Assembly: GCA_008690995.1 (NCBI GenBank) | Contig: VRMN01000001.1 | Location: 1,612,001-1,676,000 of the forward strand | Direction: 5' to 3' | Source of the DNA: Porphyridium purpureum | Lineage: Eukaryota | Length of the DNA stretch: 64,000 nt | Shown: positions 1 to 64,000 of the stretch, one piece after another | How positions within the stretch are numbered: position 1 is the first letter of the stretch | How the letters are laid out: each line of letters starts with the position of its first letter | Made by a program: the position numbers and the translations under genes | The notes under the pieces: generated by a model | Told to the model about the DNA's origin: nothing | Databases searched by the model: none | What the model saw: only the letters and a program-made list of their open reading frames with translations

Positions 1-292
1 TGCGATCTTATATGGAGGTGTTCGGCGCCTACCTTCGCAAAGGTGGTCGTGCGACACTAGGATGAATCCTAGTGAAGGCTGACCGTTACGGCTCTTGCCT
101 ACTAATACGTGCTAAGGCAGAGAGCGAGTCCGCCGTCAAGGCCTAGGCCTATCGTACAGCCAAGACTGAGACCCGCTTCCACCCGTCGCACCCTCCGGAT
201 CGACTTACTCGAACCCCCTTACCCGCAGACTCTCCCACCCAGGCAACCCCGGAGAAGCTCTAAGAGAACCTTAGAGCAACCCCAGGTAACCA

Positions 293-304
293 GCGATGAT
301 ACCA
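293..304 (-). promoter_or_regulatory. Primer-binding site TGGTATCATCGC (initiator tRNA-Met-like)
   Basis: TGG-starting 12-mer 2 nt inside the LTR end. The same motif is at 4888-4899 and nearly the same at 10383-10394. Confidence 0.75.
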
Positions 305-306
305 AA

Positions 307-604
307 TGTTACCAATGCTGTGCCTTTATTCTCTGCGTCTTCTTTCTTACCTCTTCTCTCTCCGAGCAAGACCTGACCGGCTAGTCCGGGCAGGCGCGTC
401 GCCTTTTTATACCCTTACTTCCGCCAGGGACAGCAAGGCGCCAAGAGAAATGACAATGCAAATCATTGGCATTTCTGCGCGCGTCTAGAAGGTTCTGGAA
501 CCTCTAGAAGCTTCTAGAAACGGTTAAACGGTCTACCGGTTTAACGGCTTACCGGTTTCGGATTAACCGAACCGTTCTAGGTGACTGGGGTCGAACGGAT
601 AACA
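307..604 (-). repeat. LTR of Gypsy copy A (298 bp, TGTTA...TAACA)
   Basis: Inverted ends TGTTA/TAACA. Minus-strand TATAAAAAG and AATAAA are present. It matches 4902-5194 with a few substitutions and indels. Confidence 0.85.
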
Positions 605-3549
605 CCTTCACTCGGTGGAAACCGAGGATCCCTTCCATATACCACTTTGAACGGCGCGAATCCAGTGGCACTGCTTGGTGCAGAGTTGTACGCAAACTCA
701 TACAACGGCAAGTCTCGCACCCAGCCACTATTCGTCGCCATCAACTTGAGCATTTCCCGAATCACGCGGTTCACTCGCTCAGTTTGGCCATCTGTCTGCG
801 GGTGGTTGGCGGTAGACATAGCCAACTTCATACCCACCCGCTTGCTCAGCTGCTGCCAAAACGTTGACGTAAACAGCGGATCTCGGTCCGATACAATTGA
901 CTTGGGGTATCCGAAACGGCTCACGACGTGCTTCACGAACAAGTCAGCACAACGTTTTGCTGTCAAGTCCTTGCGCGTCGGGATAAACAGCGCCATCTTC
1001 GAATATCGATCCACCACAGTCATGATTGCATCACAGCTGCCTTCGCTCCGAGGCAGCTCCGTCACGAAGTCCATCGAGATGTCGACCCCAGGTCCTTCTG
1101 GGATCGACAAGGGCTTCAGCTTTCCAAACGACCGATTCTCTGACTTTGTCACTTGGCATGCGTGACAAGTCTTCACAAAACGGCTCACGTCTCGCTTCAT
1201 CTTTGGCCAGTAGAAGCGAGTCATCAAAGACGCATGAGTTGTGTCCGCTCCACGGTGCCCTGCTGTCGGGATATCGTGGTGGAGTTGCATGACACGCTCT
1301 CTGAACTTCCTCGGCACGCAAACGCGATTCCTCAAGTACAAGAGCCCAGCTTCGGTTCGAAAACCCTGGTGGGTCGGTAAATCTCCCATCAAAGTACCAA
1401 AGTCTGGGTCACTCGAGTACGAACCCACGAATGCCTGGAAACCCGTACCAAATTCATCACACCGAACTTGGTACTCTAGCGCGTGCAACTCCGGCTTCCT
1501 CGACAAAGCATCGGCTACCACGTTCGACTTTCCCTTCACATAGTCGATTGTGATATCAAACTCGGCTAAAAAGTCCAGCCACCGTGCTTGCCGGCCATTC
1601 AGCTCCTTCTGCGTCATCAAATGTTTCAACGCCTCATGATCTGTGTGAAGCACAAACTTTGCCCCGTACAGATAAGGTCGAAACTCTCGCAGACAGTGAA
1701 TGACGGCCATGGGCTCACCTTCATAGCTGCTGTACCTGGTCTCTCGGTCCAGCAGCTTCCTCGACGTAAACGCGACCGGTCTGCCTTCCTGTGCCAGCCA
1801 TCCCCCCACCGCGACTTCAGAGCGGTCCGTGTACACCTCAAATGGCTTTTCAGGGTCTGGCAAGGCCAACACCGGCGCTTCCGTCAACATCCCGACAATC
1901 TTCTTGAAGGCCGATTTGCCTTCATCTCCCAGTTCGATCAGCTGCTTCTTCGACTTTGCGTTCTGCAACAGCGAAGTCAGCGGCGCCACGACGGTAGAGT
2001 ATCCTTTGACAAACCTGCGAAACCAGCTTGTCATTCCCAAAAAGGATCTCAACTCCGTCACCGTCTTTGGCACTGGCCAATCTCTCAAAGCTTCCACCTT
2101 CCGTGGATCCATCTTCACGCAACCGTTGCCGACAATGTTCCCCAGGTATTCGACTTCAGAAACGAAAAAGCTGCACTTCTTGCGCTTCAAACGATACCCT
2201 GCCTTTTGCAAGCGCGACAACACTTCCTTCAGGACCTCGCCGTGCGACTGCCTATCCTTGGTAAAGACCAAAATATCGTCCAAGTAGACAATGACGGTCT
2301 TGTCCAGCAGATCTGCAAACAGCTCGTTCATGGCCCTCTGAAAAGTTGCCGGCGCGTTGCAAAGACAAAACGGCATCACACGGAACTCGAACTGTCCGTA
2401 CCTGGTCTGGAACGCGGTCTTCGGCACGTCCTCTCTCCGAACACGCAACTGGTGGTATCCCGATGCCAAATCCAACTTTGAGAAACAGTGAGCTGCGCCC
2501 AGTCGATCCAGCAACTCATCCATGTTCGGCAACGGATACCGGTCCTTCACAGTTGCGTCGTTCAACGCCCGATAATCAACGCACATCCTCATGCTGCCGT
2601 CTTTCTTCTTCACGAACAGCACGGGTGCTCCAAACGGGCTCTGACTCGGCTGGACGAATCCTTTGTCCAGCAAGTCATCCAAAGTCTCTCGGAGGACTTT
2701 CAACTCCGCAGGGCTCAGTCGGTAGACCCTGCCCACTCTCACAGGCTTCTCATCTTTCAGCCTAATCACATGCTCCACTGTTCGGCTCTCAGGCAGCCCA
2801 CGTGGCTCCTCGAACAGATTTTCGAAATCCTTGAGCATCTTTCTCACAGAGTCAGCTTCTTTGCGCTCCACTGAACAGGGCTTCTCCCTTCCTTTCAGCA
2901 CGCCGAGGTAGCACTCTTCTACCTCCTGACTCTTCAACAGCCGACGGAGCTCTTTCCGTGGCACCAGCATCTGCGTCATGCTCCAGGCCTTTTTCTCTCC
3001 GTAGGCCAACATGCCAGACTGCCAATCAATCACTGGGTTCTCCCGCTTCAGCCACTCCATGCCCAAGATTGCGTCTTGTCCCGCAATCCGGCAAATGGCA
3101 AAGGTAGCGGTCCCTGAGTACCCATCGCTCAGTTCAAACTTGACATTGGAAACTTCTCCGGCTGTTTCCAATACAGACCCATCCGCTAGGGTCACATGAT
3201 CTCTCTTCCACGACGCCTTCTGCTTCAGGCCGTCGGATTTCAGCACAAAGTCCACGCTCATAAAGTTGTCCGTCGCGCCACTGTCAATCAAAAACGTGGC
3301 CTCTCCGTCGGACTTGTGCACTTTTCCTCGAACTCGAAGAAGCATGGCAGCTCCCATCCCTCCAAGTTCCTTGATCACGGGCTGATTTGCGCTCGAGTTT
3401 CGCCCACAAGGTGTCGGACAGCCAGACCTTGGCTTACCAAGGCCACCACAGCGGTCTTCATTACCGCCCCTAGAGGTCTCGTAACGTGTGCGAGCCTCCT
3501 TTCCCTCTGACTGTCCGAGGAACCTCTCTACTCGAGCTCCTCGTTTTTT
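577..3549 (-). CDS. pol: Gypsy Pol (protease, RT, RNase H, integrase), reached by a -1 frameshift; truncated by the LTR at 604
   Basis: Motifs FLIDSGA, YLDDILV, NVVADALSR, H..H..C..C, SMDFVTELP, SDRDPLF and TERVN. The final VIRSTPVT is read from LTR sequence. Substitutions at normally conserved sites (PFCL, TDRS, EGEPMA) suggest an inactive copy. Confidence 0.9.
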   Translation of the reverse strand, partial: KKRGARVERFLGQSEGKEARTRYETSRGGNEDRCGGLGKPRSGCPTPCGRNSSANQPVIKELGGMGAAMLLRVRGKVHKSDGEATFLIDSGATDNFMSVDFVLKSDGLKQKASWKRDHVTLADGSVLETAGEVSNVKFELSDGYSGTATFAICRIAGQDAILGMEWLKRENPVIDWQSGMLAYGEKKAWSMTQMLVPRKELRRLLKSQEVEECYLGVLKGREKPCSVERKEADSVRKMLKDFENLFEEPRGLPESRTVEHVIRLKDEKPVRVGRVYRLSPAELKVLRETLDDLLDKGFVQPSQSPFGAPVLFVKKKDGSMRMCVDYRALNDATVKDRYPLPNMDELLDRLGAAHCFSKLDLASGYHQLRVRREDVPKTAFQTRYGQFEFRVMPFCLCNAPATFQRAMNELFADLLDKTVIVYLDDILVFTKDRQSHGEVLKEVLSRLQKAGYRLKRKKCSFFVSEVEYLGNIVGNGCVKMDPRKVEALRDWPVPKTVTELRSFLGMTSWFRRFVKGYSTVVAPLTSLLQNAKSKKQLIELGDEGKSAFKKIVGMLTEAPVLALPDPEKPFEVYTDRSEVAVGGWLAQEGRPVAFTSRKLLDRETRYSSYEGEPMAVIHCLREFRPYLYGAKFVLHTDHEALKHLMTQKELNGRQARWLDFLAEFDITIDYVKGKSNVVADALSRKPELHALEYQVRCDEFGTGFQAFVGSYSSDPDFGTLMGDLPTHQGFRTEAGLLYLRNRVCVPRKFRERVMQLHHDIPTAGHRGADTTHASLMTRFYWPKMKRDVSRFVKTCHACQVTKSENRSFGKLKPLSIPEGPGVDISMDFVTELPRSEGSCDAIMTVVDRYSKMALFIPTRKDLTAKRCADLFVKHVVSRFGYPKSIVSDRDPLFTSTFWQQLSKRVGMKLAMSTANHPQTDGQTERVNRVIREMLKLMATNSGWVRDLPLYEFAYNSAPSSATGFAPFKVVYGRDPRFPPSEGVIRSTPVT

Positions 3550-4334
3550 GACTCCAGCGAGTCTCCCTCCAGCTGCTGGATAGTCTTCCTTGCCTCGGGA
3601 CACTTCCTCGCGATGTGTCCCGGCCTTCCACAATTCCAGCATTTGAGCTCGCTTCGAACACGCCTCTGACCCTGCACATGTCCCAGCTCCATCGGGACGG
3701 GTCCTTCCTGCGCTGCACGACCGAAAAATGGCGTCCTCACACTTGAATCACGCACGCCGCGGGTCGCATGAATGGCGTCGTCCACGACCACCGCCACCTG
3801 CGCAGCCTCCGCAAACGTGCTCACTCCTCGCTTGTACACTTCTAAGCGGACCTCGGGCTTCAGACCCCTCACAAAGCGGTCCATCATTTCTGCGTCCGAC
3901 AAGTCCGGAATCACAAGTGCCGCGTCCTGAAAAGCCGCCACATACGCATGGGCCGGGCCTTTCTGCGAAAGACGCGTCAACTTGTCCCTTGCACGCCTGA
4001 TCGAATCCTGCGGCGTGAACCGAGCACTCACGAGGGCAGCGAAATCATTCCACGTCGTGGGGATCTCCTGCGGGTAGCGCTCGCAGTTCAGGACCCACCA
4101 ATGAAGCGCCTCTCCCTCGAAGTAGTCTGATGCCAAGTCCACAGCACGCCTCTCCGCAAGCAGACGTTTCTCCAAATCGTCCGGGTGGATGCTCTCCAAC
4201 AGCCGGCCCAAGATCTTCTTTCTCGCCTGGAACAACCACGTCTTCACAACCAGAAGGTCACGCTTCCCGTCGAACCTCATCTGACGGGCCTCCTTCGGGC
4301 CACGTGGTCCCAGCGTCTCCGAATCAATCTCCAT
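3528..4334 (-). CDS. gag: Gypsy Gag with CCHC zinc knuckle
   Basis: Retrotransposon-gag-like core, DRFVRGL, PMELG, CWNCGRPGHIARKC. Slippery heptamer A AAA AAC (minus strand, 3549-3543) just before the stop. Confidence 0.9.
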   Translation of the reverse strand: MEIDSETLGPRGPKEARQMRFDGKRDLLVVKTWLFQARKKILGRLLESIHPDDLEKRLLAERRAVDLASDYFEGEALHWWVLNCERYPQEIPTTWNDFAALVSARFTPQDSIRRARDKLTRLSQKGPAHAYVAAFQDAALVIPDLSDAEMMDRFVRGLKPEVRLEVYKRGVSTFAEAAQVAVVVDDAIHATRGVRDSSVRTPFFGRAAQEGPVPMELGHVQGQRRVRSELKCWNCGRPGHIARKCPEARKTIQQLEGDSLESKNEELE

Positions 4335-4901
4335 GCTTTCTGGACTAAAGCACGCTCAACGACGACAACGACACAAACAGCAAGCCTCCGATGCTCACTT
4401 TCTCCAACAGCTGCGCGCACCACGAACGGGCTCGGTCGCCCTCACGAACACAAACCGACACACGAAGCTGTCCTCTCACGCACACACACGCACAGCAATC
4501 TTCTCACGCACACACAACAAAGCACACAGCAATCCTCCTCTGTTGCGCTGGATGGGGAGCGGCCCGGGCCTTTGCACTGGGGCGGGGATTATAGATGCGA
4601 TCTTGTATGGAGGTGTTCGGCGCCTACCTTCGCAAAGGTGGTCGTGCGACACTAGGATGAATCCTAGTGAAGGCTGACCGTTACGGCTCTTGCCTACTAA
4701 TACGTGCTAAGGCAGAGAGCGAGTCCGCCGTCAAGGCCTAGGCCTATCGTACAGCCAAGACTGAGACCCGCTTCCACCCGTCGCACCCTCCGGATCGACT
4801 TACTCGAACCCCCTTACCCGCAGACTCTCCCACCCAGGCAACCCCAGAGAAACTCTAAGAGAACCTTAGAGCAACCCCAGGTAACCAGCGATGATACCAA
4901 A

Positions 4902-5194
4902 TGTTACCAATGCTGTGCCTTTTACTCTGCTTCTTCTTACCTCTTCTGTCTCCGAGCAAGACCTGACCGGCTAGTCCGGGCAGGCGCGTCGCCTTTTTAT
5001 ACCCTTACTTCCGCTAGGGACAGCAAGGCGCCAAGAGAAATGACAATGCAAACCATTGGCATTTCTGCGCGCGTCTAGAAGGTTCTGGAACCTCTAGAAG
5101 CTTCTAGAAACGGTTAAACGGTCTACCGGTTTAGCGGCTTACCGGTTTCGGACTAACCGAACCGTTCTAGGTGACTGGGGTCGAACGGATAACA
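4902..5194 (-). repeat. 5' LTR of Gypsy copy B (293 bp)
   Basis: TGTTA...TAACA ends with an adjacent PBS; homologous to 307-604. Confidence 0.85.
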
Positions 5195-8100
5195 TTGTCT
5201 CTACGCAGGAAAACTCTCTGCTTCATCTCTACTCGTGTTTCCAAAAGGGCGGCTTTCTGCTTCAGTGCTTCGTCTCCGCACAAGAGCAGGTCATCAACGT
5301 ACACACCAACAAAACCGCTCTCCTTTTCGTCTTTCGCACAAGTGAACAAACACGGATCAGTACTGACGGAGAAACCAGTCTGCGTCAGGATCGACAAGAT
5401 GCTTTTCGACCAATAAGTTGGCGCATCCACCAATCCATAGAGAGGTAACCGCAGTTTCCACATAACGCCAGAAGCATTTACTGCAGTCCACTCTCGAGGC
5501 GGCACTACATAAATGTCCCTATTCAGCTCCCACAGGGATTGCAGAAACGCCTGGTCGGCGTCTTCGACCCACAGGTCCCAGTCTTTCCGCTCCGCTTTGC
5601 TCATCAAGATCATGCGTACAGAGCTCGTTCTCAGAGTAGGTGCGTTTGACACAAAGAGTTCCTTATCCTTGTCCATGTTGCCAAGTACGGTGAGGCGCGC
5701 TTTCATGCGGTCTGGCTTCACCTTCAACACCCACTTCGTGCGCAAGATTACACTTCCGTGCGGCACCTGCTCAGCGGGGACCAGGTCCCACACATGCCTG
5801 CGTTCGAGGCCTTCTAGCTCAATGCGCTTCGCGTCGTCCCATCTTTCGTCATCTTTCTCTGGCTGCCCCTGTTCCAGATACACAGACTCCGGTCGATCAA
5901 ACCCGTGCGCCGGTTCTCGGTATGGCCGAACAACAGCGACGGAGAATTTGAGGTTCTTTCCATTATCATCCACCACGGCCACGTTCGATGTGTAGTCAAT
6001 CTCTTTCAGGGCATAGGGTCCTTCCCACAAGCGCCTGCGGAATCTGTAGACCTTGACACGATCACCAGGCTTCATCACTCGCTCGGCAGGGTACCTTGAG
6101 GACAGAGCCATACTCAGGCGACGCCGCGCAATCAAGACCTCGTACTCAGTTCTTGCAAACCGCATCACTTCCATTCTCGCGCGCTGATCCGGGCATCCCA
6201 TAATGTTGGAACCAATCGGCGTACGCGGCGTGCATCCAAACACCAGTAAAGTCGGTACGAGACCGTCTGCGTTCATTGAATCGTTCATGGCTTTGGTTGC
6301 GAGTCCAAGTACATCGTCGTCACCAAGACCACTACTGCTCCGCTCCGACTTCAATTTGTTGAGAATCTGTTTCAGCGGCCCGTGCGCTTGCTCACCACGC
6401 CCCATCTGCCACGCACCTTCGATCCCGGCCGTCTCCACACACACCCCCATAGAATTCATCATAGCCACAAAATGCATGTTCACAAACTCGGTACCCATAT
6501 CTACTTTCACAACCTCTGGCAATCCACTCGTGTGTGTCACCCATTCTTTGAGGAACGCAGCAGTCACGTCCTTGGCTGACTTGCTATTAACGTAGCATGC
6601 GAGGGTGTATCCTGTGTCCTTGCATATCATTTGCAGGATTGCTTTGTCACTCGGTCGCTCAGAGAACATGACATCCATTATTACAGTATGGTTAAATCTA
6701 ATCTCGTCCGGCCATCTTGCAGCTACTGCTGGGCGCAAAGGCTTTTGCTCTTGCTCTTCACAGACTCGACATTCCGTTCTCGCCCGCCCCAATTTCTCGG
6801 CTAGCTCTCGCAGTTCATCTTCGTTCATCGTCGGGTCTGCTTTCTTGACTAACTCCAAGACGCGCGTTCCGGTCAGATGACCAAAGCGTCGATGCAGCTT
6901 GGTAGCCTCAACCATGGTATAGAATGACTCAATGTCATTGAGTGACACTAGGTGTCCATTTTTCCTTGTCAATGTCACAGTGTCTCCATTCGGATACTTC
7001 AGCGTCGGTTTCTCACCTACACTGAGCGTGACGCCCTCCAGCGCATCCATACTCATCAAGAATGGCAACGCCTTGTCCGTCTTCTTGTCATTCACCACAT
7101 GCGAGTCAAATTCCACCATACCAGCCGCGTCATCTGTTGGCACCCGCACCCGCACGACTCCGATCGAGTCAAGCACGGTTTGGCCGAAGCGAAAGCTGAC
7201 CGGCTCGCCTTTTCTGATATGCACTGGATTTCGCCTCTTGTAGGCTTCCAAACTCCGCAAGCCCACCACTGAGCGTGGAGCTCCAGTGTCGACACAAAGC
7301 GACATTGTCTGTCGACTCAACTTGGCACCACGGCTCGTAGCGAAGAATACCTCAACTTCGTCCTCATCCTCTGAATCCACGAAATGAGTGTCAAAGGCTT
7401 TGGCCTCCTTTTCACGCTCCGATGCGTCCGCGCTCATCTCGTCATTCTCGGCCTCGTCTACTGTGGTATCGCGCAAGAGCTCCGCCAGTCTCACATCGTC
7501 CTCCACTGTGGCCTTCGGGCACGCCCTCATGAGATGCCACTCCGACGAGCAAATGTTGCATTTCAGGGTCTTACCGTCTCGCCCTGTCCGATTTTTCTTC
7601 CGCTCGTAACGATTCGCCGTCCAGAAGGTGTCACTTTTATCGACCCGCTCCGCCGATGCCGCCAATTTGAGACGCGTGATCGCTTCCTGACTTGTCTTGG
7701 GCGGATTATACCATAGCGCTCTGCTGAAGCTTTCCCCTTTGACCGCCCGCTTCAACGTTATCAACAGATTCTTATCGCTCTGCAAATCACGGTCCAGCTG
7801 ATTCTGCAATGTCGTAGCGGTGGCCATCAGTCGTTCCAGCAGCTTGGTATCGGGCTCGTCGGGGTGCTCACGTCGGAAGGAGTCCAACGAAAGGTTTGTC
7901 CACGCAGTCTCCAGACTGTCCTTCTGATCCTCACCCACAAAACGTTCCCGCAACCTTTTCCACACGTCGCCAATGCTCGCAAACTGATTCCTCTCCTTTA
8001 TAAATAACTGGCGCGCGGCGCCTCCCAGGACCATGTGCACCGCGCTCAAAGCGGTCGCTGCATTCACACCCGCCAGGTCGCAATTCATTCGAAAGTCTTG

Positions 8101-8649
8101 CTCACACAGCTGAATGTCACAGTGCTCAGACCCATCAAACTTTGTTGCTTTCTCCAGATACCGCGCCAATGTTGCCGCTCCACGGTCTACCGTACGAACC
8201 AGTCGTCCACTTGCCACACTGTCATCATCAGGTATCATTCTTTTCAAGACGTTAATGTACCGCTCGTTGCTGTCGAAGTCCAAGCCTCCCTGACGTTTCA
8301 GGAAGAGAGCGACTTCACGCTGCTTTGCACACGAAAGGCCATCAATCATTTTCCTTGATGCTGACAAAGCAAATTCATCCAGCAAGTTTGGTCCGCTCAT
8401 CAAGTCCAGTACCGACCGTTTCAGCTCTTCCCATTCCGCAAGCGCGTGCTCGTCACTTGGTGTGGCGGTCTGCGAGGCAAGTCCAATGCTTGCAGCACCA
8501 CTCGCACCAGCGTCTTGCGCCACAGACCCTGGTGGGCTTCCTGTTCCCGACCCCATTGCTTCTGCTTCCTCGGACGACGACGTATCTGGCATTCCGCTCT
8601 GTCTCGGCTGATCCCTCCGACGTTGCACAGCACCGCGCGTCTGCGTCAT
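5167..8649 (-). CDS. Copia Gag-Pol polyprotein (truncated in RT); start taken at ATG MTQTRG, and the ORF is open to 8739
   Basis: CNICSSEWHLMRAC, LCVDTGA, LHRRFGH...CRVC, MDVMF/VDMGTEF/GEQAH (DDE), KWVLKVK...KARL, LYGLVDAP, VYVDDLL. Ends in the same LTR-derived VIRSTPVT. Confidence 0.85.
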   Translation of the reverse strand: MTQTRGAVQRRRDQPRQSGMPDTSSSEEAEAMGSGTGSPPGSVAQDAGASGAASIGLASQTATPSDEHALAEWEELKRSVLDLMSGPNLLDEFALSASRKMIDGLSCAKQREVALFLKRQGGLDFDSNERYINVLKRMIPDDDSVASGRLVRTVDRGAATLARYLEKATKFDGSEHCDIQLCEQDFRMNCDLAGVNAATALSAVHMVLGGAARQLFIKERNQFASIGDVWKRLRERFVGEDQKDSLETAWTNLSLDSFRREHPDEPDTKLLERLMATATTLQNQLDRDLQSDKNLLITLKRAVKGESFSRALWYNPPKTSQEAITRLKLAASAERVDKSDTFWTANRYERKKNRTGRDGKTLKCNICSSEWHLMRACPKATVEDDVRLAELLRDTTVDEAENDEMSADASEREKEAKAFDTHFVDSEDEDEVEVFFATSRGAKLSRQTMSLCVDTGAPRSVVGLRSLEAYKRRNPVHIRKGEPVSFRFGQTVLDSIGVVRVRVPTDDAAGMVEFDSHVVNDKKTDKALPFLMSMDALEGVTLSVGEKPTLKYPNGDTVTLTRKNGHLVSLNDIESFYTMVEATKLHRRFGHLTGTRVLELVKKADPTMNEDELRELAEKLGRARTECRVCEEQEQKPLRPAVAARWPDEIRFNHTVIMDVMFSERPSDKAILQMICKDTGYTLACYVNSKSAKDVTAAFLKEWVTHTSGLPEVVKVDMGTEFVNMHFVAMMNSMGVCVETAGIEGAWQMGRGEQAHGPLKQILNKLKSERSSSGLGDDDVLGLATKAMNDSMNADGLVPTLLVFGCTPRTPIGSNIMGCPDQRARMEVMRFARTEYEVLIARRRLSMALSSRYPAERVMKPGDRVKVYRFRRRLWEGPYALKEIDYTSNVAVVDDNGKNLKFSVAVVRPYREPAHGFDRPESVYLEQGQPEKDDERWDDAKRIELEGLERRHVWDLVPAEQVPHGSVILRTKWVLKVKPDRMKARLTVLGNMDKDKELFVSNAPTLRTSSVRMILMSKAERKDWDLWVEDADQAFLQSLWELNRDIYVVPPREWTAVNASGVMWKLRLPLYGLVDAPTYWSKSILSILTQTGFSVSTDPCLFTCAKDEKESGFVGVYVDDLLLCGDEALKQKAALLETRVEMKQRVFLRRDNVIRSTPVT

Positions 8650-9005
8650 GTCCTTCCGTTTCCCTTTAAATCGCGATTGTTGTAGGAAACGCCTTCCCAC
8701 TCTGTGTGCACCGCGTGTCACAGTCCCTCGACTGTACACACACGGTGCTCACCTCCTGTTCTTCCTTGCTGCCAAAGGACCGTTGTGCAGCTTCCCAACA
8801 CCTTGTAGGCTCTTTCTTCTTCGTCAACGGTGCCCTCTTTATTTCGGCTCACTCTAATCTAACACCTGTCGAACGTACTTTATATACCTTTCTGTCCAAA
8901 ACGGTCCGCTCGAGAAAACGCCCCCTCAGGCGCAAAAAACTCTGCGTCCGTTCCCGTCACGACCCCCTGGACGGTCGCACAACCGAATTATTGTGGGCCA
9001 CGACA
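5195..9005 (-). mobile_element. Ty1/Copia-order LTR retrotransposon, interrupted in RT by Gypsy copy B
   Basis: Single gag-pol ORF in the order knuckle-PR-IN-RT, broken exactly at the Gypsy LTR end (5194). Confidence 0.85.
8804..9005 (-). repeat. Probable 5' LTR of the Copia element (about 200 bp)
   Basis: Minus strand starts TGTCG at 9005, contains TATATAAAAG and AATAAA, and may end CTACA at 8804. Only one copy is in the window, so the boundary is uncertain (alternative end 8867). Confidence 0.45.
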
Positions 9006-10089
9006 CTACTGTGCGCCCTCTTTCACGTCAGCAAGCTCTGGCGCGCCCTGTTCCTCATCAGCAGGTTCATTCGCGTGCGTTCGGCTCGACCCATTTGCAC
9101 GAAGTTCACACACCAGGCACATGACGGATTGACCTTTCGTGTTCCTATTTTTTATTTTTCGCTCATGTGTGCTCTTGCAAGATGGCGTGATCTTGCTGAC
9201 GAGACAGTACACGTGAGAGGAGAATGGCAAACCTCGACTGCCTGAAAGTGCACTCCTTAGTATTGGTTTGTTGGTACGTCGTATCGCACGCCAGTGCCTG
9301 CCGACGCTCGCATTGTGTACATTGAAGACATTAGTCACTGACGACAACATGCTCACGTGGGTCCAGACAATACCGACGAGGCATTCGCATCAAGCTTGAT
9401 TCCTGTTTGGACCGTCAAACAATTTACGTAGAATCGAGCCGCAATACGAGTGAATGGATGAAGCGTCACATGACAAGGTGAAGCCGCGCTGCTTTTTTTG
9501 CGCTGGAGGTGCTGATGCAGCGCACATTCAATACGTGTTCTTGGCATCTGGAACGGCATGAACATGGGAATGCCAAGTAATGGTCGTCCGTGCTTGCTCT
9601 TTCCCAGCGACACGATATGGCCTGAGATGTTTGCAAACTGTGAAGAGAACTTCGAAATCCTCGCGACGAGCTCGACGATGACCCGTGGGGGCGCCACGAT
9701 TGTACCCGCAATGACTCGAGGGGTCGTCACCAATGGGGGCGCCAAGGTGACGACCGGTACGCGTAGCGGACCACCACGTGCGCGCGCTGTGCGAGCCTCA
9801 GCCCACCTGGGTCCGGGGGCGCGAGGCCGAGATATAAAAGAGGTGCCTGTGTCTTTGTCGTGGTGCTTGTCTAGACTAGGAGGCAGAGATGAATCGGTCT
9901 TAAGGTATAAAGGCGGCTTTGGAATCAGAAAGTCATCATCTCTCGGTAAGGCGACAACGTGCACCATGGCATTCGTCTACGCTCATGCCCCCATTCATAA
10001 TCCTGGTTCACACAAACTAATCGTCGCCTAACTTGGTGCACATGTGCGCACGTGTGTCGACGCTTTGCCTTCACCGTTTTGAGATTCTA

Positions 10090-10382
10090 CGGTAAAGAGT
10101 GCGGTTACAAAATCGAAAACGTAACGGAAGGAGGGACTGTTGACGGTCTCAGAGCAGCTTTATACGCTCTTGATTGTGAAGCCAAACGGTCACTACCCCT
10201 TGGGTCAGGACCGTCTGTGCACGACCATTCCAAGTTGAGGGATATATAACTAGCACGTAGCACAGCCTCCTATCTAGTCCGACAATAAAGAGAGAAGGGC
10301 AAGAGACAAGCCCAGTTAAAAGCATTCACAAAACCCCTGCACTAAGGAGCAGGGTATTGGAGTGGCGACGCTCTCTTCACAG
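10090..10382 (+). repeat. Left terminal direct repeat (canonical TG..CA core 10138-10381 plus a 48-bp 5' extension)
   Basis: Identical by eye to 15742-16034. Contains GATATATAA and AATAAA. Confidence 0.88.
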
Positions 10383-10394
10383 TGGTATTATCGC
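10383..10394 (+). promoter_or_regulatory. Primer-binding site TGGTATTATCGC
   Basis: Immediately after the LTR; one mismatch to the Gypsy PBS TGGTATCATCGC. Confidence 0.75.
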
Positions 10395-10428
10395 GTAATT
10401 CGAGACGAGGGATTAAGAGCCTTTCAGG

Positions 10429-11181
10429 ATGGATCAGCGCTCGCTTGGAAGGGCCGGGGAACCGTCATCTCTGTGCTCCCGACTGGACACATACGACGGA
10501 GACCGCGATGCGCTCAAGATTCGCACATGGTTGTTTTCTGCACGAGAAACAATATTTGTGCCAATGCGGGAGAACGTGGGCACCGGCGTGGCCGGCGCAG
10601 AGCTTCCGGCACGCGCAGTACGGACCGCCGCGACGTATCTGCGGGGTTCTGCCCTTATTTGGTATATGACACAGCAGCGTTTTACTTCCTGGGACACCTT
10701 TGCCACCGCACTGGAGGTAGCCTTCATGCCCCCTCATGCGTCCAGGGCCGCGCGAGACGAGCTCGCGAACTTGTCGCAGTCTGGCTCCATCGTAGAGTAC
10801 ACAAATGCGTTCAGCAGGATTACCATGATGATCCCTGGAATCACCCAGGACGAGAAGATGGATCGTTTTGTGCGTGGACTTCGTTCTCAAATTCGGGTTG
10901 AAGTCTTAAAAGCCAGTGTCAGTACAGTTGATCAGGCAATGCAAGTAGCGTGTGCGGCTGAATCAGCCTACGGGGCGGGGGCATTGCATCACCCAGTGCG
11001 CGCGCCGAGATACGATGAGGGAGGCGCGGCCCCGATGGAGCTCGGTGCCTTTAACGGGGGAAAACGTCAGCCGGGACGTGGGCCTGCGTGCTGGAATTGC
11101 GGAAAGCGCGGTCACTTGAAGGCAGACTGTCGTGCAGCAAAGAGGGAGGCGGGAAAAGGCCTGCTCCCGTCCGCGCAGTAG
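10429..11181 (+). CDS. gag: Gag (Ty3/Gypsy-type) with CCHC knuckle
   Basis: Aligns by eye with Gypsy Gag 3528-4334: DG.RD...TWLF.AR, ARD.L..LSQ.G, MDRFVRGL, PMELG, CWNCG..GH....C. Confidence 0.88.
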   Translation: MDQRSLGRAGEPSSLCSRLDTYDGDRDALKIRTWLFSARETIFVPMRENVGTGVAGAELPARAVRTAATYLRGSALIWYMTQQRFTSWDTFATALEVAFMPPHASRAARDELANLSQSGSIVEYTNAFSRITMMIPGITQDEKMDRFVRGLRSQIRVEVLKASVSTVDQAMQVACAAESAYGAGALHHPVRAPRYDEGGAAPMELGAFNGGKRQPGRGPACWNCGKRGHLKADCRAAKREAGKGLLPSAQ

Positions 11182-11942
11182 AGCCGACGGGAGATAAGGA
11201 AGTGCTCAGGCTTGATGTCATGGGGTATGGTCGCGAGCGTCCGGCGACAATAAACAAGAAGGGCAACTTCGGTCGCGAGCACCCGGCGACGAAAAATAAG
11301 AAGGGTTGGCACAGGCGCGAGTGCCCCGAGAAAATGAGAAGGGGATGTCAGGATAGCATCGATTTGTTTGCCCCCACGCGAACAACAAAGATATTGTTGG
11401 ATGGTTGTGTATCGGCATGTGCGCTGATAGACAGCGGCGCCAGTGCATGCTTCATTCGCGCTGACTTGGCGAAGATGCTGCGAGCACGACGAAGTCGAGC
11501 GCCGGACGTTGAGGTCAGCCTCGCGGACAATACACCCATCGAGGTGTCCGGTTTGATTTGCCCCACCGTCCATATGCACAGAAGCCATGAGTGGTGTTTC
11601 CCATCTACAGAGCTTCCGATTCCATTCCTTATAGTCGAGAATCTGAAGCATGAGGCGATTTTCGGCATGCCCTGGATTCAGAAATTCCTGCCAGGATGGG
11701 GCCGACGGTCAGATCTAAGCGCATTGCCTGTCATTGCCACCGATTGGCAGCATATGCTCACTCATCAGCCAAAATCAGACTCCTGCCGCGCATGTATCGT
11801 CGGCAAGATGAGAAGACGCCCGTCGCGGCGGACAGGAGGCCAAGCGACCGAGGCATCTGAACTATGTGTGGATCTGATAGACTGTGGAAGGGACGAGGAG
11901 GCATGGGGGCGTGGCGGGGAGCGGTACGCACTGGTGTGCGTT
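11151..11942 (+). CDS. pol: Pol N-terminal part (protease, integrase HHCC and first catalytic Asp), -1 frame; interrupted by the solo LTR
   Basis: ALIDSGASACF...AIFGMPWI protease; HMLTH...CRAC; LCVDL; ERYALVCV up to the insertion. Confidence 0.8.
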
Positions 11943-12988
11943 TGTCACGAACCGTGCTGGCCCAGGACACAGCGGCACACCCAACAGCAAGCCAAGCGGC
12001 ACACGCACGCACACAAGCTGGACAATCCACGCAACCAAGAGGAAACACAAGACACCCGTAGTCAACTGGACCTGCGGCAGGCAGGAAACCCGGAACCAAC
12101 GACGCTCACGCACGCTGCTCACACGCAAACAGCCAAGAGCACCCACACACGGGACCGACAGAACCAACCAAGAGCAGGCACACGGGAAAGACACAGCCAA
12201 CCAAGAGCACACGCACGGAGCAGGCACAGCCAACCAAAAGCACACACACGGAAGACGCGCGTAACGGGGGAACCAGGCGTCCGCTGCCCAACCGGGATCC
12301 CGTTCGGCCACACTTTACGGTGATCCGGGACCCGGGGAGGCGTTGTGGGCAGCCGGGGTTAGCCGGAGGAGGTTACCTCACCTTTCGGCTTCAAACGGCC
12401 TATCACTCCTTTATCCGCCCCCGCCCACGTACCACCCCCGGATCCGCTTCCGAACAAGGACCGTCTAACGACGCCTTACCCCAGGGCATCCGCGAACCTT
12501 CCCCGTTAAACCCCCCGCTCGCTCACTCGCGCTGTACTCCCGCCGTACCCCCGCTGTACTCCCGCTGTACTCCCGCTGTACCCCCGCTCCTCAACAGGTA
12601 CCCAAGGCCCGAACACGCTTCCTTGAATACACCTGTTTTTACTTAGATCCACCTTCCTCCTTCTGTCTCCCGACCCCCCTCTCCCCCCCTTGGTTGCCGA
12701 CCCGCGCGTCTTTTTATACCCATCGCGACCACTGTACCCCCGAGGTACAGTGCCTTGCTGTCGCTGAGTCTAGAATCTCCCAGAAGGTTCCAGCCACCTC
12801 CTGGCTGTACACCCATTCCATACTGGGTGGTCATCGCGCGTCTGGTCCCTAAGGGAAGGGGCCTTCAGGCCTACCACGCGCCCCCTTGTACACCTACAGT
12901 ACAGTGGGTCCGGCGCGACCAGGTATCCGGCCACGGACTATGGCTATTTTTTAATCATTTCCTTAACACACGGGCTACTCCCGTGACA
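11943..12988 (-). mobile_element. Solo LTR (1046 bp) of an unrelated family
   Basis: Perfect 7-bp inverted ends TGTCACG...CGTGACA. 4-bp TSD CGTT (11939-11942 and 12989-12992). Removing it restores the in-frame sequence LVCV-DRRDGWLSVQPM. Minus-strand TATAAAAAG near 12712-12718 suggests the orientation. Confidence 0.85.
12530..12588. repeat. 11-bp tandem repeat (CCGCTGTACTC)n, about 5 copies, inside the solo LTR
   Basis: Read directly from the sequence. Confidence 0.85.
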
Positions 12989-12992
12989 CGTT

Positions 12993-15776
12993 GATCGTCG
13001 CGACGGATGGCTCAGCGTTCAGCCAATGCGTGAAAAGACAGCACGAGCTGCCGCAGACGCCTTGATTAGCGTGATGGCCGGCACTCAGTGGCCGCGAGCG
13101 ATCAAGACGGATGAAGGCTCCGAATTCCGCGGAGCCTTTGAGGCGCTGGTAAAAGCACAAGGTGCAGAAGCTGTGTACGCGGTGCCGGGAAGTCCAAACA
13201 CTCACGCACTGAGTGAGTCCCGGAATCGAGATCTGCTTGAACCAGTCCGTGCTGCACTTGTTCAATCGGGCCTGCCGGCACACTTCTGGCCTGACGCTGT
13301 TTCTCATCATGCGTTTACGTACAACAGGTTCGGCGCACAACACGGTCGAAAGAGCTCTTTTGAACGCAGATACACAAAAGAGTACAAGCGTACAAAGTTG
13401 GCTCCGTTCGGCTGTGCAGTGCTCTATTTTGACGAAGAAGCAAGAAAATATGATTCAAGAGCAAAGTTGGGTGTGCTTTTACGATATCACGGGGAGGTAG
13501 GTTATGTCGTGGCTGACGTAGAAGATCTTTCGCGTGGGGTCATTCGCGAAATTATCACGCGCGACTGTGAATTCAAGAAAATGGAATTTCCGGCCTGCAA
13601 ACTTGGCATGCGGCCGCTAGGCGAGCGGCTGTGGCTGGACGAAGAAGGTCCCCAATCGCTCGGACTACCGACAGAAAAGTGTGGACGCTGCGAGAAAGTC
13701 CGAGTGAGTCAAGTTGGCTGCGCAAGATGCCTGGGCAGACGTGCCCGTCGACACCGGCGGGATGAGACTTGTATGATGGGGGCGTGTCGCTGTACACCAG
13801 AACAACTGCTTGGCCACGGACGGAGATTGGCACGGCGGGCCGAAGCCGAACAGGAACGCTCAGCATCCATCAGGGACAGGGAAGATAGGCGCCAGAGTCG
13901 CGAACAGGCAGCCCAGTCCAGACGAGCGCGAAAGGAAGAAAAGAAAGCGCGGCGACAAGCAAGAGTTGCCGCGCGATCGGCACAGCTCGAGCCACGGGCG
14001 CAGCCAATGCAGCCGGGAGCTGCCACTCGCTCCGGCAGGATCACTCGCGTGCCTGTGCGCTATGCGCACGAGTTGAATGTAACCACCGTAGTCCCGCGCA
14101 GTGATGCTTTGAGACAGGTCCGATTCAAGTTGGCCCGTGAGGAGGAGATGAGCCGTATGCGGCGGTTCAATGTTTGGGAAAGCGCACCAGTATCTTTGGT
14201 TGATGCTCGAAAACTTTCAAACATGAGTTTGGTTCGCTGCCACTTTATCTACACTGTTAAGCACAAAGAGTTGGGGATAGACGCTGAGGTGCCGAAAGCT
14301 CGTTTTGTTGCGGCCGGAAATAACATTCGTGACGCGATGGGCGTGTGTGTTGGGCAAGAAGTTCCGTACGCGACCCCCTCCAGCCTGGCGGCCATGCGGA
14401 TGGCCCTGGCATGGGCTGCGGCGAGAGACTTTGCGGTGACAAAGATGGACATGACATCCGCGTACCTGCAAGTGGAGTTGCAAGGTGATCCAGTATTTAT
14501 TCAACTGCCACAGGAGGCTGCGAATAATACTTCGGAGGTGTATCGACTCAAAAAGGCAATTTACGGCCTTCCGAGGTCAGGGACCGATTTTATGCGTGAG
14601 GCAGCGAAAAGACTTTGCGTGCGCGGTTGGCGAGAAACAGCGCCGTCGGTCTTCTGGCGGAACGAGTGCATGTTGGTTGCATACGTGGATGATTACCTTA
14701 TTGTAGGTCCCACCGCGGCGATTGAGAGAGTAGAAACCGAAATGCGTGAGACGTTCATTTTCGATAATGCGCCAGAGCGGCTGACTCAACAGCATGCGAT
14801 ATCTTTTCTCGGGATGAAGTTGGGGCGTGGACGGTCGCACATATACATTGACCATACAGCGTACGCGGAGCACATCACATGCTCACATGTGAAATCAGTA
14901 TTCGAAAAGGGGCAGGGTTCCATCCGCCTGCCAAGGTCTCCGGACACGAAACTTGAACCGTCTGAGCTAGAGAGTCCTTTGATTTTGGGGCACGAGCGGG
15001 CGCAAATAGGTGCGCTGCTATGGATTACGCGGACGGTAAGGCCTGATCTGGCTCGTGCAGTTGCACGCGTGGCGCGCTGTGTCGATAGCTGGTCCGTAGG
15101 GGCGCAAAAGCTTCTCGACAGAATCTTGGGATATTTGAAAGCTCACCCGAAGAGCATTATTTGTTATCCAGTGATAAGACAAGACGCAGAAAGTCTTAGA
15201 GCGAGCAAGATCGTAGTTTTTGCAGATTCTGACTTCGCGGGCGATGAGGGCGCCGGAGCCAAGAGCACAACAGGAGTGGCAGCTTTTTTTGAGGTGCAAG
15301 GACAACGCTACGTCCTGGATTGGACCTCGCGAGTGCAGAAGGCCGTTGCGACGTCATCAGCGGAGGCAGAGATTGTCGCTCTCTCCACCGCATGCAAAGG
15401 TGCGTTCACGCTTGAAGCCCTCTGCGGGTTTCCGGGAAAAACAGCGAGCATTCACATCTTCAGCGACAGTCAGGCCGCTTTGCGCGCCGTGAGGAAAGGA
15501 TATTCGGCGAAGCTCGCGCACATACGCAGAACACAACGAGTTTCCATTGCGTGGCTTAACAGCCTAACGGAGAAGCGACTCATGCGCTTCGACTGGGTGA
15601 GCGGCAGACAGAACCCAGCGGACTTGTTCACAAAGGCCTTTGGCCCGTACGAGTTCGCCAGAAGGCTGACTTTATTGGGGCTTGAAGGCCAAAGGATCAC
15701 GCGGGACCCCTGGCTCGATAAAGCCAGCTCTGATGGGGGCGCGGTAAAGAGTGCGGTTACAAAATCGAAAACGTAA
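12993..15776 (+). CDS. pol: Pol C-terminal part: integrase core, Copia-type RT and RNase H (ORF track starts at ATG 13026)
   Basis: IKTDEGSEF, SESRN, PFGCAV..., KARFVAAG, IYGLPRSG, AYVDDYL, FADSDFAGD, KSTTG, SSAEAE, DSQAAL, NPADLFTKA. Confidence 0.9.
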   Translation, partial: DRRDGWLSVQPMREKTARAAADALISVMAGTQWPRAIKTDEGSEFRGAFEALVKAQGAEAVYAVPGSPNTHALSESRNRDLLEPVRAALVQSGLPAHFWPDAVSHHAFTYNRFGAQHGRKSSFERRYTKEYKRTKLAPFGCAVLYFDEEARKYDSRAKLGVLLRYHGEVGYVVADVEDLSRGVIREIITRDCEFKKMEFPACKLGMRPLGERLWLDEEGPQSLGLPTEKCGRCEKVRVSQVGCARCLGRRARRHRRDETCMMGACRCTPEQLLGHGRRLARRAEAEQERSASIRDREDRRQSREQAAQSRRARKEEKKARRQARVAARSAQLEPRAQPMQPGAATRSGRITRVPVRYAHELNVTTVVPRSDALRQVRFKLAREEEMSRMRRFNVWESAPVSLVDARKLSNMSLVRCHFIYTVKHKELGIDAEVPKARFVAAGNNIRDAMGVCVGQEVPYATPSSLAAMRMALAWAAARDFAVTKMDMTSAYLQVELQGDPVFIQLPQEAANNTSEVYRLKKAIYGLPRSGTDFMREAAKRLCVRGWRETAPSVFWRNECMLVAYVDDYLIVGPTAAIERVETEMRETFIFDNAPERLTQQHAISFLGMKLGRGRSHIYIDHTAYAEHITCSHVKSVFEKGQGSIRLPRSPDTKLEPSELESPLILGHERAQIGALLWITRTVRPDLARAVARVARCVDSWSVGAQKLLDRILGYLKAHPKSIICYPVIRQDAESLRASKIVVFADSDFAGDEGAGAKSTTGVAAFFEVQGQRYVLDWTSRVQKAVATSSAEAEIVALSTACKGAFTLEALCGFPGKTASIHIFSDSQAALRAVRKGYSAKLAHIRRTQRVSIAWLNSLTEKRLMRFDWVSGRQNPADLFTKAFGPYEFARRLTLLGLEGQRITRDPWLDKASSDGGAVKSAVTKSKT

Positions 15777-16034
15777 CGGAAGGAGGGACTGTTGACGGTC
15801 TCAGAGCAGCTTTATACGCTCTTGATTGTGAAGCCAAACGGTCACTACCCCTTGGGTCAGGACCGTCTGTGCACGACCATTCCAAGTTGAGGGATATATA
15901 ACTAGCACGTAGCACAGCCTCCTATCTAGTCCGACAATAAAGAGAGAAGGGCAAGAGACAAGCCCAGTTAAAAGCATTCACAAAACCCCTGCACTAAGGA
16001 GCAGGGTATTGGAGTGGCGACGCTCTCTTCACAG
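15742..16034 (+). repeat. Right terminal direct repeat (canonical core 15790-16033)
   Basis: Copy of 10090-10382, followed by TSD TTCTA. Confidence 0.88.
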
Positions 16035-16641
16035 TTCTAGTAAATTGAGCTGCTTTAGTATTAAATGACACGTATGCTGGAGCGGAGGACGGGCTCTGGT
16101 CGAGCTCCATTGTCAGCATCAGCAGCCAGTCTCACCCGCGCTCCGATTCAAGCTCACCAATGTACACAAAGACACGTGTAGATTGCTGACTTGATGACGA
16201 GGATCACTGTCTGGACGTTGACAACGCGCACGTATGACAGAGCTTTGCGTCGGGTACGGAACTGCGCAAAGACCCGCACAGCAAGAGAACGTCATCAGAG
16301 CCTGCAATCGTGGACTGCCAGCCGCGACTAATTTGCGATACTTTGCTTCAGGATTGTGATTCTGTAGAGCCCCGTGCTGGAATAAGCGCCGGGTCGTCGG
16401 CTTTACAACGAAACCACGTTGTGGCGAGGTCGCCTAGGTTCAAAGCTTGCTGAAACGATCCCTTCGACGTGGTCGACATGGCGTAGAATCCAGGATGATG
16501 CGTCATATCTTTCCCAGTGCGCAAGAGCAACCACTATAAAAGACGTGTGTCTCTGCTGTTGCAAGGAGTGAAGCGCAGTAGAGATACCAAGAGCAGGACG
16601 AGAATATCATGCATCGAATGGAGCCAAGAAGAGAATCGACC

Positions 16642-16821
16642 ATGTCGAGCCCGCGTGCCCCAACTAACAGCAGTGCCGCGCGATACGAAATCAAATTTCA
16701 CGTGCTGGAGCGCATGCCTGAAGAGCTACAATACTCACCGATACCAAAGTTCCGTCCAACTCTGGCCGTGATCCCGGAAGACGAGAGTGAAGCCGAAGGA
16801 GCCGATGGAGACGATGAATAA
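16642..16821 (+). CDS. Candidate 59-aa microprotein with an LxxIxE motif and acidic tail
   Basis: TATAAAA at 16535-16541, purine-rich leader, ACCATG context, AATAAA about 40 nt after the stop. Confidence 0.4.
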   Translation: MSSPRAPTNSSAARYEIKFHVLERMPEELQYSPIPKFRPTLAVIPEDESEAEGADGDDE

Positions 16822-19003
16822 CTGTATCTTTTTTCCTGTCCATGTGCTTACCTTGAGAATAAATGCGTGTCGATAAACTCAAATGCAAAGGCCCATGACG
16901 GGCAAATTTCTCACGAGCTTGGCCAGGTGCTCAGCCTGAAATGCACGCTCTGTTTGCGACCCCGCGCGAGATAAAATAAGAAAGCAAATGCAAATCAATG
17001 TTTTCAAAATGCACGAGCGTCGAGGCTCAGTCCCCTTCACCCGCATTCATACAGGCCGATGCGATCGAGTCGGGAAAATACATGAAGAAAAAGACTTTGC
17101 TCAACTCGAGGACACTGCTGGTGCCGCTCCGACACATCTGCCGACCAAACTTGGCTCTCTGAAGCAGAAGAAGAAGAAGATACGTGCTCGCTAAGGACGA
17201 GCTTTGGCTGCAGCTGGATATATGATGAAACACTTGCGTGGTTGCTCGGACAGATGTCAGAGTTAGCAATGCATTGTATGATGTCGCTCGCATTACAACG
17301 CTCGAAATGCGCAGGTCACACTATGGCGCCATGAGCTTCCAAGCCTGCACGAAGCTCGATCCTTTCCACTGATCCTGCGCGGATGACAGCTGAGCTTTCT
17401 TGTCGTATCTGTGATGCCTTAAATTTGATATCATCGCATATCCTTCCACACGCCGTCAGCCAGTCTCGCAGGGAGATCTTCAATGCAGCAGAAGTGAATG
17501 GACCGGTTGACTCGGCAGTGCGGTGTGGCGTTCGACGGAGCAGCGAGATCGTCGTGCATACTGGGATGGATGGCCCTTCGAACGCCCTAAGCAGGTAGAA
17601 AATGCGCTGGACGGTGAGGCGTGTAAATTTCGGCAGACAGTAGAGCACACCAGAGGATGCACGAAGAGCGCAGTGACGGAAGCATTCGCTTGTTAAAATG
17701 CAGAACGGCAAGCAAAGCCAGAATAAATTAGACGAAACCAGCAAAAACGGGCCAGAGAAAAGCCGCGCGAAATGAAAGCAAATGTCACGACCTCGAGCGA
17801 ATGCACAAGGGCACAGCGTGTGGGAAAGAAACGAGACTGCACCCAACTTTTCCAGCGAGTCTTGAAACGATGGAGCAAGGCTCGCGCGGCACAGGTGAAC
17901 AGCTGCGCTCCATAATCGAGGCGTGACGATGATAATATGTACCATGCGTGCATGAACATTTCGGTAATCTTATCGTGTAGCCGTTCTGTGTAAGACAGAC
18001 ATCACGGAGCACCAATACCAATGCCAGCCACAACCCCGATGGGCTGCTGTCGGGCCTGCACAGGCGACACGACGCTCCTGACTTGGAGTCGGCGGTGTGA
18101 ACGGCATTTTCCTCTTCAGCTGCCGTCGCCACCCTTCGCTCCGTCTTGCAGGATGCGCATCGACCGAACATTTGACGCAAAGACACGCCTTGCTTCCCGC
18201 GCAAGTGAGTCACTCGAAACGGCAACAGGACTCGAGTTACTCAAGCTGCGAAAGCCCCTTCATCGTCTCGTCCAAGCGTATGATTCATTCATGGCCAGCA
18301 CGCGGATAGGACCCGGAGTGAACAGTCATGGCGGGTCGCCACAAGCGGAAACACGCTGCGGCTCCTTGGCACTTGAGCCGTTTCCTCCCTCCGAGCAAAC
18401 CATCTATTAAAACACCCCCGTTTTATCGGAAACATCGGAAACCGCGCTCGATTTGGAAATGTTGCGCGTGTTTCATGGAGGCGATGGAGACGACGCGGCG
18501 CACGGATACGCGGCGTTGCGCGGCAACGCACAGGAAGGAGTGGTTTCAGGTCATCATGGAATTCAAAATGTGGCTGCACGCGCCCTCCGAAAAATTCGCG
18601 CGAGTTTTGCATCTGTCCTGAAATGTGTCTACATGATCCGATCGATGCGCCAAATTCGTGCGTGCTCGCGTGCGCACGTGGCCAGTCCAGGCGTCTCAGA
18701 GCAAGAGGAAACGGTCTCCGCGTAGGTTGCCGACGGAAAACAGCAGTGCCTGTGTCTGAAAATATGTTGCTGTGGTTGTGAAAATCTCTCTGTGGTGTCA
18801 CCTTTGTGATGAGAGGGACAGGTCCGCGTCAGGGCGCACACGCACGGGCGAACATCCGCAAGCATATAAAAGAGCGATTGGGTCTGAGCCCACGGAAGTT
18901 TGTGTCGTTCCTGGAAGAGGACTGTAACTCTAAGAAGCGGAAAAGGCAGAAAGACTCGATAACAGGGAAAACGAGACAAGGCAAACCTGCGTTTGTTGTG
19001 GCC

Positions 19004-21565
19004 ATGCAAAAAGTCGTGGCAGTGGCCATTGCGGTCGCGGTCGTTACCGGTGTGGCTCATGCTCACGGAACCTTGGCATTTCCGCCGAGTCGAGCATACT
19101 ACTGCTGGCAGAATCCAGCGGCGGGCGACTGCGGCAAGGTTTCCGAAGCAGTCAAATCGAACTGGATGGAAGTCGGCCAGTATTGTGGGGCGGGCCAGGA
19201 ATGTGCTCCACCCGCAGCAACGCAGCTGTGTTCTGGAAATAAGGAAATCTACTCGGACGTCGAGCGCGTCGATTTACATTGGTACCGCACCGAAATCAAT
19301 CGGACTGGGGAGGTGCGATTCAATTTCTTAACGACTGCAGACCACCTGGGCACGGTCAGCATCTACATGACGACTGATGATGCGCCGCTCGATGTTCCGC
19401 TAGCACCTCAGCACTTGGAATTCATGTGCTCGTATTCTTGGGATGCAGGTACGAACGACGGAAGCAAGCTCAAGACGTTTAGCTGCCCGGTACCCGCGAG
19501 AGTGCGTGACGAACATGTTATTCACGCGGTTTGGGAAGCACAGATTACCGCGAACGAGCTCTTCATGAGCTGTGCTGATGTGCGGCTTGTGGACCATGCG
19601 TTGGCACCTTCTGCTACGCCAGATAAGTACGGCATGGAGCATACGCATGGTGACACGCAGACCGGCTCGTGCAATGCGCAGCAGCTCGCCGCATGCCCAA
19701 GAGGTTGCTTGTGGATTGAGGCGAATGCGTGCTATGCTGAGTGGGACCGCGCCACATGCGAGCGTTACACCGAGCATGGTTATGTCTTTTGCGGAGTGTC
19801 CGCAAGCGACCATGGCGACGCGGTCCCGGTGGAACCTACCTCCACACCTACTACGCCTGTTCCGTCGCCCAGCGAAACGGAGACCGGCTCTATTCCTTCA
19901 CTTGAATGCGGAACCTGCCGCGGATGTCTGTGGCTGGCTGCCGGTCCGGTGGGCTGTTATGCGTGGCAGCAGGCGACGTGCGAATTTCACGCGGAACACG
20001 GGTACATTTGGTGTGGTGGACAAGTCGACCAGCCTGGAGGGCAGAAATCCGAAGAGCCGTCTCCAACTGCTGCGCCAATCTCCAGTTCGAGCCCGAGCCC
20101 GAGCCCGAGCCCAGCTCCAAGTGCCGACCCACTATCCAATAGCGTTTGCGGTAAGTGTGTGGGATGCCTGTGGCTAGAAGCGGGGCAAATTGGATGTTAC
20201 CCATGGCCAAAGACGACGTGTGAGCAGTACGCTGGACATGGGTATCTCTGGTGTGATGGACAACGCGAGGAAGGAGGCGGTCCTTCACAGAGTCCTTCTT
20301 CGCCTCTCACGCCGACGCCGCAACCAGCACCGACAACAACACCAACACCGTCGCTGCCACCAAGTAACGCCCCGGAGCCCGAACCGACGGGCGGCGACTT
20401 ACCCGAGAAGGGTGCTGAAATGAGCTGCTCGGAAGTGCTGGAGAAGCTGAAAAATCTGGACACGAGCAGAATCCTTGTTTCGCAGCAGCCTGACCTCTCA
20501 TACGCTCCGAGCGAGGTGTATGTCTGGCAGGACGGATACAAAGCGATGCTCGACATGTATGAGCAGGGCGTTGGACCACTCAGGCTGTGGCTCGGAGACA
20601 GCAGTGCGCAATGCACGTATGGTCTCGTGAATATCGCCGCGTTCCTGTCGCAGGCGATGAAAGAGACGATCATGTACGACGCGTGCGATGAAAACAATTG
20701 GGACGCGTCCAGCGGCTACGCAGCTAGCAATGCGTGTGGTCAGTTGGGTCAGTCGTACCAAGACTACACATGCGCGCCTAGCGAAGAGCACATGCAGTGC
20801 CAGAATGATCCGACTTTGCGCATCGTTGCAACGACCCACGCCAAGTGGTACGGAGCGCCGGGTCCTCTGTTCTGCGGACCCAAGGAGGAAATTCCGCAGA
20901 GCCCGAAATGGAACTATGGCTCGCCTTGGTGCAGTCGTACGGTCGACTACGGCAAGCCCGTGGAGACGTATTCCGAACTTTGGGAGTATCTGTTTGACTC
21001 GCAAGACATTTGCCGCGATTATGCTGGACAGCAGGCTGGAGGCTGGGAGTTTTGTCCGGGCGGATGCCCGAACGCTCCAGCAACTGCTTTTGGTCGCGCA
21101 GCGCGCACCGACGTCGAAGGGTGTGCATGGTGGGGCCGCGGCATTATTCAGACGACCGGAATCTGCAATTTCGGAAAGCTCAACTATTATCTGGGCGCCC
21201 GCGCGGCACGCGAAGGCCGCGACTCGCTGTACCCCGATATTGACTTTTGCAAGGACCCCGAGGCGGTCTGCAACAGCGCGCGCCATCCAGAGCTCAAGTG
21301 GGTTGCTGGCCTTTTCTACTGGCTTGAGAGCGTGCAGTCGTACAGGAGCACGTTGGGCGACGGCTGGACTTACATGGACGCGCTGAGGCAGTTTGTGGAC
21401 GCCGGCATGCCGTCTCCAGGCGCCGACACAGGCTTTATCCGCAGTGTTTCTGGTATTGTGAACCGTGGATGCCACAACCCGCCGTGCGCCGCGGGCGCAG
21501 TCGATGGCGGCGCGGACCGCGCCCACAACTTTGAGACCGTGCTCTCGGCCATGGGCCTCATCTAA
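19004..21565 (+). CDS. Secreted AA10-type LPMO + three Cys/Trp-rich repeats + GH19-like chitinase
   Basis: 20-aa signal peptide followed by HGTLAFPPSRAYYC (His1), TTADH, FMSCADV. C-terminal NIAAFLSQAMKET, WGRGIIQTTG..NFG, WVAGLFYW, SGIVNRG. TATAAAA at 18865. Confidence 0.85.
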   Translation: MQKVVAVAIAVAVVTGVAHAHGTLAFPPSRAYYCWQNPAAGDCGKVSEAVKSNWMEVGQYCGAGQECAPPAATQLCSGNKEIYSDVERVDLHWYRTEINRTGEVRFNFLTTADHLGTVSIYMTTDDAPLDVPLAPQHLEFMCSYSWDAGTNDGSKLKTFSCPVPARVRDEHVIHAVWEAQITANELFMSCADVRLVDHALAPSATPDKYGMEHTHGDTQTGSCNAQQLAACPRGCLWIEANACYAEWDRATCERYTEHGYVFCGVSASDHGDAVPVEPTSTPTTPVPSPSETETGSIPSLECGTCRGCLWLAAGPVGCYAWQQATCEFHAEHGYIWCGGQVDQPGGQKSEEPSPTAAPISSSSPSPSPSPAPSADPLSNSVCGKCVGCLWLEAGQIGCYPWPKTTCEQYAGHGYLWCDGQREEGGGPSQSPSSPLTPTPQPAPTTTPTPSLPPSNAPEPEPTGGDLPEKGAEMSCSEVLEKLKNLDTSRILVSQQPDLSYAPSEVYVWQDGYKAMLDMYEQGVGPLRLWLGDSSAQCTYGLVNIAAFLSQAMKETIMYDACDENNWDASSGYAASNACGQLGQSYQDYTCAPSEEHMQCQNDPTLRIVATTHAKWYGAPGPLFCGPKEEIPQSPKWNYGSPWCSRTVDYGKPVETYSELWEYLFDSQDICRDYAGQQAGGWEFCPGGCPNAPATAFGRAARTDVEGCAWWGRGIIQTTGICNFGKLNYYLGARAAREGRDSLYPDIDFCKDPEAVCNSARHPELKWVAGLFYWLESVQSYRSTLGDGWTYMDALRQFVDAGMPSPGADTGFIRSVSGIVNRGCHNPPCAAGAVDGGADRAHNFETVLSAMGLI

Positions 21566-21846
21566 GGTCAGGCTTCTTCGTACATTTTAATCCAAATTGG
21601 CCCTCTCTTTGCTGTATCTCAGTGCGTACCGATACGCATCCCGTGACGCTTGCCGTTCTGCATATCTCGAGCATGGATACGACGAAGCGCCTCGAGCGCC
21701 GGCGTGCATTGCATCTCCGTCGACACACACGCCTTGTTCTCAGAATCGCCCGTCTGTGTGTACACTCAAACTTCCCGCCTCTGTCTCACCCGACACACAC
21801 GCCACACCCCAATGCTCCAATAAGCCGCGTTTGCGTTCTACCGGTT

Positions 21847-21882
21847 TATCCGCTTATCCGCTTATCCGCTTATCCGCTTATC
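21847..21882. repeat. Tandem 8-mer (TTATCCGC)x4
   Basis: Read directly; intergenic, upstream of the GH63-like gene. Confidence 0.85.
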
Positions 21883-22440
21883 AGTTCATCGGCCGCGGGG
21901 CGCTGTGTACGTTGTGTTGAGCTGGAGCCGCGTTCCAGCTGGAGGACGCACGCGCTGCTTCTACCAAAACGCCCGCTGCACATCATTTTCGGGGCAGAGG
22001 TACAGTGGTGATGTACAGCTGGTTGGCAGGCGCGACTGATTTCTGACACGTAGCCGCGCTGGTTAATTGTCCGTTGGTGCGTGCGTGCGTGGTTGGCTGG
22101 ACGTTTTTGTGTGCCGCACCAGCTGGAGCAACGTGCAGCGAGCAGCGTGCAGCCAGCGCACTGGAGATATTCGCCCGGCGCGACGCACACAGAGAGAGTA
22201 TATAGATAGGTCGGGTCGATTCTGCTTGCGATCCGGCAGACGCGGCACGGAGAGGAGCGGCGGCACAAGTGAGGTGCAGGTGTGGTGTCTCGAGGAGCCG
22301 GGACGACGCGCGCTTTGTTGTATCGCAGCCAGACGCACGCGTGTAAAGAGGGGAAGGCGGCAACGGCGTTTGTGGGTGGCTGCGTGCTGGTGTCCTCGCG
22401 TCGTGTGGCTGTGGAAACGGTGCAAAGCACAAGGGGCAGC

Positions 22441-25422
22441 ATGGCTGATCTGCCCAACGTCAAGAAGCAGCACCAGCGCCGTCGGTCCATGTTCCAGACA
22501 TGCGATCGGCTCGTCAGGTACCGCTCCTCGCAGGGCTTCAGCGCGATCAAGGGCGGCTCCAGCGCCGATCCAGAGACTCAGCGCTTGCGCGAGGTGCAGG
22601 AGGACTCGGAGTGGAAGTTCTTCGGGCCGTACCTTCCGGAGCGCCAGTGGGGCTCCGTGCGCGAAGACTACTCGGCGAGCGGCGACGCATGGGGATCTTT
22701 CCCGCACGAGCATGCTCGCGCGCGCGCCTTTCGCTGGGGCGACGACGGCCTCTTTGGGCTGACAGACGAGGAGGCGCGCTTGTGCGTCTCGTTTGCCATG
22801 TGGAACGGAAAGGACCACATTCTCAAGGAGCGCCTGTTCGGCCTCACGAATCCAGAGGGAAACCACGGTGAGGATGTCAAGGAGCTCTACTATTACGTCG
22901 ATTCGTCCCCGACGCATTCCTACATGCACGGCTTGATCAAGTACCCGCAGCAAGAGTACCCGTACGCAGAGCTGGTGCGCATGAACGGGGAGCGTGGCTG
23001 TACGGATTCCGAGTATGAGATTACGGACACGTCCGTTTTCAAGGGTTCGGACTACTGGGACGTTCATGTCAAGTATGCCAAGTTTGCCGAGCACGACATA
23101 CTGATGGAAATCACGGCCCAGAACATGAATGAAACGGATGAGGCCGAGCTGCACATGATGCCGCAGATCTGGTTCCGCAACACGTGGTCCTGGGGCATGC
23201 GCCGAGGTGCGTACGAAAAAAACAGTAACGACCGCCCGGACAAGCCGCAGCTTTCTGAGCTGTCCAGTGACTCGGACCCCATCAAGGTGATCGACGTGCA
23301 GCACGATGAATTGCCGTGCGAATATAAGTTCGTGGCCGCGCCGGCCGAGGTCAATGGCCGCGAGGTGGGGGACAAGCCCGTTTGCTACTTTACCGAAAAC
23401 GAGACGAACAAGCCGTTGCTCTTTGGCTCCCAGCCCAAAGATGGAGAAGGCCCGTATTACAAGGACGCGTTTCATCGCAAGGTGGTGAATGGTCAGGAGG
23501 ATGCCGTGAATCCGAAGAAGACTGGAACCAAAGCGTGCGTGTACTACAAGGTGCGCGTCCCGGCAAAGGGAACGGCCGTGTTCCGGCTTCGCCTGCGTGG
23601 CATTGACGCAGAGGATGGGGACGAAGAATCACCTGAACACATGCTCGTTCCCAAGCTGTTTGACGCCGTGGTCGAGCAGCGCAAGCAAGAAACGGACGAG
23701 TACTACTCCAGCCTTTTCCTCTTTGACATTGCGCCCGAGCGCATGCAAATCCTTCGGCAGGCGTATGCCGGGCTCTTGTGGAGCAAGAAGTTTTACTTTT
23801 ATGTGGTCGAGGACTGGCTCAACGGCGACACCAAGGGCTCAAAGCCGCCCGAGTCACGCCTGACGGGTCGTAACAGCGGGTGGTCCCACATGTACGCCGC
23901 CGATATTATCAGCATGTGCGACGCCTGGGAGTACGTCTTCTTCGCAACGTGGGACCTCGCGTTTCACACGATCCCACTGTCAGCCATCGATCCGGACTTT
24001 GCCAAGTCGCAGCTGCGTCTCTTTCTCGACGATCGATACATGCGCCCAGACGGCGCCATGCCGGCATATGACTGGAACTTTAGCGATCTGAATCCACCTG
24101 TGCACCCAGTTGCGGTGATGCGCACGTACAAGAAGACGCGCTTGAGCGACGGGAAGCGAGACTTAAACTTTCTCAAGGTGTGCTTCGCCAAGCTCACCAT
24201 GAACTTTCTCTGGTGGGTCAACCGGGAGGACCCGGACGGCGTGGGGCTCTTTGCCGGTGGGTTCTTGGGACTGGATAACTGCTCCATCTTTGACCGCAGC
24301 GCGGAAGTGCCCGGAGGCGGCACAATGTACCAATCGGACGGCAGCGCGTGGATGGGCCTCTATTGCGTGTGCATGCTCGACATGGCCATCGAGCTTGCTG
24401 TGCACGACAGCTCATACGAAGAGATATGCGGCTTCTTTTTGCAGCACTTCATCTTCATCTGCGAGAGCATGAACTCGGGTGCCAACGACGCAATGGGCTT
24501 GTGGGATGAGGAAACGGGCTTCTACTACGATGGCTTGGTCACAAGCAGTGGCGAAAAGATTCCAATCAAGCTGAGGTCCATGGTCGGCCTGATTCCCCTG
24601 TACGCCAACCTGACAATTGAGTCGGACGTGCTGCGCCGCCTACCGGCTTTCCGCAAGCGTCTGAACTGGTTTCTTAAGAACCGCCCAGCATTTAGGGAGA
24701 ATATGACCTTCATGGTTCCTGGAGAGACCGGCCACTCCAAGATCGTGGCGGGAGAGGACCTGGAAGATCTCATCGAGTCCAGCGACGATAAGAGCGGCAT
24801 TGCGCACCCATTCCTTCTTTCCATCGCATCTGAGACGCACCTCCGCCGCATCCTCGAGCATATGCTCAGCGAAAATGAGTTCCTGGCGCCCTTTGGAATC
24901 CGCACACTCTCGCGCGAGTATGAGAAGAATCCATTCAGGTTCACGACACAGGACGGCGTCGAGCGCGTCGTCAAGTACCTTCCGGCAGAGAGCGACAGTG
25001 GGATGTTCGGGGGCAATTCGTCGTGGAGAGGTAGTATTTGGTTGCCTGTGAGCCTCATGATTGTTGAGTCGCTCAAACGCCTCTACTACTTTTATGGCAA
25101 GCGATTCAAGGTTGACTTTCCGACAGGCAGTGGAAACCAACTTACATTGGGCCAGGTCGCGAACGAAATCGTCCGGCGCATGGAAAAGATGTTCCTGGTG
25201 GATCCAGAAACCGGTCTTCGCCCTCTGCATGGGAATGAGGCGCACATGTACAAGGACAAAGGCTGGAATGACCTCATCCTGTACTACGAGTACTTCAACC
25301 CGGAGACAGGGCGCGGTGTGGGCGCTTCGCATCAGACTGGCTGGACCGCTTGCATTTCCACGCTGCTCCTTGACCTCGCCGAGGCCGAGAGTGTTCCGGA
25401 TGGATACGAGAAGGTCGATTAG
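22441..25422 (+). CDS. GH63/MGH1-like glycoside hydrolase (long, yeast YMR196W-like family)
   Basis: WKFFGPYLPERQWGSVREDYS, EGNHGEDVKELYY, WDLAFH, FGGNSSWRG, YYEYF, GVGASHQTGWT. Start chosen at the first ATG in the ORF. Confidence 0.85.
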   Translation: MADLPNVKKQHQRRRSMFQTCDRLVRYRSSQGFSAIKGGSSADPETQRLREVQEDSEWKFFGPYLPERQWGSVREDYSASGDAWGSFPHEHARARAFRWGDDGLFGLTDEEARLCVSFAMWNGKDHILKERLFGLTNPEGNHGEDVKELYYYVDSSPTHSYMHGLIKYPQQEYPYAELVRMNGERGCTDSEYEITDTSVFKGSDYWDVHVKYAKFAEHDILMEITAQNMNETDEAELHMMPQIWFRNTWSWGMRRGAYEKNSNDRPDKPQLSELSSDSDPIKVIDVQHDELPCEYKFVAAPAEVNGREVGDKPVCYFTENETNKPLLFGSQPKDGEGPYYKDAFHRKVVNGQEDAVNPKKTGTKACVYYKVRVPAKGTAVFRLRLRGIDAEDGDEESPEHMLVPKLFDAVVEQRKQETDEYYSSLFLFDIAPERMQILRQAYAGLLWSKKFYFYVVEDWLNGDTKGSKPPESRLTGRNSGWSHMYAADIISMCDAWEYVFFATWDLAFHTIPLSAIDPDFAKSQLRLFLDDRYMRPDGAMPAYDWNFSDLNPPVHPVAVMRTYKKTRLSDGKRDLNFLKVCFAKLTMNFLWWVNREDPDGVGLFAGGFLGLDNCSIFDRSAEVPGGGTMYQSDGSAWMGLYCVCMLDMAIELAVHDSSYEEICGFFLQHFIFICESMNSGANDAMGLWDEETGFYYDGLVTSSGEKIPIKLRSMVGLIPLYANLTIESDVLRRLPAFRKRLNWFLKNRPAFRENMTFMVPGETGHSKIVAGEDLEDLIESSDDKSGIAHPFLLSIASETHLRRILEHMLSENEFLAPFGIRTLSREYEKNPFRFTTQDGVERVVKYLPAESDSGMFGGNSSWRGSIWLPVSLMIVESLKRLYYFYGKRFKVDFPTGSGNQLTLGQVANEIVRRMEKMFLVDPETGLRPLHGNEAHMYKDKGWNDLILYYEYFNPETGRGVGASHQTGWTACISTLLLDLAEAESVPDGYEKVD

Positions 25423-25548
25423 TTCCGAAAATTTGTTTCCTTGCTTTGGCCCGCAGGCCCCTGCTGAGGCTTGCATCATTGTCGACACATGAGGCTGATG
25501 TGGATCATTTGAACTTCACCAAAACACCCCATGTCGCCCGTCATTACT

Positions 25549-28500
25549 TTATACTAAAGGTGTTTTTTCGTCGCGACGCTTGCGTGGACTTCCGTATTGC
25601 CCTGCGAAATTGAATCTGGGAATCTCCACCAATGTGTGAACATTGGAGCGGTCCGACAGGCACCGTCCAGTGACTTTGTCGGAACGGTTTTGCGCAGCAA
25701 ATAAAGGGTCATGTCTGCAAGAAGCTCGAAAAGCTCTTGCTATGGCAAATGGAGCGTGCATTCGCCTAGCTTAGGACTAAAATTTGACCAACACTGAGCA
25801 CTCTCCGACGGCGCGAGTTCTGTTTGTGTACAAGCTCGGTTTTATGGCTAGATGCGCGAGTAAGACACATGTCGCTCCTACTTTGCTCGAGCTAGAGAAG
25901 AAAGGGCGAAGCTTGGTTAAGATACAAAGAACCCGAACATTGTGTTTCCTGCAGGCCAAGGCTCTTAGCGGCATTGGCCGGACGAGCAAAATTCCGTACC
26001 CAAGGTGAGCCGTCCTCCACCTATGATTCTGATGCCCCTCCCCCAAAAAGAAGTTGATCTATAGCCTGGGCTGCCAAACTGATTTAAGCTGTCCTTCCGC
26101 GTCGAAATACGGCCAGTTGCTGGTGAAAAATAGCACTACAGTATCCTCGTTGGTCATGCGTCAGCCTGTGCTGCCGCCCAGCTCATCCGACGCTGCCTTG
26201 AGAAGTTCGAAGTAAATCAATCTCGAATTAGCGCTTGGAAGATACGTGTGGCGTTTTGACGGTGCCGATGCTGTCACGCCACGCATCAGGAAAGCCACAG
26301 TCCCAATAACACTATTCCCACCGCACTTTAGAATAATCTTTCACCCCGGTGGGATCTCGTTTCATCCCCATTGCTCACCAACAGGATGAAGGCGGAAAGC
26401 TCTCGGAACCCGCCAGCTTCCCAGCAACCTTGGCATTCATTTCTACATTGAGCGCCTTCTCGAGCAATAACGTCTCACCCGCTTTCGCAGATGCTCACAT
26501 TGGTGTTCAGCATGAGTGAATAGGAACATGTCAAGGTGGAGTGCAACGAAGCTGCTTTTCGAAACAGTGCACATGCCCGTCAGCGACAGAATGGCAATCT
26601 AGGCGTGAAAAGCACACATCACGCCATGAACGTTTTTGGGTAACAACTGGGCCTGACCTCTTTCGTTCCCCACGAATCAAGGCAACCTTTCATTCGATCA
26701 AGGGATGCTCTAGAAATCCCTTTAAAGCCGCGTTTGGGAGCGCGGACGTTAGTATTACTTGTGACCCACGAAGTATATCCGGCAACCTTTGATCATTTAG
26801 CCGCTCATGCAAACACTTCCTGCTTTGGCACAGTTTGCACGATCACACATCTGATCACAATCGAGCTTCGTGCATTACTGCGGCTTTCGTAGAGCGCCAG
26901 CTCTGCCTGCGTAGCTTTTCACTCGCTCCAGGCCCGTTGCGCTAATGCCTTTGTTGCTAGCACTTGCGATAATTCGCAAGATTCTTCTTCGTCTGCTAGA
27001 GTCCGATTCTGGCCTGCTTCGCCAGTTCCCCCACGTCGACCAACGAAAAGTGTGGGAACCCAGATGCTCAATCATCCAGTCGTGCAGAATTCTGTGTGCT
27101 AAATTGGACAGGTTCTTCCATGACGGTGCGACGGCAGCTTCGGCATGGTGCGCCCTTTGCTCTACCTGTTCCAGAGCAAATATTATCATCTCGTTTGGCG
27201 CCTCCCGACGCACCCAGCGTGATTGCTTAGCGCTGCAGGCGTCACGAGCGTGTCTTCCCCGCCAACACAGTCACTGAGCCTGCTGGCGCGCACAACCTTA
27301 CGCACAGGTTGGCCAGCGTGGGCGCTTCGTGCGTGGTTGTGTCCACGAATAAGGAATGCTTGCGTTCACGTTTGCTCTGCAAGTTGGCAAGCTTAGAAGG
27401 TTGCCTGCGAAACGCAAGCTTTCAGGGAAAAACACGGTCAAGCACTTGACGATGTGCTGTATGCTCTGCCCAAACGTCGGGCTGTTGCTCATTTGGCACG
27501 GGGATGCTTTTGACAGTCCAAGAACCAGCAGCTACGTGCCCACTCTCGGATGCAGAACCACCTTCAGCACTTGCTCATACTTCACTACTTTGGTTGCATG
27601 CTACAACTTCTGATGTTCGCCGTGGTCCACAGCGTTTGTTGAATGGTATTCAGACGCACGATGCACCGGCACACTCGAGATCAAACTTGACGCTCAAGTG
27701 CTCGTCCATCTACGACCTTTTTCGCGAAAAAAACGCGCCGCGCTCGGGCTCGGGCTTTAGCCCGAGTGCACGCTTACGCTCTAATATAGGCGGACTAGGC
27801 GCCAAATCGTAGTCTTCGCGGCGCTCCGCGTCGTCAATTTTGACCCAATACATGCACTATTGAAGGAAGATTCAACGGAATTCGGTCGTGCCAAACTGCC
27901 ACTACATATTCTGGGTCTCGGACTGTGGCCTCTTTCTGCCGTTGCGTGGTGACTCTGCTCAAGCTAAACTCGTAAGCGTACTCCGCATTGCAACGAAAAT
28001 GCAGACACTCATATTCTTGTGCTCTTGTCGTTTCTTGTGTTTTCGCACATGCACTAGCGAATGGTTCCCTTTTCTTTTCTCGTGGAATAAGTTCAGCGAC
28101 CCTTTGCAGGACTCGGTAAACCACAGCCGAATCTTCAATCATCACGGGCGTCTCTGCGCGCATTTATCTAGTCAAGCGTGTCATTCCATGCGTGTCATAT
28201 ATTCTCGAGCTTATTGGTCGCACTCCATTTTTTTCCCAGAGAGGAAAAGTTGGACGTTTTCCAATGTTCTGTGCAAAAATGCAGATTGTACAACTCCATC
28301 AGAAGACAAAAGAGGCTTTGCCGACGCACATCGGGCAGCATCTATCGCAGTGTATGGTCGCGCTGCCTCTGGCAAGCAATGGGGGAGCATCGAGTATCAC
28401 CTCAGCCGAGTGGCCGTTCACGTGCTTTAGGCCAATCTGATATGTCCCCAACCAAACTCACTGCAGAGGGCGGAATTTGAGTCCTGAACTGAACGCGATG

Positions 28501-28773
28501 GGCATTTCCGACTCTGCCATCCCAACTCTACCAGGAATGGAGCAGATGTTTGCTGATCTCCGTGAAAACCCGAGCCAAAGCGTGCCAACCATGATGCCAG
28601 GCGTCCATCTTCATAAAACCGCGGTCCGTGGACACCTCGCGCACAGATTCCGCCTCTCTTTCAGAGTCGTCATGGTCGCCAGTTGTCAGGCCACATTGCA
28701 GCCAGCGTTCACGCAAGCGGTGACTGATTCTCTCCCGCACCGCGGCATCGACCCGCGTCGACCTTGCGCGCAC
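25549..28773 (-). pseudogene. Probable decayed large gene of unknown identity
   Basis: Five of six minus-strand ORF fragments share one frame (starts 25761, 26046, 27213, 27492, 28773). Protein-like translation continues between scattered stops. Confidence 0.35.
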
Positions 28774-28977
28774 TGCCGACCTGTTTCGAGGCCGTTCGGT
28801 CCCGGCTGTTCTTTAACATCTGATGGTGATAAAATAACATGAATAATAATATTATTTAAGATTGGTGGGGCCGCTGTCACGCGCGCTGGTGGCCAGAAGC
28901 GATTGTCCGTGCGAAAGAACGCGGTGCGAGGCGGCAGTCGAGACGCGGGACAGCGCGCGCGGACGAGACTGGCAAGC

Positions 28978-30084
28978 ATGAGCGGCAGCGAGAGGATGTT
29001 TGTGCAGAGCCTGCTGCGGGCATGCGGGGGCCGGTACCCTCGCGAGAACGAGGCGCACATCGCCCAAGAGGTGGCGAGTTTCCTCGTCGAGGCGCCCACC
29101 ATCAGCTGCATGGTCGACACTTACCCGCAGCCGGCAGCGAACGGCGTCCGTCCCATACTACTGGTGCTGCATGGAACCGTGCCGATTGTGTTTAATCAGT
29201 CTACTTACCACATCCCAATCAAGATATGGCTCACCGAGTATTATCCCGATTACAAGCCGCTCGTGTTTGTGACCCCGACAAGCACCATGCAAGTCAAGTC
29301 GGGCCACCCACACGTGGATCCGACTGGATTCGTGACCATGCCATACGTGCACGGATGGAGTGCGCGGGAATCTTCGCTATCTGGCATGTTCAAGGAACTG
29401 GTGGAGCAGTTTTCCAGGATTCCCCCGGTGTACGCGAGGCAATCGGTCAGGCCAAGCAACGGCCCAACTACCAACTCGGCCCCAACGGGCTTGTACGATT
29501 CTCAGACCTCTATGCAGGACATGAACAATAACTTTACTGGATCGGCGTTCCCCTACAGTTCTGACCCGGGCGCGCAGAAGCGGGAAGCCTTGCAGAATGA
29601 CGTTCAGCGCAAGCTGCAATTTTACTTTGGGGAAATGCGCAAAGAGCACGAAGCGACTCTCGAGGAGAACTCGCAGGAAATCGAGCAGCTGAATGCGGAG
29701 ATCTCGTCCCTCCAGTCGCAGTCAAGCTCGGCTCAAAGGATCTGCATCAAACGCGAGCAAGAAGTCGTGGTGCTGCGGAAGGAAAAGGAGAATTTGGAGA
29801 AATTTGTGGCAGAGAATTCTGCTGATGATCCAGACTCGACTTTGGGTGTCTTTCAGGATGTGCAGGCGCGCCAAATCATGCAGAGCATTGCAGACGATCT
29901 TGGGCTTCAGGATGCTCTACATACGTTGGAGGAAGCTTTGGAGGCACACATTATTGATCTGCCTGTCTTCTTGACCGAAGTGCGGCGGCTCAGTCGCGAG
30001 CAGTATCGCGCACGCGCGCTCATTCGTAAAATTCGACTGATGCAAGTACAGGCAACTGCGCCGCCTGGCGGCGCTCGGTCGTGA
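28978..30084 (+). CDS. VPS23: ESCRT-I subunit TSG101/Vps23
   Basis: UEV domain (GTVPI..Y.IPI.IWL..YP...P.VFV.PT, HPHVD..G...PY..W), coiled coil, and C-terminal core FL..VR.LSREQ. Confidence 0.92.
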   Translation: MSGSERMFVQSLLRACGGRYPRENEAHIAQEVASFLVEAPTISCMVDTYPQPAANGVRPILLVLHGTVPIVFNQSTYHIPIKIWLTEYYPDYKPLVFVTPTSTMQVKSGHPHVDPTGFVTMPYVHGWSARESSLSGMFKELVEQFSRIPPVYARQSVRPSNGPTTNSAPTGLYDSQTSMQDMNNNFTGSAFPYSSDPGAQKREALQNDVQRKLQFYFGEMRKEHEATLEENSQEIEQLNAEISSLQSQSSSAQRICIKREQEVVVLRKEKENLEKFVAENSADDPDSTLGVFQDVQARQIMQSIADDLGLQDALHTLEEALEAHIIDLPVFLTEVRRLSREQYRARALIRKIRLMQVQATAPPGGARS

Positions 30085-31253
30085 GCACTCTCGTTTAAAT
30101 TCCTATTTGCATTACTTTTCGTTCAGTGCGGTGTTGCTGGACTGACCGGACGCGCGTTTAATGGCGTCACGGCGGGATTCCTCCTGCTTGCCCTTCCCTC
30201 GCCGAAAAGAGAGACATGATCATTAAGCTGTCTTTGCAACATAATCTCTGGTCATATCTAACACAATGGATGCTGTTCACTGCCGTGAAGCAGGCTGGCT
30301 ATGTGATCTCAAGGACTTCACGAATATTGTACCCGCTTTTCCGTCTTGGAGGTGAAGTACGATAGTGTGTCCGGACAATATGAGAATTTGTTGAAATGCT
30401 GGCACGTGACAAAGATTCGATTGCGGAGGGAACCGGCCTGCTCTACCAGGCACAGGCTGGCGCATCAGTTGATTCTGTTTAAGTACTTCTTTCTCGACGT
30501 GTCCTCCAGGCCACGTTCTGGTCTTATCAAGTGTTCAGGGCTGGAGGTCATGTGGAGCGGTACTCGATTTGAAGTCTAGACATAATTCAAACGATTTTAT
30601 AGCGCCTGAAACCAGGACCATGGTCAAGTCGTGCTTGCAGTTGTGGTGGTCTTTCGGTGCGTGGTTAAGACATAAAGCGGACCGAACGCACTGTTTGCGT
30701 TGGCCCTGTTCGAAAGGTACGAAAGATCGGATTCCTGTGGTGAATAGCCATTCTATGTGCGCCCGTGCCGAACTGGTAACGTTCTTGCGTATTTGCTTTT
30801 GTCTGTCAGAATGCGCCGACCTCAATCTTGAAATGTTATCCTTTCGAGGGCCTTTGGAGACTACCGAGTTTACAACGCAAAGGAAGTGTATCTGGTTCCA
30901 ACGCTCAATGGTAAGACTTGCTATTCGCGGCTTCCGTTTCTTGCAGATTTTTCATTTACTTGGTTGAACGGTGGGAAATGTTTCGAAGATTCCTCTTGCT
31001 TTCTGTCGAAATGTTTGCAAGCTTTGGATTCCACCTCTTCGATTGGTCTCAACCCCTCGGAGCAGCAATGAATTAGTCTCTAGATTGAGAAGTACACACA
31101 GAAACATGTGCCAAATTCCGCTTTGGCTTCACGCCGTACGTTTATCAGCGATAGAGTTGTGCTCATGTTGGTCTTTGGAGGCCAGATGATGAGCTTTGGA
31201 ATGTTAAGCCTTCCCAAACTCAGTCCAGCCCTTCCGAAAGACAAAGAATCACA

Positions 31254-32159
31254 CTAGTTTCCGGTATACCAAAAGTATTGCAGAAATGGTACTATGAAGG
31301 AAATGGCGACCAGCACGCCAAAGATGGTCCAATATTTGGTCTTGTTCACCTCGGTCTCGGCCTTGGTCTTGAACGTGCCCTCGGCACTCTCGCGCTGAAT
31401 CAGTGGCGGCCCCGGGTCCGCCTTTCCGTACAGAATTGGGAGTAGCCGGTTGTTGACGTCGAGGACGGACGCCGTGTATGCCTCCTGGCGAGCCTTGAGC
31501 GCAAATGTCTCGTTCCCAATGCTGGCAATAATGTCGTCGGTGAGCAGCTTTTTCGCTTCTGCGCCTGCGGCAATGCCCGCGCGCGCCACTTTAGTACCGC
31601 CAACGACCAGCACATCCTTGTCACCTAGCCCCCAACTCGCAAACAGATCATTCGCATACTCGTTTGGTTCACTCGTGCCGCCAAATGAGCGCACGGTCAC
31701 AAAATGCACTTCGAAGCCGGTGTTGTTCTTCAGCGTGACGTACGCCTTTTCGACAATGGGCTGCGCGCTCTTTGTGACCACGTTGGCATCATCAATCAGC
31801 AGGGCGACCGGCTTGCTGGAGGGCACCTCTGCCAGCGCCATCCCGCCCGTAGATCCAGCCACAGCCGCTCCCATTACCGCACCAACCGCCACGGCGGCAA
31901 CATACGCGCGCAAACGATCGGGCTGTTGCTGCTGCTTGTCCACCACACGACGCGCTGCCGCCTCCTGTCCCCCGCGCACGCCATCGCCCGCACTGCCCAT
32001 CCTCACCACCGCCATACTCCGTGCCCAACCGCGCGGCACCACCGCGGCGGTCAGCTTTGACGACCCACTTTCATCCGCCACACACACACATGCGCGCGAG
32101 CGAAGCGACGCAACGGCTCCGCTGTGATGCGCCGCAGAAACACTCACAAAGCACGCCAT
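31254..32159 (-). CDS. PSB32: Thylakoid lumen TPM-domain protein (Psb32/TLP18.3)
   Basis: Bipartite transit peptide (MACFV...ALA), IDDANVV, TGFEVHFVTVR, TFKTKAET, C-terminal TM helix ending QYFWY. Confidence 0.8.
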   Translation of the reverse strand: MACFVSVSAAHHSGAVASLRSRACVCVADESGSSKLTAAVVPRGWARSMAVVRMGSAGDGVRGGQEAAARRVVDKQQQQPDRLRAYVAAVAVGAVMGAAVAGSTGGMALAEVPSSKPVALLIDDANVVTKSAQPIVEKAYVTLKNNTGFEVHFVTVRSFGGTSEPNEYANDLFASWGLGDKDVLVVGGTKVARAGIAAGAEAKKLLTDDIIASIGNETFALKARQEAYTASVLDVNNRLLPILYGKADPGPPLIQRESAEGTFKTKAETEVNKTKYWTIFGVLVAISFIVPFLQYFWYTGN

Positions 32160-32776
32160 CTCGCCTGCTAACCCCCGTGCTCCGCCGCTCCACCGTCACC
32201 ACCTCCCTCCTTCAGCAGACGCTTCCCTCCTTCTCCCTGCACACCGCACATCGCCACCCACCCGGCTGCAGATCACAATCTCAGCGACCATCGCTGTACT
32301 CACAACTGTACATCGACACAATTAATTAATGCGTTATTTTAAGTTATAAATGTGATAAAGCTGCCGTAGCTGTACTAAAGCACTGTACCTAGTTGGATTC
32401 AAACGCGGTTTCGGCGTGTGCACGTTGAACGAAGCGCGCTAAGACAGGGAAGACGGGGAAGATGGACGTGCATGATTAGGTGGAAGGCTTGGACTAGATG
32501 CTTTCCTGGTTGAATCTGTCGGTCAGGGTCTGAGGCTAAGTCTGGGTCCGACTCTGAGTCTGAGTCTATCGAAGGATTTCCTCCCGCGGAGAGCCTTGCG
32601 TGCGTGCATGGTGGGTACCGACGGAAAGAGCTACTCGCGAAGAATCGAGCGCCCGGGAAACGTGCGGCGCGAGGTGAACGAAAAGGCAAAAGCAGGAAAC
32701 GGCAAGAAAAGGGGCGTGGGATTCGTGAACAGTGTGCCCGGGGGGTTGGGTGTGAGCGAGAGTCTTGTGATTGCTT

Positions 32777-34540
32777 ATGTATTTGGATGAACGGCGTTGC
32801 TCGCGTTCCGAGCGAGTCGCGTCGGCTCCTGCCTTCGCTTCCGTGCTGAGTGTCTCTTTGCGCCGCGGGGCACCGTCTCAGAAAAGCTATGATGAGCCGC
32901 GCTGCGCGCAGAAGTCTCGAGCCCGATCGGCCGTGCGCGGCACGCTGACGCCTCTTCTCTTCGAGAGGCTTGCCGACGGCGCTCGCGGACCACAGCTTGG
33001 TCGCTCGGACTTTGGTGGACAGCGTGCGCTGTCGAGCTCCAAAATGAAGCGAAAACAAATTTGCTCGGCTCTATTCATGTCGGACTCGCCGGAAGGTCGC
33101 AGCTTGCTCGAGATCCCGAAACCGGCCGAGGGTTCTTCTGCGGACGCCAACAATGACATGCCACGCCTGACGACTGCGAATGTGTTGAACCCGGCAGCGT
33201 GGCCAGAGCGCTACAAGGTCGTATTCATGACCTTTATATCGTTCATCATTTGCAACATGGATCGCATTAACGTCTCCATTGCCATCTTGCCCATGGCAAA
33301 GACGTACGGCTGGTCCCAGTCTACGGTCGGAATCATCCAGTCCTCATTTTTCTGGGGGTATGTTCTCACGCAGATACCTGGTGGATATCTCGCGAGCCGG
33401 TTCGGCGGGAAGGCAGTGCTGGGTGCTGGCGTAGTGGCGTGGAGCTTAATGACATTTATTACGCCCATGGCCGCCTCACACTCCCTGCCGGCGCTGCTGG
33501 TGGCGCGCGCACTGCTCGGCATTGGAGAGGGCGTCGCCATGCCTGCTATGAACCAGATGATTTCATCTTGGGTTCCCTCGTCTGAGCGCTCGCGCTCCCT
33601 CTCGCTCATTTACTCCGGCATGTACTTGGGTTCCGTGGTGGGATTGTTGCTGTGCCCGCAGCTCATCATCTCATTTGGATGGCCGAGTGTGTTCTACACC
33701 TTTGGCGCTCTTGGCTTCGTGTGGTGGGCTGGGTGGCTTTTCGGTATTGGCTCATCACCGGAAGCTTGCGCTGGGATCAGCGATGCGGAAAAGCGCTTCA
33801 TCCTGGATGACTCTGGCAACTCTCGCAAAGAAGTCGATTTTGACGCCAACGACGACAGCGGGGATGAGCACGGGAACGAAGAATCTAGTGGTTCGGGCAA
33901 CAGGGTGGTCGCTCTGCAAGACGGATCCATTCCCTGGCTCAAGTTTTTCCAGAACCCAGCCGTGTGGGCGATCAACATTTCACACTTTTGCGTGACTTGG
34001 GGCTACTTTGTGCTGCTCACGTGGCTTCCAACATTCTTCACCATGGAGCTCGGATTCGACCTCTCATCATCCTCTCTCTTTGCCATCATCCCGTGGCTGG
34101 CCATGTTTGTGTTTGCTAACGTTGGTGGCCAGATTGCAGATCGCCTGCTCACGATGGGCCTGTCTCGAACGCTCGTCCGCAAGACCATGCAGACGATTGG
34201 CTTTCTCGGGCCGGCCGCATTTTTGACGCTCGTAGCATCAGCTGACAGCGCCATGGCGGCCGTGACGTATATGTCATTCGCGCTAGGCCTCGGCAGCTTT
34301 TCCCAAAGCGGCGTCTACTCAAACCATCAGGATATTGGCCCGCGATATGCAGGCATCTTGCTTGGTATCTCCAACACGTTTGCTGCGGTTCCTGGCATTG
34401 TGGGCGTGGCGCTGACCGGCGTCCTTCTCGACTCCACAGGCGGCAATTGGAATGTTGTCTTTGGTATTGCCGTAGGCTTTTACTTGCTTGGCACCATTGT
34501 GTACAATAGCTTCGCCTCTGGCGAGCGCCAGTTTGAGTAA
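32777..34540 (+). CDS. PHT4: PHT4/ANTR-family MFS anion/phosphate transporter, probably plastid-targeted; start uncertain
   Basis: ICNMDRINVS, SSFFWGY..TQIPGG, GEGVAMPAM, LLTWLPT, HQDIGPRYAG, SGERQF. Confidence 0.88.
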   Translation: MYLDERRCSRSERVASAPAFASVLSVSLRRGAPSQKSYDEPRCAQKSRARSAVRGTLTPLLFERLADGARGPQLGRSDFGGQRALSSSKMKRKQICSALFMSDSPEGRSLLEIPKPAEGSSADANNDMPRLTTANVLNPAAWPERYKVVFMTFISFIICNMDRINVSIAILPMAKTYGWSQSTVGIIQSSFFWGYVLTQIPGGYLASRFGGKAVLGAGVVAWSLMTFITPMAASHSLPALLVARALLGIGEGVAMPAMNQMISSWVPSSERSRSLSLIYSGMYLGSVVGLLLCPQLIISFGWPSVFYTFGALGFVWWAGWLFGIGSSPEACAGISDAEKRFILDDSGNSRKEVDFDANDDSGDEHGNEESSGSGNRVVALQDGSIPWLKFFQNPAVWAINISHFCVTWGYFVLLTWLPTFFTMELGFDLSSSSLFAIIPWLAMFVFANVGGQIADRLLTMGLSRTLVRKTMQTIGFLGPAAFLTLVASADSAMAAVTYMSFALGLGSFSQSGVYSNHQDIGPRYAGILLGISNTFAAVPGIVGVALTGVLLDSTGGNWNVVFGIAVGFYLLGTIVYNSFASGERQFE

Positions 34541-35842
34541 ATCAGTTGGCAACCCGATCAATTGCTCTGTTGACGCAAAGCTGAGGGTGACTAGCCTTGG
34601 GGCTGAGTCTCCTCTAACCGTTGGTCGTTGGCCCGCAGGACGCAGGCACCCTCTGCTGCTGTTCCATCCAGTCATTACGTAAGCTTATCTCGCCCGCAAG
34701 TACCATTTTTCAAAGTCTGCGTGCCAGTTGAAACTCTTTCAATTTTTTCTTTCTTTCTCATATTGCAATCGGCTGCAAGACATTCGGCTGTACACACTCG
34801 CTTTCCAGCAGACGAACTCAACACGGATACAATCATCAGGCATTCGAGTCCCAGCAGCTGCTCCACTGCCTACGCGTGCACCCACACTGCTCGTTCCGTT
34901 ACGCTGCTGCGCACCGCAAGGAATCCTTTCCTCTACATGAACGCGGCGAGCGCTGCAGATCCTGGTGCTCAGCGACCAACCAGGATCGGCGCGGTGCCAT
35001 CCATGACGGCAAGTACCCAACGAACCGTCGACGCCCGGAGCACACACCACCTCATGCCAAAGGCGGCTAGTCTCCCGAATCCCAGACACCCCCAGCTCCG
35101 ATTCTCGCGCCATCCACCAGACCTCCCCCGTGAGTACAGTCCACTGTACATCTATTCAACCGCGCCAAAGTACAGTGCGTTCAGTGAGTACAGTTGATAT
35201 GGATGAAGTGTACTCGAACAGACGAGCACAAACACAAGAAAAAGCGCGCGTTGCGTGCGATCCCACACGCGGCTGGGCCAGTTCATTCAGGGGCTGGGGT
35301 GTGAAACGCGGGGAAGGAGGGAGAGACGAAGGGGACACGCGTCGCATGCATCGTCGCGGTTTATGCACAGCGGAAATAGGGTGGGAAGCCGCTGTGTGTG
35401 TGTGTGTGTGTGCAGGCGCTGAGTCTCACTTTCGCACCTGCACTTCCGACACACATTGGGATTCGCGCCGTTTTCCAAACGCACACGCGTGCATGCGCGA
35501 GTGAGCGAGCGAGCTTGGTTTGGTTCGTCTGCCGGCGATTGAGAGTCTGACGTTTGGTGGTTGGTTCAAGGAGAGGCTCTGAGGTCACGGCTTTGCATGG
35601 AAAGAAAAAGAGCTCTGGCTGGACAACTTTGCTCAGTGTGAGTGTCAGCTTGACGTTTGGTGCGCATGCATGGGTCGTGCTGGAAAAGGAAAGCAGAAAA
35701 ATATTTCAAGCACTTGGCACCGGGAAAAGAGCCTGACGGGACATTGGCTGGGTGAGGCTGCAGGAGCGTCGCTGTGCTCTGACGGATGGACAACCAAGTG
35801 ACAGCACGGATTGTGTTCTTTTGTCGTTGACTCGGGTCTGAA

Positions 35843-38800
35843 ATGGAGAAGCAGGAGACCATGCTCGGCCTCGCTTTCGAGGATCCCGTGAGTTGCACTT
35901 CGGATGAGGACCAGGTCATCAGTAGGCGAAGGAACTCGCAAAGAGTCCACACGTCACGATCGCAGCCAATGCTCCCACAGATGCCACTGCCTGGCCATCA
36001 GATGCACACTCATGCGACAAGCCAGCACTCACACGAAACCCAAGTCTCTGCTCCAGCCAGACCCGACTATGCAACAAAATCACGCAAGTCGGGCCGCGCG
36101 GCTAAGAGTACGCTGCGTTCAGACGGAATTTGCAGAAGGAAAGTAGCAGAGTGTGATGGGCAGACCATCGCAAGGCATGGTCTGGCTCACGGGTTGAGAG
36201 ATGATCTTGCAGATGCATGGACGAGCACTGAAGATCACGATGGACGTGCTGTCATGATGGATACTGATATTATTTCTACCGACGATGATGACGACAATGA
36301 AGAAAAAGCCGCACAACCTAGCACGCTTGTGCCCGGAACTGCATTTATTGACGATCACATACAAGACGCAAGCAGTAGTGATGATCAAGAGGTGAAAGCG
36401 CCTGAGACAAATCACTCGCGTGCGGACTTCTTGTCGCCAAAGGATTGGCTCGATGCATGGCAGATTATGGAGATGGAAACGCATGAAAAGGAAGCTCAAG
36501 ATGGCAAAGACACTTCCATTGTTGGATCCACAGTTCTGCAAACGAAGTGCACAGACGCAGACAATATCATCGCTGTTCAGGCTCACGGCAGAAGCATGCA
36601 GGACCGTAGCACTGCTTTGGCCCACGTTCCCGTGTTTCTGGGGGAGATTGAAGCATGCGCGAGCGGGACAAAGTTTCCCGGGGTAGTACTCATTGAAGAC
36701 GTAACTCCGGAGGGTGTCGCACAACACAACCGACTCGCTCCAGACCTATTTCTGGCACAGCCAAATGAAGCCGACATGGTCAGGAAAAGATTGCGATTCG
36801 ACGAACACCATGAGGCCGCGCCAAGTATGCCTAATCAAAGGTTATCGAATGGTATGAGGGAAAGCGAACAGACTTCGATTCCAGCTTTCGAAGAGAATCA
36901 AAATATACGGAAGCGTCCCCGCCAATATTCGGACGAAAAATGTCTGCCAGGACATGAGCATCAATGTCGTCCGCCAGACCAATTGGGGAAAGAATCTAGC
37001 ACGGGAAATCCATGCAGTGGAGAAGAAAACATTCCGAGCACGCGTGAGCGTGACGAAAAAAATGAAATGCAGAGAGGCGCCTCTCAGAACCCTCAACATG
37101 ACCAGGATGACGGGGACCTGCATTCTCAAAAGCCTCCAGCAGTAGCGCCCCATGCGTCAACTGATTTTCATCAGTCAGGTTATCATTTTGCTGCCTGCGG
37201 CTTTCAGACGAACTTGGGAAGAGCCCCTCAAAATGAGGTCGTTTTGAACCAGTGTCAAAGACTTCTAGACACTGACCAGTTTTGCCAGGATGCCGTGGAG
37301 CATCAGCATGTCTTTCCCGAAGGCGCCGCGAGAAATTTTATTTTGGAGCTCGAAAGTTTCGAACACTGTGGCCCAGCTCAAAGACTCGGCTCAAGCTGTG
37401 CTTCAGCTTTTAGGACGTCAGCATGCGTCTTAAACTCCAAGTATGACGGCGCCCAAGGAGGCCTTTCTATCAATTATGCCGACAACAATGCTTCCGAGAG
37501 CCAACAAGCAAAGTGTGCAGTACAGACAGCGCCAGCTCTCGCCGGTCGTGAAATTCGAAATCACGAACACCCTCAAGACTTCGAGACCGACTCTCCTTCC
37601 GCATCTGACAATATCATACGTGTATTTAGGTCAATTCAAGACTGCGCCGGCGACGCTCCAGATGTCGACCCTGATGCTTCAGAGTTGCATCAAAGCCGCT
37701 ACGCAGTCGCTGCAATATTGCCGTCTGACTTGAGTCGTGCTCATGACTTTCCCGAAGATACACATCGTCACGGAGTTGCGCTTTATCCAGGGAATCTTGT
37801 ATCTCAAATCGTGGCAGAAGGCGGGGATCGTGGCGGCTTGGGGCAGAAACAGATTCCCTGCGCAGAGCTCTGTGACGGCGGGACGGATCACCATGTTGAC
37901 ACTGACCTCACGGCTGGGGGCCTTCCAGACAAGGCCGTCACGTTTGCCACGATTCGGGGTGGGTCGCCAGGTATGAGTCATGGAAAGAGTCGTCATGGTG
38001 AAAGTATGATCGTGCAAGAAGACGACGAACACGATCAAGCGAAATTGGCTCGCGCTCGGGTGCGTCCTACTGAAAGAATCGCTGGTGTCGCTTCTAGCTT
38101 TGCATTTACGACCGCTAGGGGAAAATCGATCGATATCAGTGACAAGATGCTGCAAAAGGCGCGGACCATCCTGGGCGATGGGAACGACGACGGTTGCAGC
38201 TTGCCTGCATTTCCTCCGGCAAAACGGGCTATGGAAGGCGCCTCGACAGCCTTTGCCACAGCTGGGGGAAAATCGATCGAGGTCAGTGACAAGATGCTGC
38301 AAAAGGCGCGGACCATCCTGGGCGATGGGAACGACGACGGTTGTGGCCTGCCTGCATTTCCTCCGGCAAAACGGGCTATGGAAGGCGCCTCGACAGCCTT
38401 TGCCACAGCTGGGGGAAAATCGATCGAGGTCAGTGACAAGATGCTGCAAAAGGCGCGGACCATCCTGGGCGATGGGAACGATGACGATTGTGGCCTGCCT
38501 GCATTTCTTCCGACAAAACGGGCGATGGGAGGTGCCTCGGCAGCCTTTGCCACAGCTGGGGGAAAATCCATCGAGGTCAGTGACAAGATGCTGCAAAAGG
38601 CGCGGACCATCTTGGGCACTGAACACGACGACGATCATGGCAAGATTTTGGCTCGTGCGCCAGTCGAGAGGCCTATGCCTTCATATTCCGCTCGTCTTGA
38701 TGTTGGTCCAGACTCTGCGCAAGGATCCAGTGAATCTGCACGTTCTCCCTTGCTTGGAGAATTCGAAGCGTCCAAAGGCGACATGCTGGATGATGATCGC

Positions 38801-41212
38801 GCCAACCTTGACGCGCGCGAAGGGCAACGCAGCACGCCAGATCTGTCGCATCTGGCGCAGGCGAGATTCAACAAAAAAGTTGTTCCTCTTCTACATGCAG
38901 GACCCTTTATCCGCTGCTCGTCGCCATTTCAAGCAGCGACTAGGACGACTGCCTCTACACGCAAGGTGTCGTTCAAAAATCAGAATGGCAAGGCTCCTTT
39001 CCGGCCACCGGACCGCATTGTTCGTAATTCTGATGAAGCAGCTGCATCAACCCGTGGGAAATTGCTGCCGCGAAAGGAAGGATTGCGGTCTTCCAACAAC
39101 GCCATGGTCGATATTCGTGCGGTGTACATTTCCCAAAGTGGAGAGTATGTTCGTCCGCCGCATCGCAATGCCAGGGGCAAGCAATTTGACGCTGATGTCC
39201 ATTTTCAGCCTCGAGCGGTTGCTGCTGCTTCTGGAAGCACTATCAAAGGGATCATGAGCCTTGAGCAGGCAGCTCAATATAGCTTTGCAGTCGATCAGCT
39301 AGGCTTTCGCGACGAGCACGATGTTTTGGGTATCTTTTCGATGTCGTCGGCTGCCGAGCTGCTGCCCACTTCTCGTCCCAAGGGAGCAGGCAACGATCAA
39401 AGTGTTGGGATGCAGAACGTGCTCCGCTTCTTCTCATCCATTTTCCCGGCGCTCGAACCCACCGAAAATACTCATTGCGATGACGATCGCCTAGCATCCC
39501 GCCCGGGGAGTGCAGTCTGGATTCGTAATGCATACACTCTCCAAGTTTGGCGGCATGCCAGAACGCGCGGCGCGGCATGTGCGTTCACGCTCCGAGACGT
39601 CCTTGTCAGTATGGCGCGGCGGATCGAAAAGGAATGGAACCAGGTTGAAAAACCGCCTTTCTTACGGCTCTCGGAACGAGACGCGCTTCCATCAAGCCCG
39701 CATGTCTGCTACGTGGTGTCTCTATCTTTGGTACCTACGTGCTCGGGACTTGGGAGTGTGCAGTATTCCATGTTGATCACGGATGGAGCTTACCTCTTGA
39801 AAGCTAGCTTGCCTCTTCAACTTGGCGCTCACGTTGTGTCCGGGAAAATTGCAGCGGGGACAAAGCTCTTCATTACAGGCTCTGCTTTCAAGGAGAATGC
39901 TGACATGGTGGGTGGTACTGGTGGTCATGGTTTGGGCAAGAACAATAGCGTCCAGACTCGCGTTCGGTCGCCGAATCCTGGCAGTGATCCGTCACCTGCC
40001 GTCAAACGTTTAGAGCCTGGCGCGCTGGACTGTGCGCCGCTTATTCTTCATCCAAATGGTGTGCGCGGGGCCAAAGCGTCTGCAAAGTTGGGTGTTCAGA
40101 AAAAGCTGCCCACCATTCACTCGCTGAAATCTGTGTTTTTGCTCGGCCGCGAGAGCGTTGTGCCATCTGTCGAACTTTTGGTTCTCAGGGTCTATCCTAC
40201 TCGATTTGTAGAGACCGTAGAGCAGGCAGAGGGGCAATCGTCGACCGCCGCAGGGCCTATTCAGCCAAACTACGGCGGGCGTCGCATATTTCGGACACGT
40301 GAGCAAGAAGAGCATGTTCGAGAGGAAGCATACAACAGATGCGGAGGGAGCGCCAATGAGCGGAACGTCAAGGCAGCACGAGAGGTGCTAGTAGCGGACA
40401 AGTATGGGCAGCGCGCTCTCGTAACAATATGGCAGCAGGATGCAGCTTACGCCGATAATGTGTTGAAAGAGAATGTGTACCTTCGCATCCAGGCCGCAAG
40501 TTGCCACCAGCTCCGACCACCTCGCGCGGGCGCGGCCATTCGCATCATCGCTGGGCAGAAGTCGGTTCTGCGCACGTTCGAGCGCTCTGTCATTCCGCGA
40601 GCATTCTTTCAGGAGCGCACGCTTTCTTATGCTTCGCAAGCAGCGCTTCGCATGGACGCGGACCTGCTGCTTGTTGTGTTGCTTGTGGGACCTGTGCAGA
40701 CCATCGGCAGTCACAGTTCCACTCGATACGTGTTCTGTGCGGACGCAAGAGAGTCGCTGGCAAGCGACGTATCACCGGAGCGTATCCCGATTGTTGTCGT
40801 GGAATTTCGCGACGACGACGCGAAGAACATTCCTCGCATAGTGAGCGTGGCTCAGGAGTCGCTCGTCAAAAGATTGATTTGCCTCGGCGAATGGTCAGGA
40901 GGGCCCGTGGCGGCCGGTGCGAGAGACGCAGCGAATAATCTGCAGGAGAGTGCAGATCTGTTTGTGCTGGGGCGGGATGTGGCGGTGTGTGACCGAGTTG
41001 CCGTCGCCAACACAATAGCCTGCGAGAGTAGCACGCGGACGTCCTGGCTGTCGGGCGGACAGCTTGTTCGTGCGCGCGGGAACGGGCTGTACGCCGGCAC
41101 CCTTCCAGCCGCTGTGCAGCGCAGGCTTGACGCCAAGACGCCCGCCGTGTGGAGCGCTTTACTCCGACGGGCCAACGACCTTGTTTGCGGCCGCGCGCGT
41201 ACCGCGCTGTAA
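35843..41212 (+). CDS. BRCA2: BRCA2 homologue (four BRC repeats, helical domain and OB folds)
   Basis: F.TA.GK.I.VS...L.KA..IL x4, WIRNAY...WR (helical domain), ITDG.Y, GTKL.I.G, N.VR.A....KLG, RVYP. Confidence 0.85.
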   Translation: MEKQETMLGLAFEDPVSCTSDEDQVISRRRNSQRVHTSRSQPMLPQMPLPGHQMHTHATSQHSHETQVSAPARPDYATKSRKSGRAAKSTLRSDGICRRKVAECDGQTIARHGLAHGLRDDLADAWTSTEDHDGRAVMMDTDIISTDDDDDNEEKAAQPSTLVPGTAFIDDHIQDASSSDDQEVKAPETNHSRADFLSPKDWLDAWQIMEMETHEKEAQDGKDTSIVGSTVLQTKCTDADNIIAVQAHGRSMQDRSTALAHVPVFLGEIEACASGTKFPGVVLIEDVTPEGVAQHNRLAPDLFLAQPNEADMVRKRLRFDEHHEAAPSMPNQRLSNGMRESEQTSIPAFEENQNIRKRPRQYSDEKCLPGHEHQCRPPDQLGKESSTGNPCSGEENIPSTRERDEKNEMQRGASQNPQHDQDDGDLHSQKPPAVAPHASTDFHQSGYHFAACGFQTNLGRAPQNEVVLNQCQRLLDTDQFCQDAVEHQHVFPEGAARNFILELESFEHCGPAQRLGSSCASAFRTSACVLNSKYDGAQGGLSINYADNNASESQQAKCAVQTAPALAGREIRNHEHPQDFETDSPSASDNIIRVFRSIQDCAGDAPDVDPDASELHQSRYAVAAILPSDLSRAHDFPEDTHRHGVALYPGNLVSQIVAEGGDRGGLGQKQIPCAELCDGGTDHHVDTDLTAGGLPDKAVTFATIRGGSPGMSHGKSRHGESMIVQEDDEHDQAKLARARVRPTERIAGVASSFAFTTARGKSIDISDKMLQKARTILGDGNDDGCSLPAFPPAKRAMEGASTAFATAGGKSIEVSDKMLQKARTILGDGNDDGCGLPAFPPAKRAMEGASTAFATAGGKSIEVSDKMLQKARTILGDGNDDDCGLPAFLPTKRAMGGASAAFATAGGKSIEVSDKMLQKARTILGTEHDDDHGKILARAPVERPMPSYSARLDVGPDSAQGSSESARSPLLGEFEASKGDMLDDDRANLDAREGQRSTPDLSHLAQARFNKKVVPLLHAGPFIRCSSPFQAATRTTASTRKVSFKNQNGKAPFRPPDRIVRNSDEAAASTRGKLLPRKEGLRSSNNAMVDIRAVYISQSGEYVRPPHRNARGKQFDADVHFQPRAVAAASGSTIKGIMSLEQAAQYSFAVDQLGFRDEHDVLGIFSMSSAAELLPTSRPKGAGNDQSVGMQNVLRFFSSIFPALEPTENTHCDDDRLASRPGSAVWIRNAYTLQVWRHARTRGAACAFTLRDVLVSMARRIEKEWNQVEKPPFLRLSERDALPSSPHVCYVVSLSLVPTCSGLGSVQYSMLITDGAYLLKASLPLQLGAHVVSGKIAAGTKLFITGSAFKENADMVGGTGGHGLGKNNSVQTRVRSPNPGSDPSPAVKRLEPGALDCAPLILHPNGVRGAKASAKLGVQKKLPTIHSLKSVFLLGRESVVPSVELLVLRVYPTRFVETVEQAEGQSSTAAGPIQPNYGGRRIFRTREQEEHVREEAYNRCGGSANERNVKAAREVLVADKYGQRALVTIWQQDAAYADNVLKENVYLRIQAASCHQLRPPRAGAAIRIIAGQKSVLRTFERSVIPRAFFQERTLSYASQAALRMDADLLLVVLLVGPVQTIGSHSSTRYVFCADARESLASDVSPERIPIVVVEFRDDDAKNIPRIVSVAQESLVKRLICLGEWSGGPVAAGARDAANNLQESADLFVLGRDVAVCDRVAVANTIACESSTRTSWLSGGQLVRARGNGLYAGTLPAAVQRRLDAKTPAVWSALLRRANDLVCGRARTAL
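38105..38618 (+). repeat. 147-bp coding tandem repeat (BRC units); three full units plus a partial fourth
   Basis: GACAAGATG recurs at 38141, 38288, 38435 and 38582. Confidence 0.92.
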
Positions 41213-42543
41213 AGCTTGTCAACTGCTCCCAGCACTTCCACGCTCTCATTCCCGAAAACGACCACCCTATCAGAAAGCACGCGGGATTTTGTCCATGCAG
41301 ACCCTATCATGCTGCCGAAACCTATTTTTGGAAACCACGTGCTGAGCGCGCACCAACTGAAGATGCGGCCATGTGCACAGTTCGCCGTCACCGCTCACTC
41401 ACAGCGTCACCGTCGCTGTCTCGTCACCATGCTTATCACGCGCGCGATCTCCACCGCATGACACGCCCCGTTCCACACGACGCACACGTGCACGCTCCGC
41501 CGCACACGCACTTCCACACGCCCGACTCCAAGACCAGCCCCTCCTCTTCGCACCGCTTTCGGCGCGCGCGCCCTTGAATTTCTCGTCAGGCCACACTGTA
41601 CCGCTCTGTACCAAAACCCACCCACTTTACTGCATGACGCGCATGCTGACACTGAACCTCCTTTGCGTTGCGCCGTGCGTGTTCGTCTTTGAGAAACGCC
41701 GCGATCGCGTTTTTGAGGCGGGTGAAAGAAAAAAACAGCAACCGCCTTTTGTGATTTCCGTGGCAAAAAGGGCCGAAAAAATGAAGATGGACTGTACTCG
41801 AAGTGTACACGTTTTCGCACTGTCGGAAGCAGAAAATCCTTCGTGGCGTGTCAAGTGAGATGACTGTGCTCTTGTTTGCTTCTGGTGTGAGGCGGAAGGG
41901 GCACGGCACCGATCAATTACCCTCGTTTCGAAAACGGCGGATGCCAACGCCGCTCCACAACACGCTACGCCAGTGGCGCGTGTGGAATGACGCCGTCAGC
42001 GCAAAACTGGTGCTTGCCAGCAAGCAAGGGTCGGTCGCCGACGTGATCCACTAGCCTTCTCGGACACCTGGCTCCGAGGGTTTTCTTCTGCAGATGACGT
42101 TTTGCCATTTCGGGCGCCCGCGCGCGAATTTGGTATCGTTGTCATGGTGTCCTGCGGGTGTTCCCGCTCTCCAGTCCGGGAGTCTGAATGTCGACGCGCG
42201 GCCAGAGTCCGCACAGTTGGCTATAAATAGGCAGCACACGGCCGCGCAACAGATAGCGACAAGCTGGAGCCGAGGTCGTCAGGGTCGGAGTGACTGTTGA
42301 AACAGGCAAGCTGCATCAAAGGGGAGTGACGCAAGCAGGCGACAATCCGTATTTTCCTGTACGTGGCGACTGTTTCCAAGCGTATTGTTCCTAGAAGTCT
42401 GCCGGTCTGGCCTCGTCAGTTGCCCGCGAAAGCCGTGCGTACGGGACTGTGATCATCAGCCAGCATACAAGCTTGAAGAGCCCGGCCTGCGGTCATCGTC
42501 TATTACAGCTTTGGCTTTACGGGGTTGAACGTCCACCATTGCA

Positions 42544-43797
42544 ATGTCTAGACGAAGCACATGGTGGCCGGTGGTGTCAGCGCTCGCGGTGCTGGCGGTC
42601 CTTGCTCTGTGGCCCGGAGCCGCGGCACAGAGTGTGCCAATTGGCGGCGGTGTCATCTACGGCGCCGAGCGCGACTTGACAGAGAAGAACTTTTACACGA
42701 TTAGTACTGGAGAAGATGTGCCAAGCATCACACTTCTGGCCAACATGACACAGCGCGCAATGGAAGACGAGGATTTTCCCACGCAGTGCTTTGGCTACAT
42801 GAATCCAGACATGACGGGCGGGTTCAACGACTTTACACCCAATGCGCTGGCATTTGACGGCAGCTTTCGACTGTTCTTTGCAGCGTGGGACATTACTGTT
42901 GACCCTTCTCAAATCAGGTCACGTTTGTGCTTCTTTTCACTGTTCAGCGACCGCTTCTTCTTCGTGCAGTTGTTCCCAGACCTGCTTGTGGGCGCCACGT
43001 TCGACCAGACCACGTATAACTACATCTACATCCGCGAGGGCGCCCCGCGACCAAACGGCTTTCTAGAGCTCGTCTCGGTATCGCTGGACCGTACCACAGC
43101 GCGTGTGATAAGCATGATGACCGAGTCAACGTTTGTGGACGCCACTGGCGGCACCCTCCAGGCGCCGGGGCAGGTCTTCAAGACGTATCGGGGCGGCGAC
43201 ATGGCTGTTGACTGCAACGGTGTGTTGTTCGCGTCGAGTGTCGGAACAGGAGGTGGAAATAAGATGTTTTTCAGTATTGGCCTTCGCAACACCTCAGAGC
43301 CAGGTTCTCAGAACGTGTTCCGTTTGATTCACGAGGACCCTGCCGCGAACAACGGCCTGACGGGCTTTGCCGACAGCGACCAACTGGCGTTCGACCAACT
43401 AGGACGGTTGATCAGCCAGGATAGTGAACGCGGCATCTTCAGTGTTGTGAATGAGGTGACGGGAGCAAACGGAGAGCTGGGCGTCGAGGGTGTGGACTTT
43501 GTGCGCTTTTTTGACAACGGCCAGTTGCGCACGTTTTCGGACCTTGCGTCGTTTCTGGATTGCGGCGTAGTCGTCCAGTGCGTTGAAGTCGAGGTTATTG
43601 ACCAGTGCGACGAAGAACGCATGGTCACGGTGCTCGAGCCGCAAGACGGCGGCGACGTTCCGTGCCGCTCTGTGCAGGGCCAGTGCAGAATGCCACCGGA
43701 GTGTACCGATGAAGTGGACTGCGTGTACTTTATCCGAGCGCAAACGCAGCAGATGCCAGACGACGCCTTTGGTCTTCAGCGCATTTTCGGCGCTTAA
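42544..43797 (+). CDS. Secreted hypothetical protein, beta-propeller-like, with a Cys-rich C-terminus
   Basis: Signal peptide ending AAA; blade-like repeats NALAFDG, GDMAVDCNG, QLAFDQLG, SDLAS; TATAAAT at 42222. Confidence 0.65.
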   Translation: MSRRSTWWPVVSALAVLAVLALWPGAAAQSVPIGGGVIYGAERDLTEKNFYTISTGEDVPSITLLANMTQRAMEDEDFPTQCFGYMNPDMTGGFNDFTPNALAFDGSFRLFFAAWDITVDPSQIRSRLCFFSLFSDRFFFVQLFPDLLVGATFDQTTYNYIYIREGAPRPNGFLELVSVSLDRTTARVISMMTESTFVDATGGTLQAPGQVFKTYRGGDMAVDCNGVLFASSVGTGGGNKMFFSIGLRNTSEPGSQNVFRLIHEDPAANNGLTGFADSDQLAFDQLGRLISQDSERGIFSVVNEVTGANGELGVEGVDFVRFFDNGQLRTFSDLASFLDCGVVVQCVEVEVIDQCDEERMVTVLEPQDGGDVPCRSVQGQCRMPPECTDEVDCVYFIRAQTQQMPDDAFGLQRIFGA

Positions 43798-44385
43798 CAG
43801 ATGCTCTTTTCCCGTCCAAGATCCTGCCTTAACTTGAAGCCAGCTAGCGAATGACTTTTTACGACTAAATGTAAACATTTTTGGATAGCTCTAAGACTAC
43901 TCTGCGCGGTAACTCGCCTCTCGTGCTCCCTTTCAACTGCTTATCGACAGAGATACGAGCACTCGGCTTGCAAAACTCTCATGACTCGAGCGAGGTCATT
44001 CCGCCCTACAGAGAGAGCACGAGCGTGGCGGCGCCGGCCCTTGCGAAGCCGGTTGCTCGTCATGAGAGCCTACCGAACAGCGAGGCGGGACCTTGACCAT
44101 GCCGAACAGACGGCCACCGACTGGGTCATTGCGTCATTCCTTTTCCAGACCCGCGGCAGCGACTGCGAGACGTGCAGTCCGGCGCGTGCACGCTCAGTTC
44201 GGCGCGCATGTACCGGTCCGGGTGTTCTGCGAGACAGACATGCGCACGCGTTTCTGGGACAGCACGACACACAAAAACACAAACACACACTTGCCAGCGT
44301 TCAACCGAGCGAGCGTTGCCATCGACCGTTGCCAGCACCCCAAAAACAACCCGCCTCTAAACCTCCCCAGCGCATGTTCTCTCTA

Positions 44386-44394
44386 TGTGTGTGT

Positions 44395-44441
<47 letters not shown>
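44386..44441. repeat. (GT)n microsatellite
   Basis: About 27 GT units with one interruption, about 90 bp upstream of the TATA box at 44531. Confidence 0.95.
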
Positions 44442-44442
<1 letters not shown>

Positions 44443-44621
44443 TGAATATGTTGCCGTGCCAATGTTAAGTGTCTTGCTCTCGCGCGCCATCCCGGTGCTG
44501 CTCAGATTTTACGAGACTGCGAGTTCGGGGTATAAAAAGGCGGTGTTGATGTGCTGGGAGGTAAGAGGTTGAGTGTGGGTTGGGGAAACGGAGAGAGGGT
44601 GAAGTGAGTGGGAGGAAAAGG

Positions 44622-46544
44622 ATGGCTGCTACTGTTGCTGCCGCTTCTGTTGGTGGTGGTTCTGCCGCTGCTGGTGGTGGTGGTGTGATGGCGGACTGGG
44701 ACGTGAAGATCGAGTATGGAGGGGAGATTCGGCGTGCGCAGCTGAGCACGGGCGAGCGTGAGGACCTAAAGTTGGAGCAGCTTGATGGGCAGCTGCGCAG
44801 CATGTACGGCGCCGACGTCGGCGTCGCCACGCAAAAGGTGTTCTACAAGGACGACGAGGGCGACCTCGTGCGGCTGACGCACGAGGACGAGCTCCGTGTC
44901 GCGTGCGCACTGGCTCGCGAGTGCGCGCCACAGGGAAAGAGACCGTGTTTGCGCCTCGTGCTCACGCCACTGCACGCGGCCGCGCCGGCCGCGGGACAGA
45001 AGCGCGCGGCCGCCGACTCGGTGCCTGCAGCAACTGCACCCGCAGCGGCTTCCGGAATGGCGTCGCCAGCTTCTTATCAGGTGGTTGGCGACATGTTTGA
45101 CATGGCAAGCCAGTTCATGGGCGCTCTTCCGCCAGAGCTTGGTGCATTGGCAGGCGCGTTTATGGGTGGAGGACCCCAACAGGAACCACAGAGGCTTCCA
45201 TTTGGCCCGCCGCGGGGACCACCACCATCGTTTCAGTGGGGCCGTGGGCGCGGAGGATGTGGCCGTGGAGGCGGCATGCGCAACAAAATGCGCCGTCTCG
45301 CGTCAGAAACATCACCAGAGACAGTTGCTGCGGTCATTGCTGCGGGTATGGCCTTGTGGACGGCCGGCGAGCTCCCCAAACTCATGGGTATGGTGCCTCA
45401 GCTTGCCTCGCCTGTGCGCTTGCTTGCTCAGGAAATGGGAAAGGAAGGTGACGACCAGAATCAGAATCCCGACCCACATCGCTATGATGAAATCTTTGTG
45501 GACCCAGTGGTCGCCAAGATGTTCGAGGCAGGCATCTCGGAGGCCAGCGTTGAGAAAGTGCAGGTCGCGATGCGCGCCGTGCTTGGTGAGAAGGTGCTGC
45601 GCAGTGTGATGCCGTGGATTGCGAAGAAGCTGACGCGGATGGTGGAGCCTGACATGAGCCGCCTGCATCCGCAGGTGGTGTGCGACAGGTGCGACATGGC
45701 GCCTTTGATTGGGCCGCGCTTTCGCTGCATGAAATGTGATGATTTTGATCTCTGCGAGTCATGCTTCGACACGTTCAGTGAGGAGCAGCATGTGGATGGC
45801 TCGCATCGCAAAGCGGAAGATTTTCTCAGGATCGAGCGTCCTTGGGACCCGAGGACTCGCGATGAGCCACCAAGGCTGGTTCCAGACGCGCCGCTGAATG
45901 AGGGCGACATGGGTCCATCTGTCGTTCATCTGAAGAGCGTGCTGGTGGACCTCGGTCTGTTCTCTTCGGAAGCCTTGAAGAAATGGCATGCTATGCGTTT
46001 TGGTCCCGCGCTGCGAGAAGTGCTGCTGGCGTTGAAACGCGAGCACGGAATTGAGAGCGAAAGTGGTGCGACATATGACGCAGTCACCCGCGCAACCTTG
46101 CTGTCCATGGTCGAGGCCAAGCGCGAAGAGGCATCATCTTCTAGCCGTGGTGCGGCTTCGAGCACTAGCTCGGCTGCCGGACAGGGAACAACACCAACGC
46201 CTGCTCCGACGGCAGCGGCAAGCTCCTCTTCGTTACCAGTTGATTCTCAAACTGGCGACAACACGGTTTCGATGGAAACGACTGCGGCGCCTATTTACTT
46301 GCCGGACGCACCGCTGTACGCTTTCGAAAAGAGTGACAAAGTCGTTGCGTTGAAAAAGGCAATGACTGCGCTTGGTTTGTTTCCGCTGGCCAACAGTGGT
46401 CCGCTGTTTGGAACAGCGCTGCAGAACGCAGTCATGAAACTGAAGAAAGACAACGGACTGGAAAATGCGTCCGATCCGACGTACGATGATGCCGTTCGCG
46501 CCGTACTGGAGAGGCTGGCGAATCGCCGAGAGGTGAGCATGTGA
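44622..46544 (+). CDS. p62/NBR1-like PB1 + ZZ zinc finger protein with two C-terminal peptidoglycan-binding-like (PG_binding_1) domains; alternative start 44688
   Basis: VKIEYGGEIRR...YKDDEGDLVRL (PB1); HPQVVCDRC...RFRCMKCDDFDLCESC (ZZ); two repeats of PDAPL....V..LK..L..LGLF...FG..L...K..G.....YD...RA.L; TATAAAAA at 44531. Confidence 0.85.
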   Translation: MAATVAAASVGGGSAAAGGGGVMADWDVKIEYGGEIRRAQLSTGEREDLKLEQLDGQLRSMYGADVGVATQKVFYKDDEGDLVRLTHEDELRVACALARECAPQGKRPCLRLVLTPLHAAAPAAGQKRAAADSVPAATAPAAASGMASPASYQVVGDMFDMASQFMGALPPELGALAGAFMGGGPQQEPQRLPFGPPRGPPPSFQWGRGRGGCGRGGGMRNKMRRLASETSPETVAAVIAAGMALWTAGELPKLMGMVPQLASPVRLLAQEMGKEGDDQNQNPDPHRYDEIFVDPVVAKMFEAGISEASVEKVQVAMRAVLGEKVLRSVMPWIAKKLTRMVEPDMSRLHPQVVCDRCDMAPLIGPRFRCMKCDDFDLCESCFDTFSEEQHVDGSHRKAEDFLRIERPWDPRTRDEPPRLVPDAPLNEGDMGPSVVHLKSVLVDLGLFSSEALKKWHAMRFGPALREVLLALKREHGIESESGATYDAVTRATLLSMVEAKREEASSSSRGAASSTSSAAGQGTTPTPAPTAAASSSSLPVDSQTGDNTVSMETTAAPIYLPDAPLYAFEKSDKVVALKKAMTALGLFPLANSGPLFGTALQNAVMKLKKDNGLENASDPTYDDAVRAVLERLANRREVSM

Positions 46545-46813
46545 GTTTGGGTGATGTTTCAATGCTAGGTGGCGGGTTGAATTTCATTTTTTTTTCTCCC
46601 ACGTGGTTTTTTTTTGGTTTCACGCCGCGCCACAAGTTGCTCCCTTTTCGACTTTTGCTTTCTCCTTTGTTGCCTTCTTTCTATCTTTTCCAGTCCTGCG
46701 CCGAGAGTGCTGTGTGCATGGTGTTCTCCATGAGAATACACCTAGTCCATTAAATTGTGATTTGCCGATTCAACCCCCGCGTGGCTACAGCGCTCAGTGT
46801 ATTATCTTCTGCT

Positions 46814-47983
46814 TTATTCTGATAGGAAATAGCCGAGCAGATCCGACAGGCTGAGAACGCCTTCAAGGGAGCCCGTGTTGGATACAAAGTACAGGCGGTA
46901 CGATTGCGCGGCCTCAAAGCGCTCGAAAATTTGGCGGAGCGTTTCGCTCCTCCGGCATGTGCAAACCTGCACTGGCACTTGCCGAAATGTACGAATGGCG
47001 TCGGAGATGCACATCTCCAGGTTGATTAGCGCAATTTCCTGAACCAAGCTGCACGCGTCGCTGCGTGAGTACTCATCCAGAACCATGCCATGCTCGTCGA
47101 TCACCGGCACCGCATTGATGCCGCGCGACATCATGAGGTCAAACGCACGCCGGATTGGTTCCGAGTAGGTCACAGTGGCAAGATCGTGAAAGGTGCCGAT
47201 TCTTAGCTGGGCAACAGTGAGATCAAAAAGCTCGCGCCCGTCAGATGAAGACTCTCCGCCCACACCTTGCATGGACGCAATGGTGCCTGCGCTTCCACCG
47301 GCCGCTAAACTAGTGGACGAGCCGAGTCGTACGTGCTTCGCCACATGCTGGTGCACAAACCGCAAAACACTTAGATGCGAAAGAAGATATAGGATCATTT
47401 GCTCGCGCTGCGAGTAGATGGGGACGCTCTGTATACGTCTTTCCTGTAGCAAGCAGCACGCAACGTACAGCGAGTCCTCTGCAGCCACGAAAGTAGGTGT
47501 GAGCTCTATCCTATTCATCATTTCGGGTGATGCCAGCGCGCCCTCACCTGCGCCAATGGGCGTAACGTCACCCGGCGCCGGCCGCCCGCCGCTCTTTTCC
47601 CACATGGCTTTGAGATGGAGCCATGCTTTCACTTTTTGATGCTCCAACGCATGCGTCAAAAGCATGCGCATATCTGTGGTACTACTGCTCTTGTATAAGT
47701 AATGCGTCGCAAGCTCGATGAAATCTGCGCGGCTGAGCACACCCACATACGTGAGCCTCTGCGGGTCCCACACCGGCACGGCCGTCGCGGCGTTCTCTTG
47801 CAAGGTCTGAAACGCTGTACGAAGCGACAAGTTGCAGTCCAGCACAACGACTTTTGAGGATTCCGGCACTAAATCCTCCGTCAGGCACGATTTCATAAAG
47901 TCAGCCACATGAGAGCGAATCCGCGCGACGGCCTCGCTATCTTCAAGCTCCATAGGCTCAACGCCTTCTACCTCCATATCCAT
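46814..47983 (-). CDS. SNF4: SNF4/AMPK-gamma-like CBS-domain protein
   Basis: PESSKVVVLD..L....AF..L.EN...VP.WD.....VG.LS..DFI; IGTF; AVPVIDE.G; YSRSD; GVLSLSDLL.Y. Confidence 0.85.
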   Translation of the reverse strand: MDMEVEGVEPMELEDSEAVARIRSHVADFMKSCLTEDLVPESSKVVVLDCNLSLRTAFQTLQENAATAVPVWDPQRLTYVGVLSRADFIELATHYLYKSSSTTDMRMLLTHALEHQKVKAWLHLKAMWEKSGGRPAPGDVTPIGAGEGALASPEMMNRIELTPTFVAAEDSLYVACCLLQERRIQSVPIYSQREQMILYLLSHLSVLRFVHQHVAKHVRLGSSTSLAAGGSAGTIASMQGVGGESSSDGRELFDLTVAQLRIGTFHDLATVTYSEPIRRAFDLMMSRGINAVPVIDEHGMVLDEYSRSDACSLVQEIALINLEMCISDAIRTFRQVPVQVCTCRRSETLRQIFERFEAAQSYRLYFVSNTGSLEGVLSLSDLLGYFLSE

Positions 47984-48473
47984 GACGCGCGATGCACACA
48001 CGCACAGGAACACTACTTCGAAATTCCCTCTGCGCGGTCACTCGTGGTCCGGTGTGACACACGCGCTTCAACTCCTACGTCAAAGCCTTGTCCACCTGCC
48101 GCCGCGCTGGCCCGACACCTCCGTCACAAACTTCCCTGACGCGACGATCAGCTGGCCCAAGCCCATGCACGCAAATACCCGCAGCGTGATCAAGTGCACT
48201 CGCCACACGCAGCACCGTCGCACGCCCGCACGCACGACGCAAACGAGCCGCGCCCGCGACACAAACCGAGCTTCCGGCGCGCCACAAACTCCCTCACGAT
48301 CTTCTCCACCACTACTCACCGCGCAGCCCGCGTATCTTTTCAAACTGTACTGAGCACGCACGATACTTAGAGTCTCCGTTCTGCGCAGCCCAAGCACGCC
48401 CTCCTCCCGGCGCAGTCCGCACTCGACGCCGATGCGTTACCGCACTGCCCGCACTTCTCGGCCGTCGTCAATC

Positions 48474-48513
48474 TTTGCTCTTGCTCTTGCTCTTGCTCTT
48501 GCCGTTGCTCTTC
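48474..48513. repeat. (TTGCTC)n hexamer repeat
   Basis: Read directly from the sequence. Confidence 0.7.
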
Positions 48514-48960
48514 TTCTTCTCCGCCTTCTCCCATCGCCCTCTCCTTCTCTCCCCGCGCACGAGCGCCTCTCTTCCCGATCGCTCGCGCCTTCAAACAACA
48601 AACTTAATTAATGCCGAAAGACATTAAAATACTAGAGGTACAGTGTGTACACTCAGCAACCACTTGTTTAACATCGGTCGCACCTTATTTTAATGTTAAA
48701 CATTGGCCCCGCATTCAAAGATGACAGACCCTGTTCAATGATGATGTCGCCCGAGGTGGTGTGGATGTGTGAGTGGTGCGAGTTCGCGGGCGTCGCATTG
48801 TTCGCAGCGTACGCAGCCAGCGTCGTGTGCGAAGGGCAGGCCATAGACCTTCTGGCAACGGCTTGGACTTGCTTTTGACAAGCTCTGGTGCTCTGTTTCT
48901 CCTCTCGAGTGACAAGGCACTTGGTGAGGTTCGGCGGACAGCACGCCGTTCCAAGTCACA

Positions 48961-49203
48961 ATGGACAAGCTTCCGAAGACTGAGACCGAAGCCGCGCCGG
49001 ACGCGATGCGTGCTGCGTTCCATAAGTATATGGATGACACAAAGCTGGCCGACATCATGAGTGCGGCCGTCGCCGATTTGTACGAGTTGGAGCCGCATGA
49101 ACGGCCAGAAGATCCCGTCGCGTTTGTCTGCGAGCGAATGAAAGTTCACCAGCACGCATTTGCGCACGCTGACGCGTCCCATGCGCGTGAAAATGGCTCC
49201 TAG
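48961..49203 (+). CDS. Small MYCBP/AMY-1-like dimerisation/docking-domain protein
   Basis: R..F.KY.....L.D....AV..LYE....P.DPV.F pattern. Confidence 0.6.
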   Translation: MDKLPKTETEAAPDAMRAAFHKYMDDTKLADIMSAAVADLYELEPHERPEDPVAFVCERMKVHQHAFAHADASHARENGS

Positions 49204-49327
49204 CTCAGTGCCTATCGCCTGCGCTGTGTTCTTATGATGTGAAATCACGTTGTACTCATAAACTGGAAAAAATGTGCTCCACCACATCCTCCTGCCTGAG
49301 AGAGAGTGCGCATGCGAAAGTTCGGCC

Positions 49328-52300
49328 ATGACGGCGCGGTCACACCGACTGCTTTCAGAATGGAGCCAGCTAGTTCTTCCACCTCTTGCCGCGCTGCAGC
49401 TCATGCTGCTTCTGCTGGCTCCGCTCGCCGCTGTGTTGGGTAGCGCACTGTTTGCGTGCGCGTACGTGCTCGACGCGCGCTGGCGGCTGATTCACGGAAG
49501 GAGCACCGGGGCGCTTGCGTGCGGCGCGGCGCTGCTGGAATGGGTTATGACCCTGCTTCGCGTGGCCGAGCTTCACGCGGATGCGTATGGTGCCGTCGCG
49601 ATGGCTGGACCGGGCGGATTGATTTTGAAGGAAGTGCAAATAACGCTCGCATTCAGTGCCAAATGGCTGGCCCTCTATATCGTCTTGAACGCTCATCGAT
49701 TCGATTCCGACAAGCATGAGAGTGATAATAAGCATTTACTTCAATGGTTGCGCATGAGTGTCGCGCTGTGTGTTCCCATGTCGATTTCATGCTTGATGTG
49801 CGCAGCAGCCAGCAGGCCCGCCCTCACAAGTGACCAAGTGTCAACAGATGATCTGAGCGGGTATGTCTGGACGCATGCTTTGGCTGCGAGCCTTGTCGTC
49901 GCTTCGTTGGCATTTGCTGCGTGTCGACATCAGAAAGCTGGTGTTCAAGTGGGGTTGAATGAGAGCGCATCGAGTTCTTCATCTGCGTTGCTTTCCTACG
50001 GCCCGCAGGACTGCGCAGAAGGCCACGATCATCTTCTGAGTAACGGAGAGGCCTTGGCCCTCATTTCTCTGTGTGCAATGATTCCTGTTTTCTCATACTT
50101 GGGCTCCTATCAAACAGACTGGCATCGCGTCACCTTTCTCGATATCGCCTTGTTTCTTTGTCCAGTCGGGTTTGGGGCCTGCGCCGGCAGTCGGCGGTTT
50201 TCGCTGCTAGCGGGCCTTTGTGCTGCTATGAGCACGTGCTGCTTTACGGTCAGAGCCGTGCTTCCGTGGCTCGTTGTGGGCGATCTTAAAGTCTTTCATG
50301 CGCTTCACAACGATGCAGTCCTCTTGATTTGCCTGTGTCTGTTCTGTGTCTTTCTCGTGAGCAGCACCCGGGCATGGACACTCAATGCATATCATGATAC
50401 ACTTTTGCCCCAGACGAGTCGCGAGAATGACAGCACGTCCACGTTCGACTCAAAGCTTCGCAGGGCCGCGCTGGAATCCTTTCGAGCGGCACACAGTCTG
50501 GCACTCGTGTGGACGCTGAACAGTATCCGTGTGTATCTAGGCGGATACGAAATCTGGGGTTCCGTACGAGACACAATGAGTCTAGTCTTGCTCTCCGTTG
50601 GCGGTACCATCACATGCATGATTCTGTGCCTGTGGGGATTCTGGCTGCTTGGGTCAGGCGGCTTTATCTCAGAAAGCTCGAGTGAAGTACATGCAGTTGG
50701 ATGCCTGGCGCATGCATTATTGTGGTTTGTACACGAATTCATGCTTCGCACGGTAGAACCTCGAGCTTGGAATGTCCGGATAGGTGGTATGTCCGTATTG
50801 CTCGGTGTGATGGCGACCATGTCATCATACCACTTGCTGTGTGCAGTACGCACGGGTCGCCGCGAAGGTGGCTCTGCAGGCTCTGTCGCAATTGAGGAAA
50901 CATCAGCTTTCGAGCGGCTCGTCATTGACGTTTCGCTCCGAACGCATCTTGGGCGGCTTGTCATGGTCGTCCCGGGGACCTTGTCATGGACTACCGTGTT
51001 GATCGGATTCTTGTTCTTCCAGCTGTTGCCACTGCCTTTTTTTCTTCAAGGGTGGCTCGCACCGGTGGACCTATTGCAGAGATTTCTGGTGCGTTTGGAT
51101 GCATTGCTTCGGCGTCCGCACTTAGGAGGGGATACACCGAGCGCCGCTCCTGCACTGGAGAGCAAGCGCAAGTCTGTGGTTCCTCTTGGGATTGTTCGCT
51201 GGATTTCCGGCGCGGGTTGTGCCGTATACCTGTCTCTGGCGTGCGTTCCTGCACTCAGTGACTACGGAGTCGTCGAGGCGTTTCCCATGTACACATGCAT
51301 TGCGTTGCTTCTTGCCCTCAGCAGTGCTACTGTCTCTCTGTATGCCGCAGCATCAATAGTTCTGTTGGCCTCCATCGCCATGCTTGCAAATACATGGGGT
51401 CTGATTTGCGGTTGCGCCTTTGCCGCGCATGTGGTGTCGCGTACGTACTCGGTAACTCAGACACTAGCTAGTGTGTTGGCTCTTGTATGCGGCGTGGCGC
51501 TAGGTCTGACCGTTGTATCTTCCGGGGGGCCCCTGTCCTTGAGCCCTATGCATGCTTGCGCAGTCGTGTTCATAATAGCGAGCTCGTCATTCCTTCTTCT
51601 CGAATACTTTAGCCTGTCGTCTGCACAGGTGCAGCAAAGCTCAATGGATGCACGCACTCTGCGTAAACTGCACGCTGGGCGCTTGGTGATGCTCGCGAGT
51701 CACGGTGGAGCACTTGCCCTGTGGGTTGCATGGGAGTGCGGCTTGCTTTCAAAGTACTACGGTAACGCACGTGACGCTGAAGTCTTCGCGCACCTGCTAC
51801 TGGTCGCATCTACATCGGCTTGTCTTACGGCACTGACTCTATACTCCGATGAGCAGGCGCAGAGGTGCTGGATGCTCCGCATGGAAACCCAGCCGCGACC
51901 CGAAAACGCGCGGGGTTTGCGTGGAAGCAGTCGACTCAACGCAAGGCATCTGCTTGCGCCAGTGAGAAATCTTGTTCTTCCCATGGCATGCTTAGGTTAC
52001 GTGCTCGGATCAATAGTGTGCATTCAGAGCTTCGGCTCTTGCGAGATCCCACTTGTCCTGTTATGCCCACTTTTGACTCTGCAAGCAGGCACGACGAATG
52101 CGCCTGAATTTGGGCACAGGGTAAAAGTGGCGCCTGGGTGGAGCCACAAAAATGCTGTTCTCGAGCAAAGCAGTGCCGGTCTGGATGAGAAACCGTACCG
52201 CTTGGCGGTCACGACTCTGGTCGTGGAGCTGTATGTGGTGGCCTTGCTGCGGATCGCAGGCGTCCTGCCCCATTCCGGTCTTGCGATGAAAAACCTCGCC

Positions 52301-52603
52301 TCTGTTTTCGAATACTCAAGCACACTGCACGACAAGCACCCCTTGGTTGACGTGGGGTATGAGCTCTCCCTGCTGGTGTGTTGCTCGCTGAGTCTTGCGC
52401 ACGGCGTGTGGCGCTTTCTGTGGCACAAGGACACCGGGCCGAACCTGCGACGCGCGCTCTTGCTGGCCCCTCTGAACGGCGTGCCTCTTCTGCTGTCCAG
52501 CCTCCTGGCCACGTGGTGTCTCTGTCTCGTCGCGCTCGCGCTGGTGCTGCTCGAGTTGTACATCACGCATCAGACTCGAGCGAAGCTCCTGCATTTTATC
52601 TGA
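49328..52603 (+). CDS. Large polytopic membrane protein, NEF1 (NO EXINE FORMATION 1)-like; start uncertain
   Basis: About 1090 aa, mostly hydrophobic segments. The C-terminus (Y...V...., L.LL.......H....F.W, L.PLN, Y......L.FI) resembles my recollection of plant NEF1. Confidence 0.5.
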   Translation: MTARSHRLLSEWSQLVLPPLAALQLMLLLLAPLAAVLGSALFACAYVLDARWRLIHGRSTGALACGAALLEWVMTLLRVAELHADAYGAVAMAGPGGLILKEVQITLAFSAKWLALYIVLNAHRFDSDKHESDNKHLLQWLRMSVALCVPMSISCLMCAAASRPALTSDQVSTDDLSGYVWTHALAASLVVASLAFAACRHQKAGVQVGLNESASSSSSALLSYGPQDCAEGHDHLLSNGEALALISLCAMIPVFSYLGSYQTDWHRVTFLDIALFLCPVGFGACAGSRRFSLLAGLCAAMSTCCFTVRAVLPWLVVGDLKVFHALHNDAVLLICLCLFCVFLVSSTRAWTLNAYHDTLLPQTSRENDSTSTFDSKLRRAALESFRAAHSLALVWTLNSIRVYLGGYEIWGSVRDTMSLVLLSVGGTITCMILCLWGFWLLGSGGFISESSSEVHAVGCLAHALLWFVHEFMLRTVEPRAWNVRIGGMSVLLGVMATMSSYHLLCAVRTGRREGGSAGSVAIEETSAFERLVIDVSLRTHLGRLVMVVPGTLSWTTVLIGFLFFQLLPLPFFLQGWLAPVDLLQRFLVRLDALLRRPHLGGDTPSAAPALESKRKSVVPLGIVRWISGAGCAVYLSLACVPALSDYGVVEAFPMYTCIALLLALSSATVSLYAAASIVLLASIAMLANTWGLICGCAFAAHVVSRTYSVTQTLASVLALVCGVALGLTVVSSGGPLSLSPMHACAVVFIIASSSFLLLEYFSLSSAQVQQSSMDARTLRKLHAGRLVMLASHGGALALWVAWECGLLSKYYGNARDAEVFAHLLLVASTSACLTALTLYSDEQAQRCWMLRMETQPRPENARGLRGSSRLNARHLLAPVRNLVLPMACLGYVLGSIVCIQSFGSCEIPLVLLCPLLTLQAGTTNAPEFGHRVKVAPGWSHKNAVLEQSSAGLDEKPYRLAVTTLVVELYVVALLRIAGVLPHSGLAMKNLASVFEYSSTLHDKHPLVDVGYELSLLVCCSLSLAHGVWRFLWHKDTGPNLRRALLLAPLNGVPLLLSSLLATWCLCLVALALVLLELYITHQTRAKLLHFI

Positions 52604-52744
52604 GTGCGCAGCGCAGCCACGCTGACTTCATACTAAAACGCCTCCATTTTCATTGCGGAAATTTGCCATGGGCGCGGATGAAAGCGAGTGACGCCACCGA
52701 CCACCAGACCGTTGTGGCGCGCGGACGGCGTTCGAGTGGATGCG

Positions 52745-54289
52745 ATGAAGCGCCCGATTCTGACGGTGGTCGGCTGCTGCGTGCTGTGCGGGTTTGGCGC
52801 GGGCGGCTTCTTGGGATTGACGGTGCTCACTAAAGCGATCGCGGACAATGAGGAGCTGGCGGACTTTTCAAACGCTCTGGCCGTGGGCCTGGGCACGCAG
52901 TATTTTATTTCCGCGTTGGGGATGATTCTCGCGGCAAACTTGGTGCTTTCACAGCTCCGTCTGCGGCGCGTGCTGATTTGGAACGCGCTCTGCATGCTCG
53001 TACTCCAGCTGTGTCTCCCCGCCGCACTGACTGTCGGCTCCAAGGCGGCGTTTGTTCTGCTCATGGCCGTGCAGGGGATGACCATCGGCGTGGCTTATAT
53101 TTATGCCGTGGAAACGGCAGTGGCAGCCGCAGAGTCACCCGGCTTGGCGCTTGGATTGGTAACGGCCGCAGTGCCGGGCGGACAGGTCCTGTGCACGCTT
53201 GCGCTGAGCGTGCTGCTCAATATGTTTAGTATACCGAGAACGCTCGCCATATCGGCTTTTCTCTTTGTGGTTCCTGTCCTGCTCGTGGCGCCCCTTTTTC
53301 CTGACACAAGCCTTGGTGAATGCCAGATTGAATCGCACGAGTATGACTCGACACGAGTCAGCTACGACATTGATTTCGACACAGAGTCGGTGTCCGCATC
53401 GGAGAGCGCCACCCCTGCGCTGACGAGTGCGGCGCGTGCAGCTCGAGCCGTGGCGATTCCCTTGGACGCGGTAGACGGGGATGCAAATTCTAAACTCCTT
53501 TCAGATGCCCAAGCAGAAGCGCGACTATTGTTGGAACGGCGAAAGGTGGACGCGAAAGCCAAAGCCGAAATGGACATCGGAGTGCCCATGCGATGGTGGG
53601 AGCTTATGTGTGAACAGAACTTTTTGATGCTTGCGCTCATTGTGATGGCAGGCGCTGGCCCTTCGTACGGGATTTTGTTCGTTTTTGGTCGCGCTGCGGA
53701 GGCTCTCACGGGCGCAAGCGACGCTCTTATCGCATCTCTCATCAGCGTGTTGAGTGTGTACCAAGGTATTATACGCTTTGCAGCAGGTGCTGGCTCGGAT
53801 AAGTTCAAGGCTGTGCGCGTGCGCTTTTTGGCCTGGTCCGGTGCCAAGAATCTGATGATTGTCTTCATGGGCGGACAGGCGCTCGCGTGCTTTGTCCTTA
53901 TCAAATGCAGTACAGATCATGAGCACCCGGTCATGTCACATGTCACCTTTCTTCTGTGCATGTTTGGCGTGTTCGGGGCTTGTGGGGCGTGCGGTGTCTT
54001 GTCTGCTGTGCTAGCACATGAAGTGTTTTCCGCAGAGAACGGCGCCATGGTTATTAGTATTCTGAACGGTGTCTTTGACGGTTTCACTACGCTCGTGTTT
54101 ACTCTTCTGGTCGTACACCTCGCGCCACCTGAGAAACACGTGTCCCATCGCAGCATGGCAAGCTCACGGATAGGCTACTCCAAGTTCTTTGTGTACTGCC
54201 TGGTCCTTTCAGTGGCGGGCCTGCTGGGTGCCGCAATGGTCGGCCGATCGCGACGCGCGTGGCGTGGAGTTGTGATAAGCCCAATTTGA
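52745..54289 (+). CDS. MFS transporter (OFA/nodulin-like)
   Basis: About 12 hydrophobic helices in two halves with a central loop; R...G..SDK motif. Confidence 0.7.
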   Translation: MKRPILTVVGCCVLCGFGAGGFLGLTVLTKAIADNEELADFSNALAVGLGTQYFISALGMILAANLVLSQLRLRRVLIWNALCMLVLQLCLPAALTVGSKAAFVLLMAVQGMTIGVAYIYAVETAVAAAESPGLALGLVTAAVPGGQVLCTLALSVLLNMFSIPRTLAISAFLFVVPVLLVAPLFPDTSLGECQIESHEYDSTRVSYDIDFDTESVSASESATPALTSAARAARAVAIPLDAVDGDANSKLLSDAQAEARLLLERRKVDAKAKAEMDIGVPMRWWELMCEQNFLMLALIVMAGAGPSYGILFVFGRAAEALTGASDALIASLISVLSVYQGIIRFAAGAGSDKFKAVRVRFLAWSGAKNLMIVFMGGQALACFVLIKCSTDHEHPVMSHVTFLLCMFGVFGACGACGVLSAVLAHEVFSAENGAMVISILNGVFDGFTTLVFTLLVVHLAPPEKHVSHRSMASSRIGYSKFFVYCLVLSVAGLLGAAMVGRSRRAWRGVVISPI

Positions 54290-54358
54290 CGCCGCCGCCC
54301 CGTTGTGTATACATAGTTAATGTCCAATGATAATTAACAAAGTATGCGACCCGGGCGA

Positions 54359-54739
54359 TCATATGATCACGCGGCAAAGCGACATGATCTTCATGTACTT
54401 GGAACGATCGAGGTTTGATGACACGACCCCCCTGATGCGCGTGCCGATGGGCTGCCCGTTCGGACCGAGCAGGGCGGCGGCCCAGTCCGAGCAGCGCATG
54501 GTCGACCCATCGCGCCGTGCGTCCTCCACCTTTCCTCGCACGACCACAGCGCGATGCACCTCGCCCTTCTTCACCTTTTTCGCGCCCGGGTCAGCCTCCT
54601 TGATCGAGCACACCACCTCGTCGCCCACTGTGCCCGTGCGCCGCCGCACTCGCATCACACGAATCACGCCAACCACGCGCGCGCCCGAGTTATCCGCGAC
54701 GCGCAGCCGCGTCATCATCTGTATCCCAGCACCCGGCAT
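54359..54739 (-). CDS. rpl14: Organellar (probably mitochondrial) ribosomal protein uL14
   Basis: IQMMTRLRVADNSGAR, VGD, KKGEV.RAVVVR, RRDG, PIGTRI.G.V. Confidence 0.85.
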   Translation of the reverse strand: MPGAGIQMMTRLRVADNSGARVVGVIRVMRVRRRTGTVGDEVVCSIKEADPGAKKVKKGEVHRAVVVRGKVEDARRDGSTMRCSDWAAALLGPNGQPIGTRIRGVVSSNLDRSKYMKIMSLCRVII

Positions 54740-55017
54740 CTTGTCTTCTACAAGCACAACACCAACCACCACAACCCGTCCACGACCATCGCCGCTCCTG
54801 CCTGCTCTTCCTGGCTCGCTGACTAACCGCCGCGCCAACCGGTTTCTCGACTCGGCGCGGTTTCGTAATGTCACGCAGGACAGTCGAACCCGATAAACCG
54901 GAAATACCTATTTTAAACAATTGTTTAACTTTCGTCTTTGCTCGTGTCGTTGTTGCAGCTCGGGCGACAGGGCGAAGAGTGGCAGCGGCGTCGTTTAGCG
55001 TTGCGTCACAGAGAAAA

Positions 55018-56229
55018 ATGGCAGAGCATGCTGCAACGCGCGTGCATGATGGCGCGGCGGAGAGCCCTGAAAGTAAACAGGCGCTAGGTGATGGTGAGGA
55101 CCCCGGGCAGGGCGCTGGCGGAACGCAGCCGCATGATGAAGAGCAAGATTCGGCCTTGTCGACTGCAACTGTTTGTCTTGTGATCGGGATGGCCGGCTCC
55201 GGAAAGAGCACCTTTGTGCAACAATTTGCCCTGCATGAGGAAGACGCTGCGCGTGAGTCGCCCTATCTCGTCAATCTGGACCCGGCAGTCGCCAGCGATA
55301 TCCCGGGTGTCAATCTGGACATTCGCGACACAGTCAAGTATAAAGAGGTGATGGAAAAGTACAAGCTCGGTCCGAATGGCGCCATTCTGACTTGCTTGAA
55401 TTTATTCTGTACTAAGATTGACCAGGTTCTGAATCTAGTAGAGGCTCGAGCGAAGGACCAACAAGTAACACAGGAGGAGCTCGCGCCTGCATATGTTGTT
55501 GTGGATACGCCTGGCCAAATCGAGGCCTTTACATGGTCGGCGTCCGGGACCGTTATCACCGAGTCGTTTGCATCCTCCTTTCCGACTGTCGTGCTGTATG
55601 TCGTAGACATCCCGCGCTGCTGCGAAAATGCGCTCACCTTTAGCAGTAACATGCTGCACGCGTGTTCCATCATGTACAAAATGAAGCTCCCCATGGTCAT
55701 TGTGTTCAACAAGTGTGACGTGCAGAGCGCAAGCAAACCGCTGGGCTGGATGCGCGACTATGAGCAATTCGACACGGCAATCAGCGAGTCCTCGACGTAC
55801 GTAGCATCGTTCGCACGCTCCATGGCGCTTGTGCTGCACGAGTTTTACAAAAACATCGACACCGTCGAGCTGAGCGCCATGACGGGCGACGGGTTTGACG
55901 AGCTCACAGAAGCCATCGACCGCGCAACGACCCAATACTACGACACATACGTTCCGATGTTGGAAGCGTCCCGCAAGGCCCGTCAGGAGGCAGAGGCCGC
56001 GAGGCGAGAGCACGACTTGGCCAAGGCTCTCCGAGACATATCTGTCGAAGAGCAGGCCGAAAAGGGCAAGGCACGAGAAAGAAAGGACGGCGACCACCAC
56101 CTTCAAGGACACATCAGACTCGAGCAGGAAGATGATCCAGCCGAGGAGGAGCGCTTACTTGAAGAGTTAAAGGCGGCGCTCGTTCTGAAACAAAGATCAA
56201 GCGGAGGCGCTTCGTCGCTTGGCAAGTAG
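55018..56229 (+). CDS. GPN1: GPN-loop GTPase 1
   Basis: GMAGSGKST, NLDPAV, LGPNGAILT, DTPGQIEAFTWSASG. Confidence 0.93.
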   Translation: MAEHAATRVHDGAAESPESKQALGDGEDPGQGAGGTQPHDEEQDSALSTATVCLVIGMAGSGKSTFVQQFALHEEDAARESPYLVNLDPAVASDIPGVNLDIRDTVKYKEVMEKYKLGPNGAILTCLNLFCTKIDQVLNLVEARAKDQQVTQEELAPAYVVVDTPGQIEAFTWSASGTVITESFASSFPTVVLYVVDIPRCCENALTFSSNMLHACSIMYKMKLPMVIVFNKCDVQSASKPLGWMRDYEQFDTAISESSTYVASFARSMALVLHEFYKNIDTVELSAMTGDGFDELTEAIDRATTQYYDTYVPMLEASRKARQEAEAARREHDLAKALRDISVEEQAEKGKARERKDGDHHLQGHIRLEQEDDPAEEERLLEELKAALVLKQRSSGGASSLGK

Positions 56230-56352
56230 AGACGTAGATTGTTGCAGATAAACGCACGGCGTGCGCAGCTGGCTAGCAGACAGCTTGATGATACAGGCAG
56301 GCTTGCTCAAGTGGTCTACCGTGCTTTGCGGTATTCACGCGCTGCCTCACGC

Positions 56353-57372
56353 TCACTCGCTGTCATGGCTGTCATCCATGCTGTAAACGACCGTTTCCCG
56401 TTCGATAGCCTCTCGAACACACTTGGGGATACCCAGCACACCCTGCGCAAAGAGACCGTCGAACGCCTTGAGTGTACTTGGATCCAGATGGGATGCCACG
56501 ACCTCATTGACGCGCGAGCACGACAGGTCAATTTCTACATCAAATTGAGGTTGGTCTGTACAGGCGCAGAAGCCTAGCGGAGTGCCGAAAGTTGGGACAA
56601 AAGATTGGAAAGGTACGACATGTCTAAATACGCTCGCAAGTGTCTTGTTCATCCGCGCAAACAAATGCGGCTCTTCTACGAGGCTGGTACTGCCAGACTG
56701 GATGGCAAACACACCACGGCCTGGCGTCAGTCGCTGCCTCACCAAGCTGAAAGATTCCCGAGCAAACAGATTGAATGATGGGCCCTGCTCGACAGGGTCG
56801 GTGAGATCACCCAAAATCACGTCATAGTATTCGCGGGAGCTTTCTAGAAATGCCAGCGCATCCCCAACATGTAAGCGGAAACGCGGATCGTCAAAGGCAC
56901 CCTGGTGAATGCCGCTCAAGTGGGTGCGGCACGCCTCGACTACCTCGCCGTCGATATCGACGAGCGTGACCTGCTCCACGCCGCGCCATTTGAGCGCCTC
57001 GCGCGCTGCGCCGCCATCCGCGCCGCCCAGCACCAGCACCCTTTTCGGCGCGCCGTGCATGACGCAGGGCAAATGCACGAGCGGCTCGTGGTACATGAAT
57101 TCGTCGTTTGCCGCGAGCTGCATGCGTTGATCAAGAACCAACGCGCGTCCGTACGGCCCTATATCGACGACCTGCATGTTCTGGAACGCCGTCTGGCGGT
57201 TGACCAGAATCTGGCGCACGCCGTGGTGCATCACAGTGCACGGCGTCAGCGGCTCGGTCAGCCACACATTTGGCGGGGCCTCCAGTCTCCACGCCTCGGA
57301 CGCCGCGTCCTTGACCTGGTGCTGCGCGCTTCCACGGTCTGCGTCGCGCGTCGCTCCATCTCCGTTCCTCAT
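56353..57372 (-). CDS. Polyamine aminopropyltransferase (SpeE/ACL5 thermospermine synthase-like); alternative start 57498
   Basis: DEFMYHEPLVH, VLVLGGADGGAARE, VDIDGEVV, GDLTDPVEQGP. Confidence 0.85.
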   Translation of the reverse strand: MRNGDGATRDADRGSAQHQVKDAASEAWRLEAPPNVWLTEPLTPCTVMHHGVRQILVNRQTAFQNMQVVDIGPYGRALVLDQRMQLAANDEFMYHEPLVHLPCVMHGAPKRVLVLGGADGGAAREALKWRGVEQVTLVDIDGEVVEACRTHLSGIHQGAFDDPRFRLHVGDALAFLESSREYYDVILGDLTDPVEQGPSFNLFARESFSLVRQRLTPGRGVFAIQSGSTSLVEEPHLFARMNKTLASVFRHVVPFQSFVPTFGTPLGFCACTDQPQFDVEIDLSCSRVNEVVASHLDPSTLKAFDGLFAQGVLGIPKCVREAIERETVVYSMDDSHDSE

Positions 57373-58656
57373 CCTGCGCGTCTTTCCTCCAGCGCAAACC
57401 CCATCACCACCACGCCGCCACACTCTGCGCGTCTGCACCCCGTCGCGCTGCCTCCCAAAATCTGCGCTGGCACACGGTACAGTCAATCCACAGTACATCC
57501 ACCGCGGTTCAGAACGCGAGTAAACGGTTTACGCTTAACGGTTTACGTTAACCGGTTTGGGTTGAAGACGCGCGCAAGCCGTGGACTGCGGCCTTTCCCT
57601 GTGGGGAACGTTTTCGTTCCGTCCAGCCGAGGACGCGTCGGCGGCGCATTCAACGGCGCCGAGCGATGCTGCGACCGCAGGCGCGTCGCGTTCGCGCTTC
57701 ATGTCGTCAGTCGACGATGGCGAGAGCCTCATGCAATGCTTCGTTTGCAAAAGCGCTCTAATGACGAGCAACATACTTTGGTCGCTGGTTGTCAGGTGCG
57801 CCACAACGAGCTGTGACTGCAGTGCATTTATCGTCCGAGTTGTGTTGTGTGTTACGATACCAACTATGGTTTCAAGAGGGACGAAACGGAGGAAGGATCA
57901 ATTTTCAAGGCGTGTGAAACAGAAGAGGCACCAAATGGGTCGCGCATGTATGTTGGGAGTCATGAGAAGACAGTGCGCTCTGAAACCCGAACATACAGAA
58001 ACGTTCCAGCCCATGTGCACAGAATATTGTGTGTGCACGACCTATGAACACGCATGATGGCAAGGTCGCAGGATAAATTGTGCTGCGCACGGCTACCGGC
58101 GGCCGGTGGCGCTCGAGTGAACAGACAGCTACGAGCAGCGCGGCTGCGCTAGGAACCAAGTTTAACGTCTTGGATCAGAATCCAGCGCACAAAAGCGTCT
58201 GTGAAGTTCGTGCGTACGTTTCACAAATGCACACCACCTCTGACGAAGAGCGGGAGTGGGACGAGCCAGACCATGACGCCACGCAACGTGCGCGTCATTC
58301 TTTACGTGCAGCCATATGCGGGCAGGAAGCCAACCGCCGGCAAGAATCTAACGCACATCTACTAGCAGCAACGCATGCGCGACGTACGTGTCGATGCGGA
58401 CGAACATGAGTCCACGGAGCGAGATGATGCCACGCCACCATCTGCCATTCAATGTTGGTGCGTGTTGAAACCACAACATGTTGGGTAAACAAACCTTGCT
58501 GTACCTTGCACGATGATCTTGCTGGAGCTTTATTCCCCACGACAGTCGAGGTGGGCCCGAGGAAACGGAGGAGGAGAAGGGAGACGAGAGCGCGGGCGAG
58601 CTGGGCAGAGGTTAGGTAGGAGCGCGCGGGCTGGTGAGCGTCGTACAGCGGCAAAG

Positions 58657-59067
58657 ATGCAGCAGGATTGGGATAAGGTGGTCATTGGGCAGAAGGGTCC
58701 GGGAGGAAGTCGCGGCGGCGGCCCGAAAAAGGTGTCGGCCGAGGCCGCGCTCAAGGCGGGCAACGGGCAGGTCGTCACGGAGAAGAAGTTTGCGGGCGGG
58801 ACAAACAAGGTCGGCACGCAGGGAAAAAACTTGGCAAGAATTGATGACGAGACAGAGGACTTTGAAGTGCCCACCGTTCCGCTCTCACTCGGCAAGCAAA
58901 TCCAGAAGGCGCGCCAGGTAAAAGGTTTAACTCAGGCGCAGCTCGCGCAGCAGATCAACGAGAAGCCCGCTGTTATTGGCCAGTACGAAGCCGGAAAGGC
59001 GGTCCCGGAGCCCGCGATCATGGCGAAAATGGAGCGCGCGCTCGGCGTGAAACTCAAACGAAAATGA
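58657..59067 (+). CDS. MBF1: Multiprotein bridging factor 1
   Basis: QDWD.VV, KKFAGG.N, IQKARQ..GLTQ..LA..INEKP, YEAGKAVP, ERALGVKL. Confidence 0.93.
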   Translation: MQQDWDKVVIGQKGPGGSRGGGPKKVSAEAALKAGNGQVVTEKKFAGGTNKVGTQGKNLARIDDETEDFEVPTVPLSLGKQIQKARQVKGLTQAQLAQQINEKPAVIGQYEAGKAVPEPAIMAKMERALGVKLKRK

Positions 59068-59328
59068 GTTTCGGTGCCGTACGTATAGGAACGTGATTGT
59101 GCTGTACCTTTCGGAGCGGGCCGGCGTGCGGGTTGGACGTCTGCCTCCAAGTTACAAGTAGAAACGTGTACTCCCCCCGTCTTTTCTTCTATGGCGGGAG
59201 CAGACTCATCTGGAGTAGGAACCTTAAAGCGTTGCGCAGTTTTGAGCTTGCACATGTTTTCGCAATGGCATCGTGGAACAAATAATCTCATCTAAATCCT
59301 GTAAGGCTCGCACAAGCACTCACTTCAG

Positions 59329-62300
59329 TCATCTCTTCTTACTCTTCTTATTGTTGTTGCTGCTGTTAGCGTTGGTACCGTTGCCCTTTCCACTGCTCTT
59401 CGGTTTGTACTGGAAGAGCGAGAAGACCGTGTTGCGCCGGATCGTTTTCCACACATCCTCATACAGTCCTTTGGCCCTTTGACGATAAAGATCAACCGGA
59501 TTCCCCTCTCCCATCGCCTCGTATCCAACAACCTCCTGCAGCAAGCCCATGTTTTGCAAGTGCTGTTTCCACAGCATGTCGTACTGGCTTATCAAAATGA
59601 AGCGCTCAACCTCCGCCGTAGTGTTAGCCGATGCGTCCACTTCGGCCTCTTTGCGCTCCAGACTCGCTCCCACCTGTTTCTCGACGTAGGCCAGTCGATC
59701 GCTCGATGCACAAGCTTCCAACTCGGCCGCATCCACGCTTTCAATGCCATCGAAAAACTGCTTCAGCTTGTTTGAAAGCCCAGCAAAGTCGTCAGGCTCG
59801 CGTCCTCGGCCCACGTAACCCTTGAAAATCTCCTGCGCGGTTTCCATGCACATTTTTGCGCATTCGTCATGCAGCGATTCATCGTCGGCGAACAAAGTCG
59901 TCGAGCGTCGCGCGTACATATCATTTCGCTGCAACGACTGCACCTTGTCATATTCAGCAAGACTGGCGCGCAGCTCCGCATAATATGACTCGACTGTGTC
60001 CTGCGCCTGGTCAATCGCGCCCGTAACCATCGAGTTCTCGATCGGCGTGTCCTCCTCTACGCGGAACGCATTCAGCACTTTCTGCATGCGTTCACCACCG
60101 AACACGCGGAAAAGCTTGTCGTCAAGCCCAAGAATGAATCGAGAGCCGCCAGGGTCTCCTTGCCGCCCCGCGCGCCCACGCAACTGGTTATCGATGCGCT
60201 TCGCGTCATGCTTTTCCGTACCAATGACGTACAGCCCGCCCAACGACATGACCTCCTCCTTCTCTGCGCCGGTAGCTTCGGCCAGCTCCTCATATATTGA
60301 GCGGTATGCATCTTCCACCGCGGACAGGGTCGCGTCTGCAACGGTGCATGCTTCAGAACTGTCCCCGCCCTCGAGCTCGTCCGCATTCGAAGAGGAACCG
60401 GAAAAGAGGTCATCAATGAGCCGGTCAAACTTTGCCGGCGTGTCGCACGACTGAATCAACTTTTCGTCCTCAGCCACGGCACGCTGCACCGCTGCAAGCA
60501 GCTCCTTGTGCTGCTCGCCCGACAGATCCACAGGAAGTGACGCCTCGGTCAACGCCAACGCTTTCACCGCTTTCGCAGCAGCCTTGCAGCCACGAAGAGC
60601 TGTGATCATCTCGTCGCGCAGCACCGAACGCGCAAAAAACGAAGTGTTGCCGCCCAACAAAATGTCTGTACCTCGGCCCGCCATGTTGGTTGCAATCGTG
60701 ATGGCATACTTCCGTCCCGCTTGCGCAATAATCTCTGACTCCTTTTCCGCCAGTTCAGGTCGCGCATTGAGCACCTGATGCGGGACTTCTACTTCTGTCA
60801 ACAGCGCAGAAAGCGTCTCGGAATTCTCGACCGAAGTGGTCCCGATCAAAATGGGCCGTCCCTTGGGGTGCTCGATCGCAATTTCGCGCATGACAGCGCG
60901 CCATTTGCCTTCACTGGTTTTGAACACCACGTCGGGGTAATCCTTTCGCGCCAGGGGCAGCGCGGTGGGGATCTGCACGACAGTAAGTCCATAAACGTCC
61001 AGTAGCTCACCTGCATCGGAACTTGCAGTGCCTGTCATACCGGAAAGCTTCGCGAAGCCGCCAAAAAAGCTCTGGAATGAGACGCTCGCAATGGTTTGTG
61101 TCTCATCTGAAATCGGAACCTGCTCCTTTGCCTCAACAGCTTGGTGCAGGCCATTTCCCCAGCGCCGGCCCTCCATCACTCGTCCCGTGAAATCATCAAC
61201 GATGAGCACCTGACTGTTCTTGACCACATAGTTGATGTCGGCTTTCAAAATTTCCTTAGCTTTCAGCGCGTTGGAAATGAACGGCGCCCATGGATTTGCC
61301 GGGTCAAACAAGGAAGACACCTTGAGCGCCCGCTCGCAGATGTCCGTGCCGGCTTCCGACAAAATTACCGATTGTTCCTTTTCGTTCACATTGTAGTGTT
61401 TCTTGGGCTGCAGCTGCGCCGCAAGTTGAGCAGCCACCGAGTACTTTGCTGACGCAGTTTCGAGTTTGCCCGAAATGATCAGCGGGGTACGCGCTTCGTC
61501 AATGAGAATAGAATCAGCCTCGTCCACAATACAGTAGCCCAATGGGCGCGTGGTAAGCACCACTTCGTCCTTCGTGAGTGCGAGATGGTCGCGCAAGTAG
61601 TCAAAGCCGAGTTCTGAATTAGTGACGTAGGTAAGCGCGCAGCTGTAAGCATGCTTGCGCTGCTCAGACGTCGAGAAGGCTTGAATCAGTCCTACCGAGA
61701 GGCCCAGAAAGGCATGCACCTTGCCCATGGTCTTCGCGTCGCGCTTGGCCAGGTAGTCATTCACAGTGACGACCAGAACATTCTTATCGCCACGCAGCGC
61801 ATTCAGGTACACGGGGAGCGTCGACACCAGCGTCTTTCCTTCGCCCGTGGCCATTTCCGCGATCTTGCCCTCGTGCAGCGCGATGCCGCCCAACAGCTGC
61901 ACGTCGAAATGGCGCAAGCCCAACACACGAAACGCTGCCTCGCGTACCACTGCGAATGCCTCGACGAGCAGATCATCCTCATTCTTGCTTCCATCCTTCA
62001 GCGCTGCGCGGAACTGCTGCGTTTTCGCGGCGAGCTCCTCGTCCGAAAGCGCCTCGATCTCGTCCTCCCGCGCGTTGATTGCATCCACTTTGAGCTGCGC
62101 GGACGCGAGCCAGCGCTCATTGTCATCGGCAGTCAGTGTCCCAACGACCGACCGAAACGGGTTCTTCCTCCTACTCTTCTCGGCCGACGCGTCTGCGCCG
62201 CCGCCCGTAATCGCACCCTTGATCGAATCCAGCAAGCCCATGCGCAGAGCCACACCGCGTCGCACACGTGCGCTGAACGGCCGCCCGTTCAGCTGCCGCT

Positions 62301-62370
62301 GTCGAGCGCCAAGCCATTGCCCGTCCGTAGCTCGTGCGCGCACCGGCGCAACCACATACGCCAGACTCAT
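59329..62370 (-). CDS. secA: Nuclear-encoded plastid preprotein translocase SecA
   Basis: Transit peptide (MSLAYVV...), MATGEGKT, DEADSILIDEARTPLIISG, TNMAGRGTDI, RIDNQLRGRAGRQGDPG, and a cyanobacterial/plastid-type insertion. Confidence 0.93.
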   Translation of the reverse strand: MSLAYVVAPVRARATDGQWLGARQRQLNGRPFSARVRRGVALRMGLLDSIKGAITGGGADASAEKSRRKNPFRSVVGTLTADDNERWLASAQLKVDAINAREDEIEALSDEELAAKTQQFRAALKDGSKNEDDLLVEAFAVVREAAFRVLGLRHFDVQLLGGIALHEGKIAEMATGEGKTLVSTLPVYLNALRGDKNVLVVTVNDYLAKRDAKTMGKVHAFLGLSVGLIQAFSTSEQRKHAYSCALTYVTNSELGFDYLRDHLALTKDEVVLTTRPLGYCIVDEADSILIDEARTPLIISGKLETASAKYSVAAQLAAQLQPKKHYNVNEKEQSVILSEAGTDICERALKVSSLFDPANPWAPFISNALKAKEILKADINYVVKNSQVLIVDDFTGRVMEGRRWGNGLHQAVEAKEQVPISDETQTIASVSFQSFFGGFAKLSGMTGTASSDAGELLDVYGLTVVQIPTALPLARKDYPDVVFKTSEGKWRAVMREIAIEHPKGRPILIGTTSVENSETLSALLTEVEVPHQVLNARPELAEKESEIIAQAGRKYAITIATNMAGRGTDILLGGNTSFFARSVLRDEMITALRGCKAAAKAVKALALTEASLPVDLSGEQHKELLAAVQRAVAEDEKLIQSCDTPAKFDRLIDDLFSGSSSNADELEGGDSSEACTVADATLSAVEDAYRSIYEELAEATGAEKEEVMSLGGLYVIGTEKHDAKRIDNQLRGRAGRQGDPGGSRFILGLDDKLFRVFGGERMQKVLNAFRVEEDTPIENSMVTGAIDQAQDTVESYYAELRASLAEYDKVQSLQRNDMYARRSTTLFADDESLHDECAKMCMETAQEIFKGYVGRGREPDDFAGLSNKLKQFFDGIESVDAAELEACASSDRLAYVEKQVGASLERKEAEVDASANTTAEVERFILISQYDMLWKQHLQNMGLLQEVVGYEAMGEGNPVDLYRQRAKGLYEDVWKTIRRNTVFSLFQYKPKSSGKGNGTNANSSNNNKKSKKR

Positions 62371-62903
62371 CTCCACCTTCTCCTTCTACGCACACACAAC
62401 CTCACCTCCCTCTTGTCCTTCACATCCACACACACTCCACACCGCGCGCGACCACGCGCAATCTCCGCCAGCCAAAGCTGAACCTCCAATGTACACTGTA
62501 CTTCAGAGTACATCACTGTACTTCAATGTACAGTGCAAGCCATTTGGGTTCATTGTGTTTGTAATTACTTGATAAATTACACGCCTTTCTTTTTATTTTT
62601 CCCAGCGGTGAAGTACTGTGAGTACAGTTGACAACGCGCGCTCGAACGTGGTGAGAGTTGAGGAGAGGGAGCCAGAGATTGCGCCGCTCGGTGGGGGCGT
62701 GTGTGTGTGTGCGTATAGCTTTGTGGGCTTGTGAAGAGCGGCGGGTGTGGTGTTGCCACTGAGTCGCACGCGTCGGAAACGCGCCGCGCGTGTGTGGGGA
62801 AAGACTCATAGGTAAGTTCGTGTGTTGTTCGGATGGCTGTGATGAAAACCTGCTTGATCATCAGATCATTTGATGGAGTGGACCGGTCGGCTCGCTCTTG
62901 GTG

Positions 62904-64000
62904 ATGAACATGAGTAGTAACCTGGTAAGTTTCTGAGCCGTCTGTCTACGCGAGAGCGACGGTGCGCGGTGCGTGGAATGCACGCATCGGGCTCAACGAT
63001 GTGCGCAACGCCTAGGGGACGCGACTGACCGGACCGTCGTTTTTACCGTTCTCTCTTTGTTCTCCCTTTCTAGTCGATTCCGTTGAGAACAGCGCGTGAA
63101 GTGCGAGAATGGAGATGGCAGGATCCAGCGTCTATACCTTTGGCGCGACACGTGTGTGCAGAATTTTCGGAATGCAGTGCCGCCGCGACACGGGAACGAC
63201 TCACCACGGCAGATCACGCAGATGGTCGTTGCCGCCCACGAGTGATGCTGACGCATGACTTTTGTGGCAACTATGCCCCACACGAATTGCTTCCGCGTGG
63301 AGCCAGACTTAGCTCATCATGTGCTCGAGCACTTGTCCAGGAACTCAGCGTACCATCTTCGAGTCGTTTGTGGAAGTTCACAAGCTGGGATTGCATTGAC
63401 TACTTCTGCTACTTTGCGCACGCCGTTGCCGCACCTCCTCCAGCATGCTGGATTGCCGTCGCACACCGTAACCACGTCAGTGCTCTCGGAAGTCTGGTCT
63501 TTGAAGGGGAGCAAGGCGCTCATGAGCTCTTTGAGTTGCTTCAAGAACCGGCGCATGCTGCAACCCAGTTGGCAAGTATCACCAAATACTGGGGATTCGA
63601 CGGTTGGCTTGTGAATGTCGAGTGCGACATACGCAGCCCTGCGCATCGACGCGCGCTTCTTGCCCTCGTGAGGGCTCTGCAAGCGCTGTGCACTGTGGTT
63701 TGGTATGATGCTGTGACGCTGGAAGGCCGCTTGGAGTGGCAGAATGAGCTGAACGAGTGCAATGAGGCGTTCTTTCTGGCGTCTGATATGTTCTTCTCAA
63801 ACTATGCCTGGACATGTGCAAGTCTGGTGCGAACGCAGCAGAGGGCCACGCATCTGCGCAGGTCCCAGGATGTTTTCATGGGCATCGATGTGTTTGGACG
63901 AGGCACGTATGGAGGCGGCGGTTTCAATACGCCAGAAACTCTGGCGCTTGTACACATGCACGGTCTTAGCTGTGCAATCTTTGCTCCAGGATGGACACAC
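62904..64000 (+). CDS. Endo-beta-N-acetylglucosaminidase (GH85 ENGase); exon 62904-62924, intron 62925-63073, exon 63074 to beyond the window
   Basis: Hand translation gives LTHDFCGNY, IDYFCYFAH, AHRN, GFDGWLVNVE, WYDAVT..G.L.WQN.LN, GIDVFGRG, AIFAPGWT. The intron has GTAAGT, a CTGAC branch site and a pyrimidine tract ending CTAG. Confidence 0.88.

Follow-up and report, generated by a model that had tools for sequence, protein, structure and literature searches.

The element at positions 10090–16034 of our window, a stretch of 64,000 nucleotides from contig VRMN01000001.1 of Porphyridium purpureum, is very probably an LTR retrotransposon that combines a Gypsy-type Gag and protease (PR) with a Copia-type integrase, reverse transcriptase and RNase H (IN-RT-RH). 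The usual view of Copia and Gypsy is of two distinct ancient lines, each inheriting its parts as a set; to our knowledge, the mixing reported so far is limited to gene order, to individual accessory domains, or to recombination among Copia elements. In window coordinates, the features are as follows.

10085–10089, no strand: left target-site duplication, 5 bp, same bases as 16035–16039
10090–10382, plus strand: 5' LTR, 293 bp, ends CG..AG, identical to the 3' LTR
10383–10394, plus strand: primer-binding site (PBS), directly after the 5' LTR
10429–11181, plus strand: gag, 250 aa, Ty3/Gypsy-type capsid and one CCHC knuckle (Pfam, alignment, Atlas, profile comparison)
11151–11193, plus strand: predicted −1 frameshift signal, slippery GGGAAAA (11151–11157) and hairpin (11164–11193)
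11361–11720, plus strand: aspartic protease, Gypsy (ILG) type, from weak Pfam matches, tree and AU tests; ends approximate
11676–11750, plus strand: junction zone
11751–11942, plus strand: integrase, first part, with short HHCC finger (11751–11795) and start of the core
11943–12988, no strand: 1046-bp non-coding TG..CA repeat within the integrase, with 4-bp duplication (11939–11942 and 12989–12992)
12993–13793, plus strand: integrase, second part, with catalytic core, SH3-like domain (13392–13592) and Cys/His-rich motif (13680–13793)
14118–15776, plus strand: Copia-type reverse transcriptase (RT) and RNase H, YVDD at 14682 (RVT_2, RT-RH trees, ORF list)
15732–15741, plus strand: short polypurine tract candidate, abutting the 3' LTR; putative function from position
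15742–16034, plus strand: 3' LTR, identical to the 5' LTR
16035–16039, no strand: right target-site duplication, matching the left copy

Paired LTRs, PBS, purine tract and target duplication, which together mark an LTR retrotransposon, are all present. The LTRs agree at 293/293 bases, end in CG..AG and not TG..CA, and are flanked by TTCTA on both sides. Loose ends in the reads, at 15742 and 16034, show that other copies share these LTR boundaries. The element sits in a nest of retroelements. The primer of the element is presumably initiator tRNA-Met, and no tRNA gene was found within the 64-kb window. The PBS had been described as nearly the same as that of the neighbouring Gypsy element, and 11 of the 12 bases indeed agree. 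According to the available part of one survey, both superfamilies commonly use tRNA-Met as primer (PMC6317226); a common PBS is therefore weak evidence, and we rejected it as proof of Gypsy origin.

The Gag protein was confirmed by sequence comparison as Ty3/Gypsy-type, with no real match to Copia Gags. Above Pfam cut-offs it matched Ty3_capsid (E 1.7e-10), zf-CCHC and Retrotrans_gag (E 2.7e-14), the last of which is not diagnostic alone, as the plant Copia element P0004 also has it. Neither Copia Gag family (Retrotran_gag_2, DUF4219) was matched at E up to 0.1 in Pfam; genuine Copia Gags from this host do score them. The likeness to the neighbouring Gypsy Gag noted in the initial annotation extends end to end (38% identity), and Gypsy Gags of the same host showed about 33–38% identity and a common N-terminal motif. 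Profile comparison gave E 4e-48 (35% over 227 columns) against two Gypsy Gags and E 1e-12 (16%) against seven canonical Copia Gags. Using BLASTP with Gag lacking the knuckle, Gypsy matches reached E 1e-37 and 7e-36 and the best Copia-side match E 0.9. A control set of sister Gags gave a blank (E 0.11), itself weak because the boundaries of these Gags were guessed. When longer proteins were searched with a Gag profile, 2 of 7991 candidates came back, one a true Gypsy Gag-Pol and the other a Gag-protease; the Atlas neighbours of Gag were Ty3_capsid, PEG10 and RVT_1 clusters. A PDB sequence search with Gag matched zinc knuckles only. The predicted fold confirms Gag as a putative retroelement capsid and leaves the superfamily unseparated: Z-scores were 14.3 for the PEG10 C-domain (rmsd 1.5, 83 aligned), 12.2 for the Copia capsid (7.0, 159) and 10.9 for Ty3 (4.2, 147), and the Copia, PEG10, dArc, Ty3 and Ty1 capsids all fell within Z 10–14.

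Downstream of gag, pol lies in the −1 frame, as annotated initially, and the slippery GGGAAAA at 11151 is in gag phase. The 42 bases after it gave the best fold among 1471 gag-protease windows (z −3.7), equalled in 2/1000 shuffles; the fold was not significant in a 101-base window. In the protease, the catalytic Asp lies at 11430 and the G-x-x-W motif at 11664–11675. Matches to Asp_protease_2, gag-asp_proteas and RVP_2 were all below the Pfam cut-off, Pol_BBD was not among the Pfam matches of the element, and a PDB sequence search with the protease gave no match. Llorens 2009 uses LLS versus ILG as a marker of Copia and non-Copia proteases (PMC2774666, sections available). The element carries the ILG-type end and not the LLS end of Ty1/Copia, and it thus unites the two front-end characters of Ty3/Gypsy, i.e., Ty3-type capsid and ILG-type protease. 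ILG-type proteases occurred in all seven hybrids, and LLS-type in 9 of the 10 Copia sisters tried, the remaining one being without match. The protease tree split seven hybrid and two Gypsy rows from 20 Copia rows (100/100), which bears out the initially claimed resemblance to the Gypsy protease; since rows were excised by their end motifs, this tree is not independent of the ILG/LLS marker. AU tests under the mixture model rejected grouping the hybrid proteases with Copia sisters (p 0.020 and 0.028). Under a simpler model (99 columns), joining the nearest hybrids and Copia sisters was not rejected (p 0.081). A single clade of hybrid proteases was not rejected either (p 0.57). A grouping of Gag and protease with Copia, named at the outset as refuting the chimeric reading, did not appear in the protease trees, AU tests or Gag profile comparison. 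As the Gag and protease trees contain only two Gypsy references, both from the same host, they do not place the donor clade.

According to the available sections of PMC2774666, every non-Copia protease carries the ILG motif. Proteases of this type are also found outside Gypsy. The Gag-protease might thus derive from a Bel/Pao element, a retrovirus-like element or a domesticated host gene, references for which are missing from our trees. We consider such a source very unlikely: Gag finds its best matches in same-host Gypsy elements with RVT_1, it has a single CCHC knuckle with Ty3_capsid above cut-off, and the group C protease retains a motif that the local Gypsy protease also has (37%, E 2e-10).

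The integrase, in turn, is of Copia descent. Its short HHCC finger also occurs in Copia sisters, its first part is colinear with P0020 and P0023, and the integrase tree placed the element with the same Copia sisters as RT-RH (90/92), away from two Gypsy integrases. The frame 12987–15776 matched RVT_2 above cut-off (E 5.5e-14), and weak SH3_retrovirus and rve matches before RVT_2 indicate the order IN-RT-RH. The Copia order and signature motifs listed initially are present in the translation, PR-IN-RT-RH being the Ty1/Copia order; the RVT_1-type RT and RT-RH-IN order of Ty3/Gypsy are both missing. RT-RH nests within a 28-row Copia clade (100/100) and stays among Copia rows with either Gypsy or canonical Copia as outgroup. 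Its reading frame runs 35 bases into the 3' LTR before it stops.

The 1046-bp insert and its duplication add 1050 bases, and the integrase flanks are in one phase. The insert shows far deeper read cover than its surroundings, with loose ends at both edges. About 200 bases separate it from the junction, and the Copia-type finger begins upstream of it. The integrase is interrupted in the read sets too; in four contig sets no contig spans the insert and none of the joints listed skips it, contigs being prone to drop rare forms. Because the insert splits the integrase, this copy is likely disabled and not autonomous now. Identical LTRs and the target duplication had been taken as signs of a recent move; they do fit a recent insertion, but of a copy that probably no longer moves on its own. 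The insert as cause of the chimerism was rejected.

The transition from Gypsy to Copia, initially placed at about 11690–11750, falls between the end of the Gypsy-type motif at 11675 and the start of the match to the Copia-type sister P0034 at 11727 (E 0.006). Third-position GC showed no step (0.58 vs 0.59). From the surrounding retroelement nest, the nearby insert and the lack of a contig spanning 10090–16034 in four read sets, one could suspect that half a Gypsy and half a Copia element were joined at this locus alone, by a single nested fusion or a misassembly. Yet contigs bridge the junction in 4/4 sequencing runs from four studies with 0–1 differences, the Copia-type finger precedes the insert, and both halves lie between identical LTRs within a single target duplication. 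The junction zone (11676–11750) matched no LTR or repeat, so the hidden LTR or duplication named as a refuting result is absent. Moreover, relatives without the insert align straight across the junction, and the same junction recurs in four diverged families. This explanation is largely refuted, and we give it next to no credence.

These four other P. purpureum families (P0020, P0023, P0036 and P0041) carry Ty3 Gag, protease, short HHCC, integrase and RVT_2 in one predicted chain and align with the element across the junction, with RT identities of 31–52%. They are gene models known as proteins, which may share the assembly of the window, and in P0020 and P0023 gag is joined to pol by a predicted splice. 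As four diverged families share the build in one chain, we regard the element as part of a lineage. Judged by predicted proteins, the hybrid build is confirmed as older and wider than first thought, being shared by distant relatives, and the initial recombinant-lineage reading is supported, with none of the refuting results it named. In the closest group, Gag (50%), integrase (49–57%) and RT-RH (46–52%) diverge alike, as would be the case had they stayed together after the swap. The neighbouring Gypsy element is 36–38% identical at the amino acid level and has no DNA match longer than 30 bases; it is thus a relative of the donor in an old event, and was rejected as direct donor.

Alternatively, no swap took place: the hybrids would be a deep branch of Copia retaining a Ty3-like Gag and an ILG protease from the ancestor, both of which changed in other Copia elements. 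Copia and Gypsy capsids share one fold, with the weak profile match at E 1e-12, and a careful RT tree, built without named Ty1, GalEa and CoDi, leaves hybrid groups and sisters as a fork without resolution. However, the 36–38% identity of Gag to same-host Gypsy Gags, together with the shared N-terminal motif, exceeds the RT identity between hybrid groups (31–34%). In addition, sisters with LLS proteases sit on several branches of the Copia clade, grouping with canonical Copia, which would require repeated convergence. We therefore hold this alternative to be unlikely, if less so than the other two.

The swap remains our preferred reading. As distant relatives share the build, Gypsy and Copia likely exchanged whole modules long ago, and the hybrids then multiplied. 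A Copia element of the short-HHCC-integrase lineage likely lost its own gag-protease, with a Gypsy element of the same host supplying the replacement. The likely route would be template switching between RNAs packaged together, or a nested insertion from which sequence was later deleted, with the break placed so that the capsid and its own protease stay together. The transcript would then yield Gag and, via −1 frameshifting, Gag-Pol. Besides its own Gag, the Gypsy-type protease would also process the enzymes of Copia origin; within a Gypsy-type particle, Copia-type reverse transcription would start from a tRNA, and the Copia integrase would insert the copy, making the 5-bp duplication. More tentatively, Gag-PR and IN-RT-RH might be exchangeable across the Gypsy/Copia divide in general: the lineage may have captured Gypsy modules several times (groups A, B and C) and, in the same alga, passed its RT-RNase H on to elements with canonical Copia front ends, forming an undescribed class of viable cross-superfamily retrotransposons. 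We see this as possible rather than probable. The unrooted Gag tree of eight rows placed group A with Gypsy against group B (97/95), yet A+B also formed one side of a branch (81/83), so that one capture and several fit this tree alike.

No relatives turned up among viral contigs scanned with alignments of Gag, hybrid pol and Gypsy pol. A metagenome scan gave 24 distant loci (22–32%), 0/24 with Ty3-type capsid or protease, and a prokaryote-genome scan gave one Gypsy locus without usable Gag, which added no Gypsy reference to the trees. An Atlas search with P0020, run on larger clusters and excluding RVT_1 and Copia Gag/protease families, returned only RVT_2 clusters, none with Ty3 capsid.

Compared with known systems, the element shares PR-IN-RT-RH order, RVT_2, integrase and RT-RH ancestry, the Cys/His motif in the integrase tail and the 5-bp duplication with the Ty1/Copia short-HHCC clade (P0034, P0033, P0043, P0044, P0046 and P0188). 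It differs from Ty1/Copia (Pseudoviridae) by its Gypsy-type Gag and protease, the gag/pol overlap in the −1 frame and the CG..AG LTR ends. Same-host Ty3/Gypsy elements (Metaviridae; window 577–4355, P0025/P0191) share Gag, ILG-type protease, a near-identical PBS and a slippery site at the gag end, but have RVT_1, RT-RH-IN order and long HHCC, with no DNA-level likeness. In the available sections of PMC2774666, the Gmr1 Gypsy lineage likewise has a Gypsy-type front end with integrase right after protease. Gmr1 is Ty3/Gypsy with Copia-like gene order, i.e., Gypsy RT behind the integrase, whereas integrase, RT and RNase H of our element are themselves Copia. PyRE10G is a reported Copia/Gypsy mixture from a red alga, but its Gypsy-like part is, per the title, the integrase, and it is placed with GalEa (PMC3587641, available part); our element has the reverse, a Copia-type integrase and Gypsy-type Gag-protease. 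The GalEa/PyRE10G PBS, TGGTAGCAGAGC (PMC5445492), also differs from ours. CoDi-A elements of diatoms are Copia elements with a Gypsy-typical feature, which is a chromodomain on the integrase; Gypsy Gag or protease is not mentioned in the sections available (PMC2774666). Our literature search, which covered publications rather than Repbase or GyDB entries, found no description of this build, Gmr1 and PyRE10G being the nearest precedents.

A multi-family lineage of Gypsy particles with Copia enzymes would mean that structural and enzymatic halves can be swapped across the divide and stay viable. Long-standing questions become accessible to experiment: which of the two modules determines the specificity of particle, priming and processing, and can a protease take on cleavage sites foreign to it? 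One major reference survey discarded elements with chimeric signs as likely mispredictions and required TG..CA ends (PMC6317226, available part); such filters would drop this element, which shows a blind spot.

The element at 10090–16034 joins a Gypsy-type Gag and protease to Copia-type integrase, reverse transcriptase (RT) and RNase H (RH). The arrangement itself was confirmed, and its interpretation as a hybrid is very probably correct, with the qualifications given alongside the individual results. Its features are as follows.

10090–16034, plus strand: hybrid element, with paired LTRs and a 5-bp duplication
Directly after the 5' LTR, plus strand: PBS with zero spacer
10429–11181, plus strand: gag, open frame
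From 11055, plus strand: pol, open in the −1 frame relative to gag
11943–12988, no strand assigned: TG..CA repeat of 1046 bp with a 4-bp duplication, splitting the integrase
Just before the 3' LTR, plus strand: short purine tract, assigned by position

The initial annotation had described identical LTRs, an intact target-site duplication and a pol in the −1 frame, all of which held: the LTRs measure 293 bp each without a difference, the duplication encloses both, and the gag/pol overlap contains two in-phase GGGAAAA heptamers, at 11058 and 11151. A hairpin beginning six bases after the 11151 heptamer gave the best fold among 1471 42-base windows of the gag-protease region (z −3.7), and the fold of the same region in a 101-base window was unremarkable (z −0.6). 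The other heptamer (11058–11064) lies right where the open pol frame begins, and a slip there would omit the zinc knuckle. The LTR termini are CG..AG, with a CA set one base in from the right end (10090–10101 and 10371–10382), and other copies in public contigs stop at the same boundaries; the integrase may thus join unusual ends.

Several comparisons assign the Gag, by sequence, to the Gypsy type. Pfam families Retrotrans_gag, Ty3_capsid and zf-CCHC scored above cut-off, the same three as in the Gag of the neighbouring Ty3/Gypsy element, and a full-length alignment of the two gives 38% identity. No Copia Gag family appeared in this Pfam scan, although genuine Copia Gags from this host do hit those families. 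A profile of three hybrid Gags gave E 4e-48 against two Gypsy Gags, compared with E 1e-12 against seven canonical Copia Gags; with the knuckle removed, BLASTP gave E 1e-37 and 7e-36 for Gypsy Gags and E 0.9 for the best Copia-side match. Among 7991 longer database proteins two matched, one being a Ty3 Gag-Pol with RVT_1, and Gag neighbours in the Atlas were clusters of Ty3_capsid, PEG10 and RVT_1. The predicted fold is that of a retroelement capsid (pLDDT 73.6); Copia, PEG10, dArc, Ty3 and Ty1 capsids all reached Z 10–14, so that fold does not separate the superfamilies.

The protease is likewise assigned to the Gypsy type. According to the accessible part of Llorens et al. 2009 (PMC2774666), LLS is the Copia protease motif and ILG that of all others, with very few exceptions. 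Pfam matches of the window protease were weak; those of the relatives P0041 and P0036 exceeded the cut-off for Asp_protease_2 or gag-asp_proteas. In a 29-row tree of proteases cut out by their end motif (34 rows tried, five dropped because the cutting pattern matched nothing), seven hybrid rows and the only two Gypsy references were split from 20 Copia rows at 100/100. The sisters, Copia relatives with a short HHCC finger, have LLS-type proteases in nine of ten tried. Constraining the hybrid proteases with them was rejected under a mixture model (p 0.020 and 0.028) and not rejected under LG+G4 (p 0.081).

Downstream, all modules can be assigned to Copia on sequence grounds. RVT_2 scored above cut-off, and a quick RT-RH tree (73 rows, Gypsy root) placed the hybrid within Copia, in a 53-row clade marked by the short HHCC finger (SH-aLRT 100). 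A careful 35-row tree kept a 28-row clade at 100/100, with the hybrid groups unresolved against one another, and the integrase tree (43 rows, one omitted) joined the hybrids to the same sisters at 90/92; the relatives in these trees were other than named Ty1, GalEa or CoDi sequences. The initial annotation had rightly likened Gag and protease to Gypsy and read an IN-RT-RH order of Copia kind downstream. A Cys/His-rich motif in the integrase tail (13680–13793) is conserved among both hybrids and sisters, in 10 of the 16 proteins examined, and some relatives show a weak Myb-like domain at this position; both are possible targeting modules.

A misassembly could produce such a joint. Contigs bridged the junction with 0–1 differences in all four runs aligned, from four studies, one of which may be the assembly's source (10354–11972, 10292–11970, 11066–11953 and 11198–11972), and 20 of the 24 public runs listed hold part of the element. 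Since the Copia-type finger starts upstream of the insert, the bridge includes the Gypsy-to-Copia switch. A hidden LTR at the junction had been named as evidence against a true recombinant; no LTR or repeat match was found there, and with the bridging contigs this makes an artefact very unlikely. The insert was entered by the bridging contigs in 4/4 runs and exited in 3/4 (rows shown); in these runs no contig carried a joint skipping it and none spanned it whole. The integrase flanks on either side share one phase, and integrase core, RT and RNase H follow in order. The repeat is high-copy and non-coding with inverted ends. It also appears in translation at the end of P0026, and so sits directly downstream of the protease in a group B element as well.

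The hybrid represents a lineage, as the initial annotation had proposed, and this lineage has several families. Its best pol matches (16 hits among 7984 candidates) were Porphyridium purpureum proteins at 51% and 46%, and the sole Gag match, P0018, spans Gag, protease and HHCC finger. Cluster look-ups gave full chains for group A (P0020 and P0023, with the window element) and group B (P0036/P0175 and P0041/P0177–P0179), all of which combine a Ty3 Gag and an ILG-type protease with the short HHCC, integrase and RVT_2; group C is a protease-to-RT part (P0183). Single matches cross the window junction in P0020, P0023, P0041, P0036 and P0183. Every named hybrid is a gene model from P. purpureum, which makes a Porphyridium the likely host; the models may share the window's assembly and so are not necessarily independent. 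Identities within group A are similar across modules (Gag 50%, integrase 49–57%, RT-RH 46–52%), and RT-RH identity to groups B and C is 31–34%. When the library clustered at 50% was searched with pol, a full Ty3 capsid occurred in the chains of two (P0036 and P0041) of the best 150 relatives, many of these rows being fragments. P0031 and P0037 group with the hybrids, yet without hybrid front ends, and the build was seen in none of the 24 metagenome loci. Three further P. purpureum proteins (P0184, P0186 and P0187) combine canonical Copia Gag, protease and integrase with RT-RH from the short-HHCC clade; the host thus carries mosaics of another kind too, a hint of frequent swapping.

Most likely, once or more than once, the gag-protease of a resident Gypsy took the place of the original one in a Copia element belonging to the short-HHCC lineage. 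The crossover would fall after the protease and before the integrase finger, at 11676–11750, in agreement with the zone annotated initially (about 11690–11750); likeness to the sisters begins at 11727. Either a template switch involving two co-packaged RNAs or a nested insertion with later deletion could have produced this. Such a break would leave the capsid with its own protease, which would account for viability. The neighbouring Gypsy was ruled out as the donor, as no DNA match exceeded 30 bases.

Judged by RT and gene order, the element functions as a Copia and would be placed there. It departs from Copia in its Gag and protease markers and from Gypsy in RT and gene order, and is therefore filed as a hybrid. 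In full-text literature outside Repbase, GyDB and most subscription journals, we found no description of a Gypsy Gag-protease on Copia enzymes in the accessible portions (cf. PMC5445492, PMC3587641, PMC2806351, PMC6238403). Gmr1 and the CoDi-A chromodomain are covered in the available text of PMC2774666, and within-Copia recombination, with chimeric predictions removed, in that of PMC6317226; PyRE10G, by the title of its report, is another Copia/Gypsy mixture from a red alga, with the Gypsy-like part in the integrase.

Several further observations concern mainly the neighbourhood. A solo LTR (9639–10012; 374 bp, TG..CA, 5-bp duplication) lies 77 bases upstream of the hybrid and codes for the opening residues of P0186, meaning that gag of this family begins inside its own LTR. 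Other copies of this LTR in reads continue into a different PBS, which we take to resemble a half-tRNA site. The neighbouring Gypsy (1–5194, minus strand) is in tandem, as its PBS and leader recur downstream of the 3' LTR, at 1–300, and it is inserted in the RT of another Copia at 5167–8748. A Gypsy pol on L025, a contig assigned to an archaeal metagenome-assembled genome, is likely eukaryotic contamination. An open frame at 18782–21565 (plus strand) encodes 927 aa with Cys-rich repeats, by eye resembling a chitin-binding or chitinase-type protein, and a tandem repeat with a period of 147 bases occupies 38102–38641.
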